64,000 nt of DNA from Candidatus Poribacteria bacterium (GTDB lineage Bacteria; Poribacteria; WGA-4E; WGA-3G). Shown piece by piece: positions 1-64,000 of this stretch (positions within the stretch are counted from its first letter, which is position 1; each line of letters starts with the position of its first letter). Location of the stretch: positions 3,104,001 through 3,168,000 of the forward strand of contig OZ240248.1 of the NCBI GenBank assembly GCA_965198235.1, written 5' to 3'. A program made the position numbers and the translations under genes. The notes beneath the pieces were generated by a model. That model was not told the origin of the DNA, did not search any database, and saw only the letters and a list, made by a program, of their open reading frames with translations.

Positions 1-3000
1 TTTCAAAATGGCTTTCAGCCTTCGGCTGTCGGCTTTCAGTGAAGATGTTTTCTTGCCGATTGCTGATTGCTGACGGCTGTCGGCTATTTTGGCGTGAGAA
101 CACGGCTTTTCCTTGAACACGGTAGGGACCATCTCCCATCAGTCCGTGCGCCTCCGCCCTTTGAATACGTACGAATTCTGAATCGAAGTGAATATCTACA
201 CGAAGTCTCTCCAACGTAAGAGAGGGAATATAAGAGACCAAGCGGATCGGACGCTGTAAGGCTGTTTCAGCGTATAGTAGAGCAAGAGGCTCAGCGAGCG
301 TACCACCGATCTCTACTGAAGCTTCTAAAATTCCAGTTATCTCGTCACCAGAGACAAGGGTATCGATAGCTTCCATCGGTAAGGTAGCGAGATCTAAGGC
401 AATCGTATCGACGCGGAGGTGTAACTCCGAGTTATTGATCTCTTCGGGCTGAACGTCAATATACCCTTCCAAGTTCACGTCGTTACCGAAGAGTTTGAAA
501 GCGCACCCCTCAAAACGCAGCGTCTTCTCCTGATATGTTATTGCACCACCCGCATCGGCGATGTCAATATCACCCGCTTCTGTTTCTAATGTTAGCGTCG
601 GGATTGCCCATTCTAACTGAACACTGGGTTGGGTGGGTGTTCCTGTCGCTTTCAAGTCGTAACGGGCGACACCGGTTTGCAGCATGCCAATCGGAAGTCC
701 CAATGCGTCTGCAAACGGCGGCAGCGCGAACCCGTCAGATACAACGTGCAGGTTCATCGTCTCACTTTTTGCATCCAGGGTTCCTGTCAATTCAAGAAAT
801 GGGTTTTTTAATGATTCGCTAGGCGTTAAATCAAGCGATTGGTTTAGCGACGGTTTTTTCTTAACCTCCGCCTGCGCCGTTGTTGCAGGCTGCCGTTTTT
901 TTGTTGATTCAGATGTCCTTAAGGAAAGGACATCGATTGTCCATTTGTCGTCTTTGAGATGCAGGCGAATCGGTTCAGCATTTGTGAACGTAATTCCCTG
1001 CGCTGTAGTGGTCTCGTAGTGGAGTTGGGAGGTCCTGACAAGAATATCCACATCGTAGGGATAGATCTGCTGTTTCTGGGATTCAGAGGCTATGTTCTCG
1101 GCTGATGGCGCAAGGTCTGCCACTGTTCCACTTATTGACGCGCTCCCGCCAGCGGTCCCTGTAACCGCTTCAAGTGCTGGGTGTAGTATGGGCAGGATCG
1201 GTGTAATATTAAATGTCTCACTCTCCGCTGTGAATTGGTACGGATTCCCTGTAGCCATGCTGACGTAACCCTGAATCCGGCTTGTTCTCTCAAACCCGTG
1301 TCCATGGAAGTCGAAGAAACTGGCGAAAATATCAGGTTCACCGCCGGTTTCAGAGTTATCAGTGTATTGGCTATCAGCCATCGGTTTCCGTCGGTTGTCG
1401 GTTAAGAGGTTTTTTGGTGAAGTGACACCCTCTTGCTCAGACTCTCCCACGCGCTTCAAAAGCTTTGTATCAGTAGGTGTGGGCGAGTCTGTGCTGACGG
1501 CTGACGGCTGAAGACTATTTTCTACGAGTGTGCCGAGCAGATAGACATCACCGAGCGGATATTTCGTCCCGCGTTCGTTATGTAGGAAGGTTACATCTGA
1601 GAAATCGAGTTCAACCTGAAAATCGGCACTTACCGGTTTTTTGAGCGTTCCAACGACCCGAACATCGAATCGTCCTTCAAAGGGGAAATCGGAGAGGTTT
1701 GCCGCCTTTGCAATTTCTTCTAAGTGGACAGACGCGTCGCTTTCGAGGCGGAGGTCATAGTCACCGTTCGAGGCTACTGCAACATTAAGTGTAACCTGCT
1801 GCCCGCGGGTAGTCATCTTGAAGTCTGGCACTGTGAGGTTGTAATCCTCAATTTCCAAAGGGAGCGTCAGCGGATCCAAATGAATACCCCATGCTACGCC
1901 TTCGGTAACACTGAAGTTAGCAGTGCCATCCAGATTGATGAGCGTTCCATCCAATTTGAGTTCGCCTCTGATTTCACCGTCTACAGGATATTCGGCACCT
2001 AACAATAGTTTCGAGTAATGTTGAACGTAAACCGGATCGGCGACGATGCTGAAATTCGCTGGGAATTCGTCTTTGACCTCCACAGTCCCCGTAATTGTGG
2101 TCCGACTCTCGTATTCAGTTTTTCTAATTATTGCTCCTGGGCTGCCCTCCACTGTGGGAGGGGTTTGTAACCCCGATTTCTTTCGGTCAGGTTTTTGGTT
2201 GATTCCACCTGAGTTAGGGAAATCAGGTGTGGCTTCTATGGTGTTTTTCGTCATCAAACCGTTTTCGATAAATACCCGTCCGTCTTGATAGCGAAAATTA
2301 CCCGCCAAAATGCCGATCGGAATGTCATTGAAGGTCGCATTCAGGATTTCCATAAACCCGGTCAGTGTGCCCTCCGATAACTGCGCAGACAATTCCGCTG
2401 TCCCGCTGATATCCGTACTGTTGGCGATTTTCATTAGGTCATCGAAATTGATGCCCAAGGCGTGAATCTCCAACACATCTTGTTGGTCCAAGGGGAAGGG
2501 ACCTGTGATATTAATCTCGGTTTCATCTAAGTTCCCGTCGATTTTCAATTCACCCGCTGCTATTGTGCAATTGAACATTGAATCGTCAAGTTTCACTTCG
2601 TCGAGGGTTGTTTCTGTTAGCACTATCTTACTGTCGAGTTCGAGACTTTGTAGGGGCGAGGTAACCTCGCCCCTACGTCCGCCGAATTCTCCGCTGCCGG
2701 AGAGAAGTCCTGTGCTATCTACAAGGTTTTCTGGCAGTTGGACGAACATCGACAGCAGGGGAATCAGCTGTATTTTTGTAGCATCCCATTTTCCACGGTA
2801 GCGAATCGGATGGAGCGTTAATTGTTGAAGCTGCGTTAGCAGATCGCCTTCCAACGCGTTTTCTGATGTGATGCTTCCATCGCCGACCACGGTGCCGTCG
2901 GCGACTTGGAAACTAAGTTTTTTTAATGTGAATATTGGGGAGGGTTCAGAATTGAAATCCGCGTCAACATGTCCTGCTGTCAACGCTATATTGGGGAGAC

Positions 3001-3922
3001 CGTTCTCTGCTGTGACAACGGAGAACGTCGGTATTTTCACAGAGAGTGTGCCTACTAAGGCAGAATCTGTACCGTTCACTGTCAGCGTTGCATCAACATC
3101 ACCTTCAAGTTCGATGTCTTCGCCAAAAAACGGCTCTACATCTACTACGTTCAGGTTCAAGTCAAGTCTGCTGTTCCAAGAGGTGGCGGTTTTTCCGTGG
3201 ATAAATCCACCTCTAACCTCCAAATTGGAGTCGCCAAATTCCAGTTGGAGTCTATCTAATGTGGTACCGCTGGCTAAAATCTGAAAATCGGCATCAAAGT
3301 TGTTGATCGCAGTTTCGGCACCGTTGACCCTGAAACTACCACTTTTAATTTTAAACGTTCCTTCATGCTTCCATGTGTTGAGCGGTCCCTTTACCTCAAT
3401 AGAAACGCCTTCAATACTTAGATCAAGGTTCCGTTGCGTGTCGGTGTAGTCGATGGTGCCGTCAGTAAAGTGGAGCAATTCAATGGCAAAACCGAATTCT
3501 GGCGTGTCCTTACGGGTCGGATTTTCACGGAAAATATTGAACAGATTGAGTTCATCAGGGTCGGGCTTCGCATGGATTTGTGGGGTCTTCACACTTAGTT
3601 CCTTCACCTCAAATTTGCGAGTTAACAACCCTAACAGATTATATTTAAGTACAACTTTTCCTGTGGAGATTACCGGCAGGTTTGTCTCGTCTTTTTTGGA
3701 AATTGCGATACTCTCGACAGTAACACTTCCTAAAATATTCCCCTCTATGTTGCCGATGCGTGCCTTGTAGTTGGTGTCTATCCGATTTTTGAGTTCGGTC
3801 TCAAGCCGTCCCTCTACCCAACCCAGAAAGGTCCTTGAGCGGATAAAGAAAAGAGTTCCACATAGCCCGACAATGAGAAATATCCCGACGAAAATAGATA
3901 TTTTTTGGAGTCTTTTTCGCAT
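1..3922 (-). CDS. Large AsmA/TamB-like envelope protein (partial; runs off window start), with in-frame repeat insertions
   Basis: ATG at 3922 (MRKRLQKISIFVGIFLIVGLCGTLFFIRS..., N-terminal TM anchor), followed by beta-rich AsmA/TamB-like sequence. Segments I translated by hand (1-120, 1321-1530, 2101-2160, 2641-2700) have no stop. Its absence from the ORF track fits a frame open to the window edge. Confidence 0.75.
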   Translation of the reverse strand, partial: MRKRLQKISIFVGIFLIVGLCGTLFFIRSRTFLGWVEGRLETELKNRIDTNYKARIGNIEGNILGSVTVESIAISKKDETNLPVISTGKVVLKYNLLGLLTRKFEVKELSVKTPQIHAKPDPDELNLFNIFRENPTRKDTPEFGFAIELLHFTDGTIDYTDTQRNLDLSIEGVSIEVKGPLNTWKHEGTFKIKSGSFRVNGAETAINNFDADFQILASGTTLDRLQLEFGDSNLEVRGGFIHGKTATSWNSRLDLNLNVVDVEPFFGEDIELEGDVDATLTVNGTDSALVGTLSVKIPTFSVVTAENGLPNIALTAGHVDADFNSEPSPIFTLKKLSFQVADGTVVGDGSITSENALEGDLLTQLQQLTLHPIRYRGKWDATKIQLIPLLSMFVQLPENLVDSTGLLSGSGEFGGRRGEVTSPLQSLELDSKIVLTETTLDEVKLDDSMFNCTIAAGELKIDGNLDETEINITGPFPLDQQDVLEIHALGINFDDLMKIANSTDISGTAELSAQLSEGTLTGFMEILNATFNDIPIGILAGNFRYQDGRVFIENGLMTKNTIEATPDFPNSGGINQKPDRKKSGLQTPPTVEGSPGAIIRKTEYESRTTITGTVEVKDEFPANFSIVADPVYVQHYSKLLLGAEYPVDGEIRGELKLDGTLINLDGTANFSVTEGVAWGIHLDPLTLPLEIEDYNLTVPDFKMTTRGQQVTLNVAVASNGDYDLRLESDASVHLEEIAKAANLSDFPFEGRFDVRVVGTLKKPVSADFQVELDFSDVTFLHNERGTKYPLGDVYLLGTLVENSLQPSAVSTDSPTPTDTKLLKRVGESEQEGVTSPKNLLTDNRRKPMADSQYTDNSETGGEPDIFASFFDFHGHGFERTSRIQGYVSMATGNPYQFTAESETFNITPILPILHPALEAVTGTAGGSASISGTVADLAPSAENIASESQKQQIYPYDVDILVRTSQLHYETTTAQGITFTNAEPIRLHLKDDKWTIDVLSLRTSESTKKRQPATTAQAEVKKKPSLNQSLDLTPSESLKNPFLELTGTLDAKSETMNLHVVSDGFALPPFADALGLPIGMLQTGVARYDLKATGTPTQPSVQLEWAIPTLTLETEAGDIDIADAGGAITYQEKTLRFEGCAFKLFGNDVNLEGYIDVQPEEINNSELHLRVDTIALDLATLPMEAIDTLVSGDEITGILEASVEIGGTLAEPLALLYAETALQRPIRLVSYIPSLTLERLRVDIHFDSEFVRIQRAEAHGLMGDGPYRVQGKAVFSRQNSRQPSAISNRQENIFTESRQPKAESHFE

Positions 3923-4059
3923 ATTTTAATTTATGGTCCTCTGAGCGATGCCTCCGTTGTTGGCATCGAATGTAAAATTGTTAAGAAACCTTTGATAATC
4001 TAAAGTCGGGTTTTTAACGATTGGAAGACTGCGCGGAACGTTTTTCTAACTATAGAAAT

Positions 4060-4133
4060 CTGGGCGTTGCTCCAAATGTAAAGCAAAGACAAATTATGCC
4101 ATTTAAGGAAACCTAATTTCATTCCGCAACGGT
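4060..4133. repeat. 74-bp dispersed repeat module; exact inverted copy at 7421-7494, interrupted copy at about 11001-11125
   Basis: ctgggcgttgctccaaatgtaaagc...cattccgcaacggt is the reverse complement of 7421-7494. Confidence 0.9.
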
Positions 4134-4218
4134 GGAAGTTGTGTCAACTGCTCCAGGTGCTGAAAGGAATTCCTTTGAAGTTCTCCAGCGGAGAGCCATG
4201 TCTATAGAGAAGTGCAGC

Positions 4219-5085
4219 TCAGGAGTACATAGTTAAAAAAGCCGCCTCTACAATCTCTGCAGTCGTTTGCTGGGCTTGCTGGGAATTCGTCCGTTCATCT
4301 GCTGGAGTATCCATGTGAACCGTAAGCCAAAGCAAGTACTCAATATTTCCGATGTCCTTGTGGATCGGTGAATAGGTCAGTCCTCTCACTGTGGCTCCGA
4401 GTTTTTCCGTGACGAAAGCACTGAGGTTATCTATCGTCTGGATATGTACCTGTTTGTCAGACACGATTCCACCTTTTTTCACATGTTCCTTTCCTGCTTC
4501 AAATTGCGGTTTGAGCAGTGCGATGATGTCGTAATCCGTTTCTACGCGCCCTTCCTGTTGTGTTATAAGTTTGATGACACTCGGCAGTACCGTCCTCAAA
4601 GAGATAAAAGAGACATCGATCACAGCGATGGAGGCACAGTCTTCCGTGTCATTCAACACCGATGTTTTTAGAAGTGCTGGCGTTAGGTGTCGGATGTTCG
4701 TTTTCTCAATCGGTTGCACTTGTGGATGCGTCCGAAGTTTCCACGCCAGTTGTCCATAACCGACATCGATGGCATAGACGAATTTCGCACCGTGCTGGAG
4801 GAGGCAGTCTGTGAACCCGCCTGTTGACGCACCAACATCAAGCGCAACCCGATTTTGGACGTTTATATCAAAGGTGTGGAACACCTTTTCTAACTTGAGC
4901 CCGCCTCGGCTGACATATTTTTGTTGCTGCTGCACGACCACCTTGGCATCGGAGGGGATACGCTGCCCTGGCTTAATTCTGGAGTTCCCGTTAACAGTTA
5001 CCGCACCCGCAAGAATGAGCCGTTTCGCCTGTTCCCGACTCTCTACCAAGTCGTGCTCTACCAGAAAGGTGTCTATCCGTTGCAT
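4219..5085 (-). CDS. tlyA: TlyA family rRNA 2'-O-methyltransferase
   Basis: S4-like N-terminus; YVSRGGLKL, LDVGASTGGFTDCLLQ, DVSFISL and KPQFE motifs; follows dxs. Confidence 0.95.
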   Translation of the reverse strand: MQRIDTFLVEHDLVESREQAKRLILAGAVTVNGNSRIKPGQRIPSDAKVVVQQQQKYVSRGGLKLEKVFHTFDINVQNRVALDVGASTGGFTDCLLQHGAKFVYAIDVGYGQLAWKLRTHPQVQPIEKTNIRHLTPALLKTSVLNDTEDCASIAVIDVSFISLRTVLPSVIKLITQQEGRVETDYDIIALLKPQFEAGKEHVKKGGIVSDKQVHIQTIDNLSAFVTEKLGATVRGLTYSPIHKDIGNIEYLLWLTVHMDTPADERTNSQQAQQTTAEIVEAAFLTMYS

Positions 5086-5369
5086 TTTTTTAACGATTGG
5101 CCTCTGCGCATCGTTCCACTACGTTCCACGATGGTTTCCGGCGAAGGTCCATGGGGTTGGTAACATGAAATCGATTTTCAGATTTTTTAACGATTGGCCA
5201 TTGCACATCGTTTCTCTATAGAGATTGTTTCGCAGTGAGAACCCTAAGAGTCGAGGGAAACACCCCAGCAAAAACACCCCTCCCACAGTTCAGTTCTCGT
5301 TGAAATTGACCAAAAACCTGCCTGAAACGTAGTGGAAGGCAGATCGAGGGCCAATTATTTAAAAACCAA

Positions 5370-7220
5370 TTATTTAAAAGCCTGAGCTGTGCGAACAACC
5401 GCATCGGCATCGCACTGACATAAGGCATAGAGATGCGGGACATCACCGTGTTCAATAAATTCATCTGGAATGCCGAGATTTCTGATCTGCACATCTTTGA
5501 TACCTGCCGCGGCGATCGCTTCCAAAACTGCACTACCGAAACCGCCCATTATCACGCCATCTTCAATCGTAATTACCTTACCGATCCGTTCCGCAAGCGG
5601 TAGAATCGTTTCAGTGTCCAGCGGCTTGACAAATCGTGCGTTAATAACCGCCGCTGAGATTCCAGAATCGGCTAACGTTTGTGCAGCTTCAAGCGCAGGA
5701 TAGACGCGATTGCCGATGGCAATCACGAGCACATCCTCACCCTCTCTAACGATTTCACTTTTTCCAATCGGTAGTGCCTGCGGTTCCGCTGCTATTTTCA
5801 CACCGACACCGGTGCCGCGCGGGTAACGGAACGCAATGGGACCCTCTTGATACGCCACGGCTGTCTTCACCATAGATTGTAGTTCGTTCTCGTCTTTGGG
5901 TGCCATGACGACCATGTTTGGAATAGAGCGGAGAAATGCCAAATCGAAAACGCCGTGATGCGTTGGACCATCCGCCCCGACAAGCCCGCTTCTGTCCAAT
6001 GCGAAAATAACCGGAAGGTTTTGGATACACACGTCGTGTAACACTTGGTCGTAACTTCGCTGGAGGAAGGTGGAATAGATAGCGGCAACGGGACGCATTC
6101 CTTGGGTAGCAAGTCCACCCGCAAACGTAACGGCGCACTGCTCTGCCAAGCCGATATCGAAGCATCGACTCGGAAATGCGCTGGCAAATTTATCGAGCCC
6201 TGTACCACCGGGCATCGCTGCCGTCACACCGACGATTCGTGCATCACGTTTCGCTAATTCAATCAACGTTCGGCTGAATACTTCCGTATAGGCGGGTGCT
6301 TCAGGTTTCGGTTTGGTTGTCTTTCCTGTTTTCAGATTGAACGGACCACTGACACTATAGAACCCGACGGGATCTTCTTCTGCTGGCGTATAGCCGCGAC
6401 CCTTTTCGGTTACGACATGCAGTAAAATAGGACCCGTGAGACTGCGGATGCCCGTCAAAACCGGGATCAATGCCTCTAAATCGTTACCATCGAGCGGACC
6501 GAAATAGCGGAATCCGAATTCCTCAAACAGAGTACCCGGTTTCAAGGATGCTTCAATCTTCCTTGCTATCTGCTTGGCATCTTCTGAAATCAAGTTCATC
6601 AACCCTTTCGCACCAGAGCGGAGGAAGTTGTACTGTGGTGAACTCGTGAGCTTGTGAAAATGTTTAGAGAACGCGCCGACAGTCGCTGAAATGGACATGT
6701 TGTTGTCGTTGAGAATGATGGTCATATCGTTTCTAAAGTCACCGGCGGCGTTCAACGCTTCAAATGCCATTCCACCTGTTAACCCGCCGTCTCCGATGAC
6801 AGCGACGACTTTGTAATGTTCATTGATGAGATCTCTGGCAGTGGCGACCCCTAATGCCGCGGCAATAGAAGTACTGGAGTGTCCCGCACCAAAGACATCA
6901 TATTCACTCTCGGCTCTGCTGAGGAACCCGCTGATACCACCACTTTGTCGGAGGGTTGGGAACGATTCCCGTCTTCCGGTGAGCAGTTTATGCGGATACG
7001 CCTGATGCCCGATGTCCCAGATGACTTTGTCGCGCGGTGTATCATATACTTTGTGCAACGCGATTGCGAGTTCGACCGTCCCGAAGTTCGGCGCGAAATG
7101 CCCTGGATGCTCAGAGAGCACTGCCAATAGATAGGCGCGCATCTCATCAGCGAGTACTTTGAGTTCATCGAGCTCAAGTTTTTTCAAATCTGCCGGGTTG
7201 TTAATTGTTTCTAAGAACAT
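5370..7220 (-). CDS. dxs: 1-deoxy-D-xylulose-5-phosphate synthase
   Basis: WDIGHQAYPHK, GHSSTSI, GDGGLTGGMAFEALN, YSTFLQRSYDQ and DGPTHHG motifs. Confidence 0.98.
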   Translation of the reverse strand: MFLETINNPADLKKLELDELKVLADEMRAYLLAVLSEHPGHFAPNFGTVELAIALHKVYDTPRDKVIWDIGHQAYPHKLLTGRRESFPTLRQSGGISGFLSRAESEYDVFGAGHSSTSIAAALGVATARDLINEHYKVVAVIGDGGLTGGMAFEALNAAGDFRNDMTIILNDNNMSISATVGAFSKHFHKLTSSPQYNFLRSGAKGLMNLISEDAKQIARKIEASLKPGTLFEEFGFRYFGPLDGNDLEALIPVLTGIRSLTGPILLHVVTEKGRGYTPAEEDPVGFYSVSGPFNLKTGKTTKPKPEAPAYTEVFSRTLIELAKRDARIVGVTAAMPGGTGLDKFASAFPSRCFDIGLAEQCAVTFAGGLATQGMRPVAAIYSTFLQRSYDQVLHDVCIQNLPVIFALDRSGLVGADGPTHHGVFDLAFLRSIPNMVVMAPKDENELQSMVKTAVAYQEGPIAFRYPRGTGVGVKIAAEPQALPIGKSEIVREGEDVLVIAIGNRVYPALEAAQTLADSGISAAVINARFVKPLDTETILPLAERIGKVITIEDGVIMGGFGSAVLEAIAAAGIKDVQIRNLGIPDEFIEHGDVPHLYALCQCDADAVVRTAQAFK

Positions 7221-7504
7221 ATTTTTAACTATGTGCTTCCGGTCGGCGTTTCCGTTGTCAACGCCGGTATAAAATTGGTTAAAAAAACAGGTTTTAGGTT
7301 TGAAAAATTTTTACGATTTTCTAACGACAGCATCCTCGGCATCGTTCCACTTCGTTTCACGATGTATCTGGTAAACTCCAACCCACTCTAGGAGTTCAAA
7401 AGGTTCTGACTTCACCAGAGACCGTTGCGGAATGAAATTAGGTTTCCTTAAATGGCATAATTTGTCTTTGCTTTACATTTGGAGCAACGCCCAGGAGTAA
7501 TAAA

Positions 7505-7690
7505 TTAAAAATCTGTTTCGAGAACGGTTTCTACCCGCTGTTCAGCGTTTTCGAGCATCTGCCTGCATGATGAAATTAAACCGATGCCTTCTTCAAAGAG
7601 TTTGAGAGAATCCTCAAGCGGTAGTTCGTTACCTTCTTCGAGTTGTTCAACAATTTGTGTCAGTTTTCTGAGTTTTTCTTCAAATGTCAT
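7505..7690 (-). CDS. xseB: Exodeoxyribonuclease VII small subunit
   Basis: TFEEKLRKL...LEEG..LPLEDSLKLFEEG; adjacent to xseA. Confidence 0.93.
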   Translation of the reverse strand: MTFEEKLRKLTQIVEQLEEGNELPLEDSLKLFEEGIGLISSCRQMLENAEQRVETVLETDF

Positions 7691-7931
7691 TTTTTTACCT
7701 ATTCGCTCCTGGGCTGCCTTCCCCTATAAACATATCGCCCCGTTGGGGCTAAAATCCAATTGGCTATCGGCGTATTGTCAATCGGAAACCATCATTTTTT
7801 AATTTATGTGCCTCTGAGCATCACTCCACTCCGCTCTGTGTCCCTCCCCAGTAACGGGCGGGGACCCCGGTGTCTGGTCATTTTCAACGGGGCTGAACCC
7901 CGTAGGGGTGAAATGTCTGTAGAGGATACGG

Positions 7932-9161
7932 CTATTCCTCTGACAGGAGTTCCTCAACGCGACATGCCAGATGCCCATCTGCGAGTTGAATCTCAACACT
8001 ATCGCCTATCGACACCTGTTCAGTCGAGGTGAGTACCGCTCCATCTGTTTTCCGACTGATGCTATATCCTCGCTGCAATGTTGCTAACGGACTCAGTGCG
8101 TTTAGGCGTTGCGCAAGTGTGTGAAGATCGCGTTCGCTATCGTTAAGTCGGCGTTCTACAGCCGTCCGGCACGCAGCGTCCAGAGTATCAATTGTTTGGT
8201 AAAGTTGGTAGATAGCGTCCTTACGCCGTGTCGGTGAGAGCCGCGTTTCAAGGTCTTCGAGGCGTGTTTTGTGCGCATCAAATTGTTCATTTATTATTCT
8301 CTGCAGCCCCGCGTCATAGCCATCTAATTGTGCAAGAAGTTCATCCTGATCTGGGACGATATGTTCAATTGCCGCCGAAGGTGTCGGAGCACGGTGATCT
8401 GCCACCATATCGGCGATAGTGAAATCTGTTTCGTGTCCGACAGCAGAGACAACTGGAATCGTGGAAGCGAAAATTGCACGCGCGACGAGTTCTTCGTTAA
8501 ATGCCCAGAGGTCTTCGATTGAACCACCACCCCGACCGACGATTAACACATCTATGTCGTCTCGCTGGTTCATCACTTGTAGTGCATGAGCGATCCCTTC
8601 TGCCGCTCCATCGCCTTGGACAAGTGTTGGATGCAGCAACACTTTGGCTAAGGGATACCGCTTGCGGAGTTGTTGACAGATGTCCTGAAACGCTGCACCT
8701 GTTGCAGACGTAACCACACCGATTTTTTTCGGGAATTCCGGCAACGGTTTTTTGTGATGAACCTCAAATAAGCCCTCTGCGGCGAGTTGCTGTTTCAACT
8801 CTTCAAAGGCTCTCTGCAACGCCCCAATTCCAAGCGGTTCTACCTTATTGGCGTTAATCTGATATTGTCCCCTGGCGGGATAAAGGTTCAGTCGCCCTTG
8901 TACGAGCACTTCCTCGCCGTCCTTCGGCACAAACCGGAGACCGGCGGCACTGCTCCGAAAGATGACAACTTGGATTTGGCTTCTGTCGTCCTTGAGCGTG
9001 AAATAGATATGCCCAGCACTGGATCGACTATAATTCGATACCTGTCCTTGGACCCACACATTTTGTAGGTGTGGCTGCTGTTCTATCAGACTTTTCAGCA
9101 GATCTGTTATTTCACTGACACTACGGACAGTTCTTGTTGGCATGGATATTTCTAATTGCAT
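7932..9161 (-). CDS. xseA: Exodeoxyribonuclease VII large subunit (true start may be 9143)
   Basis: GHIYFTLKD, GRGGGSIEDLWAFNEE, SAVGHETD and TPSAA motifs. Confidence 0.97.
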   Translation of the reverse strand: MQLEISMPTRTVRSVSEITDLLKSLIEQQPHLQNVWVQGQVSNYSRSSAGHIYFTLKDDRSQIQVVIFRSSAAGLRFVPKDGEEVLVQGRLNLYPARGQYQINANKVEPLGIGALQRAFEELKQQLAAEGLFEVHHKKPLPEFPKKIGVVTSATGAAFQDICQQLRKRYPLAKVLLHPTLVQGDGAAEGIAHALQVMNQRDDIDVLIVGRGGGSIEDLWAFNEELVARAIFASTIPVVSAVGHETDFTIADMVADHRAPTPSAAIEHIVPDQDELLAQLDGYDAGLQRIINEQFDAHKTRLEDLETRLSPTRRKDAIYQLYQTIDTLDAACRTAVERRLNDSERDLHTLAQRLNALSPLATLQRGYSISRKTDGAVLTSTEQVSIGDSVEIQLADGHLACRVEELLSEE

Positions 9162-9273
9162 ATCTGTTTAAATAGCCATCGGCTCTCGGGTCGCTTCGCT
9201 TTCGGCAGTCGGCTATCACTAAGAGAACCTTTTCACTGACCGCTGACAGAGAACCGATTACTGATGACTCTTC

Positions 9274-9320
9274 TGTAAGAGCGAGTGTTTTTGCTTGGGT
9301 GTTTCCCTCAGGCTCGCGAT
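9274..9320. repeat. GTAG-type REP hairpin carrying a nested 'tgtttttgcttgggtgtttccc' module; near-identical direct copy at 10194-10240
   Basis: Direct comparison of the two copies. The empty version tgtaggagcgagctgtgctcgcgat is at 10276-10300. Confidence 0.85.
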
Positions 9321-9356
9321 CTTGCTGATAACTGATAACTGACAACTGACTGCTGA

Positions 9357-10133
9357 TTAATACTGGTGCTGGATGGGCACAATACTCACTGCCAGCCCTG
9401 TTTGTTCGTCAAGTTCTATCTCGGCACCGCAGAGTTTGACATTCCCTTTGGCGACAGTAAAACGGGTGGGCATCATCGTCAAAAACCGTTTAAGTGAAAA
9501 ATCTATCTGCGTACCGATGACTGAATCATAAGGTCCCGTCATACCGACATCTGTAATGTAGGCGGTCCCTTGTGGAAGGACGCGCGCATCCGCTGTCTGA
9601 ACGTGCGTATGTGTGCCGAGCACCGCTCCTATCCTGCCGTCTGCGTGCCAGCCCATCGCGATTTTTTCAGAGGTCGCCTCTGCATGAAAATCGAGGAGGA
9701 TATAGGGTGTCACCGCTTTCACTTCAGGTAAAATCGAATTGAGTGCGTGAAACGGATTGGTGTAAGGACTCATGAAAATCTGTCCGGCGAGATTGATGAC
9801 ACCGAGTTGAGTTTGCCCGTCATCGGATGCAACAATGGTTACACCGCGCCCAGCGACATCGGTGGGATAATTCGCAGGTCGTATCAGTTGCGGTGTTGTA
9901 TCTATAAAGCTGAAAATCTCTCTATTATCCCAGACATGGTTTCCGGTTGTAATCGCGGAAATCCCGGAAGCCAGAAGTTGGTCAACGGTCTCAAACGTTA
10001 ACCCTTTCCCACCGGCTGTATTCTCTCCGTTTGCAACGATGAAGTCGTATTTGTGCCGGTGTTCTTCCAAAAACTTGATTGTTGCTGCTCTGCCTGGCTT
10101 TCCAACTATATCTCCGATAAACAGTATTCTCAT
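9357..10133 (-). CDS. YmdB-like (TIGR00282) metallophosphoesterase
   Basis: GDIVGKPGR, NGEN, GNHVWD, DFHAEATSEK, GTHTHV and TDVGMTG motifs. Confidence 0.95.
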   Translation of the reverse strand: MRILFIGDIVGKPGRAATIKFLEEHRHKYDFIVANGENTAGGKGLTFETVDQLLASGISAITTGNHVWDNREIFSFIDTTPQLIRPANYPTDVAGRGVTIVASDDGQTQLGVINLAGQIFMSPYTNPFHALNSILPEVKAVTPYILLDFHAEATSEKIAMGWHADGRIGAVLGTHTHVQTADARVLPQGTAYITDVGMTGPYDSVIGTQIDFSLKRFLTMMPTRFTVAKGNVKLCGAEIELDEQTGLAVSIVPIQHQY

Positions 10134-10300
10134 TTTCCTCCTATCACTTTCTGCGTAATATTGCTATTTCGTCCCTCAACGGTCCTCTTCTTCTGTAGGA
10201 GCGAGTGTTTTTGCTTGGGTGTTTCCCTCAGGCTCGCGATCTTGCTGACAACTGACCCGCTGACCCCCCTTCTTCTGTAGGAGCGAGCTGTGCTCGCGAT

Positions 10301-10822
10301 CTATTCTTTTTCTAACGCCGCAAGTGTAAAAACGGATGCGAACGAACAACCGATCGCATTAATTTTCGCCGCGCCGCCTGCCTGTCGATCGATGGCTGCT
10401 ACAACGTGTTCCACCGTATATCCCTCCGCGCGGATCTGCTCAATGGACGTACAAACTTGTCCCGCAGTCGTAATTACATCCTCTATAACAACGAGCGTGC
10501 TTCCTTCTTTAACACCGCCTTCTATGAGGTTGCACGTTCCGTACGTTTTCGCTTCCTTCCGTACGTAGAAACAGGGGAGTCCGGTTTGCAACGAGAGGGC
10601 AGTCGCGAGCGGAATACCCCCTAATTCTAAGCCTGCCAAACCGTCGCATTCGGATGGCAGCAATTTCGCCATCTCTTCGGCAATAGCAGTGAGCAGCGCA
10701 GGGTTGCTCTCGAACCGGTATTTGTCCCAATAGAAGTTGCTGATGTTCCCAGAACGGAGTACGAATTCTCCTGTAAGATATGAGACAGCGCGTATCTGTT
10801 TCGCGAGTTCTGTTTTTGTCAT
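10301..10822 (-). CDS. pyrE: Orotate phosphoribosyltransferase
   Basis: GEFVLRSG, RKEAKTYGT and the PRPP-binding motif VVIEDVITT. Confidence 0.9.
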   Translation of the reverse strand: MTKTELAKQIRAVSYLTGEFVLRSGNISNFYWDKYRFESNPALLTAIAEEMAKLLPSECDGLAGLELGGIPLATALSLQTGLPCFYVRKEAKTYGTCNLIEGGVKEGSTLVVIEDVITTAGQVCTSIEQIRAEGYTVEHVVAAIDRQAGGAAKINAIGCSFASVFTLAALEKE

Positions 10823-11124
10823 TCTTTAATTTATTGCTTTTAGTCTGCCCTCCATTTCATTACGGGCAGGTTTTCGGTGCAGTCAATATCCAAACTTAAA
10901 TAGATGCAGGTTTTTAGAGGAGTAGTTGTAGGTATTGGGTGCTCCTATCCCCTTAAAAAACCGTAGATATCCTCAATCGCGTCGGAATTCACCAGATACC
11001 ACCGTGAAATGAAATTAGGTTTCCTTAAATGGCATAATTTTGCTTCGCAGTGTCCCGCAGGTTTCCTATAGAGGAAACTTGCGCAGAATGCTTTACATTT
11101 GGAACGGTGACCAGAGTTAATAGT

Positions 11125-12168
11125 TTAAAATACCTCAATGTGTGCGGTATCTTCTCCCATTACTTCTCCGATAACAGCCGCCTCTGGACAATCAGCCGCA
11201 TGGAGTTCCGCTATCGCCGCGTCGGCGTTCTCTGCGGAAAGTGAAAACAGCAGACCGCCAGACGTTTCCGCCTCCATCAAAATATGATGCATCGCGTCGC
11301 TATCGGTGTGGAAGGTAACCTTATCTGCGAGGAACGTCATATTCGCAAGGTAGGCTTGCGTGTAGGTGTCCTGTGCAACGAGTGCGGGAGCATCGGCAAA
11401 GTAAGGCACAGCACTGCTATCGATCTTTAGGCGAACATCGTTGCCCGCTGCCATTTCCGACGCATGTCCCAACAAGCCGTATCCTGTGACATCTGTACAC
11501 GCACTGGCACCGTACTTCAGCATTACTGCTGATGCAGAGGCATTGAGTCGGGTCATCGATTCGACGAGTTGCGGTAAGATGGCATCGCTGATTTTATCAA
11601 ATTTCAGTCCTGTGGTGAGGATACCGATACCGAGGTTTTTGGTAAGAATCAGCACTTCACCGGGACGCGCACCGTAGTTCTTGACGAATTTCTCTGGATG
11701 CACGATACCCGTTACAGAGAGTCCGTACATCAGTTCTGGGGAATCGACCGTATGTCCACCGACGAGTGCCGCACCCGCCTCAATAGCCTTTTCGGTGCCA
11801 CCTTCGACAATATCGCCGAGGATGGATAGATCCAAGTCAGCCTTGGGCCAGCAGGTGATATTCAATGCCGTTTTCGGAACGCCGCCCATACTGTAGACAT
11901 CACTCAGTGAATTCGTCGCGGCGATCGCACCGAAGGTATATGGATCATCCACGATAGGCGTGAAGTAGTCCACTGTGTTAACGAGAGCGAGTTCGTCAGA
12001 AATGCGGTAGATTCCAGCGTCATCGGAGGTTTCAGTGCCGACAAGTAGGTTCGGATCCGTGGATTTCGGGATTTTACCTAAAATGTGCGCAAGCTCACCC
12101 GGAGCGAGTTTTGATGCTCACCCGGCACATTTGACGGTCGCTGTGAGTCGGATTTTCTCTTGTGTCAT
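11125..12168 (-). CDS. selD: Selenide, water dikinase (selenophosphate synthetase), selenocysteine-containing
   Basis: ATG at 12168 reads MTQEKIRLTATVKCAG-UGA-ASKLAPGEL...DDAGIY...TVDYFTPIVDDP, in frame with ORF 11125..11973. The UGA (12118-12120) sits at the conserved active-site Cys/Sec position. Confidence 0.93.
12087..12117 (-). promoter_or_regulatory. Candidate bacterial SECIS hairpin immediately 3' of the Sec codon
   Basis: The mRNA after UGA reads gcaucaaaacucgcuccgggugagcuugc; cucgc/gugag can form a stem closing a G-containing loop. Confidence 0.55.
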
Positions 12169-12328
12169 AATAGACACCTCGCATTGTCCCGCAAGCCTCT
12201 ATAGGCTTGCGCAGAGCAGTTTTCAGTTTGCCTTGCAGTAAGAGTTTTGGAGTCATTAGCCTGCTTCGTAGTGAGAACAAAGCAGTTTTTTTGCTGATGG
12301 CTGACCGCTGACTGCTGATTGCTAACTG

Positions 12329-13225
12329 TTATTGCAGATCGGACAAAACAGATTTCACGTACGCCACACTCCGACCATCTTGGTGGAACTGGTCGCCGTC
12401 GCGTATACCTTCGATTGCCAGATACCCATCGTAGTTGACATCTAATAACGCCGCAATCGCGAAACGGTAGTCGATTTCACCGTCAGGCAACGTGGCTTGG
12501 ACGTAGATAGCCGTTTCCAGATCCGGGATATGCACGCGATAGAGGCTCTTGCAATGCCAATAGTTGACGTGCTGCGCGAGCGCAGCGATCGCATCTTCGC
12601 ACGATTCCTCTGGAGTATCGTAAGTCCAATAGATGTTGCCTAAGTCGGGATTCACACCGACGTTCGGGGCATCGATTAATTCTAACAGATGCAGTGCCGA
12701 CCAGCTGTTATCCGCAATCGAGTTTTGATGGATTTCTATGGAGATCTCTACCCCTTGATCTGCGGCGATACCGGCGACTTTGCTCACGGCTTTTGCGGTG
12801 CGTTCATAATCCACTGCGCTCGCGAGGCGACTTGACCCTTGCGAGACGGATTCGCCGCGATACGTGCCTTTACCGTTCGGATCGCGGGGTGGCGTGGTAA
12901 CCGTGGAATTGACAACGCCCGCGCCAATCTTCGCAGCGAAATGAACAGCGTTTATCATACTTTGCTTGTTAGCAGCAGCGACACGCGGATGTGCGGCACC
13001 GCCACCGCCGCGAATCGCAACGCATGGAATACCAGCGTCTTCAAGCTCCGAACGGAGCGTCGCAGCTTCAGCGTCAGGAAGGTTGATCGCGGGAAGTTCA
13101 ATTCCATCGAATCCAATCGCTTTGGCATGATCCAAAAACCGTCGTCGGTCTGCCGCATCGGTGGGTAACCCGTCACCGTTGTAAGGGTACGATGCACATC
13201 GTCTAAAAGCGTACGCAATCTTCAT
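12329..13225 (-). CDS. Sugar phosphate isomerase/epimerase (xylose isomerase-like TIM barrel)
   Basis: GFDGIE, IEIH, NPDLGN, HCKS and YDGYLAIE motifs. Confidence 0.85.
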   Translation of the reverse strand: MKIAYAFRRCASYPYNGDGLPTDAADRRRFLDHAKAIGFDGIELPAINLPDAEAATLRSELEDAGIPCVAIRGGGGAAHPRVAAANKQSMINAVHFAAKIGAGVVNSTVTTPPRDPNGKGTYRGESVSQGSSRLASAVDYERTAKAVSKVAGIAADQGVEISIEIHQNSIADNSWSALHLLELIDAPNVGVNPDLGNIYWTYDTPEESCEDAIAALAQHVNYWHCKSLYRVHIPDLETAIYVQATLPDGEIDYRFAIAALLDVNYDGYLAIEGIRDGDQFHQDGRSVAYVKSVLSDLQ

Positions 13226-13938
13226 TAAGTTTCTCCTTCAAAGAGGTATGCTACAGCCTGCTGAAACTGTCGAAAGAGTTGAGGGTTTACAGCATCTATT
13301 GCTGCGGGAGTCTTCCGAGCGTCGTTGCTATCGGAGGGTTCTTGTTGAGGTGCGATGTCATTTCCGTCGGATTGGGCATTCGCACCGCTGTCATGTTTAG
13401 ATAGTTTACCACGTACCGCGCTTTTTTGTAAAGCCGCGTCTCGATCGGCGATCGCACCGAGAATACTGCGGTAATACCACGCCTGATCCTCGACACCGCC
13501 GTGAAACCGATCCCATACGGCATCACCGATGACATCGTACTCTGAAATAATCGTGCGTAGGTTATGAAGTTTGTCGGCGCATGTTACGGTGCAGACCTCA
13601 GGACTCGCGGTTCGTAACGCTTCAATCCGTTCGGTCTTGCGGGCGCGCCACCGCAACGCTTTGTTTTCTGAGCAGCCTTCGACAATGTTTGCGATAGCGT
13701 CGCCAAAGCGTTCTCGAATGGATTCCAGTGTCAGATCGGTGTCCTCGACGGTATCGTGCAGGATACCAGCAATAATCATGGCTTCGGTGCATCCTGCTGC
13801 CATTAAAATGATGCCGACGGCGTAAGGGTGTGTGATATAGGGCGTGCAAGTGCCTTTCCGATATTGCCCTTGATGGGCTTCAGCGGCGACTTCTATCGCT
13901 TCTTCGATCTGGTTTTTCCGGGTACCGTTCTGCGTCAT
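13225..13938 (-). CDS. Stand-alone HD-domain protein of RelA/SpoT hydrolase (Mesh1/SAH) type
   Basis: HQGQYRK, PYITHP, LHDTVEDT and ADKLHN motifs; no synthetase domain. Confidence 0.85.
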   Translation of the reverse strand: MTQNGTRKNQIEEAIEVAAEAHQGQYRKGTCTPYITHPYAVGIILMAAGCTEAMIIAGILHDTVEDTDLTLESIRERFGDAIANIVEGCSENKALRWRARKTERIEALRTASPEVCTVTCADKLHNLRTIISEYDVIGDAVWDRFHGGVEDQAWYYRSILGAIADRDAALQKSAVRGKLSKHDSGANAQSDGNDIAPQQEPSDSNDARKTPAAIDAVNPQLFRQFQQAVAYLFEGET

Positions 13939-14056
13939 GCGTCGTGTCGTGACTCCGATTCGTGCCTATACTGCCTGAATTTGCTGTTAAAAAATAAAAG
14001 ACTTAAACGTTGTTAAATGATACACTATTTCCCTGAACCCGTCAAGGTGTTTTTTC

Positions 14057-14345
14057 GTTTTCAGTTATCGGTTATGGGTTATCAGTTAAGAGATTATCGC
14101 CGAACAGAAGTATCTTTCAACTGAAAACTGACAAGTCAGGACTTACGCAAATTGAGCACACGGTGGTAGATTTTGCCTTTTAAACCCCCTAAATCCCTCT
14201 TATCAGAGGGACTTCTGAACGCGCTGCGTAAATCCTACAAGTAACAACCCCGTAGAATGAATCTCTGAATCCCGACATCTGACTGCTGATAACTGACTGC
14301 TATTCTGCTGACAACTGACAACTGATAACTGATAACCGACAACTA
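14057..14345. repeat. Mosaic intergenic repeat bounded by inverted 7-mer tandem arrays (TTATCAG/CTGATAA type)
   Basis: ttcagttatcggttatgggttatcagtt on the left and actgactgc...actgacaactgataactgataaccgac on the right. Similar arrays occur at about 9170-9356, 12290-12328, 21860-21900, 22655-22715, 36295-36480 and 42180-42280. Confidence 0.8.
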
Positions 14346-14360
14346 ACACAAGGAAATATT

Positions 14361-15821
14361 ATGACAACACTTGCTATCGCTGGCATCATGCACGAATCTA
14401 ACACATTTAGCGACACCCCGACCGATGCCGCTGCGTTCTCCCAAACCTATGCCAGTAATATGATAAAGCGCTGGGAAGAAGCACATCACGAAATAAGTGG
14501 ATTTATTCAAGGCGCGACAGAGTTCGATTATACGATTTATCCGATCTTCATGGCTTCTGCCATGCCAGCAGGACGCGTGACGGACGATGTGTTTGACCGG
14601 CTCACTGAGATGTTAATCCAGCACCTCAAAGCCGCACCGAAACATGAAGGACTCCTCCTCGCACTGCACGGCGCGATGGTCGTCGAGAGTTATCCCGACG
14701 GCGATGGCGAGGTGTTACGCCGGCTTCGGGATGCCTTCGGTCGAGACTTCCCGATTGTTGTCACGCTTGATCAGCACGTGAACGTCTCTGAGCAGATGGT
14801 CGCCGAATCGACGGCACTCGTGATTTACAAGACAACGCCGCACATCGATCAACGCCAACGCGGACTACAGGCAGCAGAATTGATGATGCGAATACTCCGG
14901 GAAGGGGTTACACCAACGCAAGCACTCGCCAAACCACCGATGCTCCTCAATATCCTGTATCATGTCACCAGCGTGCCACCGATGGCACCTATTCTCAACG
15001 CCGCGAAGCAGTTAGAAGAAGATCCGAGTATCCTCGTCGGAAACGTCGCCGTGGGCTATCCGTATGCCGATGTCCATGAGGCGGGACCGTCCTTCGTTGT
15101 TGTCACTGACGACGACCCGCAACTCGCGCAAAGTGAAGCCGATCGCCTATCCGACATGCTATGGAATGTCCGCGGACAACTCACGCTCGATCTTCCCGAT
15201 GCCGCGCAGGCAGTCGAGCAAGCCATCCAATCTGAAAGCCCTCCCGTTATTCTTGTCGAAATGGGTGATAATATAGGCGGTGGCTCACCGGGGGATAGCA
15301 CCTTCATTTTAGCGGAGCTGGTCCGGCAGGGAGCATCCGGATTTGCCGTTGTCGTCTTTGACCCAGAGGCTGTCCAAAGTTGTATTCAGGCGGGTGTCGG
15401 TGGGAATGTTTCCCTTGAAGTCGGCGGAAAAGCGGACAACCAACACGGGGACCCCGTCCCGATTCGCGGCAATGTTCGCCTCATCCATGACGGTCAGTTC
15501 ATAGAGACACAGCCTCGGCACGGTGGACAGAGATACCACGATCAAGGCTTGACGACTGTCGTTGCGGTAGGGGATTCTTTGGTTGTGCTGACGAGTCAGC
15601 GACAGACACCGTTTAGTCTCCAGCAGTTGTTGAGCCTCGGCATCGATCCGACGGAGATGCGGATGATCGTCGTCAAAGCCGCGGTCGCCTACCGCGCCGC
15701 CTATGAACCCATCGCCGGGCAGATTATCGAGGTAGACACACCCGGGCTGACCGCAGTGAACCCACTACACTTTGAATATCATGACATCCGGCGACCGCTG
15801 TTTCCATTAGATGACGTGTAG
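14361..15821 (+). CDS. M81 family metallopeptidase (MlrC-like)
   Basis: HESNTF, LALHGAMV, DGDGE, PHID and GDNIGGG motifs. Confidence 0.9.
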   Translation: MTTLAIAGIMHESNTFSDTPTDAAAFSQTYASNMIKRWEEAHHEISGFIQGATEFDYTIYPIFMASAMPAGRVTDDVFDRLTEMLIQHLKAAPKHEGLLLALHGAMVVESYPDGDGEVLRRLRDAFGRDFPIVVTLDQHVNVSEQMVAESTALVIYKTTPHIDQRQRGLQAAELMMRILREGVTPTQALAKPPMLLNILYHVTSVPPMAPILNAAKQLEEDPSILVGNVAVGYPYADVHEAGPSFVVVTDDDPQLAQSEADRLSDMLWNVRGQLTLDLPDAAQAVEQAIQSESPPVILVEMGDNIGGGSPGDSTFILAELVRQGASGFAVVVFDPEAVQSCIQAGVGGNVSLEVGGKADNQHGDPVPIRGNVRLIHDGQFIETQPRHGGQRYHDQGLTTVVAVGDSLVVLTSQRQTPFSLQQLLSLGIDPTEMRMIVVKAAVAYRAAYEPIAGQIIEVDTPGLTAVNPLHFEYHDIRRPLFPLDDV

Positions 15822-15831
15822 GAATATTTTT

Positions 15832-15958
15832 GTCTGAATCGCAGATTCTCACGGATGACGCGGATTGAAAGAGGTTTTGGTATGTAGATCGTCGTAGCCC
15901 GTAGGGGCGGTATCTATGTAGAACCGCGTCCACCCACACATCTTAGCCCCAGCGGGGC
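15832..15958 (+). repeat. About 130-bp composite repeat (9-mer cggatgac array plus two REP hairpins); direct copy at about 18172-18306
   Basis: gtctgaatcgc..cggatgacgcggattg..aagaggtttt..tatgtagat.gtcgtagccccgtaggggcggtatct..cccacacatcttagccccagcgggg occurs at both sites. Confidence 0.85.
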
Positions 15959-16098
15959 GACAGGTGTATGACTGCCCGATTTCCTGTGTAACGAAACATT
16001 GGCATCAATGGCTAATATGCTGTACAATAATTTATGGATATCCCGTTGATTATAGGCGCGGCTTGCAACCGCACCGGGTTGAACAAGGAGGTAAAACC

Positions 16099-16716
16099 GT
16101 GGCATTTAGCGATTTCAAAACACTCTCTGAAGTGCAAGAGAAATTCAGAATTACATACGCCGAAGATGACTTCGTCATGGCTGAAACGTCACCCCCTTCG
16201 GCAGAATTCCTACGAGACTTTGAATTTACCCGAGAGCATATCCATGTTTTAGCGTCTGAAGCAGCGCGGTGTGAGACAATTATTTTCCCTGTTCTGAAGG
16301 AGAGTTACAAAGCCTATGCCGATCGATACGCCCTCTGGATAAAGCAATCCATTGCTTACGATGAGGTCTTAAATGGAACGCCAGACTATTTTATCTCTAC
16401 TCGATCTGAATTGGGCAAAACCGTTATAGGAAGTCCGCTGATACTCCTTGTTGAGGCAAAAAAAAACGACTTTGAGCAGGGATGGGGGCAATGTCTGGCA
16501 GAGTTAGTCGCTGCCCAAAAAATAAATGCAAAAAAAATGGATGACGGTACTACTTTCCCCGTATACGGCATTGTCACCGATGGAACGCTGTGGCAATTTG
16601 GACGACTTATCGGAGATACCTTTACCCAAAACAGAACGGACTTTGCGCTGGCTAGCTTACCGACACTTTTTGGAGCGGTTGATTCTGTGTTCAAAGCCGT
16701 AACAGGTATGAATTGA
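16099..16716 (+). CDS. PD-(D/E)xK-fold hypothetical protein (restriction endonuclease-like)
   Basis: GTG start after the AAGGAGG RBS; GTPDY...VEAKK..FEQGWGQCLAE and VYGIVTDG.LWQF motifs. Confidence 0.7.
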   Translation: MAFSDFKTLSEVQEKFRITYAEDDFVMAETSPPSAEFLRDFEFTREHIHVLASEAARCETIIFPVLKESYKAYADRYALWIKQSIAYDEVLNGTPDYFISTRSELGKTVIGSPLILLVEAKKNDFEQGWGQCLAELVAAQKINAKKMDDGTTFPVYGIVTDGTLWQFGRLIGDTFTQNRTDFALASLPTLFGAVDSVFKAVTGMN

Positions 16717-16741
16717 AAAGGTGCATTAGGAACAGCATATT

Positions 16742-17551
16742 TTAGGTGCGTGCTTGCAGGCGGGCGAGTTGCTCTCGAAGTTGTGCGGCTTCTGCTTCCG
16801 CTTGCTGTCGTGCGTTAGCTTCTTGTTGGGCGCGTGCTTCTGCAGTCTCGGCGCGTGCTTCTGCAGTCTCGGCACGGGCTTCTGCAGTCTCGGCACGGGC
16901 GGTTTCCTCCTGTCGTGCGTTAGCTTCTTGTTGGGCGCGTGCCTCTGCAGCCTCGGCAGCGGTTTGGATCCACTCCCCCGCAGCCGGAGAATAAATTCCT
17001 AAATGCTCACCACGCAAGTGGAAATCTAAATCCAACACACTTGAGCGGATCCCATCCTCAGCACCCGCCGGAATATTTACATACGCACCATTAATCAACT
17101 CAAACCCCATCAACTGGGATGGTAAATAAAGTCCCTCCGCATCATATAGGAAATAGTCACCAATACCCAATCTCGCGTATATTTCCATCTTACTTGTTAA
17201 ATCATTCTCAAAGGTGCTTTCGCTTGTGAACTCCATCACAAAGTCCGGGGACTTCCCTTCCTCCCATATCTTATAGGTGCGTCGCTTCTTGTTGCCTATC
17301 CCGAAAGCAACGAGGACATCTGGTGAAACTGCTGTGCGATGTGGGCCCTCTACGTCATACATCATAATATCGCCGGAGATATAGACCCCCGGCACTCGCG
17401 AAAAATGTGCCTCAAGTGCCTGTAGTGTCCAGATGAGCAAGGCTCTGTGAAGGTCAGTAGCCGCCATAGGTTTTCCATCCGTTTCAGGGTAAAGTTCCGC
17501 CGCGTCTGTGGGTACGTAAGGAATCTGGTCCCTGTTTGGGTAAGTCGCCAT
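16742..17551 (-). CDS. Uma2 family endonuclease with coiled-coil repeat tail
   Basis: YPETDGKPMA, SPDVLV, PDFVMEFTS and YFLYD motifs; C-terminal AETAEAR repeats. Confidence 0.9.
   Translation of the reverse strand: MATYPNRDQIPYVPTDAAELYPETDGKPMAATDLHRALLIWTLQALEAHFSRVPGVYISGDIMMYDVEGPHRTAVSPDVLVAFGIGNKKRRTYKIWEEGKSPDFVMEFTSESTFENDLTSKMEIYARLGIGDYFLYDAEGLYLPSQLMGFELINGAYVNIPAGAEDGIRSSVLDLDFHLRGEHLGIYSPAAGEWIQTAAEAAEARAQQEANARQEETARAETAEARAETAEARAETAEARAQQEANARQQAEAEAAQLREQLARLQART
16800..16960 (-). repeat. Coding 21-bp tandem repeat (AETAEAR / AQQEANAR)
   Basis: cttctgcagtctcggc(g/a)cg repeated three times, flanked by duplicated tgtcgtgcgttagcttcttgttgggcgcgtgc. Confidence 0.85.
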
Positions 17552-18513
17552 TATGTGTTTCTCCTGTTCCGTAAGATGCCTGAAAACAGGTGTTAAGGTT
17601 TTAACTCTGGGGTTGCATCGTGTGTTAAGTATATCCTAAAATCGCGGTTTTGTCAAGGATTTTTCAATGTTGCATAGGGGCATTCAGTTCTTCTGTAGGA
17701 GGGGGAAACACCCAAGCAAAAACACTCCGAATCCAGACTTCTATCCCTCCGATAGGCACGATTCACGGAGGCTTCACGGAGGGTTTTCTAAGGTCAGGTG
17801 GGACGTGGGTTCGTGAAACGCAACATGTCCTTTCTCCGTGAAAATACGAAATGATAAATTAGAATTAACGAAATATCTCATACAAATAGTGCCGTAGGGA
17901 CGATGTGTTTATAGAATATTTTGTCTGAATCGCGGATTGTCGCGGATGACACGGATGACGCGGATTTTTTATTGTGGGGGGTCGTTGTCTGAATCAGGAT
18001 TTTCAGGATTAAAGGATTTGCAGGAGAGTCGCCAATAGCCCTCTTTGCTCCAGCAGAGCAATATTGTTTCGCAGTGAGAATAGCAAAGGATACCCCGTAA
18101 TACCCGCAAGCCGAAGAAAGTGCTATGTGGCTCGTTTACCCTATGTGTAATGGTTGTTGATGGTTGTTTTCGTCTGAATCGCGGATTGTCGCGGATGACA
18201 CGGATGACGCGGATTGGAAGAGGTTTTAGTATGTAGATTGTCGTAGCCCCGTAGGGGCGGTATCTGTGTAGAAACTCGCCACCCACACATCTTAGCCCCA
18301 GCGGGGGTTTTTGCTTGGGTGTTTCTTCAAAATATGTGCATAGAACCGCTTTCCAATGGCTGGTGATCCAACGCGGCAAGACAAACATTGAGCATATTTT
18401 CCACCTCTTCCCGCGTATCATCACGCAACGGACCCGAAAGTGCCGCACAATAAAGACTTGGTTTCATGAAGGGTCTGCAACGTTCAAAGCTCTCTAATCC
18501 TGCAAATCCTGAT

Positions 18514-21500
18514 TCACACATCCTCCCACAAAACCCCATCAATCGCCTCCATAACCCGAAGCGTCTCCGCTACAGCCACCAAAATCGCACGATACTGCTG
18601 CAACTCCATGCGCTGCAACTCCTCTCCCCGTCGATCCTTCAACCACTTCTCGCACACCTGATACGCACCGATCTCATATTCCCAGACCTCCACAGGCACA
18701 TCCGTGAAATACTGGGTCGGATTGATCCAAACCTGTCCGTCCACGTAGCGCACTTGTGCAACGACACCGTCGCCTTCACCCTCAAACCGATGCACCGCCG
18801 GAACCCGTGTCTCTGTAGGAGCGACCTCCCCCTCCCCAGTAACGGGCGGGGACCCCGGTCGCGATATATCGTTTAGAAGATGACAATCGATCAAACGCTG
18901 CCCCAACGCCGCGAGTGTGCGGAAGTGTTCGATGTTTTGCGGCAACGGGATGCGCGGAAAATCGTATTTCAGGAACTCATAATACCGTTTGCGATATTTC
19001 GGACTATACAGGATTGCATAGATATAGGCGAGAATCCCCTCCGGTGAGACACCTTCAGGCAGATGAAGCGGCGCAACCTGTGGAAGTCCCAACGCCTCCA
19101 AAAGCGCGGTGAGAAACGCCGGTTTGAAATTGAGTGACCGCTCTGTTGAGATCCCTAATTCCTCTGGGTCTGGATACAAGTAGAGCGAAAAAACATAAGT
19201 GGATTCGCTGGTCCTGTTTGAGATGTAGGATTTGTCAGTGATTTGATCGGTTATCAAGACGTGTTGCCATATTGGGCTTTTGACGACGCGACAAACGCAG
19301 AGCGCAAGGTTTCCCGCAAGTAGATGAGACATAACAGCACCGCGAGGAGTACAGTGAAATCCACGCGATCGCCCAGTGTAGTAGGTCCAACGTGTATCAA
19401 ACGGACGATAGAGAATAGGTTTTATGTGCTGCTCGGAATCAGGGTGATTGCGGATATCCGCTTGGGCAAAATGAACCCGCCAATCTCGAGTATCCCTTGG
19501 TAATCTGTACCTCTCCCGCGCTTCATCTACAGAGAGTGAAACAAAATCAGTTACCGTTTCACGGACCTCTTCAACAGTTCGATGAATTGTAAATCTATCC
19601 CGACCTGTAGCAATCCCAACCGAACCTATATGAAAGATGTCGGTAAGTTCCCATCCACTTTCGTATTCAGCACTATAATCTGTTGCTTGCGGCACAAAGA
19701 GATAGCGGGGTGATGTCGGTTGTAGTTCACACCACTTCGTGGATTGGATATCGATCTCCGAAAGGATATTGTATTTCTCCTCTCGGAGACCCCACAGATC
19801 CGCGTAGCAGACCTTTGCTGGTGTAGAATTATCACTTTCTTTGACACACAACAGGATGCAAACCCCTTGTGAAATGTCGAATACGTTTTCATCCCTCTGT
19901 GCTGATGGAACGGCTTCCGTCCTCCTGTTACTCCCGTGTAGGTTGAGTAGGTAAATGGCGTTGAAACTGTCTAATAGGCTTTTACGCATGCCGCGGAACA
20001 TTGGACCATCAAGGAAACTATTATTGACAATGTAGCCGATAATACCTTCACCGTTTTTATCAATTCGCCACTGTGCCCACCGAGTAAATTTCACATAATC
20101 CGCTTGAAGTGTTTTTGAGTTTCTTTCACCGAGCGGTTCTCCGTTTACCTGTCTATAGTCCTCAATGAGTTCTCCGATAAAAGTTAACTCTCTACCTACA
20201 CGGCTTGGGTTGGCAGAATCGCGCGGATAGGGCGGATTACCGAGGATGACGAGGAGCGGTTCGTCCCGTTTCACCGAGAGTGCGGCGTTCGCTTCATCGG
20301 AGATAAACCCGCAAAGGGCAGGGATGGTTGCATTTCTGCTGGTTGTTCCAAAGTATTGGTGAGATAGATACGGAGGCGTTCATCGGCGCGCCACCCTTGT
20401 GCTTGCAGAAATAGACTCAACTTCAGATGCGCGATTGTATACGGCGCAACGAGCAGTTCAAACCCGAAAATCCGTTTCACCAATTGCGCGTTGATATACT
20501 GAATCCACTCCCCTGTGCCGTAGGTCTCGGTGACCGACTCACGGATGTGATCCAACACTGTCAACAGAAAACCGCCAGTCCCCGTGGCAGGGTCAAGGAT
20601 GAGCGTGTTGTCATCGGCGAGACCGTCGGGTCTGTTCAATTCCGTTTTGAGCAGACTATCCACGGATCTGACGATGTAGGAGATAACCTGTGGCGGTGTG
20701 TAGTAGACCCCACGATCAACGCGCCGCTGCGGATCGTATTCGGCGAGGAAGGTCTCGTAGAAATGGATAACCGGATCTTCGAGGTGATTTCTGGCGGCAA
20801 ACGCTGTGCGGAGCATCTCTGTCGGGACGTTTCGGAGTAGCGACGCGATGTCGTCCAGAATGTAAGTAACGTTTGTCTCCAGTGTCGGGGAGGCGACGTG
20901 ATAAAAGAGTTGGACGAGGAACGGATTTGACTTCGGAAGTGCCTCGGCGGCGGTGTGTCGTGAGAAGTTCGTCGCATTCGGCAATGTACAGCGTGCGGCA
21001 AACAACCCGTAGGCGAGAGTTTGCGCGTACATATCCGCAAAGTCGTCTGCGGTCAGCGTAGAGATGAGCGTCTCTTTGAACGCCGAGAACATCGCGTGGA
21101 TATTGCTGTTTTCATCGGTGAGCGTCGTTGAAATCTGTGTTTGGAGTTCCCGCGTCCGTCTCGCGAGATGTTTCGCAAGCACCTCCGGTGACCTGATTTG
21201 GACGTGTCCAGCGTTCAGAAATCGTTCCAGTAGCGTCTCTAAATTCTCAGGCGCGTCCGTGATGTTTGCGGTTGCACGTAGTTGTCCGTCCCTATACAAC
21301 CGAAATTCGACGAAATTGGTGAGGATGAAGTTATCAAGGTTTTCAATAAAGCGTGCGTTCTGTTCGCTGGCGTGCCCCGTGAGCGCATCGAGATTTCTGC
21401 CATAAGCTTCTGCCTCAATATAACCGATGGGCAACAACCCCTCCATCGCGATGAAGTCCGGTCTACCGATCTGATCCAACCTTCTCGGTTCTTGTGTGAA

Positions 21501-21653
21501 CCGGACGGTGTCTCTGTCGAAATGGTCAACAGCAATCCCCTCAAGAAATGCTTGGAGATGTGGGAATAACGAAAGTTCTGGGGTTGCCTCGGAAGTGGTT
21601 TGTGTTTGTTGGACGTTTTGTAGATAACGGTTGCAACGTGTATGAAAATTCAT
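18514..21653 (-). pseudogene. Type IIG/ISP-like N6-adenine DNA methyltransferase with specificity domain, split by a 1-nt frameshift at about 20305-20307
   Basis: ORF 20271..21653 has GVYYTP and ILDPATGTGGF (motif I). ORF 18514..20274 has GNPPY (motif IV), YRPFD and FPRIP. One extra T in GGTTTATC restores ...LPFAGFISDEANAALSVKRDEPLLVILGNPPY. Confidence 0.85.
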
Positions 21654-22873
21654 ATTTTATTTCACGGTCAGCCTTGTTAAGTTGATAATGTGGGTTCGGA
21701 AAAATCGTGTTTTCCATTATATGCTCTCTGCGTCTCAAGTGCAAGACTTTTTGTAGTAGAGAAACACGACGCATACAGTAGGTACGGTTTCCCAACTGGG
21801 ATTCTACCTGTTCTTAGAAGGCGCACTGAAGTCTTTCCGAACACGTGCTGCTGCCTAATGGTTGATTACCGACTGCTGATTGCTGACGGCTGACCGCTAA
21901 TTCGCGATAGGTGCGGTTTCCCAACCGCACCGGGTAACAACGAACCCATTGCATTTCCATCATTTCGCTGGCGAGGTTTCTAACCTCGCCTCTTGAGAGT
22001 GCCCAAGTAATTCTTAAATCTACTATAAATTAAGTCTAACAAACCTATGGGAATCCTATATCAGATGCCAAACCCCTAAAATCCGCGTCATCTGTGTAAT
22101 CCGTGTAATCTGCGATTCAGACAAGAAGGTTCTCTCATCCTGTAAAGATCGAAGAAGCCCGTGAATCCCAGTTCAGACAATTAACACCGCACATTACCCA
22201 ATTATACTAAGCTTTGGACAATTTTCAGCATTTGTATTACAGATGCGTTGTATCCTTTCAGGACACATGGCACTCCGCTGGAGTGCGAGAGGGTGGATAT
22301 ACCGTTTTCTATAGACATAGCAAGCCGAAGAAAGTGCGGTATTTTTCTCAGAGTTCCGTGAGTGTCTGGAACACGCGAAAAAATATACACGCCTTTGAAA
22401 ACTCAATTCATATGCAACACGAATTGTCCAAACTTTAGCAATTATAGTAAAACCCACAATTATTTTCACATTGCAGAGAGGCGGGGTTTGCAACCCCGCT
22501 CCACAATCTGTAGATTTTGCAATAAATAAAAAATAAATTTGCATCCTTATATTATATTATAGTATTATATATAATGTAATTCTAAATTAAGTATATAGGT
22601 CGGATTGAACACCATGAAATCCAACTGACGAACTATCCTGCTAACGGAAACCTATTACTGATGACTGATTGCTGACAGCCGATGGCTAATATTCTGATTG
22701 CTGACTGCTGATGGCTATCTCAATAAAATGTTACACTTTCCGCCAAATTATTTTTTTCCGTAGCAGAGGATCGCAGAAAAATGCCTCTGAGCCCTTACAG
22801 TTACTGGCTTCTCTGCCGATAACCGTTGTACACCAAATATTACACTGGTGTAACATTTTTAAGGAGAATTTTC

Positions 22874-23605
22874 ATGAAACTCGAAGAAAAACACAAAGAA
22901 TTCGTCGTCAAATGCTTCGCACGTTTTATGACATTAACCGATATCGTCAACGCATTCCTTGAGGAATTTGAAGACGATCTGCCCCCACCCGATATGTCAG
23001 AGGTCGTCACCCTCGAGGCATTAATGGCGGAGCCCTTCAGCGATGAAGATATCGAAGAAAAATCTGAATTCGTCGACGAATACATCGAGGAATTTATAGA
23101 GGAGCTTAAAGAAGAATATGGGAACGAAGCCGAGGAAAAGCTCAATCAAGAAGCACGCGAAGCGTTTGATTCTTTACGCGAAACACAATACCGTAAGGCG
23201 GCTAAGGAGTCCCTAGAAGACGCACTCGCAGGGCACGAAGATTGGCTCCAAAAAAATCTATTCAATCGCTTCCGACGCTTCGATATCGACCACCGTCAGT
23301 TCCCCGATAAATACAAGGCACTCTTTAACGAAACCCGCAATGAGTTCTGCGCCAATTACCGTATCCCCGACCTCAACGTTCCCGAAAACGTCGTCCGAGA
23401 ATTAGAGACCCTTTACGGACACGAGAAACAACTCATCTTTCAACACACGGGTTCAAGAGATGTTATGAAACATGTAACTTTGGCGCATCAAATCCTCAAG
23501 ACCATTATCACTTGCAATGCCATCAATTCACAACAAGAAGTCGTGGATGTTACACCCCAAGACGTAAAAGTCTTGAAGGAGACCCAAAAGGCTTTAACCG
23601 AATAG
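22874..23605 (+). CDS. Acidic hypothetical protein, DUF2280-like
   Basis: ATG after AAGGAG. The N-terminus KLEEKHKEFVVKCFARF and the segment KYKALFNETRNEF resemble DUF2280 by eye, separated by a long Glu-rich stretch. Confidence 0.55.
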   Translation: MKLEEKHKEFVVKCFARFMTLTDIVNAFLEEFEDDLPPPDMSEVVTLEALMAEPFSDEDIEEKSEFVDEYIEEFIEELKEEYGNEAEEKLNQEAREAFDSLRETQYRKAAKESLEDALAGHEDWLQKNLFNRFRRFDIDHRQFPDKYKALFNETRNEFCANYRIPDLNVPENVVRELETLYGHEKQLIFQHTGSRDVMKHVTLAHQILKTIITCNAINSQQEVVDVTPQDVKVLKETQKALTE

Positions 23606-23666
23606 TGCCCCGCAGGAGAGACCTCCGATCAATAATCGAATGCCGCTGACGGTGCGGACAAACCGC

Positions 23667-23695
23667 TTGACAATGAAATATCTACATGGTATCCT
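23667..23695 (+). promoter_or_regulatory. sigma70-type promoter for the AAA-nuclease/HNH-WYL unit
   Basis: TTGACA-17 nt-TATCCT with an extended -10 TG. Confidence 0.6.
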
Positions 23696-23748
23696 TATTT
23701 AAACCGTTATGTATAAGAATATTGGTGCTACGGCTTGAGGAAAGAGAA

Positions 23749-25359
23749 ATGAGACGCTTTGGAACGCAGGGTCCCGTTCATCCACAGAGAAACTATGTCG
23801 TCAGTCGCGCTGCCGAACTCGCAGATTTCATCACGCGCGTCAAAGAGGGGCGTTACATTGTTATCTTCGCGCCGCGGCAGACCGGCAAAACGACCTTCTT
23901 TCAACGTGCCTTAGACGTATTTGCATACGAAGAGTCGGCTTACTTCCCGATTCCGTTGAATTTTGAGGTATATGAGGACTGCACGCCGTCGGTTTTTTAT
24001 AGCAGTCTTCACGAAGATATTTGCGAGGAGATAGAAAATGTTTTTGAGCGACGCGGAGAAGTCTTTTCTGAAGCATTGGCGGAATTTTTGGAGAACGCAG
24101 AAATAACCGATCATCTCTCGATGGGAAGATTCTTTAGACGTTTTTCCAGTTTTCTTGGTGACCAACGCGTTATCCTCATCATAGACGAGTTTGATGGCAT
24201 CCCGAAGGAGGCGGTGAGAGGCTTTCTGCATTCACTTCGCCGTATCTACGTCTCAAATGCTGTTTCTCGATGTCCGCATAGTGTCGGTATCGTTGGTGTC
24301 AAAAGTATTACGCAGCTGAACTACGACAGATCCATCTCTCCGTTCAATATCCAAGATGAATTCAACCTGCCGAACTTCACGCTTGAACAGGTGCAGGAAC
24401 TCCTTGGGCAATATACGGAAGAAGTTGATCAGGCGTTTGCCCCAGAGGTTATTGAATCTATTCATAAGCAGACTGCTGGACAACCTGTTCTCGTCAACCG
24501 ATTCGCGCAGATTCTCACCGAGGAGTTGGATATTCCCAAAACTGAACCGATGGCGATGCCACATTTTACAACGGCACATGCACAACTCCTTGAGGAAAAC
24601 AATGTCAACATCACACATTTGATAACCAACATCCGCAAAAACCCACGTTTTGAAAGTATGCTGATGCGCATCATGGAACGTGACGAAGGCGTGGACTTCA
24701 ATCCGGATAATCACATTATCAGTGAACTCGCCACTTATGGGGTCATCGCAAGAGGTAATGACGGTGCCTGTGAGATTCTCAATCCAATTTATCTCTATCG
24801 TATTATGAGGGCATTCAAGCCACTCGTAAACGGGTTAGAGCAAGAATACTTCCCGGAAGATACCAGCGACGCACTTCGTGATTATCTCACATCTACGGGG
24901 CAGATTGAAATGGAGGCGTTACTTGATAACTTCCAAGATTTCATAGCACGTGCAGGTTTCAGGATTTTGCAGGTCCCAGATACGCCGCAAGAATCGGTAG
25001 GACGGCACCTCTTGCTTGCCTATCTTGACGAGTTTGTTAGGCGTATCGGTGGTGTTATGCACATAGAGGTGAAAACCGGACGTGGTAGGATGGACATCCT
25101 TATTACTCACAATCAGCAAAAATACATTGTTGAGACAAAGATTTGGAGAGGCAATAGTCGCTATCAAGCAGGAAAGAAGCAATTAGCGGCATACCTCAAG
25201 TTGGAAGGCGCAACGCAAGGGTGCTATATAGTCTTTGATCATCGCCAAGATCCTGGGCAGCGTGTGGAGACCGAGACGATTGACGATGTAACAGTTCGGA
25301 GTTATGTGATTCCTGTTGTGCAGGAGCGACCTTCAGATGAACGCCTCCGTGATGCTTGA
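23749..25359 (+). CDS. AAA-like ATPase fused to a C-terminal PD-(D/E)xK nuclease domain
   Basis: Walker A APRQTGKTT, Walker B ILIIDEFD, SPFNI, and C-terminal E...GRGRMDI...IVETK...QLAAY. Confidence 0.85.
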   Translation: MRRFGTQGPVHPQRNYVVSRAAELADFITRVKEGRYIVIFAPRQTGKTTFFQRALDVFAYEESAYFPIPLNFEVYEDCTPSVFYSSLHEDICEEIENVFERRGEVFSEALAEFLENAEITDHLSMGRFFRRFSSFLGDQRVILIIDEFDGIPKEAVRGFLHSLRRIYVSNAVSRCPHSVGIVGVKSITQLNYDRSISPFNIQDEFNLPNFTLEQVQELLGQYTEEVDQAFAPEVIESIHKQTAGQPVLVNRFAQILTEELDIPKTEPMAMPHFTTAHAQLLEENNVNITHLITNIRKNPRFESMLMRIMERDEGVDFNPDNHIISELATYGVIARGNDGACEILNPIYLYRIMRAFKPLVNGLEQEYFPEDTSDALRDYLTSTGQIEMEALLDNFQDFIARAGFRILQVPDTPQESVGRHLLLAYLDEFVRRIGGVMHIEVKTGRGRMDILITHNQQKYIVETKIWRGNSRYQAGKKQLAAYLKLEGATQGCYIVFDHRQDPGQRVETETIDDVTVRSYVIPVVQERPSDERLRDA

Positions 25360-25376
25360 CATTCGAGGAGGATGAA

Positions 25377-26138
25377 ATGCCTTATTGTACCGTGTGCAAG
25401 ATAGAGACTGATTATGAATACGATATAGCACTTTCCAACGGAGACTACCTTCATTATTCGTGTATAATCACGTTGCAAATGCGAAAACATGAGATTGAAA
25501 CTGTACTGCAGAGACAGATGCCACAACTCATTTTGTCGCTCTTTGTGCCAACTGAGGTTGTAGAACAAGACGTGGCCTCAGAGGCTGAGATTGAAGATTT
25601 ACGTGCTAAACTCGCGAAGTTAAAATCCGTTTTAACCGCAATCTATGACCATCTGCCGTGTTGGCCCCCGGATTGGGATGAACGGAAACGGCGGGTTATC
25701 AGGGAAAACGGTTCGGTCTGTTCACGTTGTGGTGAGGAGCAGGATGTCTATTTAGTGCACGATATCCCAGTATTTGAAGGTGGGACCAACGAGTTGGAGA
25801 ATCTCGTGCTGAGCTGCGCCGCATGTCATACGAGTATGTACAAGGAAGGCGATATTTTTGCCACCTTTACGCTAAATCCGTCACAGTCAGAATTCTCGGA
25901 ACAAGTCTCGGAAATCCAATCCGCGATTGACAATGATCAGAAGATTCAGTTTAACTATAAAAAGCCGAGTGCCAAAAGATGGATGACACGCGTCGTCGTG
26001 CCGGAGCGGTTTCTGAATATTCCAAACAACCGAGAGTCCGGTGAGACATTGTGTGTGGAAGGATTTTGCGAGTTACGACAGGATACCCGCGTCTTTGCAC
26101 TTGAGCGGATGCAAGCGTTAGAAGTCATTGGGGATTAG
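25377..26138 (+). CDS. HNH-like zinc-binding domain plus C-terminal WYL domain protein
   Basis: CSRC...HDIPVFEGGTNELENLVLSCAACH; then IQFNYKKP..RVVVP..VEGFCELRQDTRVFALERM. Start follows GAGGAGG. Confidence 0.8.
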   Translation: MPYCTVCKIETDYEYDIALSNGDYLHYSCIITLQMRKHEIETVLQRQMPQLILSLFVPTEVVEQDVASEAEIEDLRAKLAKLKSVLTAIYDHLPCWPPDWDERKRRVIRENGSVCSRCGEEQDVYLVHDIPVFEGGTNELENLVLSCAACHTSMYKEGDIFATFTLNPSQSEFSEQVSEIQSAIDNDQKIQFNYKKPSAKRWMTRVVVPERFLNIPNNRESGETLCVEGFCELRQDTRVFALERMQALEVIGD

Positions 26139-26216
26139 CGAGAATAGGCAATGAGGTTGAGGCACCTATTCTAATTGAATCTTGTCCGAGCGAACATTCA
26201 CTAAGAAGAAGCAGCC

Positions 26217-27410
26217 ATGCGAGATATAGATATAAGAGCACTCTACTACATTACACATATAGACAACTTACCTTCTATCTTTGAGCGGGGCATCCTTTCC
26301 CGCGAAAGAATTGAAACAGAGGGCAGACAATTTGTTTCAATGTTTAAGGGGAGAACAGATGGTAAAAATAACATCAATAAAAGGAGCAAGATTAAACCCC
26401 GAGATGGTGGAAAAAGCCTCTTGAGTTACGCGAATTTATTGTTTCAACCACGTAACCCGATGATGTATCGTGCTATCTTTGAAACAGGTAAGGACAAACT
26501 TACCGTTCTTGAAGTAGCAGATACAGTCCTCAGTGAACAAGGAATTATCATCACAGACGGTAACGCGACCGATGAATTAACACAATTCTATCCGGGAATT
26601 CAAGGTCTGAAAAAACTTCAACAACAAGGGAAAATAATTCAGAGTGAGTGGTGGAAGAAGTGCGATGGATCAAAGCGCAAAATCATGGCGGAATGTTTAG
26701 TCCCTGACCATGTCAAGCCTGAATACATTCGTTCGGTTGTTATCGCTGACGATACACAGAGAAATTGGGTGCAGGGAACATTTAGTAATCCTAAATTTCC
26801 TATTATTTGTCAACCCGATATGTTTTTCCAACCTAAGCGTCGGATTGCAATCGGTAAAAATATTTCTCTTATTGACGGCGGTGATATGTTTTTCTCTGAG
26901 TTACAGACATTAACAGTTACAGTTAACCTTCAAGGAGTCATGGGCAAAGGATTGGCACTACGCACAAGAGAGCAATTTCCTGATGTCTATGTAGAATATG
27001 AGAAAGCATGTCGCTCAAAGAAAATCACAACTGAACGTCCTTATATCTATAAACGCGAGGAATCAGTTGCAGATGAGTTGTCAGATTTTAAACCACACCG
27101 TGTAAACATAAAAAATCCGATGAAGTGGTTTTTGCTTTTTGCGACAAAACGGCACTGGCGACAAAACTCACGTATAGAGGACATTGAAAGCGGTTTGAAA
27201 TGGTTACAGAACAACTATAAAGAAGAAGGTATCCAATCGCTAGCGATGTCTGCACTAGGCTGCGCATTGGGGGGTTTAAACTGGACAGATGTCGCTCCAT
27301 TGATGTGTAAGTACCTTGATGAAATAGGTATCCCTGTTGAAATCTATCTCCCCCGTGAATACTCAATTGAACCTCAACATTTAGTAGAATCACATCTCCT
27401 AACACGCTGA
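26217..27410 (+). CDS. DarT (DUF4433 DNA ADP-ribosyltransferase) - DarG macrodomain fusion
   Basis: N-half: LYYITHIDNLPSI..GILS, FQPRNPMMY, TDGNA, MAECLV. C-half: GDMF, VNLQGVMGKGLA, FATKRHW, ALGCALGGLNW. Confidence 0.88.
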   Translation: MRDIDIRALYYITHIDNLPSIFERGILSRERIETEGRQFVSMFKGRTDGKNNINKRSKIKPRDGGKSLLSYANLLFQPRNPMMYRAIFETGKDKLTVLEVADTVLSEQGIIITDGNATDELTQFYPGIQGLKKLQQQGKIIQSEWWKKCDGSKRKIMAECLVPDHVKPEYIRSVVIADDTQRNWVQGTFSNPKFPIICQPDMFFQPKRRIAIGKNISLIDGGDMFFSELQTLTVTVNLQGVMGKGLALRTREQFPDVYVEYEKACRSKKITTERPYIYKREESVADELSDFKPHRVNIKNPMKWFLLFATKRHWRQNSRIEDIESGLKWLQNNYKEEGIQSLAMSALGCALGGLNWTDVAPLMCKYLDEIGIPVEIYLPREYSIEPQHLVESHLLTR

Positions 27411-27413
27411 CAA

Positions 27414-29540
27414 TTATTTACATCGCACATAACTTTCACGAGGCGCGTCCAGATCGACAAGGACGTTCTGACCCACCTGTAGAAACCGACCGTTCAGCAT
27501 CACGAATTGAACGGCTGAACCGGAGGTATCCCTCCGCAAAAAGAGATATTCACCAACAAACCTAATGTCTGCAGCAGACATCTCCGCCAAGCCATCGTCA
27601 GAGATGAGGAATGTGTCTGTCGTGCTATGTAACTGAAGCGTGAAACCTGTCCCCAAGACATCAGGATCCGTACGCACCTCAATATCGGAAAGCGTCGGAT
27701 GGATTTTAACTTCAGGTTTCATAGGAAATAACAACGTGTTCATTACCACTGGCGATTCCCGATGCCTCTGATAAGTAACGCTGTCCGTATCCAACGTTAC
27801 CGAGAGGTCAGTCGTCCCCACCGCACCGATGAACAGATTGCTACGACGTGGGTCCTGTGTCCGTAGGTCCCCCGCGTCGGAATTGATGTGAGGGGCTACC
27901 TTTTGATTGAGACGAAAAATCTGTTCCAATGTCTGTGCGCCGTCGCCGAGGACGAGGTCATGCAAGATGAAGTATTCGCCTTTGAGGTAGAAGATGGCGC
28001 GTTTGTGGTGAACGGTTGTCGTGTGATGCCACTTTTCGACCCAATCAAATGTGGGTGTCGTTATCCATTGCGTGTCAATCCTATCGGATGCGGATAGCGG
28101 CGTATCAAGCACGCGAACGGCACCTGTTGTCAGTTGTCGTCCGTGTGCATGTAACACAAGGGTTGAGGTGTCCGCGTGGTTCGGTTTTCCCGATGGGTGC
28201 GCATCGAAAAATAGGTATTGTGCGTCCGGTTCCCAACTATCCCGCATGACATAGCAGCCGGTCTCAGGAAGCGCGTGCGAGGTGGTATCAGGAGACGGAA
28301 AATCCTCACGCCGAACGCTACTATCGACAATCGTGCAGAGTTCATCGGCATCAAAGTTGGGAGTAGGGAGAGGACCAAGAGGCGGAAACGAGCCGTCGGG
28401 TTGACGCAGATGGATACAGGTTTCCACCTGTTTTTCCAGTGATGTTTGTATTTCTTCGACGGAGTCGGCACGCTCCGTGGGGTCTCCGTAAACGGATAGG
28501 AATCTGACAAAATCAGCAATTGCCGCAACGTGAGAGCGCAGTGTCCGATCCTTGTGAAAGCCATCTGAATGAAAGAAGGCATCGACTATCCATTTATAGC
28601 GACGGCGCGCGAGCATACGAAGTTGCGCACTCCCACGGAATTCGGGGAGGCGGTGCGCCGCGATACCCATCTCTGTCGTTGCTGTGATAGCCGGGGTCGG
28701 ATGAATAGACAAGCGAAGTAGGCATTCAAGATAGGTTTTCGCAGTGGTATAGGTATCGGATATTTCTGTTAGCGGGATTGATTCATGTTCAACCTGTAAA
28801 TTTAAGAATTCTCTCCGAAAGTCCGTATATGCGGATTTTGCGGCGGGCATATCTCCTGCTAAAACGGCAGTTTTCACGACTTCCATTCCCGGATAATCCA
28901 GATGGAGTGCATCAAAAAAGTCGTTATCGCTGAAGGGCAAATTGTATTGATTCTGGGGCGTTAGGTTGCGTTTGAGAACGGTGTTATAGGCAGTAACCGC
29001 AGATACCAAAATCGGGAGGTTTCGTTCATTCGCAAGTGAGAAAGCGACATCGATCGGCAGGGTGAGATGAGAATCTGTCGGTGCGGGAGCAACCTCTGCC
29101 AGCACCGCCGAGATCCTTCCGAATCCAGCGAGCCGCCAGAGCTCTGATTGTGGAAGTGATGCACAGACACTGCCTGCCAATGCCAGTGCACTTCCTGCTT
29201 CGAGTCTTGGGCGAGGTTCACCATCTGGATAGGCGTAGAGATACTCAGCGTACTCTAACAGGATACGGGCAAGTTCGCGGTACCCCAACTCAGTAAGCGG
29301 TTCATGTGCCGCGATCGCGACCGCCTCAATGACGCGCGCTGCAACCGATTCCAATCGCCATGGGGGATATTGTGGTGTGAATTCGATCGGTGTCCGTTGT
29401 GCTTCGGCGAACGTGAGGAGTTCCTCAAAATCCGCTATCGGCTCAAGTTGCCCGATTGCAAGGAGTTCCCGCTTCGCAAGGGTTTCTGCGAGGCGTTGGA
29501 TATGCTCAGTTTGGAGAGTTGTCCATTTTTCCAACGACAT
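27414..29540 (-). CDS. Heparinase II/III-like protein (divergent)
   Basis: DGFHKD, LPETGCYVMRDSW, HAD...LHAHGRQL and HKRAIFYLKGEYFILHD motifs. Confidence 0.7.
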   Translation of the reverse strand: MSLEKWTTLQTEHIQRLAETLAKRELLAIGQLEPIADFEELLTFAEAQRTPIEFTPQYPPWRLESVAARVIEAVAIAAHEPLTELGYRELARILLEYAEYLYAYPDGEPRPRLEAGSALALAGSVCASLPQSELWRLAGFGRISAVLAEVAPAPTDSHLTLPIDVAFSLANERNLPILVSAVTAYNTVLKRNLTPQNQYNLPFSDNDFFDALHLDYPGMEVVKTAVLAGDMPAAKSAYTDFRREFLNLQVEHESIPLTEISDTYTTAKTYLECLLRLSIHPTPAITATTEMGIAAHRLPEFRGSAQLRMLARRRYKWIVDAFFHSDGFHKDRTLRSHVAAIADFVRFLSVYGDPTERADSVEEIQTSLEKQVETCIHLRQPDGSFPPLGPLPTPNFDADELCTIVDSSVRREDFPSPDTTSHALPETGCYVMRDSWEPDAQYLFFDAHPSGKPNHADTSTLVLHAHGRQLTTGAVRVLDTPLSASDRIDTQWITTPTFDWVEKWHHTTTVHHKRAIFYLKGEYFILHDLVLGDGAQTLEQIFRLNQKVAPHINSDAGDLRTQDPRRSNLFIGAVGTTDLSVTLDTDSVTYQRHRESPVVMNTLLFPMKPEVKIHPTLSDIEVRTDPDVLGTGFTLQLHSTTDTFLISDDGLAEMSAADIRFVGEYLFLRRDTSGSAVQFVMLNGRFLQVGQNVLVDLDAPRESYVRCK

Positions 29541-29681
29541 GTTGTGATCCTTTCCAAGTGAACGGTTCAGGATATGATAACAACATAACGGGATTTGTCA
29601 AGGCTTTGCTATTCCTCTGTAGGAGGGATCTCCGAATCCCGACGCTTACTGACCGATGACCGCCGAATAAAAAGATGGCAA

Positions 29682-29713
29682 CAAAAAAGGGACCGGTAAA
29701 ACCAGTCCCTTTT
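29682..29713 (-). terminator. Rho-independent terminator of the STAS gene
   Basis: gggaccggt-aaa-accagtccc hairpin followed by a T-tract on the minus strand. Confidence 0.7.
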
Positions 29714-29735
29714 GACATGCATTAAACGCTGCGTT

Positions 29736-30077
29736 CTATGCGGATAGTCCTGAAACCGCCGCATCCTCGTCGTTGTAATGCTCAAACATACTCACGAGAC
29801 GACTCAGAACGACCAGGTTTTTGATATGTTTGCCAACATGGATGACACCAATGCGCCCATTCTTTCGGGTTGTGAGCGCACGTGCCTCCATGAGAGCACC
29901 GAGTCCTGAACTGTCGATCATATTGACGTTCTCAAAGTTGATGAGGATACGTGGTGAATCAGATGTCTCTATCTGCGGCGCGATTGCCTCTCGTAATTCT
30001 AATGCTGAGGGTCCCACAATTCTTCCACTGGGTTCCAAAATCGCTACGCCGTCTTGCTGACGAATTTGAGTTGACAC
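29736..30077 (-). CDS. STAS domain anti-sigma factor antagonist
   Basis: INFENVNMIDSSGLGAL (phosphorylatable Ser motif); GTG start after AAGGAG. Confidence 0.9.
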   Translation of the reverse strand: MSTQIRQQDGVAILEPSGRIVGPSALELREAIAPQIETSDSPRILINFENVNMIDSSGLGALMEARALTTRKNGRIGVIHVGKHIKNLVVLSRLVSMFEHYNDEDAAVSGLSA

Positions 30078-30409
30078 TGTTTTTCTCCTTTTTCATTTAC
30101 GAAACCATTGAAAATGTATATTACTTTTTTTACTGTTTACGCAATTTGAATGTTCAATTGAAGCATTCGTTATTTTAGACGCATTTCCTCGAAAAAAGTT
30201 GGATTTTTTTCATTTTTTTTATGAATAACCCATTTTATAAATAATTCTTCAACTTTTTGAGGGATTTCCGAATCACGACGACCGATTGCTGACTGCTGAC
30301 CATCCTTCTTCTGTAGGAGCGAGTGTTTTTGCGGATTTCCCTGTGCTCGTGATTCTTACTGTAGGGGCAGGTCTTGTGCCTGCCCAAACATTACTGCTCT
30401 TACACGCAC

Positions 30410-30436
30410 AAAAAAAGGACCGGTAAAACCGGTCCT
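30410..30436 (-). terminator. Terminator paralogous to 29682-29713
   Basis: aggaccggt-aaa-accggtcct hairpin plus T-tract. Confidence 0.7.
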
Positions 30437-30464
30437 CATTTGACATAGCACTGAACTTTAGATA

Positions 30465-30764
30465 TTATGCGGATAATGCCGAAACTGCCGCATCTTCACT
30501 GTCGAACAGTTCAAACAGACGGACGAGTCGGTTGATAACAATCACATTTCTGATATGTTTGCCGAGATGAATGATTCCAATGCGGCCCTTCTTTTGAGTC
30601 GCAGTGACGTATGCTTCTATAAGGACACCGAGGCCGATACTGCCAATCCTATGGACCTTCTCGAAATTGATGCTGACGCGTCCAAAACACAGACAGACAT
30701 TGGGTTTATCAAAAAGCATAGTAACATTCACATTTTTCCAAAAAAACATGTCACTGAGAGATGG
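30465..30764 (-). CDS. Divergent or truncated STAS paralog (start uncertain; possible pseudogene)
   Basis: C-terminal about 70 aa (INFEKV..IGSIGLGVL...GRIGIIHLGKHI...EDAAVSALSA) align to the neighbouring STAS protein; the N-terminus does not. Confidence 0.55.
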   Translation of the reverse strand, partial: PSLSDMFFWKNVNVTMLFDKPNVCLCFGRVSINFEKVHRIGSIGLGVLIEAYVTATQKKGRIGIIHLGKHIRNVIVINRLVRLFELFDSEDAAVSALSA

Positions 30765-30931
30765 CATCTGTCGTTTCCTATGCGAATACGCAAAAATTGT
30801 TGGGTATCCCACAAAAATTACGTTGACGAAGTTTGATAAAGTCGTCCGTTGGGTTGAACGCGTATGAAACCGAGCATCTCCACTACCGGCAGCTGATGGC
30901 TGATCGCTGATAGCTAATCCGAAAAAATAAT

Positions 30932-30960
30932 TTGACACAATCAACGGGTTGTGTGATAAT
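30932..30960 (+). promoter_or_regulatory. sigma70-type promoter
   Basis: TTGACA-17 nt-GATAAT upstream of the VOC gene. Confidence 0.6.
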
Positions 30961-31031
30961 TACATATCCTATACCACATTTCAACTCGCGCGTGACAGGC
31001 GCGCTTCTTCTAAGGAAAGGAAATTCTAATT

Positions 31032-31403
31032 ATGGCAGTTACATTTCACCACGTCCATCTTCGGTGCGAGGACCTGGACGGCGCAATTCGTTATTATGAA
31101 GAGATGTTTGACGGGAAAGTCACGGAAAAGGTTGAGGTCCGCGGGTTACCAATCACACGAATGGAGATTGGTGGCGAACGGATCTTCCTCTCCCCTAAAT
31201 TGGGAGACCTGGAGGTGGAGGACACCAGTGGGAATCCACGTTGGGGTGTCTATCAACTCGCCTTTACTGTAGAAGACCTCGACGCTGAGGTCGCGAAGCT
31301 CCAAGCGAAGGGCGCGGAACTCGAAAATTTGAAACCCAATGGACTCATGATGGCGTTTTTCAAGGGACCCGACAACGTTCAAATTGAACTCATTGAGGCT
31401 TAA
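31032..31403 (+). CDS. VOC family (glyoxalase-like) protein
   Basis: HHVHLRCEDL, LAFTVEDL and FFKGPDNVQIELI motifs. Confidence 0.9.
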   Translation: MAVTFHHVHLRCEDLDGAIRYYEEMFDGKVTEKVEVRGLPITRMEIGGERIFLSPKLGDLEVEDTSGNPRWGVYQLAFTVEDLDAEVAKLQAKGAELENLKPNGLMMAFFKGPDNVQIELIEA

Positions 31404-31540
31404 TCGTTTGCGGAAATCACTACCTCGCACCGTTCGTAAATAGTACTTGCGTCTAATTCCTCAAAATCGAAGACCGACCTAACAAGATGCTGGCATCTAA
31501 CGCATCGTCGTGACTGAACGCTTAGCGAGGGGACAAAAGT

Positions 31541-32221
31541 ATGAAATTTAGCGAACTCTTCCATACGATTCAGGGAGAAGGGCAACTTATCGGTGTCCCC
31601 TCTGTTTTCTTCCGAACGAGTTATTGCAATCTGAGATGTGTTTGGTGTGATACACCTTACACATCTTGGAAGCCTGAAAACCGGGACATCTCTGTCGCTG
31701 AAAGCGTTGCCGCGATCTCGCAATACGGCTGTAAGCATGTCGTTATTACCGGTGGAGAGCCGTTTATTCAAGCGAGGGAGTTGATGATGCTCTGTGAGGA
31801 ATTGGATACGCGGGGACACCACATCACGATTGAAACGAATGCCACGCTCTTCGCAGCGGTCGCCGCGCATCTCATTTCCATGAGTCCCAAGTTGCGTAAC
31901 TCTAATCCGCCAACAGACAACCGATTTTTCAAACGCCACGAACGTGGACGCATCCGTCCCGACGTTATCCGCAAGTTTTTAGATAAATATCCGTGCCAAG
32001 TGAAGTTTGTCGTGGATACACCTAAAGATTTAGCGGAGATCCAAGCGTTACAGACGGAGATTGATATTCCTGCCGAGACAATCCTTTTGATGCCGCAAGG
32101 AACAACACCCGCCATGCTACAACAGAAACAGGAGTGGTTGGTGGATCTTTGCAAAGAGAACGGATATCGCTATTCCCCTCGTGTGCACGTGGATATATGG
32201 GGCGATAAACGCGGTGTCTGA
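31541..32221 (+). CDS. queE: 7-carboxy-7-deazaguanine synthase (radical SAM)
   Basis: TIQGEG, CNLRCVWCDT, ITGGEP, IETN, SPK and PRVH motifs. Confidence 0.92.
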   Translation: MKFSELFHTIQGEGQLIGVPSVFFRTSYCNLRCVWCDTPYTSWKPENRDISVAESVAAISQYGCKHVVITGGEPFIQARELMMLCEELDTRGHHITIETNATLFAAVAAHLISMSPKLRNSNPPTDNRFFKRHERGRIRPDVIRKFLDKYPCQVKFVVDTPKDLAEIQALQTEIDIPAETILLMPQGTTPAMLQQKQEWLVDLCKENGYRYSPRVHVDIWGDKRGV

Positions 32222-32330
32222 CTTCTTACCTATTAATGTTTATTTTTCTGTAGGAGCGAGCTCTGCTCGCGATCCTGACTGATAGCCGACAGCTGATGGT
32301 TATTCTACTGACAGCCCATGAGGGACGGAA

Positions 32331-33446
32331 ATGAATTATGATATTCTACTAAAAGGTGGCACTGTCATTGATGCCGCACAGAACTTGAATACAGTCTGCG
32401 ATGTCGCAATTACTGGCGGTGTCATCGCGGCTATTGAACAGGATATTCCCGAAGGTGCAGCGACACAGACCATCAATGTTAAGGATAAATTCGTGACACC
32501 CGGACTCGTTGATATCCACACGCATGTCTATTACGGTGTAACGACATGGGGCATCAGAGCCGACGGGGTTTGCCCAACAGCCGGAACGACCACCGTTGTC
32601 GATGCTGGCAGCCCAAGTTGGGTGACATTCCCCGGCTTCCGTGAATTCATTGCTGAACCCGCGCAGACGAACATTCTCACCTATATCCACATCTCCGGGA
32701 TTGGGCTTGTCTATGGACCTATCGGTGAAATGCACGATATAGCTTATGCCAACCCGGGACGCGTTGCGGAGACTTTACAAGCACATCGGGATATGACCGT
32801 CGGTGTCAAGGTGCGTCAGGGTAAAATGCAGGTTGGCGATAACGGCGTTGAACCGCTGAAACTTGCCATTGAAGCCGCCGAACGCGCAGAAACGCCCGTC
32901 ATGTGCCATATCGGTGCCGGCGTGCCGCTTCCTGACATTCTACGGTTACTGCGTCCGGGCGATGTTATTACCCACTGCTTCCAAGGCAACGGTGATAATA
33001 TTGTTGACGAGAAGGGGAGAGTGATTCCTGAAGCCTGGAAGGCTCGCGAAGATGGTATTATCTTTGATGTTGGGCACGGAGCAGGTAGTTTCCGTTATGA
33101 GATCGCACAACGCGCGATGGAACAAGGCTTCATCTCTGATGTTATCAGTACCGATCTCCACACGGGCAACATCAACGGACCCGTCTACGATTTACCGACC
33201 GTCCTATCGAAGTTGATGCACTTGGGACTCTCGCTTGAGGACGTGATTGAGAAGGCGACTTTCAGTGCCGCAAAGGCTATCCGGCGTGAGGAGCAACTCG
33301 GTCACCTGAAAGTTGGAACCGTCGCCGATGTCGCAGTCTTTGAAGTCCTGGACGGTGAATTTGAATTCTTTGACACACACGGCACTAAGTTTATCGGCAA
33401 TAAAAAATTGAAAGCGGCGTTGACAATACGTGAAGGAAAAGTTTAA
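32331..33446 (+). CDS. Amidohydrolase/deacetylase family metallohydrolase (dihydroorotase-like)
   Basis: PGLVDIHTH, GVKVR, THC, DVGHGAGSF and ISTDLH motifs. Confidence 0.9.
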   Translation: MNYDILLKGGTVIDAAQNLNTVCDVAITGGVIAAIEQDIPEGAATQTINVKDKFVTPGLVDIHTHVYYGVTTWGIRADGVCPTAGTTTVVDAGSPSWVTFPGFREFIAEPAQTNILTYIHISGIGLVYGPIGEMHDIAYANPGRVAETLQAHRDMTVGVKVRQGKMQVGDNGVEPLKLAIEAAERAETPVMCHIGAGVPLPDILRLLRPGDVITHCFQGNGDNIVDEKGRVIPEAWKAREDGIIFDVGHGAGSFRYEIAQRAMEQGFISDVISTDLHTGNINGPVYDLPTVLSKLMHLGLSLEDVIEKATFSAAKAIRREEQLGHLKVGTVADVAVFEVLDGEFEFFDTHGTKFIGNKKLKAALTIREGKV

Positions 33447-33454
33447 ATACAAAC

Positions 33455-33856
33455 ATGGCGAGTACGAACAAAAAACTAAGCGGGTGTTATAGACGGGTAC
33501 TGACTTTCGTGTTAGCGATTGTGGCTGTCGGTTTAATCGCGGGTGGCGTGATTTACCGCCGAGTCGGCGGTCCTGAAGGCGGACGCTATTGGATGGCAGA
33601 ACGTGCACTGAGCGGTGTAGAAAAGCATCTTAAGTCAAAAAATCGGCCCGATGGTATCTCAGAAGATCAGGTCATTGCAGTCTTTGCGAACGTGCGCGAG
33701 GCAGTCAAGAAACGGAAAGTTGACCTAACATCCCTTTACAGGGTGCTGAAATTGTATCAGACCGAGTTTCATACCACAAAACCCTCGACTCCTGAAGTAC
33801 AAGTGTTTCTTATCGAACTTGAGAGGACAATTCTTAAGGATACAATTAAAGAGTGA
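33455..33856 (+). CDS. Membrane-anchored hypothetical protein
   Basis: Single N-terminal hydrophobic segment; 8 nt downstream of the previous gene. Confidence 0.65.
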   Translation: MASTNKKLSGCYRRVLTFVLAIVAVGLIAGGVIYRRVGGPEGGRYWMAERALSGVEKHLKSKNRPDGISEDQVIAVFANVREAVKKRKVDLTSLYRVLKLYQTEFHTTKPSTPEVQVFLIELERTILKDTIKE

Positions 33857-34014
33857 TGCTTAACACCACCTACGTCCACACCTAAGTGAATTTTCCCAAC
33901 GCCGCGGCTCTTAGATGGACGACGTGCCTTTCTTCGCTGGCGGGGTTTCCTGGGGAAATCCGCAGAAATACCTCGCCTACTGATAACTGACGACTGAACA
34001 CTGAAAACTCAGAT

Positions 34015-35076
34015 TTATGCACCACCCTCGCGTTGATTGGCAATCATCTCTCGAATTTGAGTTGTGTGAACGTCGTCGCTCAGATCCGTATGAGTAACCT
34101 GCCTAAGTGCCCTTTGATATCTCACCTTGGGATCACCCCATGCCTTGAGGAGTGTTCTGCCTCCGGAGGCTTCCGGTTGTGCCACTGCCCGTAAAATTTG
34201 ATGAATAACCGAGAGGTAAAAGAGGAGATGATGACTATCAACACGTGCCGCGATCTCCGCAGGTGAACAGGTTTCACGGTGAGAGGTAACCCACTCCGTA
34301 TAAGCGTCGACCAATTCTCGATTTAACAGTGAGACGAAGTTTGCCCCTTCCTGGTTTGCCCCGATACTATTAAAAAATTGGACCAACCGCCGTTCCTGCC
34401 AATCCCAACCAACACTCGAAAAGTCAATTAAAAAAGGGATTTCATCGGAAATCACGATGTTCCGGCACTGATAGTCGAGACTATCGAGTGTCGGCGGTGC
34501 CGTTCGGAGTCGGTTCAAAAGAGCAGTCCATGCCGCATCAAGATGTGCCGTTTGTGATGAGGTCATAGAGTTACCGAGATAACTGAGTGTTTTTCTGCCG
34601 TGTTCAAGGAAACGGTTCAGGGTAATGTCCAGATCATAACGAAAGACGTACGGCGTAAGAAGTTCCGTGTTTTCTGCGAAAACGGTTTCAATCCGGCAGA
34701 GTTCCATAAGTGCGGTCCGCAAAATCGGTTTGAGAGTAGATACCGGTCTGCTTTGTGCCATGGCATCGAGCGTCAATTCGCCGCACCATTCCAACAATAG
34801 GACATGAGAGCCTTCCGATTTCCAAATAATTTTCGGGACACGACACGCATTGCGATGTAATATTGACAGGACGGTGGACTCAATTTGACAAGGGGTATAG
34901 CCGGCGTTAACAACCGGTGTGGTGATGTCGTGTTGTTTGAGCAGGTAGCTCACAGAACCGAGTTTTAGACGACAGACATTGTGTTTTTGCTGACTGCCAT
35001 GCTGAATCGGTTCAAGTTTCAGAGCATCTACCTCTGTTTTGAAATGCGCTGCGATCTGTTCAATAAGATGTTTCAT
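34015..35076 (-). CDS. Aminoglycoside phosphotransferase/kinase-like protein
   Basis: YLLK, VPKI, LLLE, DYQCRN (DxxxxN) and IDF motifs; AGGAG RBS. Confidence 0.75.
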   Translation of the reverse strand: MKHLIEQIAAHFKTEVDALKLEPIQHGSQQKHNVCRLKLGSVSYLLKQHDITTPVVNAGYTPCQIESTVLSILHRNACRVPKIIWKSEGSHVLLLEWCGELTLDAMAQSRPVSTLKPILRTALMELCRIETVFAENTELLTPYVFRYDLDITLNRFLEHGRKTLSYLGNSMTSSQTAHLDAAWTALLNRLRTAPPTLDSLDYQCRNIVISDEIPFLIDFSSVGWDWQERRLVQFFNSIGANQEGANFVSLLNRELVDAYTEWVTSHRETCSPAEIAARVDSHHLLFYLSVIHQILRAVAQPEASGGRTLLKAWGDPKVRYQRALRQVTHTDLSDDVHTTQIREMIANQREGGA

Positions 35077-35131
35077 CTTTGTCTCTCCTGTTGTTTTATA
35101 TCACAGAACCCGTCCCGAATCTACAATTTTC

Positions 35132-35160
35132 TTGACATCAGTTAAGACGTGTGTTATAAA
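35132..35160 (+). promoter_or_regulatory. sigma70-type promoter of the rpsB operon
   Basis: TTGACA-17 nt-TATAAA with an extended -10 TG. Confidence 0.6.
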
Positions 35161-35373
35161 TACTTGAAATTCAATCGTTTCTGTGGTAAAATATTTACAT
35201 CAACTCTGATGAAAAACGTTCATCGGGAGTTACACAATCAATACTGGATACGACACACCTCTCGATCTGCACAGTGGGTTCTCTCGTGTTGAGAGTCTGA
35301 TGCAGATGTGAAGGAGGTGGACGCGAAAACCCGGTAGGGGCGGCGTTGCCCCTGCAAACTTAGGAGGTTTTTT

Positions 35374-36279
35374 TTGGCAGTTACAATGAAAGAACTCCTT
35401 GAATGTGGAGTTCACTTCGGACATCAAACCCGTCGTTGGAATCCGAAGATGGCAGAGTACATCTTCGCTGAACGAAACGGGATTTATATTATTGATTTGC
35501 AAAAGACGCTACGAATGCTTGAAACCGCCGTTGATTTCGTTGCAGAAATCGCGTCGAAGGGTGGTGGCGTATTATTTGTCGGCACGAAACGGCAATCCCA
35601 AGAAGCCGTGCGAGGCGAGGCGGTTCGGTCTAGCATGTACCACGTAAATCATCGGTGGCTCGGCGGTATGCTGACGAATTTCCAAACCATCCGTCGGAGC
35701 GTCAACCGGTTGGATAAACTGGATGCTGATGAAGTCAACGGGATTTTTGATCAGATGCCCAAAAAAGAAGTAATGCGTCTGAGACGTGAGAAAGGCAAAC
35801 TCGACAACAACCTTAGTGGAGTTAGAGAGATGAAGAAGCTCCCTGAAGTCGTCATTGTTACCGACACGCGGAAAGAGCATACAGCTATCGCAGAGGCAAA
35901 CAAACTCGGCATTCCAATCATCGCTATCGTTGATACCAACTGCGATCCTGATCCGATTGACTTGCCGGTTCCGGGTAACGATGACGCTATCCGTTCGATT
36001 CGTCTCATCTGCACTGTCTTAGCCGATGCAGTCATTAATGGCAGAGGAGATGCCTTGGAAGGCGCAGAGGTCGCAACGGAAACAGAGCAGCCCAAAAAGG
36101 CTGTGGCACAGGTAGATGCTATAATTGAAGTGGAAAAGCACGAGGAAGAAAGTGCCGCGATTCTGGAACAAGCGCAACTGTCCGCAGAGCCAGAGGCGAT
36201 TGGCGATGGGGAACAGCGTCAGACACGGGCGCCACGTCAACGACGGAGGGGAAGGGCACCTCGGCGACAGCCTCAATAA
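35374..36279 (+). CDS. rpsB: 30S ribosomal protein S2
   Basis: [30 protein letters not shown] and PGNDDAIRS motifs; TTG start after AGGAGG. Confidence 0.98.
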
Positions 36280-36501
36280 ATTTCTATGAAGCAAAGATAG
36301 CCGTCAGCAGTCAGGGCGTTCGCTACCCTCACTCTCAGCGGTCAGACTTCGGCAATCAGCCTTCGGTAAGAGAATCTGGGGACAGGTAGGTAGTATCTGT
36401 CTCCCACAACTGCTGAAGGTTTCCGATACGCTGATTGCTGAAAGTGAACGAAGTGAGCGTGCTGACAGCCGATAGCTAAAGATAAAATAAGAGGAGGATA
36501 A

Positions 36502-37095
36502 ATGGCAATTACAGCAAAGCTTGTTAGCGACCTCCGTTCGCGCACGGGGGCAGGGATTATGGACTGCAAAAAGGCGCTAACAGAGACGAACGGAAATATT
36601 GACGAAGCGATTCAGAAATTACGGGAGCAGGGATTGAAAGCTTCCGAGATCAAAGGCGGTAGACCGGCAGAAGAAGGATTGATTGTTTCCTATATCCATC
36701 CCGGTAGCCGTGTCGGTACGTTAGTCGAACTGAATTGCGAAACCGATTTCGTCGCACGAACGGAGCCATTCCAAAAGTTGGCGAAAGAGATCGCGATGCA
36801 GGTCGCAGCCGCAAAACCGAAATATATTAAATCGGAAGATGTACCTGCCGAAGATCTTGAAGCAGAGAAAACGATTCTGAAAGCACAAGCCGAGCAGGAG
36901 GGTAAACCTGCCCACATCGCTGAACGGATTGTTGAAGGCCGAATCTCTAAATACTATACGGAGACCTGTCTTCTACAGCAGCCTTATATCCGAGATTCAG
37001 ACAAAACCGTCGATACCCTCGTAAAGGACGCAATCGCCCAATTGGGTGAGAACATTGTCGTCAAACGTTTTGTGCTCTATGTACTTGGACAGTAG
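36502..37095 (+). CDS. tsf: Elongation factor Ts (short form)
   Basis: LRSRTGAGIMDCKKAL and ELNCETDFVAR motifs. Confidence 0.98.
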   Translation: MAITAKLVSDLRSRTGAGIMDCKKALTETNGNIDEAIQKLREQGLKASEIKGGRPAEEGLIVSYIHPGSRVGTLVELNCETDFVARTEPFQKLAKEIAMQVAAAKPKYIKSEDVPAEDLEAEKTILKAQAEQEGKPAHIAERIVEGRISKYYTETCLLQQPYIRDSDKTVDTLVKDAIAQLGENIVVKRFVLYVLGQ

Positions 37096-37483
37096 AGGTC
37101 CAGGAGCATTTATGGTGAATTGTCAAAATATATAGAATTTCAGTCGGTAGGGGTCTAACATATACTTCTCCTCCGCTGGCGAGGTTTCATGAGGTTTCAG
37201 AAAATATTTCATTAATTCTATCCCAAAAAATCACTGTAGGGGGGTTTTGCTTGGGGGTTTCCCCAAGTCTTGTGCCTGCCCACACATTACTATGGTTTGG
37301 TGGCTTGTGTATGGATTACACTCATAGTTTCGAGTTCGAGGCTACGAGTTGACTGAAGGATACTAACTGAAAAGGTAAAAGCACTTCTTCCATCGCGACC
37401 CTTGCAGCCAACTGTTATGGGACCCTCGTGGGTTCTTTGTATTGTTGCATAGGCGTTCGCGATGTCTCATAGGGAAAAATCAG

Positions 37484-38071
37484 ATGCAACAACAAATTCT
37501 TCAACAGACTGAGTCCCGGATGAAGAAGACAGTCGAAGCAACAGTAGCGAAATTGTCGCATGTGCAAACAGGGCGTGCTACACCGGCACTCTTGGATCAG
37601 GTTAGCGTTACTTATTACGGTAGCAAAAGTCCGCTGAGTCAGGTCGGCACGATTACCACCCCTGAGCCCCGGCTGCTTGTCATTCAACCTTGGGACAAAA
37701 CGCTAATTACAGAAATTGAGAAAGCAATCGCTCACTCGGATTTGGGACTCTCAACGAGCAATGACGGAAACGTTATCCGAATCCAAGTTCCCGAACTCAC
37801 ATTGGAGCGCAGGACCGAGCTAACGAAGGTCGTACGTAAACTTGCCGAAGAGGGTAAGGTCGCAATTCGGAATATCCGCCGCGATGCCAACGAAGCCGTT
37901 AAAAAAGGTGACGGTAGCGATACGAGTGGCAGCGGTAAAAGCAGAGGTCGTGGTGGTGATAAGAAGCGTGGAAAAGCGAGCGCGGATCCCGTTCAGCAGC
38001 TTACGGATAGGTACATCGACCAGATTAACGAGTTGACGGAGGCGAAAGAATCCGATTTATTAGAAACTTAG
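37484..38071 (+). CDS. frr: Ribosome recycling factor
   Basis: TGRATPALLD, QPWD, PELTLERR and AIRNIRRDAN motifs. Confidence 0.95.
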   Translation: MQQQILQQTESRMKKTVEATVAKLSHVQTGRATPALLDQVSVTYYGSKSPLSQVGTITTPEPRLLVIQPWDKTLITEIEKAIAHSDLGLSTSNDGNVIRIQVPELTLERRTELTKVVRKLAEEGKVAIRNIRRDANEAVKKGDGSDTSGSGKSRGRGGDKKRGKASADPVQQLTDRYIDQINELTEAKESDLLET

Positions 38072-38226
38072 ATTGCGGTGGCTATAATGATACGCGTGAT
38101 CATTCCTTGTGCGCGGTGTAGGGGACCTTCTTAAAAAAAGCGTATAAGTTCCCAGTCGCGTCGGAATTAATCGGAAACCATCATGTTTCGTAGAAATATG
38201 ATGCGCGGAGGCCCCATAGTTAAAAA

Positions 38227-39057
38227 ATGTTTTGGCGGCGAGCCTTGAGTGTGGTTGTGCTGGTACCGTTAGTCCTCCTAATTGTTTATACGGGGGATTG
38301 GCTCTACCTGATACTTGTATCTGTCGCCGTGGTGATGATGCAAGTCGAGTACTGTCGTTTAGCACAGCACTTCACGGAAAAATTGAATCCAGTGATACCG
38401 GCACTCTTGACAGGTGTGTTCTGTTTATTCGCGTATTTTTTGCCTGCACTTACACAGACAGCGTCTGCCTCGACGGTAATATTCAGTTACTTTACCTTCG
38501 TATTCATTTATATTTTCGCAGAAAGTATTTTTAGGGCGAAGGTCGCCGGTGAATTGCTCGCTGTCACGCTGAAGCTAACCGGTATTTTAACGATCGGTTG
38601 GGCATTAGGCTACCATCTCATCTTGCTCCGAAATGCGGAACCAATCGGTAGGCAACTTATTTTCCTATTGGCTGGAATCATTTGGTGTAGCGATACCGGC
38701 GCGTATCTTGTTGGCAGAGCGTTCGGTAAACACAAACTCGGCACGCCAGTCAGTCCACGAAAGACGATTGAGGGGACTATTGGTGGATTGGTTGTAGGCA
38801 CTTTGACGAGTTTCCTGCTGAGTGCAATCCTTCTCAAAGGAACGCTCTCTTGGGGGAACGCCGTCTTTATTGGACTCCTACTGAGCGTTTTGGGACAACT
38901 TGGAGATCTCAGTGCCTCTCTGATGAAGCGAACTGCTGGTGTTAAGGACTCCGGACACGTTATCCCTGGACACGGTGGATTCATTGATAGGTGCGACAGC
39001 CTAATTTTTAGCACACCCGTGCTCTATTACTATCTGGCATTGACGGGACACTTTTAA
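38227..39057 (+). CDS. cdsA: Phosphatidate cytidylyltransferase
   Basis: DTGAY, SPRKTIEG and KDSGHVIPGHGGFIDRCDS motifs. Confidence 0.95.
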   Translation: MFWRRALSVVVLVPLVLLIVYTGDWLYLILVSVAVVMMQVEYCRLAQHFTEKLNPVIPALLTGVFCLFAYFLPALTQTASASTVIFSYFTFVFIYIFAESIFRAKVAGELLAVTLKLTGILTIGWALGYHLILLRNAEPIGRQLIFLLAGIIWCSDTGAYLVGRAFGKHKLGTPVSPRKTIEGTIGGLVVGTLTSFLLSAILLKGTLSWGNAVFIGLLLSVLGQLGDLSASLMKRTAGVKDSGHVIPGHGGFIDRCDSLIFSTPVLYYYLALTGHF

Positions 39058-39237
39058 ACTATTAACTCTGGGCGTTGTTCCACTTCGTTTCACAACGGTT
39101 TTTGGTGAAGTCTAACCGTCTCTGGATGATGAGCGGATAAAAAGTCTTAAAAACTGTACATTTCCCCGGTCGCGTTGGAATTAACCAGACACCATCGTGG
39201 AACGATGTCCAGGGACCCATAGTTAAAAGTTAAAAAA
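39052..39237. mobile_element. MITE-like intergenic element with imperfect inverted termini ending in TTAAAA
   Basis: The left end ttttaaactattaactctgggcgttgttccacttcgtttcac overlaps the cdsA stop. The right end accatcgtggaacgatgtccagggacccatagttaaaa lies just before the dxr ATG. Related ends occur at more than ten gene boundaries. Confidence 0.65.
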
Positions 39238-40398
39238 ATGAAGCACATCGTCATACTTGGTAGCACGGGTTCTATTGGGAAGAATACCCTCAGCGTTGTT
39301 GAAACGCATGCTGACGAATTTAAGGTAGTCGGTCTCGCAGCGAACCGGGATGTTGATACCCTTGAACAACAGATTCGGCGGTATCGTCCTGCGTTGGTGG
39401 CTTTAAATGAACCCAAAGCAGCGGCACAACTCCGAGAACGAATCCGAGATCTCAACTGCACACAAGTGCTCGCTGGCACCGAGGGGCTTGAAGCCGTAGC
39501 GACGATGCCGCAAGCGTCCCAAGTCCTGGATGGAATGGGCGGGAGTGCAGGTTTGCTACCGACTTTGGCAGCGATTAACGCCGGCAAGGACATCGCTTTT
39601 GTAAATAAAGAGGTAATGGTGATGGCAGGACCTCTTGTTAATGCGGCTGTCCAAAAGAACGGTGTTAATTTGATACCGATAGATGGTGAAATGAGTGCCA
39701 TTTTCCAATGCTTGGAGGGCACACGCGACCAGCAGACAGATATCCATCGACTCCTGATTACTGCGTCAGGAGGACCGTTCCGAGAGGTGCCGAAAGAGAC
39801 ACTCTATTCCGTCACACCACAGCAAGCACTCCGGCACCCAAATTGGAAGATGGGACAGAAAATAACAATCGACTCCGCAACAATGATGAACAAAGGACTG
39901 GAGGTCATTGAGGCGAAATGGTTGTTTGATATAGAACTCTCGAAGATTGACATCGTCGTTCATCCGGAGAGTATTGTCCATTCTATGGTGGAATGGACAG
40001 ATGGCTCCACACTCGCACAACTGGGACCCACAGATATGCGTATTATGATCCAATACGCTTTAACCTATCCCCGTAGACTCTCAACACCAGTGCCACGTTT
40101 GGATTTGATGGAGGCACGCACACTACACTTTGAACCGGTTGACTTTGAGAAATTTCCATGCCTCTCACTGGCGTATACCGCCGCAGAAGTCGGGGGCACA
40201 CTCCCTGTAGTGCTCAGTAGCGCAGATGAGGTGGTCGTAGCGGCTTTTCTTGATACATGCATCGGATTTATGGATATTCCCGCGATCCTCGCGCGTGTGA
40301 TGGATGAGCATGAGGTGATCACTGACCCAACACTTTCGGATATCCTTGAGGTTGACCGGTGGGCAAAATCAACAGCACATTCAATAATAAAAAAATAA
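39238..40398 (+). CDS. dxr: 1-deoxy-D-xylulose-5-phosphate reductoisomerase
   Basis: LGSTGSIG, NKE, TASGGPFR, HPNWKMGQKITIDSATMMNKGLEVIEA motifs. Confidence 0.96.
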   Translation: MKHIVILGSTGSIGKNTLSVVETHADEFKVVGLAANRDVDTLEQQIRRYRPALVALNEPKAAAQLRERIRDLNCTQVLAGTEGLEAVATMPQASQVLDGMGGSAGLLPTLAAINAGKDIAFVNKEVMVMAGPLVNAAVQKNGVNLIPIDGEMSAIFQCLEGTRDQQTDIHRLLITASGGPFREVPKETLYSVTPQQALRHPNWKMGQKITIDSATMMNKGLEVIEAKWLFDIELSKIDIVVHPESIVHSMVEWTDGSTLAQLGPTDMRIMIQYALTYPRRLSTPVPRLDLMEARTLHFEPVDFEKFPCLSLAYTAAEVGGTLPVVLSSADEVVVAAFLDTCIGFMDIPAILARVMDEHEVITDPTLSDILEVDRWAKSTAHSIIKK

Positions 40399-40491
40399 CA
40401 CACGATCTAATAAACTTTGTAGGGGGTTTTTGCTTGGGTATTTTCCCAGGTCTTGTGCCTGCCCATAATAAAAAAAGAGGTAATAAACATC

Positions 40492-42180
40492 ATGGAATTC
40501 TTCGTTGACCTGATTGGCTCCATTATTCCGTACATCAAAACGGCGTTTCTCGCCATTATTCCTCTCGGATTTATTATTTTTATTCATGAACTCGGTCATT
40601 TTTATGCCGCGAAACGGTGTGGTATTAAAGTAAACACCTTCTCCCTCGGCTTCGGTCCGAAGCTCATTGGATTTCAGCGAGGTGAAACAGAATATAGAAT
40701 CTCACTATTGCCATTTGGTGGCTATGTTCAAATGGAAGGCGAGAGTCCAACCGAGCAAACCGGTGCACCGGGTGAATTCGCGAGTGCCCCGATCGGCAGT
40801 CGCGCGTTTGTCGCCGCCGCGGGTCCCGCGGTGAATCTCTTGTTTGGCGTGTTGGTATACTGGCTTGTCTTTGCGACTGGGATTAACACGGATTCCGCCC
40901 GGTTAATCGGTGGATTAACAGGCTTACCTCTCGGTGAAAAAGAGGCAATTCAGATCGGATGGGTTGCTGATGATGGACCCGGCGCGCTGGGTGGGATAAT
41001 GCCTGGCGATACAATTGTTTCCGTCAATGGTGCCCCGATTAGCCATTGGGCGATGTTCCAAACAAGGATTTTCACCAGTGCGAATAAACCGCTTGATCTC
41101 GTTGTGGAACGCGATGGTGAACGCAAATTCCTCTCTGTTAAACCCGATGCTGAGCCGAGTGTCAGAGGAGATATAGGTATAATTCGGGTGAGTAGTAGAA
41201 CCGAGACGATCGTCAGTCATATCGAAGAAGGAAGTCTCGCGGCACAAATGGGGGTCCAAATCGGCGACCAAATTGAAAGCATCAACGGTAAAAAACTCCA
41301 CAACGTTCCGTATTTTGGGTATGGTGTCTGGCACGCTTCCGAAGATTGGCGTAATGAGAAATATCAGGCACTTTATCAAAGTATTAACGAAAACCAAGAA
41401 GCGTTGACACTCGGTATCCGCCGTGGTGATGAGACGCTCACGCTCGAACTGCCGGTACGCTGGCGTGTGAAGGCGAGTATCCAAGAGGATAGCATCGCAC
41501 AAAACGTTGGGATTCAAGATGGGGACGTGCTTGTGACGCTTAACGGGATGTCAGTAGACAATGCAACGCTCTACTCGGAACTCAAGACGATGGCAAGTCA
41601 ACCGATCGAAGTCGGATTGATGCGAGAGGGTAGCCTGAAAAAAGTAACACTCGCCTCAGAGATTCAAAGCCCAGAGGCTGATACCGACGGAGCATTCTTT
41701 GGATTGGCGTGGCAGACCTCCTTAAGTGGGATGGAATTCGCTGCAAAAACAGCACCTTTTCCAGATTATAACTTTTTTACAGGGTTCGGGAAAGGCGTTG
41801 AAGCAACGTGGTTGACGTTTACAACTGTCGGCAGAACCTTGCAACAGTTGGTAGGTGGGGAGGTGTCCCCGAAACATCTCGCCGGTCCAATCGGTATCGC
41901 GAACGCCACGAGTCGTATGTTTGACCGGGTCGGGTTGAGTAGTGTTCTCTTTTTTATTGGATTCATTAGTATCAATCTTTGCATCGTCAATCTGTTACCG
42001 ATTCCGATTGCTGACGGGGGGCAGCTACTGTTTTTTGCTGTTGAGAAAATCCGTGGCAGACCCATGCCTCGGAGAGCACAAGAAGTTGTTCAACAGGTTT
42101 GTATTGTTCTCTTGATTGCGCTCTTCCTGTACATCACGTGGTTCGATGGGATGTCCCTGATTCACGATCTACGCAATTAG
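40492..42180 (+). CDS. rseP: RIP metalloprotease RseP with multiple PDZ domains
   Basis: HELGH, GGYV, AGP..N and NLLPIPIADGG motifs; three GD-type PDZ repeats. Confidence 0.93.
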   Translation: MEFFVDLIGSIIPYIKTAFLAIIPLGFIIFIHELGHFYAAKRCGIKVNTFSLGFGPKLIGFQRGETEYRISLLPFGGYVQMEGESPTEQTGAPGEFASAPIGSRAFVAAAGPAVNLLFGVLVYWLVFATGINTDSARLIGGLTGLPLGEKEAIQIGWVADDGPGALGGIMPGDTIVSVNGAPISHWAMFQTRIFTSANKPLDLVVERDGERKFLSVKPDAEPSVRGDIGIIRVSSRTETIVSHIEEGSLAAQMGVQIGDQIESINGKKLHNVPYFGYGVWHASEDWRNEKYQALYQSINENQEALTLGIRRGDETLTLELPVRWRVKASIQEDSIAQNVGIQDGDVLVTLNGMSVDNATLYSELKTMASQPIEVGLMREGSLKKVTLASEIQSPEADTDGAFFGLAWQTSLSGMEFAAKTAPFPDYNFFTGFGKGVEATWLTFTTVGRTLQQLVGGEVSPKHLAGPIGIANATSRMFDRVGLSSVLFFIGFISINLCIVNLLPIPIADGGQLLFFAVEKIRGRPMPRRAQEVVQQVCIVLLIALFLYITWFDGMSLIHDLRN

Positions 42181-42429
42181 CGGTCAGCTGTCAGTTGTAG
42201 GAGCGAGTTGTGCTCGCGATTGTAGAGATTTTCGTTTAGAAGCAACCTCTTGTGACTGACTACTAACAATCGGTAACCGCTTCCTCCTATGGCGTAGAAA
42301 AATCGGACATCTCGTGAGGCTTCCGGTACGAAATCTTCTTAATTGTTCATGTTCCCATTCACGCTGGAATTGACCAAACACCATCGTGGAACGTAGTGGA
42401 ACGATGCTCAGATTCCTATAGTTTAAAAT

Positions 42430-43149
42430 ATGGATAGAGACAGCCTCAAAAAAGATTATGTAGAACTTGTTGCAAGTGTGAGGGAATACGTGGAAGAACA
42501 ACTTCAACTCGGTTTCATAGAATCAGAACTAAGCGAACCTGAGCAGGAATCGCCCTACGCGAACCTTGATCTACCCGCGCTGGCGACCGATGCCGCGGGT
42601 TGCACCAAATGTCCGTTGCACGAAACACGGAATAGTGTCGTTTTTGGTGTCGGCAACACGAACGCTGACCTTATGTTCATCGGTGAAGCGCCGGGGGCTG
42701 ATGAGGATCAGCAGGGCGAACCTTTTGTCGGTAGAGCCGGTCAATTGCTGACACAAATCATTGAGGCAGGGATGAAACTCAAGCGCGAGGATGTCTATAT
42801 CACCAATGTGCTTAAGTGTCGTCCCCCGGGCAACAGAAACCCTGAATCCGATGAGGTCGAAACCTGTAGCCCTTATTTGGTGCGTCAGATAGAACTCATT
42901 CAGCCGAAGGTGATTGTGGCACTCGGAAGTTTTGCTGCACAGATGATGCTTGGGACAAAAATCGGTATTACAAAACTCCGCGGGGAGTTCCATGCGTGTA
43001 ATGTAGCAGGACTCCGCGTCCTTCCACATAGGAAACCACCAATGGTCATGCCGACATTTCACCCGGCGTATCTGCTCAGAAACCCGAATGCCAAACGTGA
43101 CGTGTGGGAAGACGTTAAAAAGGTGCTTGCTTTTTTAGCAGATTTTTAA
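42430..43149 (+). CDS. Uracil-DNA glycosylase family 4
   Basis: [28 protein letters not shown] and FHPAYLLR motifs. Confidence 0.95.
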
Positions 43150-43393
43150 ATAATTGGCCTCCGCGCTGTGCTCCATTACATTCCGCACAGGTCTCTGATT
43201 TGTTCAGCTACGTTTCACGATGGTTTATAGTCAATTTTGCGGCGTACTCGCCCATAAGCGATCTGCTTCAAGGGAGACTGAACCCCGTAGGGTGTTTTTG
43301 CTTGGGGTTTTTGATAGGGTGTTTCTGCGGATTTTTGTGGATTTCTTCAAAATCTCTGTAGGGGAACAACGCCCAGATTCAATAGTTTAAAAT

Positions 43394-45988
43394 ATGACCA
43401 GATTCAATAGTTTAAAATATGCAAACATCGCTTTTCCGTTATCGGTCGATCAAGTATTCACCTACGGTGTACCGCCGCAGATGGATGCAGTTTTACAACT
43501 CGGAACCCGGGTGTTAGCACCTTTCCGTGGGACAAATCAGGAAGGGATTGTCGTTGAACGACTCGATGAAACCGATCTTGATCCTGATGTTATCAAGAAT
43601 ATTTCCAACTGCCTTGATGAAACCCCGACCTTCTCTACGGATTTGCTCGCGCTGACCAAATGGATGGCGGAATATTATGTCTGCTCGTGGGGTGTCGCGC
43701 TCTTTTGTGCTGTGCCGGCTGCTGTGCGAACGCAGAAAGAACAGAAGGTACGGCTCTTGTCAGGAGCACCTACACCGCAAGGAAAGGTGCAAAAGGAACT
43801 CGTCGCACTTTTGGAAGCAGAGGGTGAGCTGTCTCTCAATCAACTTGCCCGACGTGTTGGTGTAAGTTACCAGAATCTCCGTCCGAGGATTACCGCGCTA
43901 AAAGAAAAAGGTATCGTTAGCCTTGATGTCACCCACAAACCGAAAGCCAACACGCAGTTAACCTCTGTAGCAACTTTAGCTTTACCGCCAACTGATATTG
44001 AAGCGGAAATTGATCGACTCAGAGGTGAGGCGGACGGTTCCGAAGATTCATCTGGTTCCCGACCGAACAATCGTCGGCACGTTGCCGCTGCTAAGCATGC
44101 CGAAATTCTGCAACTCTTGCTTGATGAAGGTGCCCCTTTGGCGACAGCCGGCCTAACCAAACGGGTGAATGCCAGCATCTCACTACTCCGCACACTTGAA
44201 AGACGTGGCTTTGTTCATATCACACGTGCACAAGCCGTTCGTAATCCCTTGAGTTCTGAACCGATCGCTGCAACACAGCCGCTTCACTTGAACTCTGCAC
44301 AATCGATGGCGTTCGCGGAGATTCAAAATATACTCGTTCCACATACGATGGACGCGTCATTTTTTCCTGCTACTGAACGTCCGCTTACCTTTCTGCTCCA
44401 CGGCGTAACCGGGAGTGGAAAAACCGAGGTCTACATGCAAGCAATGACAGAAGTTCTTGGAAACGGGAAAGCTGTCATCGTATTAGTGCCAGAAATATCG
44501 CTCACACCTCAGACTGCCTCCCGATTTGTTGGGCGATTCGGGGAACGGGTGGCGTTGCTGCACAGCCGATTGAGTGATGGGGAACGCCATGATCAGTGGC
44601 ATCGTATCCAAAAGGGTGAAGCGGACATTGTGATTGGACCGCGTTCTGCCGTCTTTGCCCCAGTGAAAGAACTGGGTATGCTGATTATAGACGAAGAGCA
44701 TTCGGATTCCTATAAGTCAGATACCGTCCCGCGTTACCACGCACGGGATGTCGCGCAGAAGCGGGGTGAACTCGCAAACTGTCCTGTTCTACTTGGGAGC
44801 GCGACACCGTCCCTTGAGAGTTTTCATCGTGCGAAAAATGGGCGTTATCGGCTTCTCAGTCTGCCAGACCGTGTTCTTAATAGAAAAATGCCCGATGTTC
44901 ACATTGTTGATATGCGGACTGAATTGAAAAAGGGCAACAGGACTATCTTCTCCGATGTCCTCCGAAGTTCGATTGAAGAACGATTGGAAAGGCGAGAACA
45001 AATTATCCTATTTCTCAACAGACGTGGGCATTCTACCCATGTGTTTTGCCGGACTTGTGGTTATGTCGAACGCTGCGAAAATTGCTCTATCTCATTGACT
45101 TTTCACTTTGAGACGAAACTTCTCGTTTGTCACCACTGCGGTGATAAACGTCCGACACATCCGACCTGCCCGCAGTGTAGCAGCCCTGCCATTCGATATT
45201 TTGGGTTGGGGACAGAGGCGGTTGAACAAGAGGTGAGGAAAGCGTTCCCACAGGCACGTGTGAAGCGATTTGATGCCGATTCAACTGCACGGAAAAACGC
45301 ACATCAGCAGATTTTGGGGACATTTGAGCAGCAGAAGATTGATATTCTGATAGGCACACAAATGGTATCAAAAGGGTTAGACTTCCCGAATGTCACGCTT
45401 GTCGGGGTCATCGCCGCGGATACCAGTTTGAATCTACCCGACTTTCGGGCGGGTGAACAGACGTTTAGCCTGTTGACACAGGTCGCTGGACGTTCGGGAC
45501 GCGCCGAGCTTGAAGGGAAGGTCGTCATTCAGACCTATATGCCTGAGCACTACTGTATTTCTGCCGCGCAAAAGCACGACTATCTCGGTTTCTATGCGCA
45601 GGAGGTTGAAGCACGCGGCGCGTTACGATATCCACCTTTCTCGCATGTCGGGACGCTTCTGCTCCGTGGCAAGGATGAGAAACAGGTTGAAGAGGCTGCG
45701 CATGCTGTCCGAGATCAACTTCAGATTTGGCTGACAGGTCAAGCACCTGCCGATCAGCCAGATGAGAAAGAAGACGATGTTGGAGGGACCGCAGTAGAAA
45801 TCCTCGGTCCCGCGCCAGCACCGCTCTCGAAAATCGAAGGAAAATTTCGGTGGCATTTTTTACTTCGAAGCAGCTCCGTTGAAAGAATCAGTCAACTTCT
45901 TAAGCAATTAACTGATGAGCCACCTGTCGCTATTAAATCGAATGCTATTGAGTTTGTGATAGACATCGATCCAACGAGTATTCTATAG
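43394..45988 (+). CDS. priA: Primosomal protein N'
   Basis: GVTGSGKTEVY, DEEH, SATPS, four CxxC pairs, KGLDFP and QVAGRSGR motifs. Confidence 0.97.
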   Translation: MTRFNSLKYANIAFPLSVDQVFTYGVPPQMDAVLQLGTRVLAPFRGTNQEGIVVERLDETDLDPDVIKNISNCLDETPTFSTDLLALTKWMAEYYVCSWGVALFCAVPAAVRTQKEQKVRLLSGAPTPQGKVQKELVALLEAEGELSLNQLARRVGVSYQNLRPRITALKEKGIVSLDVTHKPKANTQLTSVATLALPPTDIEAEIDRLRGEADGSEDSSGSRPNNRRHVAAAKHAEILQLLLDEGAPLATAGLTKRVNASISLLRTLERRGFVHITRAQAVRNPLSSEPIAATQPLHLNSAQSMAFAEIQNILVPHTMDASFFPATERPLTFLLHGVTGSGKTEVYMQAMTEVLGNGKAVIVLVPEISLTPQTASRFVGRFGERVALLHSRLSDGERHDQWHRIQKGEADIVIGPRSAVFAPVKELGMLIIDEEHSDSYKSDTVPRYHARDVAQKRGELANCPVLLGSATPSLESFHRAKNGRYRLLSLPDRVLNRKMPDVHIVDMRTELKKGNRTIFSDVLRSSIEERLERREQIILFLNRRGHSTHVFCRTCGYVERCENCSISLTFHFETKLLVCHHCGDKRPTHPTCPQCSSPAIRYFGLGTEAVEQEVRKAFPQARVKRFDADSTARKNAHQQILGTFEQQKIDILIGTQMVSKGLDFPNVTLVGVIAADTSLNLPDFRAGEQTFSLLTQVAGRSGRAELEGKVVIQTYMPEHYCISAAQKHDYLGFYAQEVEARGALRYPPFSHVGTLLLRGKDEKQVEEAAHAVRDQLQIWLTGQAPADQPDEKEDDVGGTAVEILGPAPAPLSKIEGKFRWHFLLRSSSVERISQLLKQLTDEPPVAIKSNAIEFVIDIDPTSIL

Positions 45989-46169
45989 ACATATCACCCT
46001 TACGGGGTTTTAATCTGAATAAAGAGAAATGTTTAAACATCATTCTTTTTAAGCACTCTAACGGAGTGCCATATTTATCTAACCTTCCGAGACTAAAACC
46101 CAATCCTTTAGGTTTGGGATACAGTCTCGCCGTTGTGAATTAGACCAGGGGTCTCTGTTAAAAAAAGAC

Positions 46170-46198
46170 TTGACTTTCGGTGAAAAATGTGGTATAAT
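46170..46198 (+). promoter_or_regulatory. sigma70 promoter inside the IS, upstream of tnpB
   Basis: TTGACT-17 nt-TATAAT with an extended -10 TG. Confidence 0.75.
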
Positions 46199-46206
46199 TA
46201 AAGTAT

Positions 46207-46281
46207 CAAGTTGGCAGACATGAACAGCGTAACCGCAAGGTTACGTGTCTGCCTACCCACTGTTCAGGGGTTAAGAACTTG
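46207..46281 (+). ncRNA. Candidate structured 5' leader RNA (pseudoknotted)
   Basis: Perfect pairings: 46207-12/46276-81, 46213-20/46246-53, 46228-34/46239-45 (GCAA tetraloop) and 46221-27/46260-66. Confidence 0.55.
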
Positions 46282-46295
46282 AAACTTGAGATACC

Positions 46296-47507
46296 ATGCG
46301 AAACACCACACATAAACTTTTTCGTGATACCTCTTTGAAGCATCTCCAGGATGACCTGAATATCTGTGGCGTTGTTCGGAATCATTTCAATGCGTTGTCT
46401 CGGCGATATTACCGTCGGTATGGTAAGGACTTGTCGTATTCCAAGATGTCGAAACATTTGACGCGGCTGAAAAAGCTTGAGAAATACCAACATTGGAATA
46501 TCCCTTACGCGTGGAGTCTTCAGAATATGCTCAAACGCTTGGCACAGAGTTTCAAAGAAATGAAAACACTTGGCAGAGGTCACCCGAAGTTCAAGAAGTG
46601 CAAGAAACACAAAGGGATGACGTTCTCTGGTGAACAAGTTGCGTTGGAGAAAGTGCTTGACGCGCAGAAGAACGAAAGAAACCACCCGACCTATAAGATA
46701 AGACTGAATGGACGTTGGTATCGTTTCGCGTTGCACCGTGAAATACAAGGTGCTATCAAACAGTTTCATGTTAAGAGGGACGCACTCGGAGATATGTATA
46801 TTACGCTGACAGAAGACTATACCGAAATTAAAATTGAACCCAAGACGGGTCAAGCTGAAGGGTTTGATTTTGGTATCAAAGACTTCCTGACTGGCAGTGA
46901 TGGTCATAGATATACGTCTCCAATGTTCTACAAACTCAACGCTGAAAAGTTGGCGGAAGCACAAAAGGTATATTCCCATAAAGTCAAAGGTTCTCGGAAT
47001 CTCGAACGAGAACGTAAGAACGTTGCCCGTATCCATAAGAAAACGGCGAATCAAAGGACAGACCACCACTATAAACTTGCTATAAAGTTGTGTCGGCAGT
47101 TTGATATCCTGTTCTTTGAAGACCTCAACCTTCGCGGTATGAAAAAACTTTGGGGTCAACAGGTATCTGACCTCGCCTTCGGTGAGTTTCTGCAGAAGCT
47201 GAAACACCAGAGCAAAAAGCGTATCCGTTCTGTGCTGAAGATTCATCGCTGGTCGCCGACCACAAAGTGCTGTTCTGTTTGTGGACATAAAAATCAAAAC
47301 CTCACGCTATCAGATAGAGACTGGACGTGTCCAAAGTGTGAGACACACCTCGACCGCGACGAGAACGCTGCTATGAACATTCTTAAGGAAGGGGTAGCTT
47401 CCTTTGGGTTAGGAGTTGTAAGACCTATTGTTTTGTTTAACAAAATCGTAGGCACCTCCGTTGAATCGAACCATCCGATTCTGAATTCCACAAATGCTTC
47501 TGCTTAA
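46296..47507 (+). CDS. tnpB: RNA-guided endonuclease TnpB
   Basis: RuvC motifs GFDFG, FEDL and DRDENAAMNI are intact; CSVC/CPKC zinc finger. Confidence 0.93.
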   Translation: MRNTTHKLFRDTSLKHLQDDLNICGVVRNHFNALSRRYYRRYGKDLSYSKMSKHLTRLKKLEKYQHWNIPYAWSLQNMLKRLAQSFKEMKTLGRGHPKFKKCKKHKGMTFSGEQVALEKVLDAQKNERNHPTYKIRLNGRWYRFALHREIQGAIKQFHVKRDALGDMYITLTEDYTEIKIEPKTGQAEGFDFGIKDFLTGSDGHRYTSPMFYKLNAEKLAEAQKVYSHKVKGSRNLERERKNVARIHKKTANQRTDHHYKLAIKLCRQFDILFFEDLNLRGMKKLWGQQVSDLAFGEFLQKLKHQSKKRIRSVLKIHRWSPTTKCCSVCGHKNQNLTLSDRDWTCPKCETHLDRDENAAMNILKEGVASFGLGVVRPIVLFNKIVGTSVESNHPILNSTNASA

Positions 47508-47656
47508 TGATTGCAGAAGCCCAAGTCTTTAGGCTTGGGTCTATCACAGTATCTAAAAGATCCGTATAGGATGATCGGGAATCTGCGCGAAACATTGTCC
47601 CGCAAGCCTCTATAGGCTTGCGCAAGGAGCGCAGCCCAGGAGGCCATAAATTAAAA

Positions 47657-48616
47657 ATGGGTAACCGGATATTTGACAAACTTGCTGATACTGACTTACT
47701 TGCACATAGCCCGATTCTGGTTTTTGCTGCCGATCCACTCGCATCTGCCGGGATTAAGGGGCTCGGACAAGTACAACACCCGAAACCGCACTACCGAACA
47801 CACGCAGAGTTTTTGCAACTCCAGCGCGACCTCGTTGCAGATGGCCAGTTGGACGGGCTCCTGATGACACCCGCTGATGCGGAAATCCTTGCACTTGAAG
47901 AAAATCTGTTTGAAGACACGCCGATTACGCCAATCGTCCGGATGAACTCGGAGACGGCTATCTGGAATCCGAGGTTTGGCATCTATACCTCGCGGCTGTC
48001 GATGCCGTTTCAAACCGTGTTTCCAGAGGACATGCAGCGCTATTGTGAGGCACTCATCGGTCCCGCACTTGAATGTCGAGTCAACCTTGGGTTGTATTCC
48101 ATTACGCTCAACAACGATCCGATCGCTGATGAGCGAATGTTACAAGCGTATGTGCAGTTCGCACACGTCGTCGGTGAAATCGAGGGATTCGATCATCTCT
48201 TAGAGGTGTTTTTACCGAATATAAAAATGCCGGGAATGGATGAGGAGAAACGGGGCATGTATGTCGCCGATTCTATCGTCCGAACGATGAGTTATCTCCG
48301 AAAACACCAACGCCCGCGTTTTATCAAAACGGCATATACGACCGCCGAAGTCTGGATCGAGTTGTGCCAGTTCGACACGACGCTGGTGATCGGCGCATTG
48401 GGGGGTCCCCGTCAAAATGCGCGTAGCACATTTGCACTTGCGCACAATGTTGTCAGCAACGGCGGACGCGCTACCCTATTCGGGCGCACCATCTTCGGTG
48501 AAGATGAACCGATCGGCTTTGTGCAGTGCCTGCGGCGCGTCCTTGATGGTGAGGATGATCCACAGAATGCCCATGCGGAGTATCAGAAATTGTTACGAGG
48601 TTCCCGGACGGGTTAG
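47657..48616 (+). CDS. Putative class I aldolase-like TIM barrel protein
   Basis: HLLEVF, FIKTAY, GALGG and LFGRTIF resemble DhnA-type aldolase motifs. Confidence 0.6.
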   Translation: MGNRIFDKLADTDLLAHSPILVFAADPLASAGIKGLGQVQHPKPHYRTHAEFLQLQRDLVADGQLDGLLMTPADAEILALEENLFEDTPITPIVRMNSETAIWNPRFGIYTSRLSMPFQTVFPEDMQRYCEALIGPALECRVNLGLYSITLNNDPIADERMLQAYVQFAHVVGEIEGFDHLLEVFLPNIKMPGMDEEKRGMYVADSIVRTMSYLRKHQRPRFIKTAYTTAEVWIELCQFDTTLVIGALGGPRQNARSTFALAHNVVSNGGRATLFGRTIFGEDEPIGFVQCLRRVLDGEDDPQNAHAEYQKLLRGSRTG

Positions 48617-48760
48617 CGACATCCCGTAGGGGCAGGTCTTGTGCCTGCCCGCATGTAGGGCTTAAAAATCACATATCCCCAGTCGCGTCGGAATTAACCA
48701 GACACCACCGTGAAACATAGGGGAACGGTGACCAGATTCGATAGTTTAAAAAATGGAACG

Positions 48761-50203
48761 ATGCCCAGATTTAATAGTTTAAAAAAGTCGTTAGAAGAAT
48801 CGCGTGTCCTCCTGCTCCTTCCGACACGGACTTACCGAGCGACGGATTTCCTTGAAGCAGCCCTGAAGTTGAACGTAGAAGTAATTGTTGCATCGGAGGA
48901 AGCGGCGACGACAGCAGACCTATCGCCGCGACATACACTCGTGCTCGACTTCAGCGCGCCAACTGCCGCAACACAGACAATTGTTGAATTTGCCGAAACT
49001 TATCCGATCGCAGCAATAGTTGGTGTTGATGATGATACAACGCTGCTCGCAACGGCTGCGTCAGAGGCGTTAGGGCTCCCGCACAACCCGGTTAATTCCG
49101 CAAAAGCGACACGCAACAAGTATCTCTTGCGGCACACATTGGCGACAAACGGAGTGTCGGTGCCTGCCTATCAACGCGTTTCCATTGAAGACGATCCTGC
49201 CGAGATAGCCGCAAAACTTTCGGAAGCACGCCATCACGATGATAGTGATCGCGGGACTTCCGAAGGTACAGATACGCTTCCCCCACAACATCTACTTTCG
49301 CAAAAGCAAAGCACTTCACCAGATACCACTGTGGGAGGGGTTTGTAACCCCGATTTCTGTAGTGGAAGGGTGCCCAGACCTAATAAATTAAAAATCAGTT
49401 TTCCATGTATTATCAAGCCGTTGTCCCTCTCCGCCAGCCGCGGGGTCATCAGGGCAGACACACCTGCCGAATTCATCGAAGCCTTCCAGCGGACAACGAA
49501 ACTCCTGCATGCCTTACAAGAATCCACGGATCCTCCCGCACAATATCTACTCGTTGAGGACTATATTCCGGGCATAGAAGTGGCATTGGAGGGTATCCTG
49601 TTAGACGGTGAGTTGAAGACACTCGCGCTTTTCGATAAACCCGATCCACTGGAAGGTCCCTTTTTTGAAGAGACCCTCTATGTTACACCTTCCCGTCTGT
49701 CGATGAAGGTTCAAGGGGCATTGCATCGGGCAACTGCGGAGGCTGCTGACGCTTTAGGGTTAAGACATGGACCGATCCATGCCGAACTGCGCTATAATGA
49801 TAAAGGTGCGCACCTTATTGAGATCGCTGCTCGGACGATTGGTGGACTCTGTGCCAGGACACTGCGGTTCGGAACAGGGATGTCGCTTGAGGAACTCGTT
49901 ATTCGACATGCGATCGGGCAGCAGGTGGAAGAATTACAGCGTGAACAGCAGGCAGCAGGTGTAATGATGATCCCTGTACCGAAGGCGGGTATCTTGGGCG
50001 AGGTGCGTGGTAAAACGGCGGCGCATTGTGTAGACGGAATCGTGGAGGTCAACATCACAATCCCTATTGGTGGGGAGGTTGTTCCACTGCCGGAGGGCGC
50101 GCGGTATCTCGGTTTCATTTTCGCTCGTGCTGAAACACCGGAGGCGGTGGAATCGGCATTGCGTGAAGCGCATCGACAATTGGAATTTGTAATTTTAGCG
50201 TAG
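48761..50203 (+). CDS. ATP-grasp domain protein
   Basis: RNKY, FPCIIKPLSLSASRGV, VEDYIPG.E, HAELR and IEIAAR motifs; about 50-aa insertion before FPC. Confidence 0.88.
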   Translation: MPRFNSLKKSLEESRVLLLLPTRTYRATDFLEAALKLNVEVIVASEEAATTADLSPRHTLVLDFSAPTAATQTIVEFAETYPIAAIVGVDDDTTLLATAASEALGLPHNPVNSAKATRNKYLLRHTLATNGVSVPAYQRVSIEDDPAEIAAKLSEARHHDDSDRGTSEGTDTLPPQHLLSQKQSTSPDTTVGGVCNPDFCSGRVPRPNKLKISFPCIIKPLSLSASRGVIRADTPAEFIEAFQRTTKLLHALQESTDPPAQYLLVEDYIPGIEVALEGILLDGELKTLALFDKPDPLEGPFFEETLYVTPSRLSMKVQGALHRATAEAADALGLRHGPIHAELRYNDKGAHLIEIAARTIGGLCARTLRFGTGMSLEELVIRHAIGQQVEELQREQQAAGVMMIPVPKAGILGEVRGKTAAHCVDGIVEVNITIPIGGEVVPLPEGARYLGFIFARAETPEAVESALREAHRQLEFVILA

Positions 50204-50358
50204 GAGAGGGTTGTTTATCGTATTTTTCGCTGGCGAGGTTTCCTTGAGGAAATCCCCAAGCAAAACCCCTATCAAAAACACCTCGCCACCTCCAATCCGG
50301 TAGATGCGGTTTCTAACCGCACCGAAATTATAGGCTTTACAATATTTGGCATAATGCT

Positions 50359-52056
50359 ATGTTTACTAAGCCATACGCTATAACACTCATCCTCATTACA
50401 CTATGTTTATGGACAGTGCAGGCGGAAACAGATAAACCCTTTTTTACGGAAGTGACCGCTGTGCTCGGTTTCACACAGACAGATACGCCTTGGCAGGCAG
50501 GGACGTACGCCCTACCGGAAGTAATCGGGAGTGGGGTTGCACTGTTCGATTACGATAACGATGACGCACTTGATGTCCTGCATGTCCGATTTCCGCCACC
50601 CGGAGAAGCGGATGCTCCCGCACCGAATCGGCTTTTTCGGCAACAATCTGATGGAACGTTTCTTGACGTTACGGAAACCGCTGGCATCGGACATGAAGGC
50701 TACGGACAAGGTGTCGCAATCGGGGATGTGGACAATGATGGGGATGCGGATGTCTATGTAACGAACTATGGTGCTGATGTGTTCTACCGTAACAACGGCG
50801 ATGGGACGTTTGCATTACAAGAGGCGGGACTCTCAAACGAAGCGTGGGGGACATCTGCGACCTTTGGCGATTATGACAGGGACGGATACCTCGATCTCTA
50901 TGTAGCGACCTACGTTCAGTTCGATCCAGAAGCGGTGTGTCGAGGGAAACATGGTGCCCCGGATTATTGCAATCCGCAGGTTTTTGAACCCGTAGCGGAT
51001 CGGTTGTTCCGAAACAACGGCGACGGCACTTTCACAGATGTAACGCAACAGGCGGGAATCGCTGCAATGCCCGGCAGAGGTCTCGGTGTTGTGTGTCTTG
51101 ATTTGACAGGCGATGGTTGGGCGGATTTTTATGTCGCGAACGACGGGGAAGCGAACCAACTCTGGGTAAATCAGACGGATGGCACTTTTGTTGAGGAAGC
51201 CATATTGCACGGGGTGGCGTTTAACGCCTATGGACAACCTGAGGGGAGTATGGGCATCGCTGTCGGTGATGTCAACGGTGATACGCGTCCAGACCTGTTT
51301 GTGACACACTTGTCAGGTGAAACAAATACGCTTTATGTCGCTTCTACCTACGCTGTATGCGTTGATACGACTGAAATGGCGGGATTCGCCGGACGCGATC
51401 TACCCTTTACAGGGTTTGGGTGCGGTTTCGTGGATTTCGATAATGATGCCGATCTGGACATTGCACTCGTCAACGGTCGGGTGAAGCGCGGTGCTGTTCT
51501 TGAGGGTGCGAACACCGGTGAGTTTTGGAACTTCTATGCTGAACCGAATCTTCTCTTTCAAAATTCTCGGGCACGACTTGTAGGGAAAACCGGTCTTGTG
51601 CCTGCCCAGAGTATTGCTTTCACCGATGTGAGTTCGCGCGCGCTCGATTTCACGGGACGGGTTGAAGTGAGCCGCGGAATGGCTTTCGGTGATGTCGATA
51701 GAGATGGCGATGTTGATATGATAGTGAGCGGTCTCGACAATCGGCTCCGCTTTTTCCGAAACGATGCCCCCTCACCACAACATCATTGGCTTTCTGTTCA
51801 GGCGATCACCCAACATCGCGATGCGCTTGGTGCGCAAGTGACGCTTCGGACCGCATCGCAGACATTGACGGGTTACGTGTTATCGGGGACCGGTTATCTC
51901 AGCAGCAGTGAACCGAATGTACATTTCGGATTAGGGACAATCGATACAATTCAGGCGATTGAGGTCTACTGGCAAGATGGAACTCGTGAAAAGTTTCCTG
52001 GCACAACAACCAATCAACGCGTGACGGTTTATCAAGGGAAGGGGGTGTCTTTTTGA
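50359..52056 (+). CDS. CRTAC1-family secreted protein (FG-GAP repeats plus ASPIC/UnbV)
   Basis: Signal peptide; repeated DxDxDGxxD motifs; GYLSSS..VHFGLG. Confidence 0.92.
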   Translation: MFTKPYAITLILITLCLWTVQAETDKPFFTEVTAVLGFTQTDTPWQAGTYALPEVIGSGVALFDYDNDDALDVLHVRFPPPGEADAPAPNRLFRQQSDGTFLDVTETAGIGHEGYGQGVAIGDVDNDGDADVYVTNYGADVFYRNNGDGTFALQEAGLSNEAWGTSATFGDYDRDGYLDLYVATYVQFDPEAVCRGKHGAPDYCNPQVFEPVADRLFRNNGDGTFTDVTQQAGIAAMPGRGLGVVCLDLTGDGWADFYVANDGEANQLWVNQTDGTFVEEAILHGVAFNAYGQPEGSMGIAVGDVNGDTRPDLFVTHLSGETNTLYVASTYAVCVDTTEMAGFAGRDLPFTGFGCGFVDFDNDADLDIALVNGRVKRGAVLEGANTGEFWNFYAEPNLLFQNSRARLVGKTGLVPAQSIAFTDVSSRALDFTGRVEVSRGMAFGDVDRDGDVDMIVSGLDNRLRFFRNDAPSPQHHWLSVQAITQHRDALGAQVTLRTASQTLTGYVLSGTGYLSSSEPNVHFGLGTIDTIQAIEVYWQDGTREKFPGTTTNQRVTVYQGKGVSF

Positions 52057-53648
52057 AGAAATTATCCTCTTATATCATTGGTTTTTTTCTTCTCATACTG
52101 TTCAGTGTCCGTATTTTTGCTGGTGGCGACATTGATATTCCCGAACCTGCTGATCTTGACTTGGTTGAGGAAAAATTGCTTTTGAAGGCTATTGAAACTG
52201 CGCAGGACAAGGTCCGGCGTTCGCCTGACAATGCCGATGTTTGGGGACAATTGGGGCATGTCTACCTCAGCCACGGGTGGGAGATTCCAGCGATACCGTG
52301 TTATCACCGGGCAAGTCAACTTGCTCCAAAGGAATTCCGGTGGTACTACTTACTCGGAAGACTAAACGAGCAGCACCAGCCTGAGGCAGCTGTTGAACAT
52401 CTCACCCGCGCGCTCGCTTTGCACCCAACATACGTGCCTGCGCATCTTTATCTCGCTTCCGCACTCCGCATTTTAGGACGGCTTGATGAAGCCCGGCACC
52501 ATCTGGAGCGAGCGAGGCAACTCCAATCTGATAATCCGTTTTCTGAACTTTGGCTCGGTGAAATCGCGCTGACGAAACAGCAGGTGAAACTCGCTCGGAC
52601 GCATTTAGAGAAAGCACTCCGCTTGAACCCAGGACAAAGTGAAGCGCACGCACTGATGGCGCAAGTCGCTGTTGTCCTCGGGGATAAGCCAACGGCAAAA
52701 CAGCACGCGGAAGCATCGCGCCATCCGAGCGAATACGGTGAGTTACCGGATCCCGTCTGGTTGGAAGTCTTGGAAGCCGGTGTTACTGCTTCGCTGTATG
52801 CAGAACGCGGTAGGCGTTATATGTCAGCCGGAGACTATGTCCGTGCTATTGCTGAATTTGAGCCGCTTATCTCAGACGCACAGAAAGATATAAAGGTCTG
52901 GTTCGACTATGGCGTTTCACTCCTCTATACGACACGGCACAACGAAGCCTTAGCAGTATTAGAACACCTCCTGTCGCTACTCGACAAGGATATTGAGGTG
53001 CAGAAGAAGAGAAGTGCGGAGGAGATAGCCTACTTGAAAGCGCAGGCACATAACTATATAGGACAGATCTATTATGAAACCGGACAGACTGCTGCAGCGA
53101 TCCGTGCCTGCCGAACGGCACTTCAGTTTAAAAAAAATAAAACAGATAGCGAATCTCAGGGACAGTTGAACCCTTCGAATTACGACACTTTTTTCTCAAA
53201 TGTACACGCGGATCTTGCGACAATGTATGAAAACACAGGGCAGCTTGGAGAGGCAATTCGGCACTATCAGGAGGCACTTGAACTCGCGCCATCTCAACTG
53301 TCCGTGCATCGCGATCTTGCTGGTGCCTATTGGAAAAAATGGCGTTATACGGCAGCCGAGCCACACTACAAACAGGTCATCACCCACGACGCAACGGATG
53401 TCCAAGCCGTTTATAGACTCGGTTTAATTTCTCTGATGAAGGAGGACTATCTCCAAGCCGTCTCACTGTTTCAGAAGGTTATCGCAATTGAGGCGACGCA
53501 CGTTCGCGCATACGGCGTATTAGGTGTTGCTTATCAGGAACTTGGAAATATCCCAGAGGCGATTGGTATCTTTGAACGGGTTTTAGAATTAGAACCGGGG
53601 AATAAGGTTGCGTTAGACAAACTCAGGGAACTGCATGAATCAAAGTAG
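52053..53648 (+). CDS. Tetratricopeptide repeat protein
   Basis: Multiple TPR-like repeats; N-terminal signal; overlaps the CRTAC1 stop by 4 nt. Confidence 0.9.
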   Translation: MKKLSSYIIGFFLLILFSVRIFAGGDIDIPEPADLDLVEEKLLLKAIETAQDKVRRSPDNADVWGQLGHVYLSHGWEIPAIPCYHRASQLAPKEFRWYYLLGRLNEQHQPEAAVEHLTRALALHPTYVPAHLYLASALRILGRLDEARHHLERARQLQSDNPFSELWLGEIALTKQQVKLARTHLEKALRLNPGQSEAHALMAQVAVVLGDKPTAKQHAEASRHPSEYGELPDPVWLEVLEAGVTASLYAERGRRYMSAGDYVRAIAEFEPLISDAQKDIKVWFDYGVSLLYTTRHNEALAVLEHLLSLLDKDIEVQKKRSAEEIAYLKAQAHNYIGQIYYETGQTAAAIRACRTALQFKKNKTDSESQGQLNPSNYDTFFSNVHADLATMYENTGQLGEAIRHYQEALELAPSQLSVHRDLAGAYWKKWRYTAAEPHYKQVITHDATDVQAVYRLGLISLMKEDYLQAVSLFQKVIAIEATHVRAYGVLGVAYQELGNIPEAIGIFERVLELEPGNKVALDKLRELHESK

Positions 53649-53698
53649 AGGTGCCGGTATGTGTGAGGCGTGGGAACGTCAACGGGAAGGTTACTCAT

Positions 53699-53919
53699 CA
53701 AAATCTTCAGGTTGGAAACCCCTGAATTCATTCAGGCGAGGAAACCCCGCCTCCTTTGTTAATAATAAGTGCAGGCTGTATTTTACCTCGCGCCTGCAAC
53801 GAGTACCCACTATTAATATCGCCGTGGGGAGGCGACCTGTAGTCAGCGGTTTAACTTGTGGAGTGGACGTTTGGCGGACGCTTCGCACAAGCCCCCGAAT
53901 TTATTCGGGGGTTACTGAC
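53699..53919 (-). mobile_element. Non-coding mini IS200/IS605 derivative resembling an orphan IscB-type omega-RNA/HEARO
   Basis: Minus strand starts GTCAGTAACCCCCGAATAAATTCGGGGGCTTG...CAAG..GCTGAC and ends TTTCCTCGCCTGAATGAATTCAGGGGTTTCC...TTTTG, followed by ATGA. Related hairpins at both ends; no credible coding sequence. Confidence 0.65.
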
Positions 53920-53979
53920 AGACGCACTGTGGAATTTACCATAACCCAGTACGTCTACGAGCGTCGAAAAAAGGAGCGG

Positions 53980-54750
53980 TTATTGGTTGATATGATGCGT
54001 TGCTTTAATATGCCCCCAGGTTGTACCGAGTTTACCTTCGGGATCGACTGCCAAGTATTGCTGAAATCCCTCCATCAGCACCTCAATGTCTTCTTGTTCC
54101 AGTGCCGAGTGGAAGATAGCGACTTCATCCATCGCTCCCGGAAAGAAGTTGCCGTTTGGATCCCAGACGCCGCATCCACCGATATTGACGTTAAAGGCAG
54201 ACGTGCCATGATTTGCCCAACCACCTTTTTTCTCGACGTATTCACCATCAATATAGGTATGGACGTATTCCGTCGTAGCGACACAACCCACGTGATGCCA
54301 TTTACCATCATCGTGTTTGAATTCCCAAGGCTTCTGTGTGCCACCAGCGGTAGGTGTCCAGAGGTTGACCGCTTGGGGAGTGATGAACCCGAATTCAGGG
54401 GAGTCGTTCTGTCCGACGAGTCCCGTACGGTTGGCGTTGACATCACCGGTTTGCACCCAAGTAATAATGGTGAACTCTTCGAGATTGTCAAGAAGTTTCT
54501 GACCTGTTTTGACGCAGCTGGCTTTTCCATCAAATCTAAGTGCCGTGCCGAACTTGCCCTTTACCCATTCAGGAGATTTCTCTAAGTCGGCGTCGTTTCC
54601 TTCAGGAGAAAGGTCTGTAGCGACAGCCCCTTTGCCCTCATCGAATAACCATATACCGACTGCTGTTTCGAGGTCGATCTCGGCGGTGCTAACATGAACA
54701 GCAATGAGGCTGAAACACACCACACCGAGTGTTAATAACACTTTTTTCAT
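53980..54750 (-). CDS. Secreted LamG-like jellyroll domain protein
   Basis: Signal peptide; GIWLFDEG, GKFGTALRFDG, WHHV and GAMDEVAIF motifs; C-terminal LAVDPEGKLGTTWG. Confidence 0.9.
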   Translation of the reverse strand: MKKVLLTLGVVCFSLIAVHVSTAEIDLETAVGIWLFDEGKGAVATDLSPEGNDADLEKSPEWVKGKFGTALRFDGKASCVKTGQKLLDNLEEFTIITWVQTGDVNANRTGLVGQNDSPEFGFITPQAVNLWTPTAGGTQKPWEFKHDDGKWHHVGCVATTEYVHTYIDGEYVEKKGGWANHGTSAFNVNIGGCGVWDPNGNFFPGAMDEVAIFHSALEQEDIEVLMEGFQQYLAVDPEGKLGTTWGHIKATHHINQ

Positions 54751-54976
54751 GATGTCTCCTTCCAATGTTACCGATCGCGTGCTTGGAACGCGCGCCTACG
54801 GGGTTGAGATTCATATTCTACCTCCAATTATAATAGCGTATATAACACAAAATTGCAAGAAAAACCTGATTCAGTAAAGCCCTCTGTGTTTGTGCACATT
54901 GTGACTTCTCTAAATCAGGTTTAAGAATGTTATCTGAGAATTTCCTGCTACTACAGGGTAAGGAGATTCTCAACGT

Positions 54977-55753
54977 CTAATAACTATCTTTCAGGTGTCC
55001 CCAGATTGTGGGTAGTTTGTTAGCGGGTTCAACGGCGAGTGCTTGGGCATTGAGGAGTTTGGCATCACCAATCGCAGAATGGTCGCAACCGATTCCGTCG
55101 CTGCCATCACCCATGATGATTTCAAGTTCTTTCGCGTTGGCAGGAAGGTCAATTTCCACTTTGACGGCTTCAACCTGTTTTCCGCCATCGGTGCCTTGAA
55201 GTGTATCGGATTTGAAAACCTGTTTTCCGTCAACACTGAAAATGAAATCGCTGCTGCCGCCGTGGTTACATTCTGCTGGGTCTTTCTCGTCTGCCATGCC
55301 GACGTAGCCTTCAAATTTGAGGTAATCATCTCCACTTAGATCGTAGACGATGGTTGCAATTGCATGCGAGCCGATGCCACGTTCAAAGTAGATACCACCG
55401 ATGACGATTTCGTTGCGGGTGCCGCCCCCTTCGCCGATAGTCGCATTGTCTACATCAAGGGGACCACCCCAACCCGTCCATTCAGCTTCAGGGTTTTTGG
55501 GATTAAGCCCGCACTTATTCGGTTTAGGTTGGTTACCGCCAATGAAGGCGAGGTAGGTAACACCCTTGCGGTCATCTTCTTCGACGACCTCGTCGTAGTC
55601 GTTCTGCTTACCAGCATCTTCCTTACCAACCTCTTTAATAGGTTTCGCGCCGTCGCCATCTATGTTTTCACAGTCGGCTTTACCAGCATAGGCACTGAAG
55701 GCAAATCCAACGGTAAGCATGAGGATGCGCGCGCATACGTTAAGAGCTTTCAC
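54977..55753 (-). CDS. Secreted NPCBM/NEW2 carbohydrate-binding domain protein
   Basis: GWG, FERGIGSHA, FEGYVG and DGIGCDH motifs; GTG start after GGAGG; C-terminal LAVEPANKLPTIWG. Confidence 0.85.
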   Translation of the reverse strand: MKALNVCARILMLTVGFAFSAYAGKADCENIDGDGAKPIKEVGKEDAGKQNDYDEVVEEDDRKGVTYLAFIGGNQPKPNKCGLNPKNPEAEWTGWGGPLDVDNATIGEGGGTRNEIVIGGIYFERGIGSHAIATIVYDLSGDDYLKFEGYVGMADEKDPAECNHGGSSDFIFSVDGKQVFKSDTLQGTDGGKQVEAVKVEIDLPANAKELEIIMGDGSDGIGCDHSAIGDAKLLNAQALAVEPANKLPTIWGHLKDSY

Positions 55754-55865
55754 TTGTTTTGACCTCCATCTGTTTTTCGTGTTTTTTGCACAAGTGTTCT
55801 CGAACGAGATTTTTGGTAATTAATTGTACCTACTAAATAAAAAAACGCCTCTTGATGTGTGTCAG

Positions 55866-56330
55866 TTATACCGCCGAAGGGTGCAGGATCGCTTCGTCGA
55901 TTCGATGATATTTATAGCGTTCATCGGGTGCAAACACGATCTCCAATTCACGCTGCGCACTCATCGCAGAGTCGGAAGCGTGCACAATGTTATGTGTGAT
56001 ATTGATTGAGAAATCGCCTCGGATACTTCCGGGTTGTGATTTCTTTGGGTCGGTTTCCCCATTAATAATGCGGACTAATTCTATTGCGCCCCGTCCCTCA
56101 ATGGCTAAAGCGACGATAGGTGCTGAGGTTATGAATTCGATAAGTACATCGTAAAAAGATTTGCCTTGATGGACAGCGTAGAGTTCCTCTGCTGTGTTGC
56201 GTGGGAGCTGCAACAATTTCATTCCAACGATTTTGAGTCCTTTGCGTTCATAGCGAGCAATGACTTCACCGATAAGCCCACGTTGAACACCGTCCGGTTT
56301 GATGAGAACCAGCGTCTGTTCTGTTTCCAT
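55866..56330 (-). CDS. ndk: Nucleoside diphosphate kinase
   Basis: IKPDGVQR, PGSIRGDF and NIVHASDS motifs. Confidence 0.97.
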   Translation of the reverse strand: METEQTLVLIKPDGVQRGLIGEVIARYERKGLKIVGMKLLQLPRNTAEELYAVHQGKSFYDVLIEFITSAPIVALAIEGRGAIELVRIINGETDPKKSQPGSIRGDFSINITHNIVHASDSAMSAQRELEIVFAPDERYKYHRIDEAILHPSAV

Positions 56331-56492
56331 AGTCCCTCCATTTTAACCTTGGCACGTGCTAACACAGCACGCCCATATTAACGCTCTGGGATACAAGCAT
56401 TCGGGCTTGACATCAAGCCACTTTAAGTATACCATATTTTTCACGGTGTTTTCCAATTTTATTTTACCGAAATCGATCCAGTAGAGGTAGTT

Positions 56493-57470
56493 ATGTACGA
56501 TAAACTCGGAGAGGTAGGACTCAAGACAAAAGAACGGATGGAAGTCGGTGTGATTACTGCGCCGGATATGCTCCATGCCGAAGAGATGAAGCAGTTCCTT
56601 GGACATAAGCCGGGCAACTATAAGTGGCATATTGAACGGTGTGTTACAGAAGTGCTTGATGCGTTAGAAACCCGTTTCTATGTCGGTAAACTTGACGGAG
56701 ATGTGATTACCAACATCATGACGGTCGAGTACGAAGGAGTCGGTATTTTAGGGCACGTTTTTACGCTCCCGCAACAGCGGAGGAAGGGTGCGTGTAAAGG
56801 CGTGATGGCGTATCAGATGGAAGATTTCCGGCAGCGGGCAGGCGGCGCGCTCTATCTCGGTACAGGCTACAATAGCCCGCCGTATTACATCTATCATAGT
56901 TTCGGATTTGAAAGTGTGTTTCCAGAATCCGGTTTTATGAAGTATTATGTAAATGGAGACTTCGAAGAACGCTACTTCGCACCTACGTCCGCACATCCGA
57001 AACCTGTGGAATGGCACGATTGGCCGAAAGTCACGGTGTTGTCAGGCATTGTTGGGTGGGACACGCTGCGGAGTCTTAAATGGGCAGTTTACGGTCCCAT
57101 GAACCTTGAAGGTGGTTTTCTCAGTTTCAAACACGATTTGGAAGCCGAAGATACCTATGCTGATGCGAAGTTGCTGATTTCGTCGGGTGGTGCGATCGTC
57201 GGATGGGCGACTGTCGGTCGCGATGCGCGCTGGCGACCGGCGACTGCGGTGTTGGATCTCTTCTTTCATCCGAATTTTGCAGACGATGTTCCTGCGTTGC
57301 TTTCAGCGGTAACGTTCCCTAATGTGAAGGTTCAGTGTTATGTTGACAGCGGTGCTGAGAAGAAGGCGGAGATTTTGGAAACTGCCGGATTTACCTGCGA
57401 AGGACGGTTTAAAAATCAGTTTGCGTATCAAGGGCAGAATTATGACGTTTTGGTATTTGCACGGGAATAA
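56493..57470 (+). CDS. GNAT family N-acetyltransferase (two GNAT-like domains)
   Basis: VFTLPQQRRKG acetyl-CoA motif, YHSFGF, and C-terminal LETAGFTCEGRF. Confidence 0.8.
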   Translation: MYDKLGEVGLKTKERMEVGVITAPDMLHAEEMKQFLGHKPGNYKWHIERCVTEVLDALETRFYVGKLDGDVITNIMTVEYEGVGILGHVFTLPQQRRKGACKGVMAYQMEDFRQRAGGALYLGTGYNSPPYYIYHSFGFESVFPESGFMKYYVNGDFEERYFAPTSAHPKPVEWHDWPKVTVLSGIVGWDTLRSLKWAVYGPMNLEGGFLSFKHDLEAEDTYADAKLLISSGGAIVGWATVGRDARWRPATAVLDLFFHPNFADDVPALLSAVTFPNVKVQCYVDSGAEKKAEILETAGFTCEGRFKNQFAYQGQNYDVLVFARE

Positions 57471-57615
57471 CAGTGGAAATGTGCTTGTGTACTTGTACAT
57501 TTTAAGTTGATAAATTTTTAACATCTGTGGTATGATAAAATCAGAGTTGAGATTGTGCAATGCTGCTTACCGAGCAACCTCGTACCATCCTCCCTGCTAC
57601 ACGGAATAAATAGCC

Positions 57616-59571
57616 ATGGTAACATATGAACAATGGAACAAAGCAATCATCTCCTACTTTTTTGAAGATTGTGAGCCAAATCAAATTGTCTTTTTGCAGA
57701 CCAATGCTGAAATGCTTTCTGAAATCGCTGAACTTTCTGATTTTGACGTAGCGGATGCTACTGAGAGTTTAAAAATGGCTGTGCGGCATGAAGTTGTCCG
57801 CAGCGACGCAGTTAACTTTCAGGGAATCAAGCCAACTTTGTGGAAAGACTATTCCAAAGAAGAGCCGCCTCAAGTTGCTTTTCTCGCTTTCACAGTGCTC
57901 GCCGCGAGTTTGATGGATTCTGAAAGTTCCGTTGGCTCTCAGAATTATTATATTCGTCTCAATGAGTTATTGTTTGGGCAGTCGGTTAAAGGGGCACCAC
58001 AAGGTTTTAAGCACCCGCAATTTGAAGGGTTTTGGAAACATATCCGAAGATGGTTACGCGATCAGCATGGTGTTGTACTTTATTTAACCGAAGGTTCATC
58101 AAACCGAAGGTACGTTTGGTACCCGATTTCGCAATGCTTGATAAGCAAGCGGGATCGACGGCTCATTTATCGCTTTTTTCGTGACCATGAATTAGTGCCA
58201 TTTTCAAGAATCCCGGATAACCAACTTGAAAGAGATCTTCGTGCTTGGTTAAGACAATCAGCCGGACCTACCAAAATTGAGCGTTATTTTTCCAACGAAT
58301 CCTATAAGCAGTCTATCCTTAGTCAAGTCAAATCACTGCTGGAACACTGGAATGGTGAAATTCCACCTGAGCCTCCTCACGGTGAGAAACAGACAACTGC
58401 CTCAGTCAACGTTGAAATCCGATTTGATCCGTTTGACAATGATGTAGAAATTCGTTACTGGTTCCCCACGCGTGGAAGAGACAAAACGAGATGTAAGACT
58501 AACTCTTTGGGGATTCAGGACCTACAACCATCGCATTTAAAAAAGTGGTTTCGGCCAGTCACTGATAACGAAGGGACATTTTGGAATTGGAATTTATTGA
58601 ATTGCTTGCAATTGCAAACACATGAAACCAATTCGATAATTTACACACTGGGTCTTTCCGATGTCTGGGTTTTTCGAGAAGATTCTGAACGGGACGACGG
58701 TTGGCTGTCTCAGCGAAACATGCAGCGGTATGAAGATCACTTAATAATATTTCGTAAGAGGCTTGTTAGTCAGGTCATAGATTGTTTAAGGCAAACTTGT
58801 GAACAAGAATTTGAAGAACCCAGTCCTATCTATGTTGATGGGAAAGAAAATGATTGGCTGTACCTGCGAGCTGAACCTACCAAATTTGTATCTTTTTCCG
58901 AACAAAATCTCTGGAAACTTTCTGTCGTTTCGAGTGAGCGGATAGGTCTTATTGGTGGGCTATCGGTCAAAAATCAAGATGGTCGCAAGGCTTACCTTGA
59001 TTTCTGTCTTCCCAGTGTTTTCGTCCCTGATTCTGGGCTTCCTGATGAAGAGTTTTTGTGGATTGATGAACAAGCGTTTGCAGTTGACGCAGATCGGGTT
59101 GTTAAGTTAGATGGTGTACTGGATCCGGGTTCTCATTTGCTTACCTATGGGAGGCAAACAAGAGAATTACAGGTTATATCTCCCGAATGCTCGTTGGAGC
59201 ATCATAACCGAACCTTAATCATCTCTATATTTGAAGATCAAGCATCAATGCCTACTTATACCATAAAAGAGATTCCGGAAATTTCAAAGCGATCTGGGAT
59301 CTGGCTCACTGGCGCGCAGATTTTCGGAGACATCCCACCACCTCCACCATCAGACAAATTTTCCAAAGTTTCTGCGCATATCATCTCGTCAGTTGTGAAA
59401 GTTGCAATCGATTTCAAGAAAGGAAACACCTCCGTGCCAGAGTGGTTTGACGAAGCGATTGAATACTTGGAACAGAATGTAGGTCTCCAAACCATGGTTA
59501 AGAAAAAGTTGAACCTTTATCACGAAACGGCTCTGTCCTACGTAGAACTCCGCAAACAAATAGGTAAGTAG
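57616..59571 (+). CDS. Hypothetical protein, first gene of a Druantia-like operon
   Basis: 651-aa AT-rich ORF tightly coupled to the downstream genes; assignment by context only. Confidence 0.6.
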   Translation: MVTYEQWNKAIISYFFEDCEPNQIVFLQTNAEMLSEIAELSDFDVADATESLKMAVRHEVVRSDAVNFQGIKPTLWKDYSKEEPPQVAFLAFTVLAASLMDSESSVGSQNYYIRLNELLFGQSVKGAPQGFKHPQFEGFWKHIRRWLRDQHGVVLYLTEGSSNRRYVWYPISQCLISKRDRRLIYRFFRDHELVPFSRIPDNQLERDLRAWLRQSAGPTKIERYFSNESYKQSILSQVKSLLEHWNGEIPPEPPHGEKQTTASVNVEIRFDPFDNDVEIRYWFPTRGRDKTRCKTNSLGIQDLQPSHLKKWFRPVTDNEGTFWNWNLLNCLQLQTHETNSIIYTLGLSDVWVFREDSERDDGWLSQRNMQRYEDHLIIFRKRLVSQVIDCLRQTCEQEFEEPSPIYVDGKENDWLYLRAEPTKFVSFSEQNLWKLSVVSSERIGLIGGLSVKNQDGRKAYLDFCLPSVFVPDSGLPDEEFLWIDEQAFAVDADRVVKLDGVLDPGSHLLTYGRQTRELQVISPECSLEHHNRTLIISIFEDQASMPTYTIKEIPEISKRSGIWLTGAQIFGDIPPPPPSDKFSKVSAHIISSVVKVAIDFKKGNTSVPEWFDEAIEYLEQNVGLQTMVKKKLNLYHETALSYVELRKQIGK

Positions 59572-59573
59572 AT

Positions 59574-61613
59574 ATGGAAGGGAAACCTTATCCAGAAGCG
59601 AAGCGAAGAATTTTAATAGAGTTAAGTACAGCAGATTTTATCAAATTCTTGAAAGAAGTAACAGATCAGAAAGGCAAACTGTTTATACAAAATCAATTGC
59701 TTCAACGTAGGGTCCCCGGATTTCGAGACGGGCGTGCTCCATTCACACGAACGGTTCCGCAGTTGATTACTAAACTAAAAAGCGAACGGGAGCTTACGAA
59801 TTCCGATTCTGCTATCTGGAATTCGTTCGCGGATGTTTGGAGGTACTGGGTTAAATCGCACCAAGAATTGGATAATACCCTAACTGCCTTCGATAATAGA
59901 GCAGATTTTGATGAGAATCACAATTGTATAACGCCACTGAATAGCGAATTAGATATTGAGTGCTTCAAGTTTTTGTTAGAAGCAAGTCACAACACCTTGA
60001 TTCATCGGGAAATGATCAGACGCTTTTATGAGTATGGTTACTTCAATGAAGATGAACGGATCCAAAATTTAATCAACCAAGTGCCCTCACGCGAAGGAAT
60101 TGAACTGAGAGAACAATTAGCAGTGCTCCCTGGTAAGGTCGATGAATTGTTTCAGACTGTTGACAGATTATCTCAAAATGTTGCAGACCTTAATTCGCGA
60201 GTTCCTGCTATGAGATCTGCCGATGAATTGGAGCAAGAACTTATTGAACAAATGGCAAAGGAACGTCACTACTTTGATACTGAACTTCAAAAGCTTAAGC
60301 AAACAATCATAGACAAGCACAGCCAGTTTGATGATCGAATTTCCAGTATAATGTCGCATTCTACCCAATTAGTTGATTTGGTGAATTGGATTAGTTCGCT
60401 TGGATCAAGGTTCTCTGAACTTCAGGGATCAATCAATTCATTTGAAAACAAACTTACTGAAATTCAATCCCTTAATGAACAGGAAATTAGTCAATTGGTA
60501 GACCAGAGAATGCAAAATGGGATCAAGCAGTTAGATTCGAGAATCCTGGGGGAGATTGGAACTCTGAAAGCGAAACTTAATGCAGCAGAGAACACAATTT
60601 CCGAAATTAAATCGAAAATGACTGATGAACCGAGAATCATCGCTCAAGCTCTGAAACTCGGGGAATGGTACAAGGCTGGATTAAAGGAAAAAACAGAACG
60701 CTACACAGACGAAAATGAATATTTGGACGATTTTCGCCATTATCTACGGAGATTTGGTATAACGAATTTTGAAGATGAAGAAATGGCGGTGGCTATTCAT
60801 ATAGCGTTGAAAGCCTTTCCTGCGGTTGAGATTGCCGATCCTCGAATAATTAAAGTTTGGGAATTAATGTGCGATAACCACTTCTACGACACAACAATCA
60901 ATGTAGAAATGGGATGGCTTGGATTACAAGATTGGTTTCCAGAGCTTTTTGCCGAAGAGTGCTTTGGAATAAGACTAGAACGAGTTGAGTTGGAAGCTTC
61001 AATTGAGAAAATGCTTGAAATCGGAGATATGCCATGGGTAATATGTTTTTGCGATTGTGACAGATCATTTCCGGAGACTTACTTGCCAGGTTTTCTGGAT
61101 TGGATTAGCGGCTTTTGTCATAGTAGTGTTAGAATCCTGCTAATACGTTGTTCTGGAACCAATCGTTGCAAGACAAATGAGAATTTTTATGAACGAGTAG
61201 CCCGTTTGCCCAAACCTAAGTTCCGAGAACCTATTGAGTCGCGGGACCTGATATCCTCAGGAATCCCCCTTACGTTGTCTGAATGGGAATCTTGGTGCCA
61301 ACCGAATCTTGACATTGACTCCGAATACAAAATATACTATGATTTTCTGGAAGAACTCAGATCGACTGTTGAAAATAGGAATATGCAAGTTCCAATAGAA
61401 CTTCTTCGGGAAATTCGACATTATCTTCGACTTTCACATAACATTCTGGCAAAGACCAGCGCGCTTGATTGGGCGTTGACTATACGTTTGTTACCGTGGA
61501 TTGGAAACCGACGTAGGTTAATTGATGCAGTACTAAATCTAGTTAATGATGGAAACCAAGAATTACCTCATTTCCGAGAGGGATTACAAGTAGCAAGCGA
61601 GACAGATGAATGA
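59574..61613 (+). CDS. Coiled-coil protein with degenerate McrB/AAA-like C-terminal domain (Druantia-like operon)
   Basis: Central heptad-rich region; VEMGW..QDW and DCDRSFPETY resemble McrB-type motifs but no Walker A is visible. Confidence 0.55.
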   Translation: MEGKPYPEAKRRILIELSTADFIKFLKEVTDQKGKLFIQNQLLQRRVPGFRDGRAPFTRTVPQLITKLKSERELTNSDSAIWNSFADVWRYWVKSHQELDNTLTAFDNRADFDENHNCITPLNSELDIECFKFLLEASHNTLIHREMIRRFYEYGYFNEDERIQNLINQVPSREGIELREQLAVLPGKVDELFQTVDRLSQNVADLNSRVPAMRSADELEQELIEQMAKERHYFDTELQKLKQTIIDKHSQFDDRISSIMSHSTQLVDLVNWISSLGSRFSELQGSINSFENKLTEIQSLNEQEISQLVDQRMQNGIKQLDSRILGEIGTLKAKLNAAENTISEIKSKMTDEPRIIAQALKLGEWYKAGLKEKTERYTDENEYLDDFRHYLRRFGITNFEDEEMAVAIHIALKAFPAVEIADPRIIKVWELMCDNHFYDTTINVEMGWLGLQDWFPELFAEECFGIRLERVELEASIEKMLEIGDMPWVICFCDCDRSFPETYLPGFLDWISGFCHSSVRILLIRCSGTNRCKTNENFYERVARLPKPKFREPIESRDLISSGIPLTLSEWESWCQPNLDIDSEYKIYYDFLEELRSTVENRNMQVPIELLREIRHYLRLSHNILAKTSALDWALTIRLLPWIGNRRRLIDAVLNLVNDGNQELPHFREGLQVASETDE

Positions 61614-62497
61614 ACCCAGCGGAAACTAATGTTTTTGATAAGTTGCTTTATTACCTATCGCATGTAGGAGGACTAAGTTGGGAGAATTTCAAGCAAAAAA
61701 CCAAACTGCTGACAAGAGATGATTTAGATTTTAAAGCGTCCACTTATCTTTTATCTCTTGCCCGTTTGGGACATCTTGATTTTGACCCGATGAAGTTATC
61801 CTATGTCACTATTGCTCCCGCTGTTCTTGTGAAAACAACGGTTGAAAGCCGATATGTTCTTGCAGGTAGTCGGATACCTAATTTTCTTGAGGAGGTTAAA
61901 AAGTGTGTTTCTGAAAATGGTGGGGAATTTCGGTCAATCCCGGAAAAATATGCTCCGATGACTATTGTACTGAGCAAATTGACGGAAAAAACATTTTCAG
62001 ATCTTGAAAGCTTGGATGTCCACATTAGTTGGGATTTTTCGGCGAAACTATCACAAATACTACCCCGCCCAAGGCTCATGAGCATCCATCCTGAACTATC
62101 TTTTGTCGCTAATTTGGAGAAAAAGTTTAATCCTATTACCCTGGATTATGAATCAGTAGGTCATGGAGAGAGCACGGACGGACTTTACCAAATTTCACAA
62201 CATGGTCCCGACGTTTACGCCTTGAGATCTGGCAACCATCAACGAAAAGTTCCACGGGATTGGGCAGAATGGAATGTGCTTGCTGGAACTCCCGGGCTAA
62301 TTTATTATGAGGAAAAATCTCAAAAATGGCGAGTTAGAAGCAAATTGCTCGTACCACTAATTGTAGACCGGTGTGCGACGCTCTGTTCAGGCTATCCGTC
62401 AAAGTTAACAGGTAATTTTGTTTGCTATTCTGACGTACCAATTGACATCGCGAAGCGATTAACGAAATCACTTTATCAAAACTGGGAGGTAATTTGA
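61610..62497 (+). CDS. Hypothetical protein (Druantia-like operon)
   Basis: ATGA overlap with the previous gene and TGATG overlap with the helicase gene. Confidence 0.6.
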   Translation: MNPAETNVFDKLLYYLSHVGGLSWENFKQKTKLLTRDDLDFKASTYLLSLARLGHLDFDPMKLSYVTIAPAVLVKTTVESRYVLAGSRIPNFLEEVKKCVSENGGEFRSIPEKYAPMTIVLSKLTEKTFSDLESLDVHISWDFSAKLSQILPRPRLMSIHPELSFVANLEKKFNPITLDYESVGHGESTDGLYQISQHGPDVYALRSGNHQRKVPRDWAEWNVLAGTPGLIYYEEKSQKWRVRSKLLVPLIVDRCATLCSGYPSKLTGNFVCYSDVPIDIAKRLTKSLYQNWEVI

Positions 62498-64000
62498 TGT
62501 CTGATACTATTAAAACTGATCCATTTAAAACACATAAACTACTTTGTGATGACTATATCCGTTACATACAGACGATATTAGGTTTTAATAATGTGTGCTT
62601 AGAGAAAGAGCGGAAAAAGTTGTTAGAGAAAAATGGTTTGCTTTTCCAACCACCACGTTTTGAGCCGATTTTTCCTTATCCTTCTTCCGGCAAAACGCTA
62701 TCCGATTTGTGTCATAATTCACAATTACCGTCCGAACTTGGAGAATTTCTCGCAGCAGGAGGGAACGAGGGGCTTGCACCAATAGATCGCACACTCTATG
62801 AACATCAGGCAGAAGCAATTAAAGCATCAGTTGTTAATAGTGAGGATGTTGTTGTTACAACCGGCACGGGTTCTGGAAAGACGGAATGCTTTTTACTGCC
62901 AATTTTTAGTTATCTTATCAAGGAGTCCCAAAACTGGAACGTTTACGGAGAAAGGAATCCAGAGCATCCATGGTGGCGAAATCAACAGAGGCGTGTTCCG
63001 CAGCGTGAAGGCGAAAACCGTCCAGCTGCTACCCGAGCGTTGATTTTGTATCCGCTTAATGCCCTTGTAGAAGACCAATTGATGAGGCTTCGGCGCGCTT
63101 GCGATAGTCCGAAGGCACGTCAATGGCTCACTGACAACAGAGGTGATAACCGATTCTACTTCGGACGATACACTGGATTGACTCCAGTGCCCGGTCAAGA
63201 AAAAAGTGAAAAAAATACAAATCCAAACATCCGAAGACTCCAAAACCAACTTGAGAAACTACAGAAGCAAGCTGAAAAAGCTAAGGAAAACGAAGAAACG
63301 CGTTATTTCTTCCCCTCCACCGATCCTGACGCGTCTGAAATGTGGTCTCGTTGGGACATGCAAGATCACCCACCTGATATTTTAATCACAAACTATTCAA
63401 TGCTGAACATTATGCTCACCCGCGATTTGGAACAACCAATCTTTGAGAAAACCAAGGAATGGCTAAAAGAATCAGATAGTGTTTTCCATCTCGTTGTTGA
63501 TGAACTGCATTCCTACCGAGGTACAGCAGGTTCAGAGGTTGCCTATCTACTTCGGACACTGTTTAACCGTCTCAACCTTGATCCTAATTCGCCGAAATTA
63601 CGGATCATTGCGTCAAGTGCCTCCCTTGAAGGAAATGAAGGTCGCGAGTACCTTCGCCAATTTTTTGCACGAGAGAAAAACTTCAAAATTATTGGTTCGC
63701 CTCCGCATCCTGATAAAAGTGCTGAACTTCAGGAATGTCTCAAATACTCAGAACATTTTGAAACATTTAATTCAAGTGGCGATTCTACTCAGTTAGACAG
63801 GGTTTCAAAAGATATAGTCAAATCTGCGGTAGCACAACTTTGCAACTGTAATGGTAAACTGTACGCCTCAACGATTGAAGATATGCATCAGGCTGCAAAC
63901 AAAGTAGCTTCAACACCAATTTCCGAAGATGCGATTCATGGACTAATTCGCTACCTAATCCAACAGAAGGAGGGTCCAAATACAAAGAGGGCGTTGTTGC
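62497..64000 (+). CDS. Large DEAD/DEAH-box helicase, DruE-like (partial; runs off window end)
   Basis: Manual translation: LYEHQ, TGTGSGKTECFLLP, LYPLNALVEDQLMRLR, GRYTG, PPDILITNYSMLNIML, VVDELHSYRGTAGSEVAYLLR, IASSASL. Confidence 0.9.
   Translation, partial: MSDTIKTDPFKTHKLLCDDYIRYIQTILGFNNVCLEKERKKLLEKNGLLFQPPRFEPIFPYPSSGKTLSDLCHNSQLPSELGEFLAAGGNEGLAPIDRTLYEHQAEAIKASVVNSEDVVVTTGTGSGKTECFLLPIFSYLIKESQNWNVYGERNPEHPWWRNQQRRVPQREGENRPAATRALILYPLNALVEDQLMRLRRACDSPKARQWLTDNRGDNRFYFGRYTGLTPVPGQEKSEKNTNPNIRRLQNQLEKLQKQAEKAKENEETRYFFPSTDPDASEMWSRWDMQDHPPDILITNYSMLNIMLTRDLEQPIFEKTKEWLKESDSVFHLVVDELHSYRGTAGSEVAYLLRTLFNRLNLDPNSPKLRIIASSASLEGNEGREYLRQFFAREKNFKIIGSPPHPDKSAELQECLKYSEHFETFNSSGDSTQLDRVSKDIVKSAVAQLCNCNGKLYASTIEDMHQAANKVASTPISEDAIHGLIRYLIQQKEGPNTKRALL

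Follow-up and report, generated by a model that had tools for sequence, protein, structure and literature searches.

The stretch of Candidatus Poribacteria DNA analysed here (the window, 64,000 nucleotides) carries a motif that recurs at gene boundaries, abutting start codons and overlapping stop codons. This raises the question of what the motif is, how it came to lie there and whether it serves translation. Our best overall explanation, which we hold to be reasonably probable, is that it belongs to a Candidatus Poribacteria repeat family, non-coding and non-autonomous, that in the genomes sampled is nearly confined to one genus.

Using an nhmmer profile that was seeded with 12 copies from the window and then iterated, we found 475 copies at E ≤ 0.01 in the 5.17-Mb genome, 20 of them in the window; a few copies are counted twice because contig C2 repeats part of C1. 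The recurring boundary motif described in an earlier sequence-only reading is borne out as a real repeat. Its unit, termed here the arm, is a non-coding, hairpin-bearing sequence of ~69 nt (about 70 bases) which comprises, inner side first, a conserved inner block, a hairpin, CCCAG, a short variable stretch and an A-rich outer end, ATAGTTAAAAA(A). The hairpin has a 6-bp stem, free in sequence yet always paired, around a conserved 13-nt loop that holds its own 2-bp inner helix. Rfam gave no matches in the window at the gathering score and none within 38100-39300 at E ≤ 1. The copies in the window discussed below are the following:

2120..2207, minus strand: arm with a small GGGGTTTGTAACCCC-type hairpin in its loop (nhmmer).
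3923..3993, minus strand: degenerate arm, below the nhmmer threshold and alignable with other arms; its outer end abuts the tamB-like ATG (codon ends at 3922).
4042..4133, minus strand: arm whose hairpin loop is interrupted by ~45 nt of inserted sequence (nhmmer E=9.6e-4); positions 4060-4133 recur, inverted and 100% identical, at 7421-7494 (inverted repeat I1).
4209..4239, plus strand: arm-end fragment overlapping the last codons of tlyA (4219-4240) and its TGA stop at 4219-4221 (inverted repeat I25).
5086..5147, minus strand: canonical arm, flush with the tlyA ATG at 5083-5085 (nhmmer E=3.6e-14; in alignment A2).
5183..5230, minus strand: partial arm-end copy, in tandem with the arm at 5086 (direct-repeat family D6).
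5298..5380, plus strand: canonical arm (5298-5365; nhmmer E=1.3e-13) and a 15-nt tandem copy of its end, together supplying the last two dxs codons and the TAA stop at 5370-5372.
7221..7290, minus strand: degenerate arm with its own hairpin, a low-copy variant, ending in ATAGTTAAAAAT and flush with the dxs ATG at 7218-7220; below the profile threshold, aligned with relatives.
7317..7382, minus strand: canonical arm in the xseB-dxs spacer (nhmmer E=5.5e-8).
7405..7511, plus strand: arm with a loop insertion (nhmmer E=8.7e-9); its end holds the xseB TAA at 7505-7507 (ORF 7505..7690, Pfam Exonuc_VII_S).
7796..7889, minus strand: arm with a loop insertion in the xseA-xseB spacer (nhmmer E=8.2e-6).
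10825..10886, minus strand: arm at the start (10822) of the PRTase (pyrE-like) gene (nhmmer E=2.5e-9).
10979..11130, plus strand: arm in two parts (10979-11015 and 11073-11130) on either side of a loop insertion; the AIRS (selD-like) TAA at 11125-11127 falls in its end.
38158..38227, plus strand: arm that shares its last A with the cdsA ATG at 38227 (ORF 38227..39057; nhmmer E=2e-6).
39052..39228, both strands: inverted pair, 39052-39116 (minus) and 39172-39228 (plus), that takes up the cdsA-dxr spacer; the last three cdsA codons and the TAA at 39055-39057 come from the left arm, and the right arm, followed by a 9-nt repeat of its end, runs up to the dxr ATG at 39238.
42362..42428, plus strand: solo arm with an inward extension from about 42331 (extension family D4), 1 nt before the udg ATG at 42430 (nhmmer E=2e-15).
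43143..43392, both strands: arm 43143-43203 (minus), with the udg TAA at 43147-43149 inside, and arm end 43357-43392 (plus) abutting the priA ATG at 43394 (D7); a 25-nt arm-end copy lies in frame within the first priA codons.
47572..47657, plus strand: arm with a loop insertion, ending at the ATG of ORF 47657.
48685..48785, plus strand: arm followed by a tandem half-arm (nhmmer).
49313..49394, plus strand: arm with a small GGGGTTTGTAACCCC hairpin in its loop (nhmmer).

Genes were called crudely, by taking the first ATG of each ORF that reached 150 aa. Pfam identified FtsJ plus S4 (tlyA), DXP synthase (dxs), the small and large subunits of exonuclease VII (xseB, xseA), PRTase (pyrE-like), AIRS (selD-like), CTP_transf_1 (cdsA), DXP reductoisomerase (dxr), UDG and PriA; the tamB-like assignment reflects a weak match to DUF748, and the ORF at 47657 had no Pfam match at E ≤ 1e-5. 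As the N-terminal domains begin at residues 1-4, the named ATGs are the true starts. An arm end lies next to the ATG of the tamB-like gene, tlyA, dxs, the pyrE-like gene, cdsA, dxr, udg and priA, as the sequence-only reading had noted, the arms at the tamB-like gene and dxs being degenerate. The stops that it had placed in arm ends, those of xseB, the selD-like gene, cdsA and udg, were also confirmed, together with the overlap of the last codons of tlyA and dxs.

The same placement was found genome-wide. Considering only the 439 arms that reach the end of the profile, and ATGs that open an ORF of at least 80 aa, 128 (29%) have such an ATG at an offset of -2 to +2, exactly 0 in 97, compared with 129 of 5,000 random positions (2.6%). 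An ATG lies within 40 nt of the arm end in 204 arms, at an offset of 2 or less in 128 of these. The other 311 arms have no start at ≤2 nt; in 59 of them the arm end's TTA (offset -7/-8) serves as the TAA stop of a converging ORF that is at least 100 codons long. The arms are placed at gene boundaries with far more precision than an intergenic location by itself would produce. A TTAAAAA-next-to-ATG type of context precedes 289 genes, 190 of them without an arm. A second repeat family of more than 100 copies, ending in ...CGCAAGGAAAATTAAAAA, and heptamer arrays both place TTAAAAA next to an ATG as well. The A-rich start context may characterise the organism in general, with the arm simply sharing it.

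We examined the arm ends for Shine-Dalgarno (SD)-like cores. Ordinary genes of this genome, whose 16S rRNA has the usual anti-SD tail, carry their SD at 5-9 nt from the ATG, with a mode of 7 nt. None of the 128 start-abutting arms has an SD-like core at 5-11 nt, 64 have one (AGGAG) at 14-15 nt and 43 have none at all. The earlier statement that these starts show no obvious SD holds for normal spacing. At twice the ordinary spacing, this core may not act as an SD. It was nevertheless found in 76 of 119 start-abutting arms (64%), compared with about 30% elsewhere, in 42 of 127 arms on the stop side and 48 of 169 of the remainder (Fisher p = 6e-10). The bias persists inside one loop type (14/22 start-abutting, 0/16 stop-side and 4/33 others). 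Where a single element has an SD-like arm, this is the arm on the start side in 22 cases and the opposite arm in 8. The enrichment of AGGAG on start-side arms suggests that the arm end has been co-opted as a translation leader, and lends indirect support to the idea of a translation enhancer, although an insertion preference of one arm subtype could produce the same pattern as selection. A consensus scan of 36000-50000 gave 10 sigma-70-like promoter sites, none inside an arm. RNA-library contigs run from genes into arms, and one contig of run X1 covers 7470-9154 across the arm at 7796..7889; this cover is weak evidence because DNA may be present in the library.

The hairpin stem shows strong covariation. 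A perfect 6-bp stem occurs in 327 of 412 arms and a stem with one mismatch in 54, with 62 different stems in use; random re-partnering of the stem halves gave a mean of 72.6 perfect stems and a maximum of 91. In alignment A2 (29 arms), 99.1% of stem cells are paired, with both-sided changes in 63 cells; no shuffle of 500 reached the observed pairing, and slid controls paired in 14-59%. Start-abutting arms keep the hairpin no better than other arms. We infer that the hairpin acts not in translation but in the element's own propagation, being recognised as a folded single strand. Low-copy, sequence-unique hairpins of the same layout precede other genes, for example the tamB-like gene and dxs.

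About half of all arms are solo. Where arms are neighbours, 121 pairs face outward, compared with 31, 21 and 18 in the remaining three arrangements, in line with the earlier description of a non-coding, non-autonomous family with inverted ends. The typical pair is ~155 bp long, with 27 of the 114 pairs between 100 and 300 bp falling in a peak at 150-160 bp, and its two arms usually differ in stem and variable block.

A covariance model, R1, was run on 151 genomes of the phylum. It matched in 56 of 56 genomes of the organism's own genus, one of sponge-symbiont Poribacteria, in which arm copy numbers are very different, and in 5 of 38 sister-genus genomes (1-2 weak hits each); there were no matches in the 56 genomes sampled from the other 20 genera. 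A 54-kb syntenic stretch of genome G001 (~88% nucleotide identity in genes) contains 3 arms versus 20 in the window. In G001, the site of 2120..2207 has the small GGGGTTTGTAACCCC-type hairpin without an arm, that of 10825..10886 a 70-nt heptamer spacer, that of 42362..42428 other repeats and that of 49313..49394 a 17-nt spacer; at the site of 48685..48785 there is one arm, its stem differing by a compensated pair. The C-terminus of dxs also differs in G001, and a near-identical contig of run X1 lacks the 15-nt tandem copy beside dxs (15 nt at 5351). Orthologous junctions thus vary by species between compact spacers, arms and other repeats, and heptamer arrays alternate with arms at the same junctions. 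Across 30 cdsA-dxr loci (this genome, L119, and 29 relatives), the full element is present in 2 (L119 and L137), a solo arm in 2, an arm with an insert in 1 and a compact 17-nt spacer in 4; 3 keep just the last ~15 nt of the arm beside the dxr ATG, and the rest have other repeats. Compact spacers with an SD-like AAGGA or GAAAG occur in L002 at xseB-dxs and in L143-L146 at cdsA-dxr. Given these other alleles at the same junctions, the arm has replaced older initiation regions, supporting the earlier proposal that translation-initiation regions were rewritten.

A classical cut-and-paste MITE would be one way to explain the family: a DDE transposase of an IS that lies elsewhere or is now lost would move the ~155-bp unit into TTAA or TA sites, which are common at stops and A-rich starts and would alone give the boundary placement. 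The outward-facing inverted ends, the sharp length mode, the presence or absence between species, the near-restriction to one genus in 151 genomes with very uneven copy numbers, and the fact that most arm ends read TTAA all favour such an element. However, the terminal TTA[A/G]AAAA varies in arm orientation (TTAG about 35 times versus CTAA twice), unlike a symmetric target; the terminal TTAA is therefore part of the arm and not a duplicated target, and the reading as a TTAA/TA-targeting MITE is only partly supported. Neither target duplications or flanking direct repeats nor a clean empty site were found around elements in paralogous and orthologous comparisons; the comparisons show replacement, as at cdsA, whose last native codons were replaced by an arm rather than separated by simple insertion. 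The solo arms are more REP/BIME-like, and the two arms of an element usually differ. A transposase gene with the same ends was searched for in this genome and none was found, the ORFs between arm pairs being ordinary genes. IS630 copies were rejected as partners, their ends being unrelated to the arms, as was IS605/TnpB, whose ends differ. Y1 (PF01797) genes were rejected as RAYT partners: five of the six matches have no arm within 1.5 kb, three being IS605-type and three solo Y1 genes flanked by another hairpin family. We therefore consider cut-and-paste movement unlikely; of the MITE-like family first proposed, non-autonomy, inverted ends and presence or absence stand, whereas the TTAA/TA target, the target duplication and, in this genome, the partner transposase do not.

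It is similarly doubtful that the arm is a host regulatory leader, in which the conserved-loop hairpin would be a protein- or RNA-binding site controlling the translation or stability of hundreds of mRNAs and the usefulness of the module would drive its spread, as suggested for Neisseria REP2 and TAACTGA arrays. A loop conserved in sequence on a stem conserved in structure only, a hairpin-to-ATG distance fixed in 128 genes and the low-copy hairpins of the same layout before the tamB-like gene and dxs would fit such a role, as would repeats just upstream of starts described in the available parts of two publications (PMC3184786, PMC4679880). Yet roughly 70% of arms face no start, half of the paired ones put the complementary hairpin into the transcript, start-side hairpins are not better kept, and three relatives retain just the last ~15 nt before dxr. 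In the remaining genera sampled the family did not turn up, and orthologous genes manage without an arm; a search for a CsrA gene found none, and there was no Rfam family match. That the arms preserve translational coupling appears less probable still. Here, paired arms in a polycistronic RNA would fold together into one long hairpin, bringing the stop of the upstream gene and the ATG of the next to its foot, and a terminating ribosome would melt the foot and free the A-rich start region. Consistent with this, 22 of 114 full elements reach precisely from a stop codon to a start codon, one of them at rplR-rpsE in the ribosomal-protein operon, and 155-nt units folded at minimum energy mostly give long hairpins (-34 to -60 kcal/mol) with a T-run and an A-run paired at the foot. 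However, the arms of an element are not kept complementary in stem or variable block, no between-arm covariation was found while local hairpins do covary, and most start-abutting arms are solo or in other arrangements.

Compared with known systems, the arms resemble REP, BIME and REPIN sequences as short intergenic hairpin units in hundreds of lineage-limited copies, solo or in inverted doublets (common here) and in mosaics with other modules. They differ in lacking the 5' GTAG tag of REPs and REPINs (GTAG occurs in some loops only, and not in the commonest), in being longer (69-100 nt), in their absence from the flanks of the three solo Y1 genes, where another hairpin family lies instead, unlike in REPIN-RAYT systems, and in the exact fit of their outer ends to start and stop codons. 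Bacterial MITEs such as Correia of Neisseria, ERIC and RUP are palindromic, non-coding and intergenic, with inverted ends, and vary between relatives. Arm pairs likewise form a ~155-bp palindromic, non-coding, intergenic unit with inverted ends, are covered together with neighbouring genes by RNA-library contigs and vary between relatives, but have no target duplication, no related IS that we found and no consensus promoter, and arms behave as independent units. Integron attC sites were rejected: the best match to the integron integrase model TIGR02249 scored 46.9 bits against a cut-off of 265, and the copies are dispersed among housekeeping genes without cassette arrays. Neisseria REP2 and Borrelia IR repeats, in the available part of their description, have internal stem-loops, directly precede ORFs and supply the region where translation starts (PMC3184786), a position shared by the 128 of 439 arm ends within 2 nt of an ATG-ORF. 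As far as that part goes, REP2 numbers about 26 copies, lacks inverted ends and brings its own promoter, a normally placed RBS and the ATG (PMC3184786), in contrast to 475 arms with many inverted pairs, no promoter found, the ATG outside the repeat, an SD-like core 14-15 nt from it and an end that also supplies stops. TAACTGA heptamer arrays, according to the portion available of MacGregor 2015 (PMC4679880), also lie a few nt upstream of starts, including in ribosomal-protein operons, where a canonical RBS is rare. Such arrays occur in this genome too; as described in that portion, they are simple tandem heptamers without the conserved-loop hairpin or inverted-pair unit of the arms.

In the non-coding, non-autonomous repeat family that we favour, arms would spread and turn over in gene spacers, solo or as outward-facing inverted pairs of ~155 bp, leaving no clear target duplication and often replacing the earlier spacer, including the last codons of the upstream gene. 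Persisting copies would be those with an outer end that coincides exactly with a gene boundary. At a stop, the upstream gene would be terminated by the TAA contained in TTTAAA or by an in-frame stop close by. On the start side, the A-rich end would become the 5' leader of the gene in place of the normal SD spacer, often with AGGAG 14-15 nt upstream, and the arm end would thereby work as a translation-initiation region.

Between positions 3923 and 7510, four minus-strand genes (tamB-like, tlyA, dxs and xseB) are separated by three spacers of ~285–295 nt, each made up almost entirely of copies of one motif. The gene names assigned in a sequence-only reading of this region agree with Pfam matches, and N-terminal Pfam domains begin at residues 1–4, so the ATGs at issue are real starts. 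The same reading described an end motif recurring at gene boundaries. Using nhmmer iterations seeded with 12 window copies (69 profile positions, E ≤ 0.01), we recovered it as 475 'arms' in the 5.17-Mb genome, of which 20 lie in the window; a few arms are entered twice in these counts, since contig C2 duplicates part of contig C1. The arms before tamB-like and dxs share the layout and are too divergent for this profile. C2 (43.9 kb) repeats the C1 stretch at ~796000–811000 with identical element junctions (for example, C2:35270–35506 equals C1:810685–810921), a repetition that probably stems either from the assembly or from a recent duplication.

From its inner side to its outer end, an arm consists of an inner block (…GGAATTAACCAGAAACC), a hairpin, CCCAG, 4–6 variable bases and ATAGTTAAAAA(A). 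The hairpin places a 13-nt loop, most commonly GAAACGAAGTGGA and enclosing a 2-bp inner helix, on a 6-bp stem. Among all 412 arms with letters in the stem columns, 62 distinct stem sequences occur; stems are perfect in 327 and have one mismatch in 54, while random re-partnering of the stem halves yielded a mean of 72.6 and a maximum of 91 perfect stems. When 29 arms were picked for differing stems, with pairing disregarded in the choice, 99.1% of alignment cells were paired and both-side changes were seen in 7 of 8 pairs, a result matched by 0 of 500 shuffles. G:T and A:C exceptions are equally frequent and thus give no indication of which strand folds.

Neighbouring arms are mostly arranged as outward-facing pairs (121, compared with 31, 21 and 18 in the other three arrangements), and these units show a length peak at 150–160 bp; solo arms make up about half of all. 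The two arms of one unit mostly differ in stem and variable block. For a 155-nt unit, folding gave a long hairpin of lower energy than a cloverleaf; this inter-arm pairing was rejected because, despite the favourable energy, covariation between arms is absent. Roughly 102 arms carry an additional conserved inward extension, and arm ends are occasionally duplicated in tandem (15 nt at 5366–5380, a half-arm at 48752–48785); the 15-nt copy is missing from a near-identical contig of one RNA-library run (X1). A third tandem copy of an arm end, 25 nt at 43394–43418, forms, in frame, the first ~8 codons of priA (MTRFNSLKY) and is common to the window and its nearest species, G001 (~88% identity in coding DNA); this portion of the repeat is hence translated. 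Loops frequently contain insertions, such as a ~45-nt piece or a small GGGGTTTGTAACCCC hairpin. The latter lies within arm loops at 2160–2185 and 49335–49352 of the window; at the orthologous place in G001 (646700–646730) it stands with no arm around it, suggesting that arms are assembled in a nested or modular way.

We next related arm ends to gene boundaries, taking the first ATG of long ORFs as a crude gene call. Of the 439 arms reaching the profile end, 128 (29%) have the ATG of an ORF of ≥80 aa at an offset of −2 to +2, compared with 129 of 5,000 random positions (2.6%), in line with the boundary enrichment that the sequence-only reading anticipated. The offset is exactly 0 in 97 of these 128 and, on average, the arm's last A is replaced by the A of the ATG. 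At converging genes, the TTA of the arm end supplies the TAA stop of a long ORF in 59 arms, and many further stops lie within a few nucleotides of arm ends. An exact stop-to-start span was found for 22 of 114 full units, and one of these 22 fills the 154-nt rplR–rpsE spacer of the ribosomal-protein operon. Arm placement at gene boundaries is therefore far sharper than expected from intergenic location alone.

The 16S rRNA 3′ tail carries the usual anti-Shine-Dalgarno sequence, and in ordinary genes a Shine-Dalgarno-like (SD-like) core ends 5–9 nt short of the ATG, most often at 7 nt (1,063 of 3,176 crude genes). At 5–11 nt such a core is present in 0 of the 128 start-abutting arms, so the earlier impression that these genes have no obvious Shine-Dalgarno holds at normal spacing. 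Half of them (64/128) carry a core, CAGGAG or CAGAGG, 14–15 nt from the ATG, and 43/128 have none whatever. SD-like cores were found in 76/119 start-abutting arms versus 42/127 stop-side and 48/169 other arms (Fisher p = 6e-10). This bias persists inside a single loop type; within single units, the start-side arm carries the core in 22 and the opposite arm in 8. The tie between SD-like cores and starts points to selection on arm orientation or subtype, and hence to some use in initiation, short of proof. Better preservation of start-side arms than of others was not seen. CsrA binding at the loop GGA was also considered and set aside, as no CsrA gene was found in this 96% complete genome.

A TTAAAAA-type context at the ATG occurs in 289 of 3,533 crude genes, and only 99 of the 289 have an arm. 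In the others, it comes with a second repeat family (more than 100 copies), a heptamer array or a low-copy hairpin laid out like the arm, which tells against a role peculiar to the arm family. Copies of the second, genome-wide family end in …CCGAACCGCAAGGAAAATTAAAAA flush with ATGs and have AAGGA ~11–12 nt from the start (for example, C1:4846764–4846858; also before dxs at loci L001, L003 and L006, ~3960–4000). We regard it as a tentative and rather unlikely proposal that the arm end is a portable initiation cassette, made of an A-rich leader, a distant AGGAG and a hairpin for a genus factor. Within one Poribacteria genus, such a cassette would have replaced the native ribosome-binding sites of well over 100 genes (~3–6% of the genome), including dxs, dxr, priA and rpsE. 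Initiation would rely on the A-rich leader, with the distant AGGAG serving as a standby site, instead of on a normally spaced Shine-Dalgarno, and the upstream conserved-loop hairpin would offer a common handle to a genus-specific factor.

At the RNA level, the window has no Rfam match at the gathering score, nor does a stretch with three arms have one at E ≤ 1. Within 36000–50000, arms contain neither a consensus sigma-70 promoter nor an intrinsic terminator. Contigs from four sponge metatranscriptome runs of one study extend from genes into arms, and one RNA-library contig spans 7470–9154, crossing the xseA–xseB arm; such contigs, in which DNA is possibly present, do not convey transcript ends, strand or level. 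Contig breaks at arms are an ordinary effect of repeats on assembly and are uninformative on transcription.

How the arms spread was addressed through target, empty sites and partner enzymes, since the sequence-only reading had proposed a non-autonomous, MITE-like element targeting TTAA/TA. The terminal tetranucleotide is TTAA or, ~35 times in arm orientation, TTAG, while CTAA occurs merely twice; it therefore belongs to the arm and is not a duplicated target. No direct repeats flanking units were found, nor any clean paralogous empty site among 114 units. The sole candidate was another repeat family with its middle replaced by a unit. Orthologous comparison likewise gave no clean empty site in G001: all sites examined hold other repeats or replacements, and the older spacer was replaced rather than cleanly inserted into. 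An autonomous partner with the same ends was not recovered either, as none of the ORFs enclosed by arm pairs in this genome is transposase-like. The multi-copy ORFs are presumably TnpB, IS3-like, IS630 and others; the comparison of ends covered IS630 and TnpB/IS605 and found ends different from the arm. IS630, whose ends are unrelated to the arm, was thus ruled out. A solo TnpB at 46296–47507 adjoins an arm but has end hairpins of its own. This 403-aa member of a ~14-copy family (flanks 45990–47560) separates priA from the following gene as an insertion that G001 lacks at that site, where the window is longer by ~1.67 kb. A link to RAYT was excluded because the Y1 genes are flanked by a different hairpin family. 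Six Y1 (PF01797) genes are present, three of IS605 type and three solo, the latter bracketed by non-arm hairpins (GCACTCC..GGAGTGC followed by TATGTCTATAGAAA) that also have copies in the window at 7720–7760 and 46040–46075. Finally, arm ends resemble the integron attC core-site pattern; no integron integrase was found, and this reading was dropped.

Solo Y1 (IS200/RAYT-like) genes on contig C1 (loci L084–L086)
~3853757
~606918
~1898775

Using a covariance model of the arm, we surveyed 151 genomes of the phylum. Matches were found in all 56 genomes of the same genus, in 5 of 38 of the sister genus (weak, 1–2 each) and in none of the 56 sampled from the other 20 genera. Counts fall as low as 1–6 in some same-genus genomes, and are lower bounds taken from the best 33 scored candidates per genome. 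This genome belongs to Candidatus Poribacteria, and its dxs shares 96% identity with the dxs of a named Poribacteria MAG. Across a 54-kb syntenic stretch, G001 has 3 arms versus 20 in the window, and its three spacers around tlyA/dxs are occupied by other repeats. At the xseB–dxs junction, AAGGA lies in the 20-nt spacer of one relative; an arm pair is present in two others, and unrelated inserts in the remainder. We compared the cdsA–dxr junction at 30 loci, L119 of this genome and 29 from relatives.

States of the cdsA–dxr junction
Compact 17-nt spacer: 4/30 loci
Solo arm: 2/30 loci
Full unit: 2/30 loci (L119, this genome; L137)
Arm with loop insert: 1/30 loci
Last ~15 nt of the arm alone, beside the ATG: 3/30 loci
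Heptamer arrays or other repeats: remaining loci

These states are out of step with the order of dxr identity, and therefore reflect repeated gains, losses or exchanges. The CdsA C-terminus varies with the junction allele; in this genome, the arm supplies the last three codons and the stop of cdsA.

Other repeats share these spacers. Arrays of 7-nt units (TAACTGA/CTGACNG type) occupy many spacers of the window and, in relatives, the same junctions as arms, where they finish at the ATG with an A-rich stretch. A further dispersed repeat (…GTTTTTGCTTGGGTGTTTCCC…), frequently fused to CAGGTCTTGTGCCTGCCC, lies in many spacers, adjoining arms.

Other repeats in spacers of the window
9271–9319: …GTTTTTGCTTGGGTGTTTCCC… repeat
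9314–9358: 7-nt array
10191–10239: …GTTTTTGCTTGGGTGTTTCCC… repeat
12283–12341: 7-nt array
14261–14347: 7-nt array
18291–18339: …GTTTTTGCTTGGGTGTTTCCC… repeat
21854–21903: 7-nt array
22647–22721: 7-nt array
37227–37275: …GTTTTTGCTTGGGTGTTTCCC… repeat
40410–40458: …GTTTTTGCTTGGGTGTTTCCC… repeat
43278–43339: …GTTTTTGCTTGGGTGTTTCCC… repeat

The arm family shares traits with several established kinds of repeat and fails the defining tests of each. Like REP/BIME/REPIN sequences, arms are hairpin units occurring solo, as inverted doublets or in mosaics, but they lack a GTAG tag and flank no RAYT. Like MITEs such as Correia, they form a palindromic unit of ~155 bp that varies among relatives, but lack a target duplication and a partner IS. 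Leader repeats that likewise lie immediately 5′ of ORFs are Neisseria REP2 and Borrelia IR; REP2 has ~26 copies, its own promoter and the ATG (PMC3184786). TAACTGA arrays, which also lie close upstream of starts, are simple tandem heptamers without a hairpin (MacGregor 2015, PMC4679880), and the 7-nt arrays of the window are of the same kind. Our search of a literature collection, covering main texts, found no published account of such repeats in Poribacteria.

These findings show how deeply core gene expression can become entangled with selfish intergenic repeats. Arms break short-read assemblies; they also flag true start codons in metagenome-assembled genomes and account for C-terminus variation between species. 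In this uncultivated symbiont lineage, hundreds of genes begin or end inside a repeat, some of them in ribosomal-protein and isoprenoid operons. Should the arm end truly drive initiation, it would provide more than 100 natural experiments on Shine-Dalgarno-independent or long-spaced initiation.
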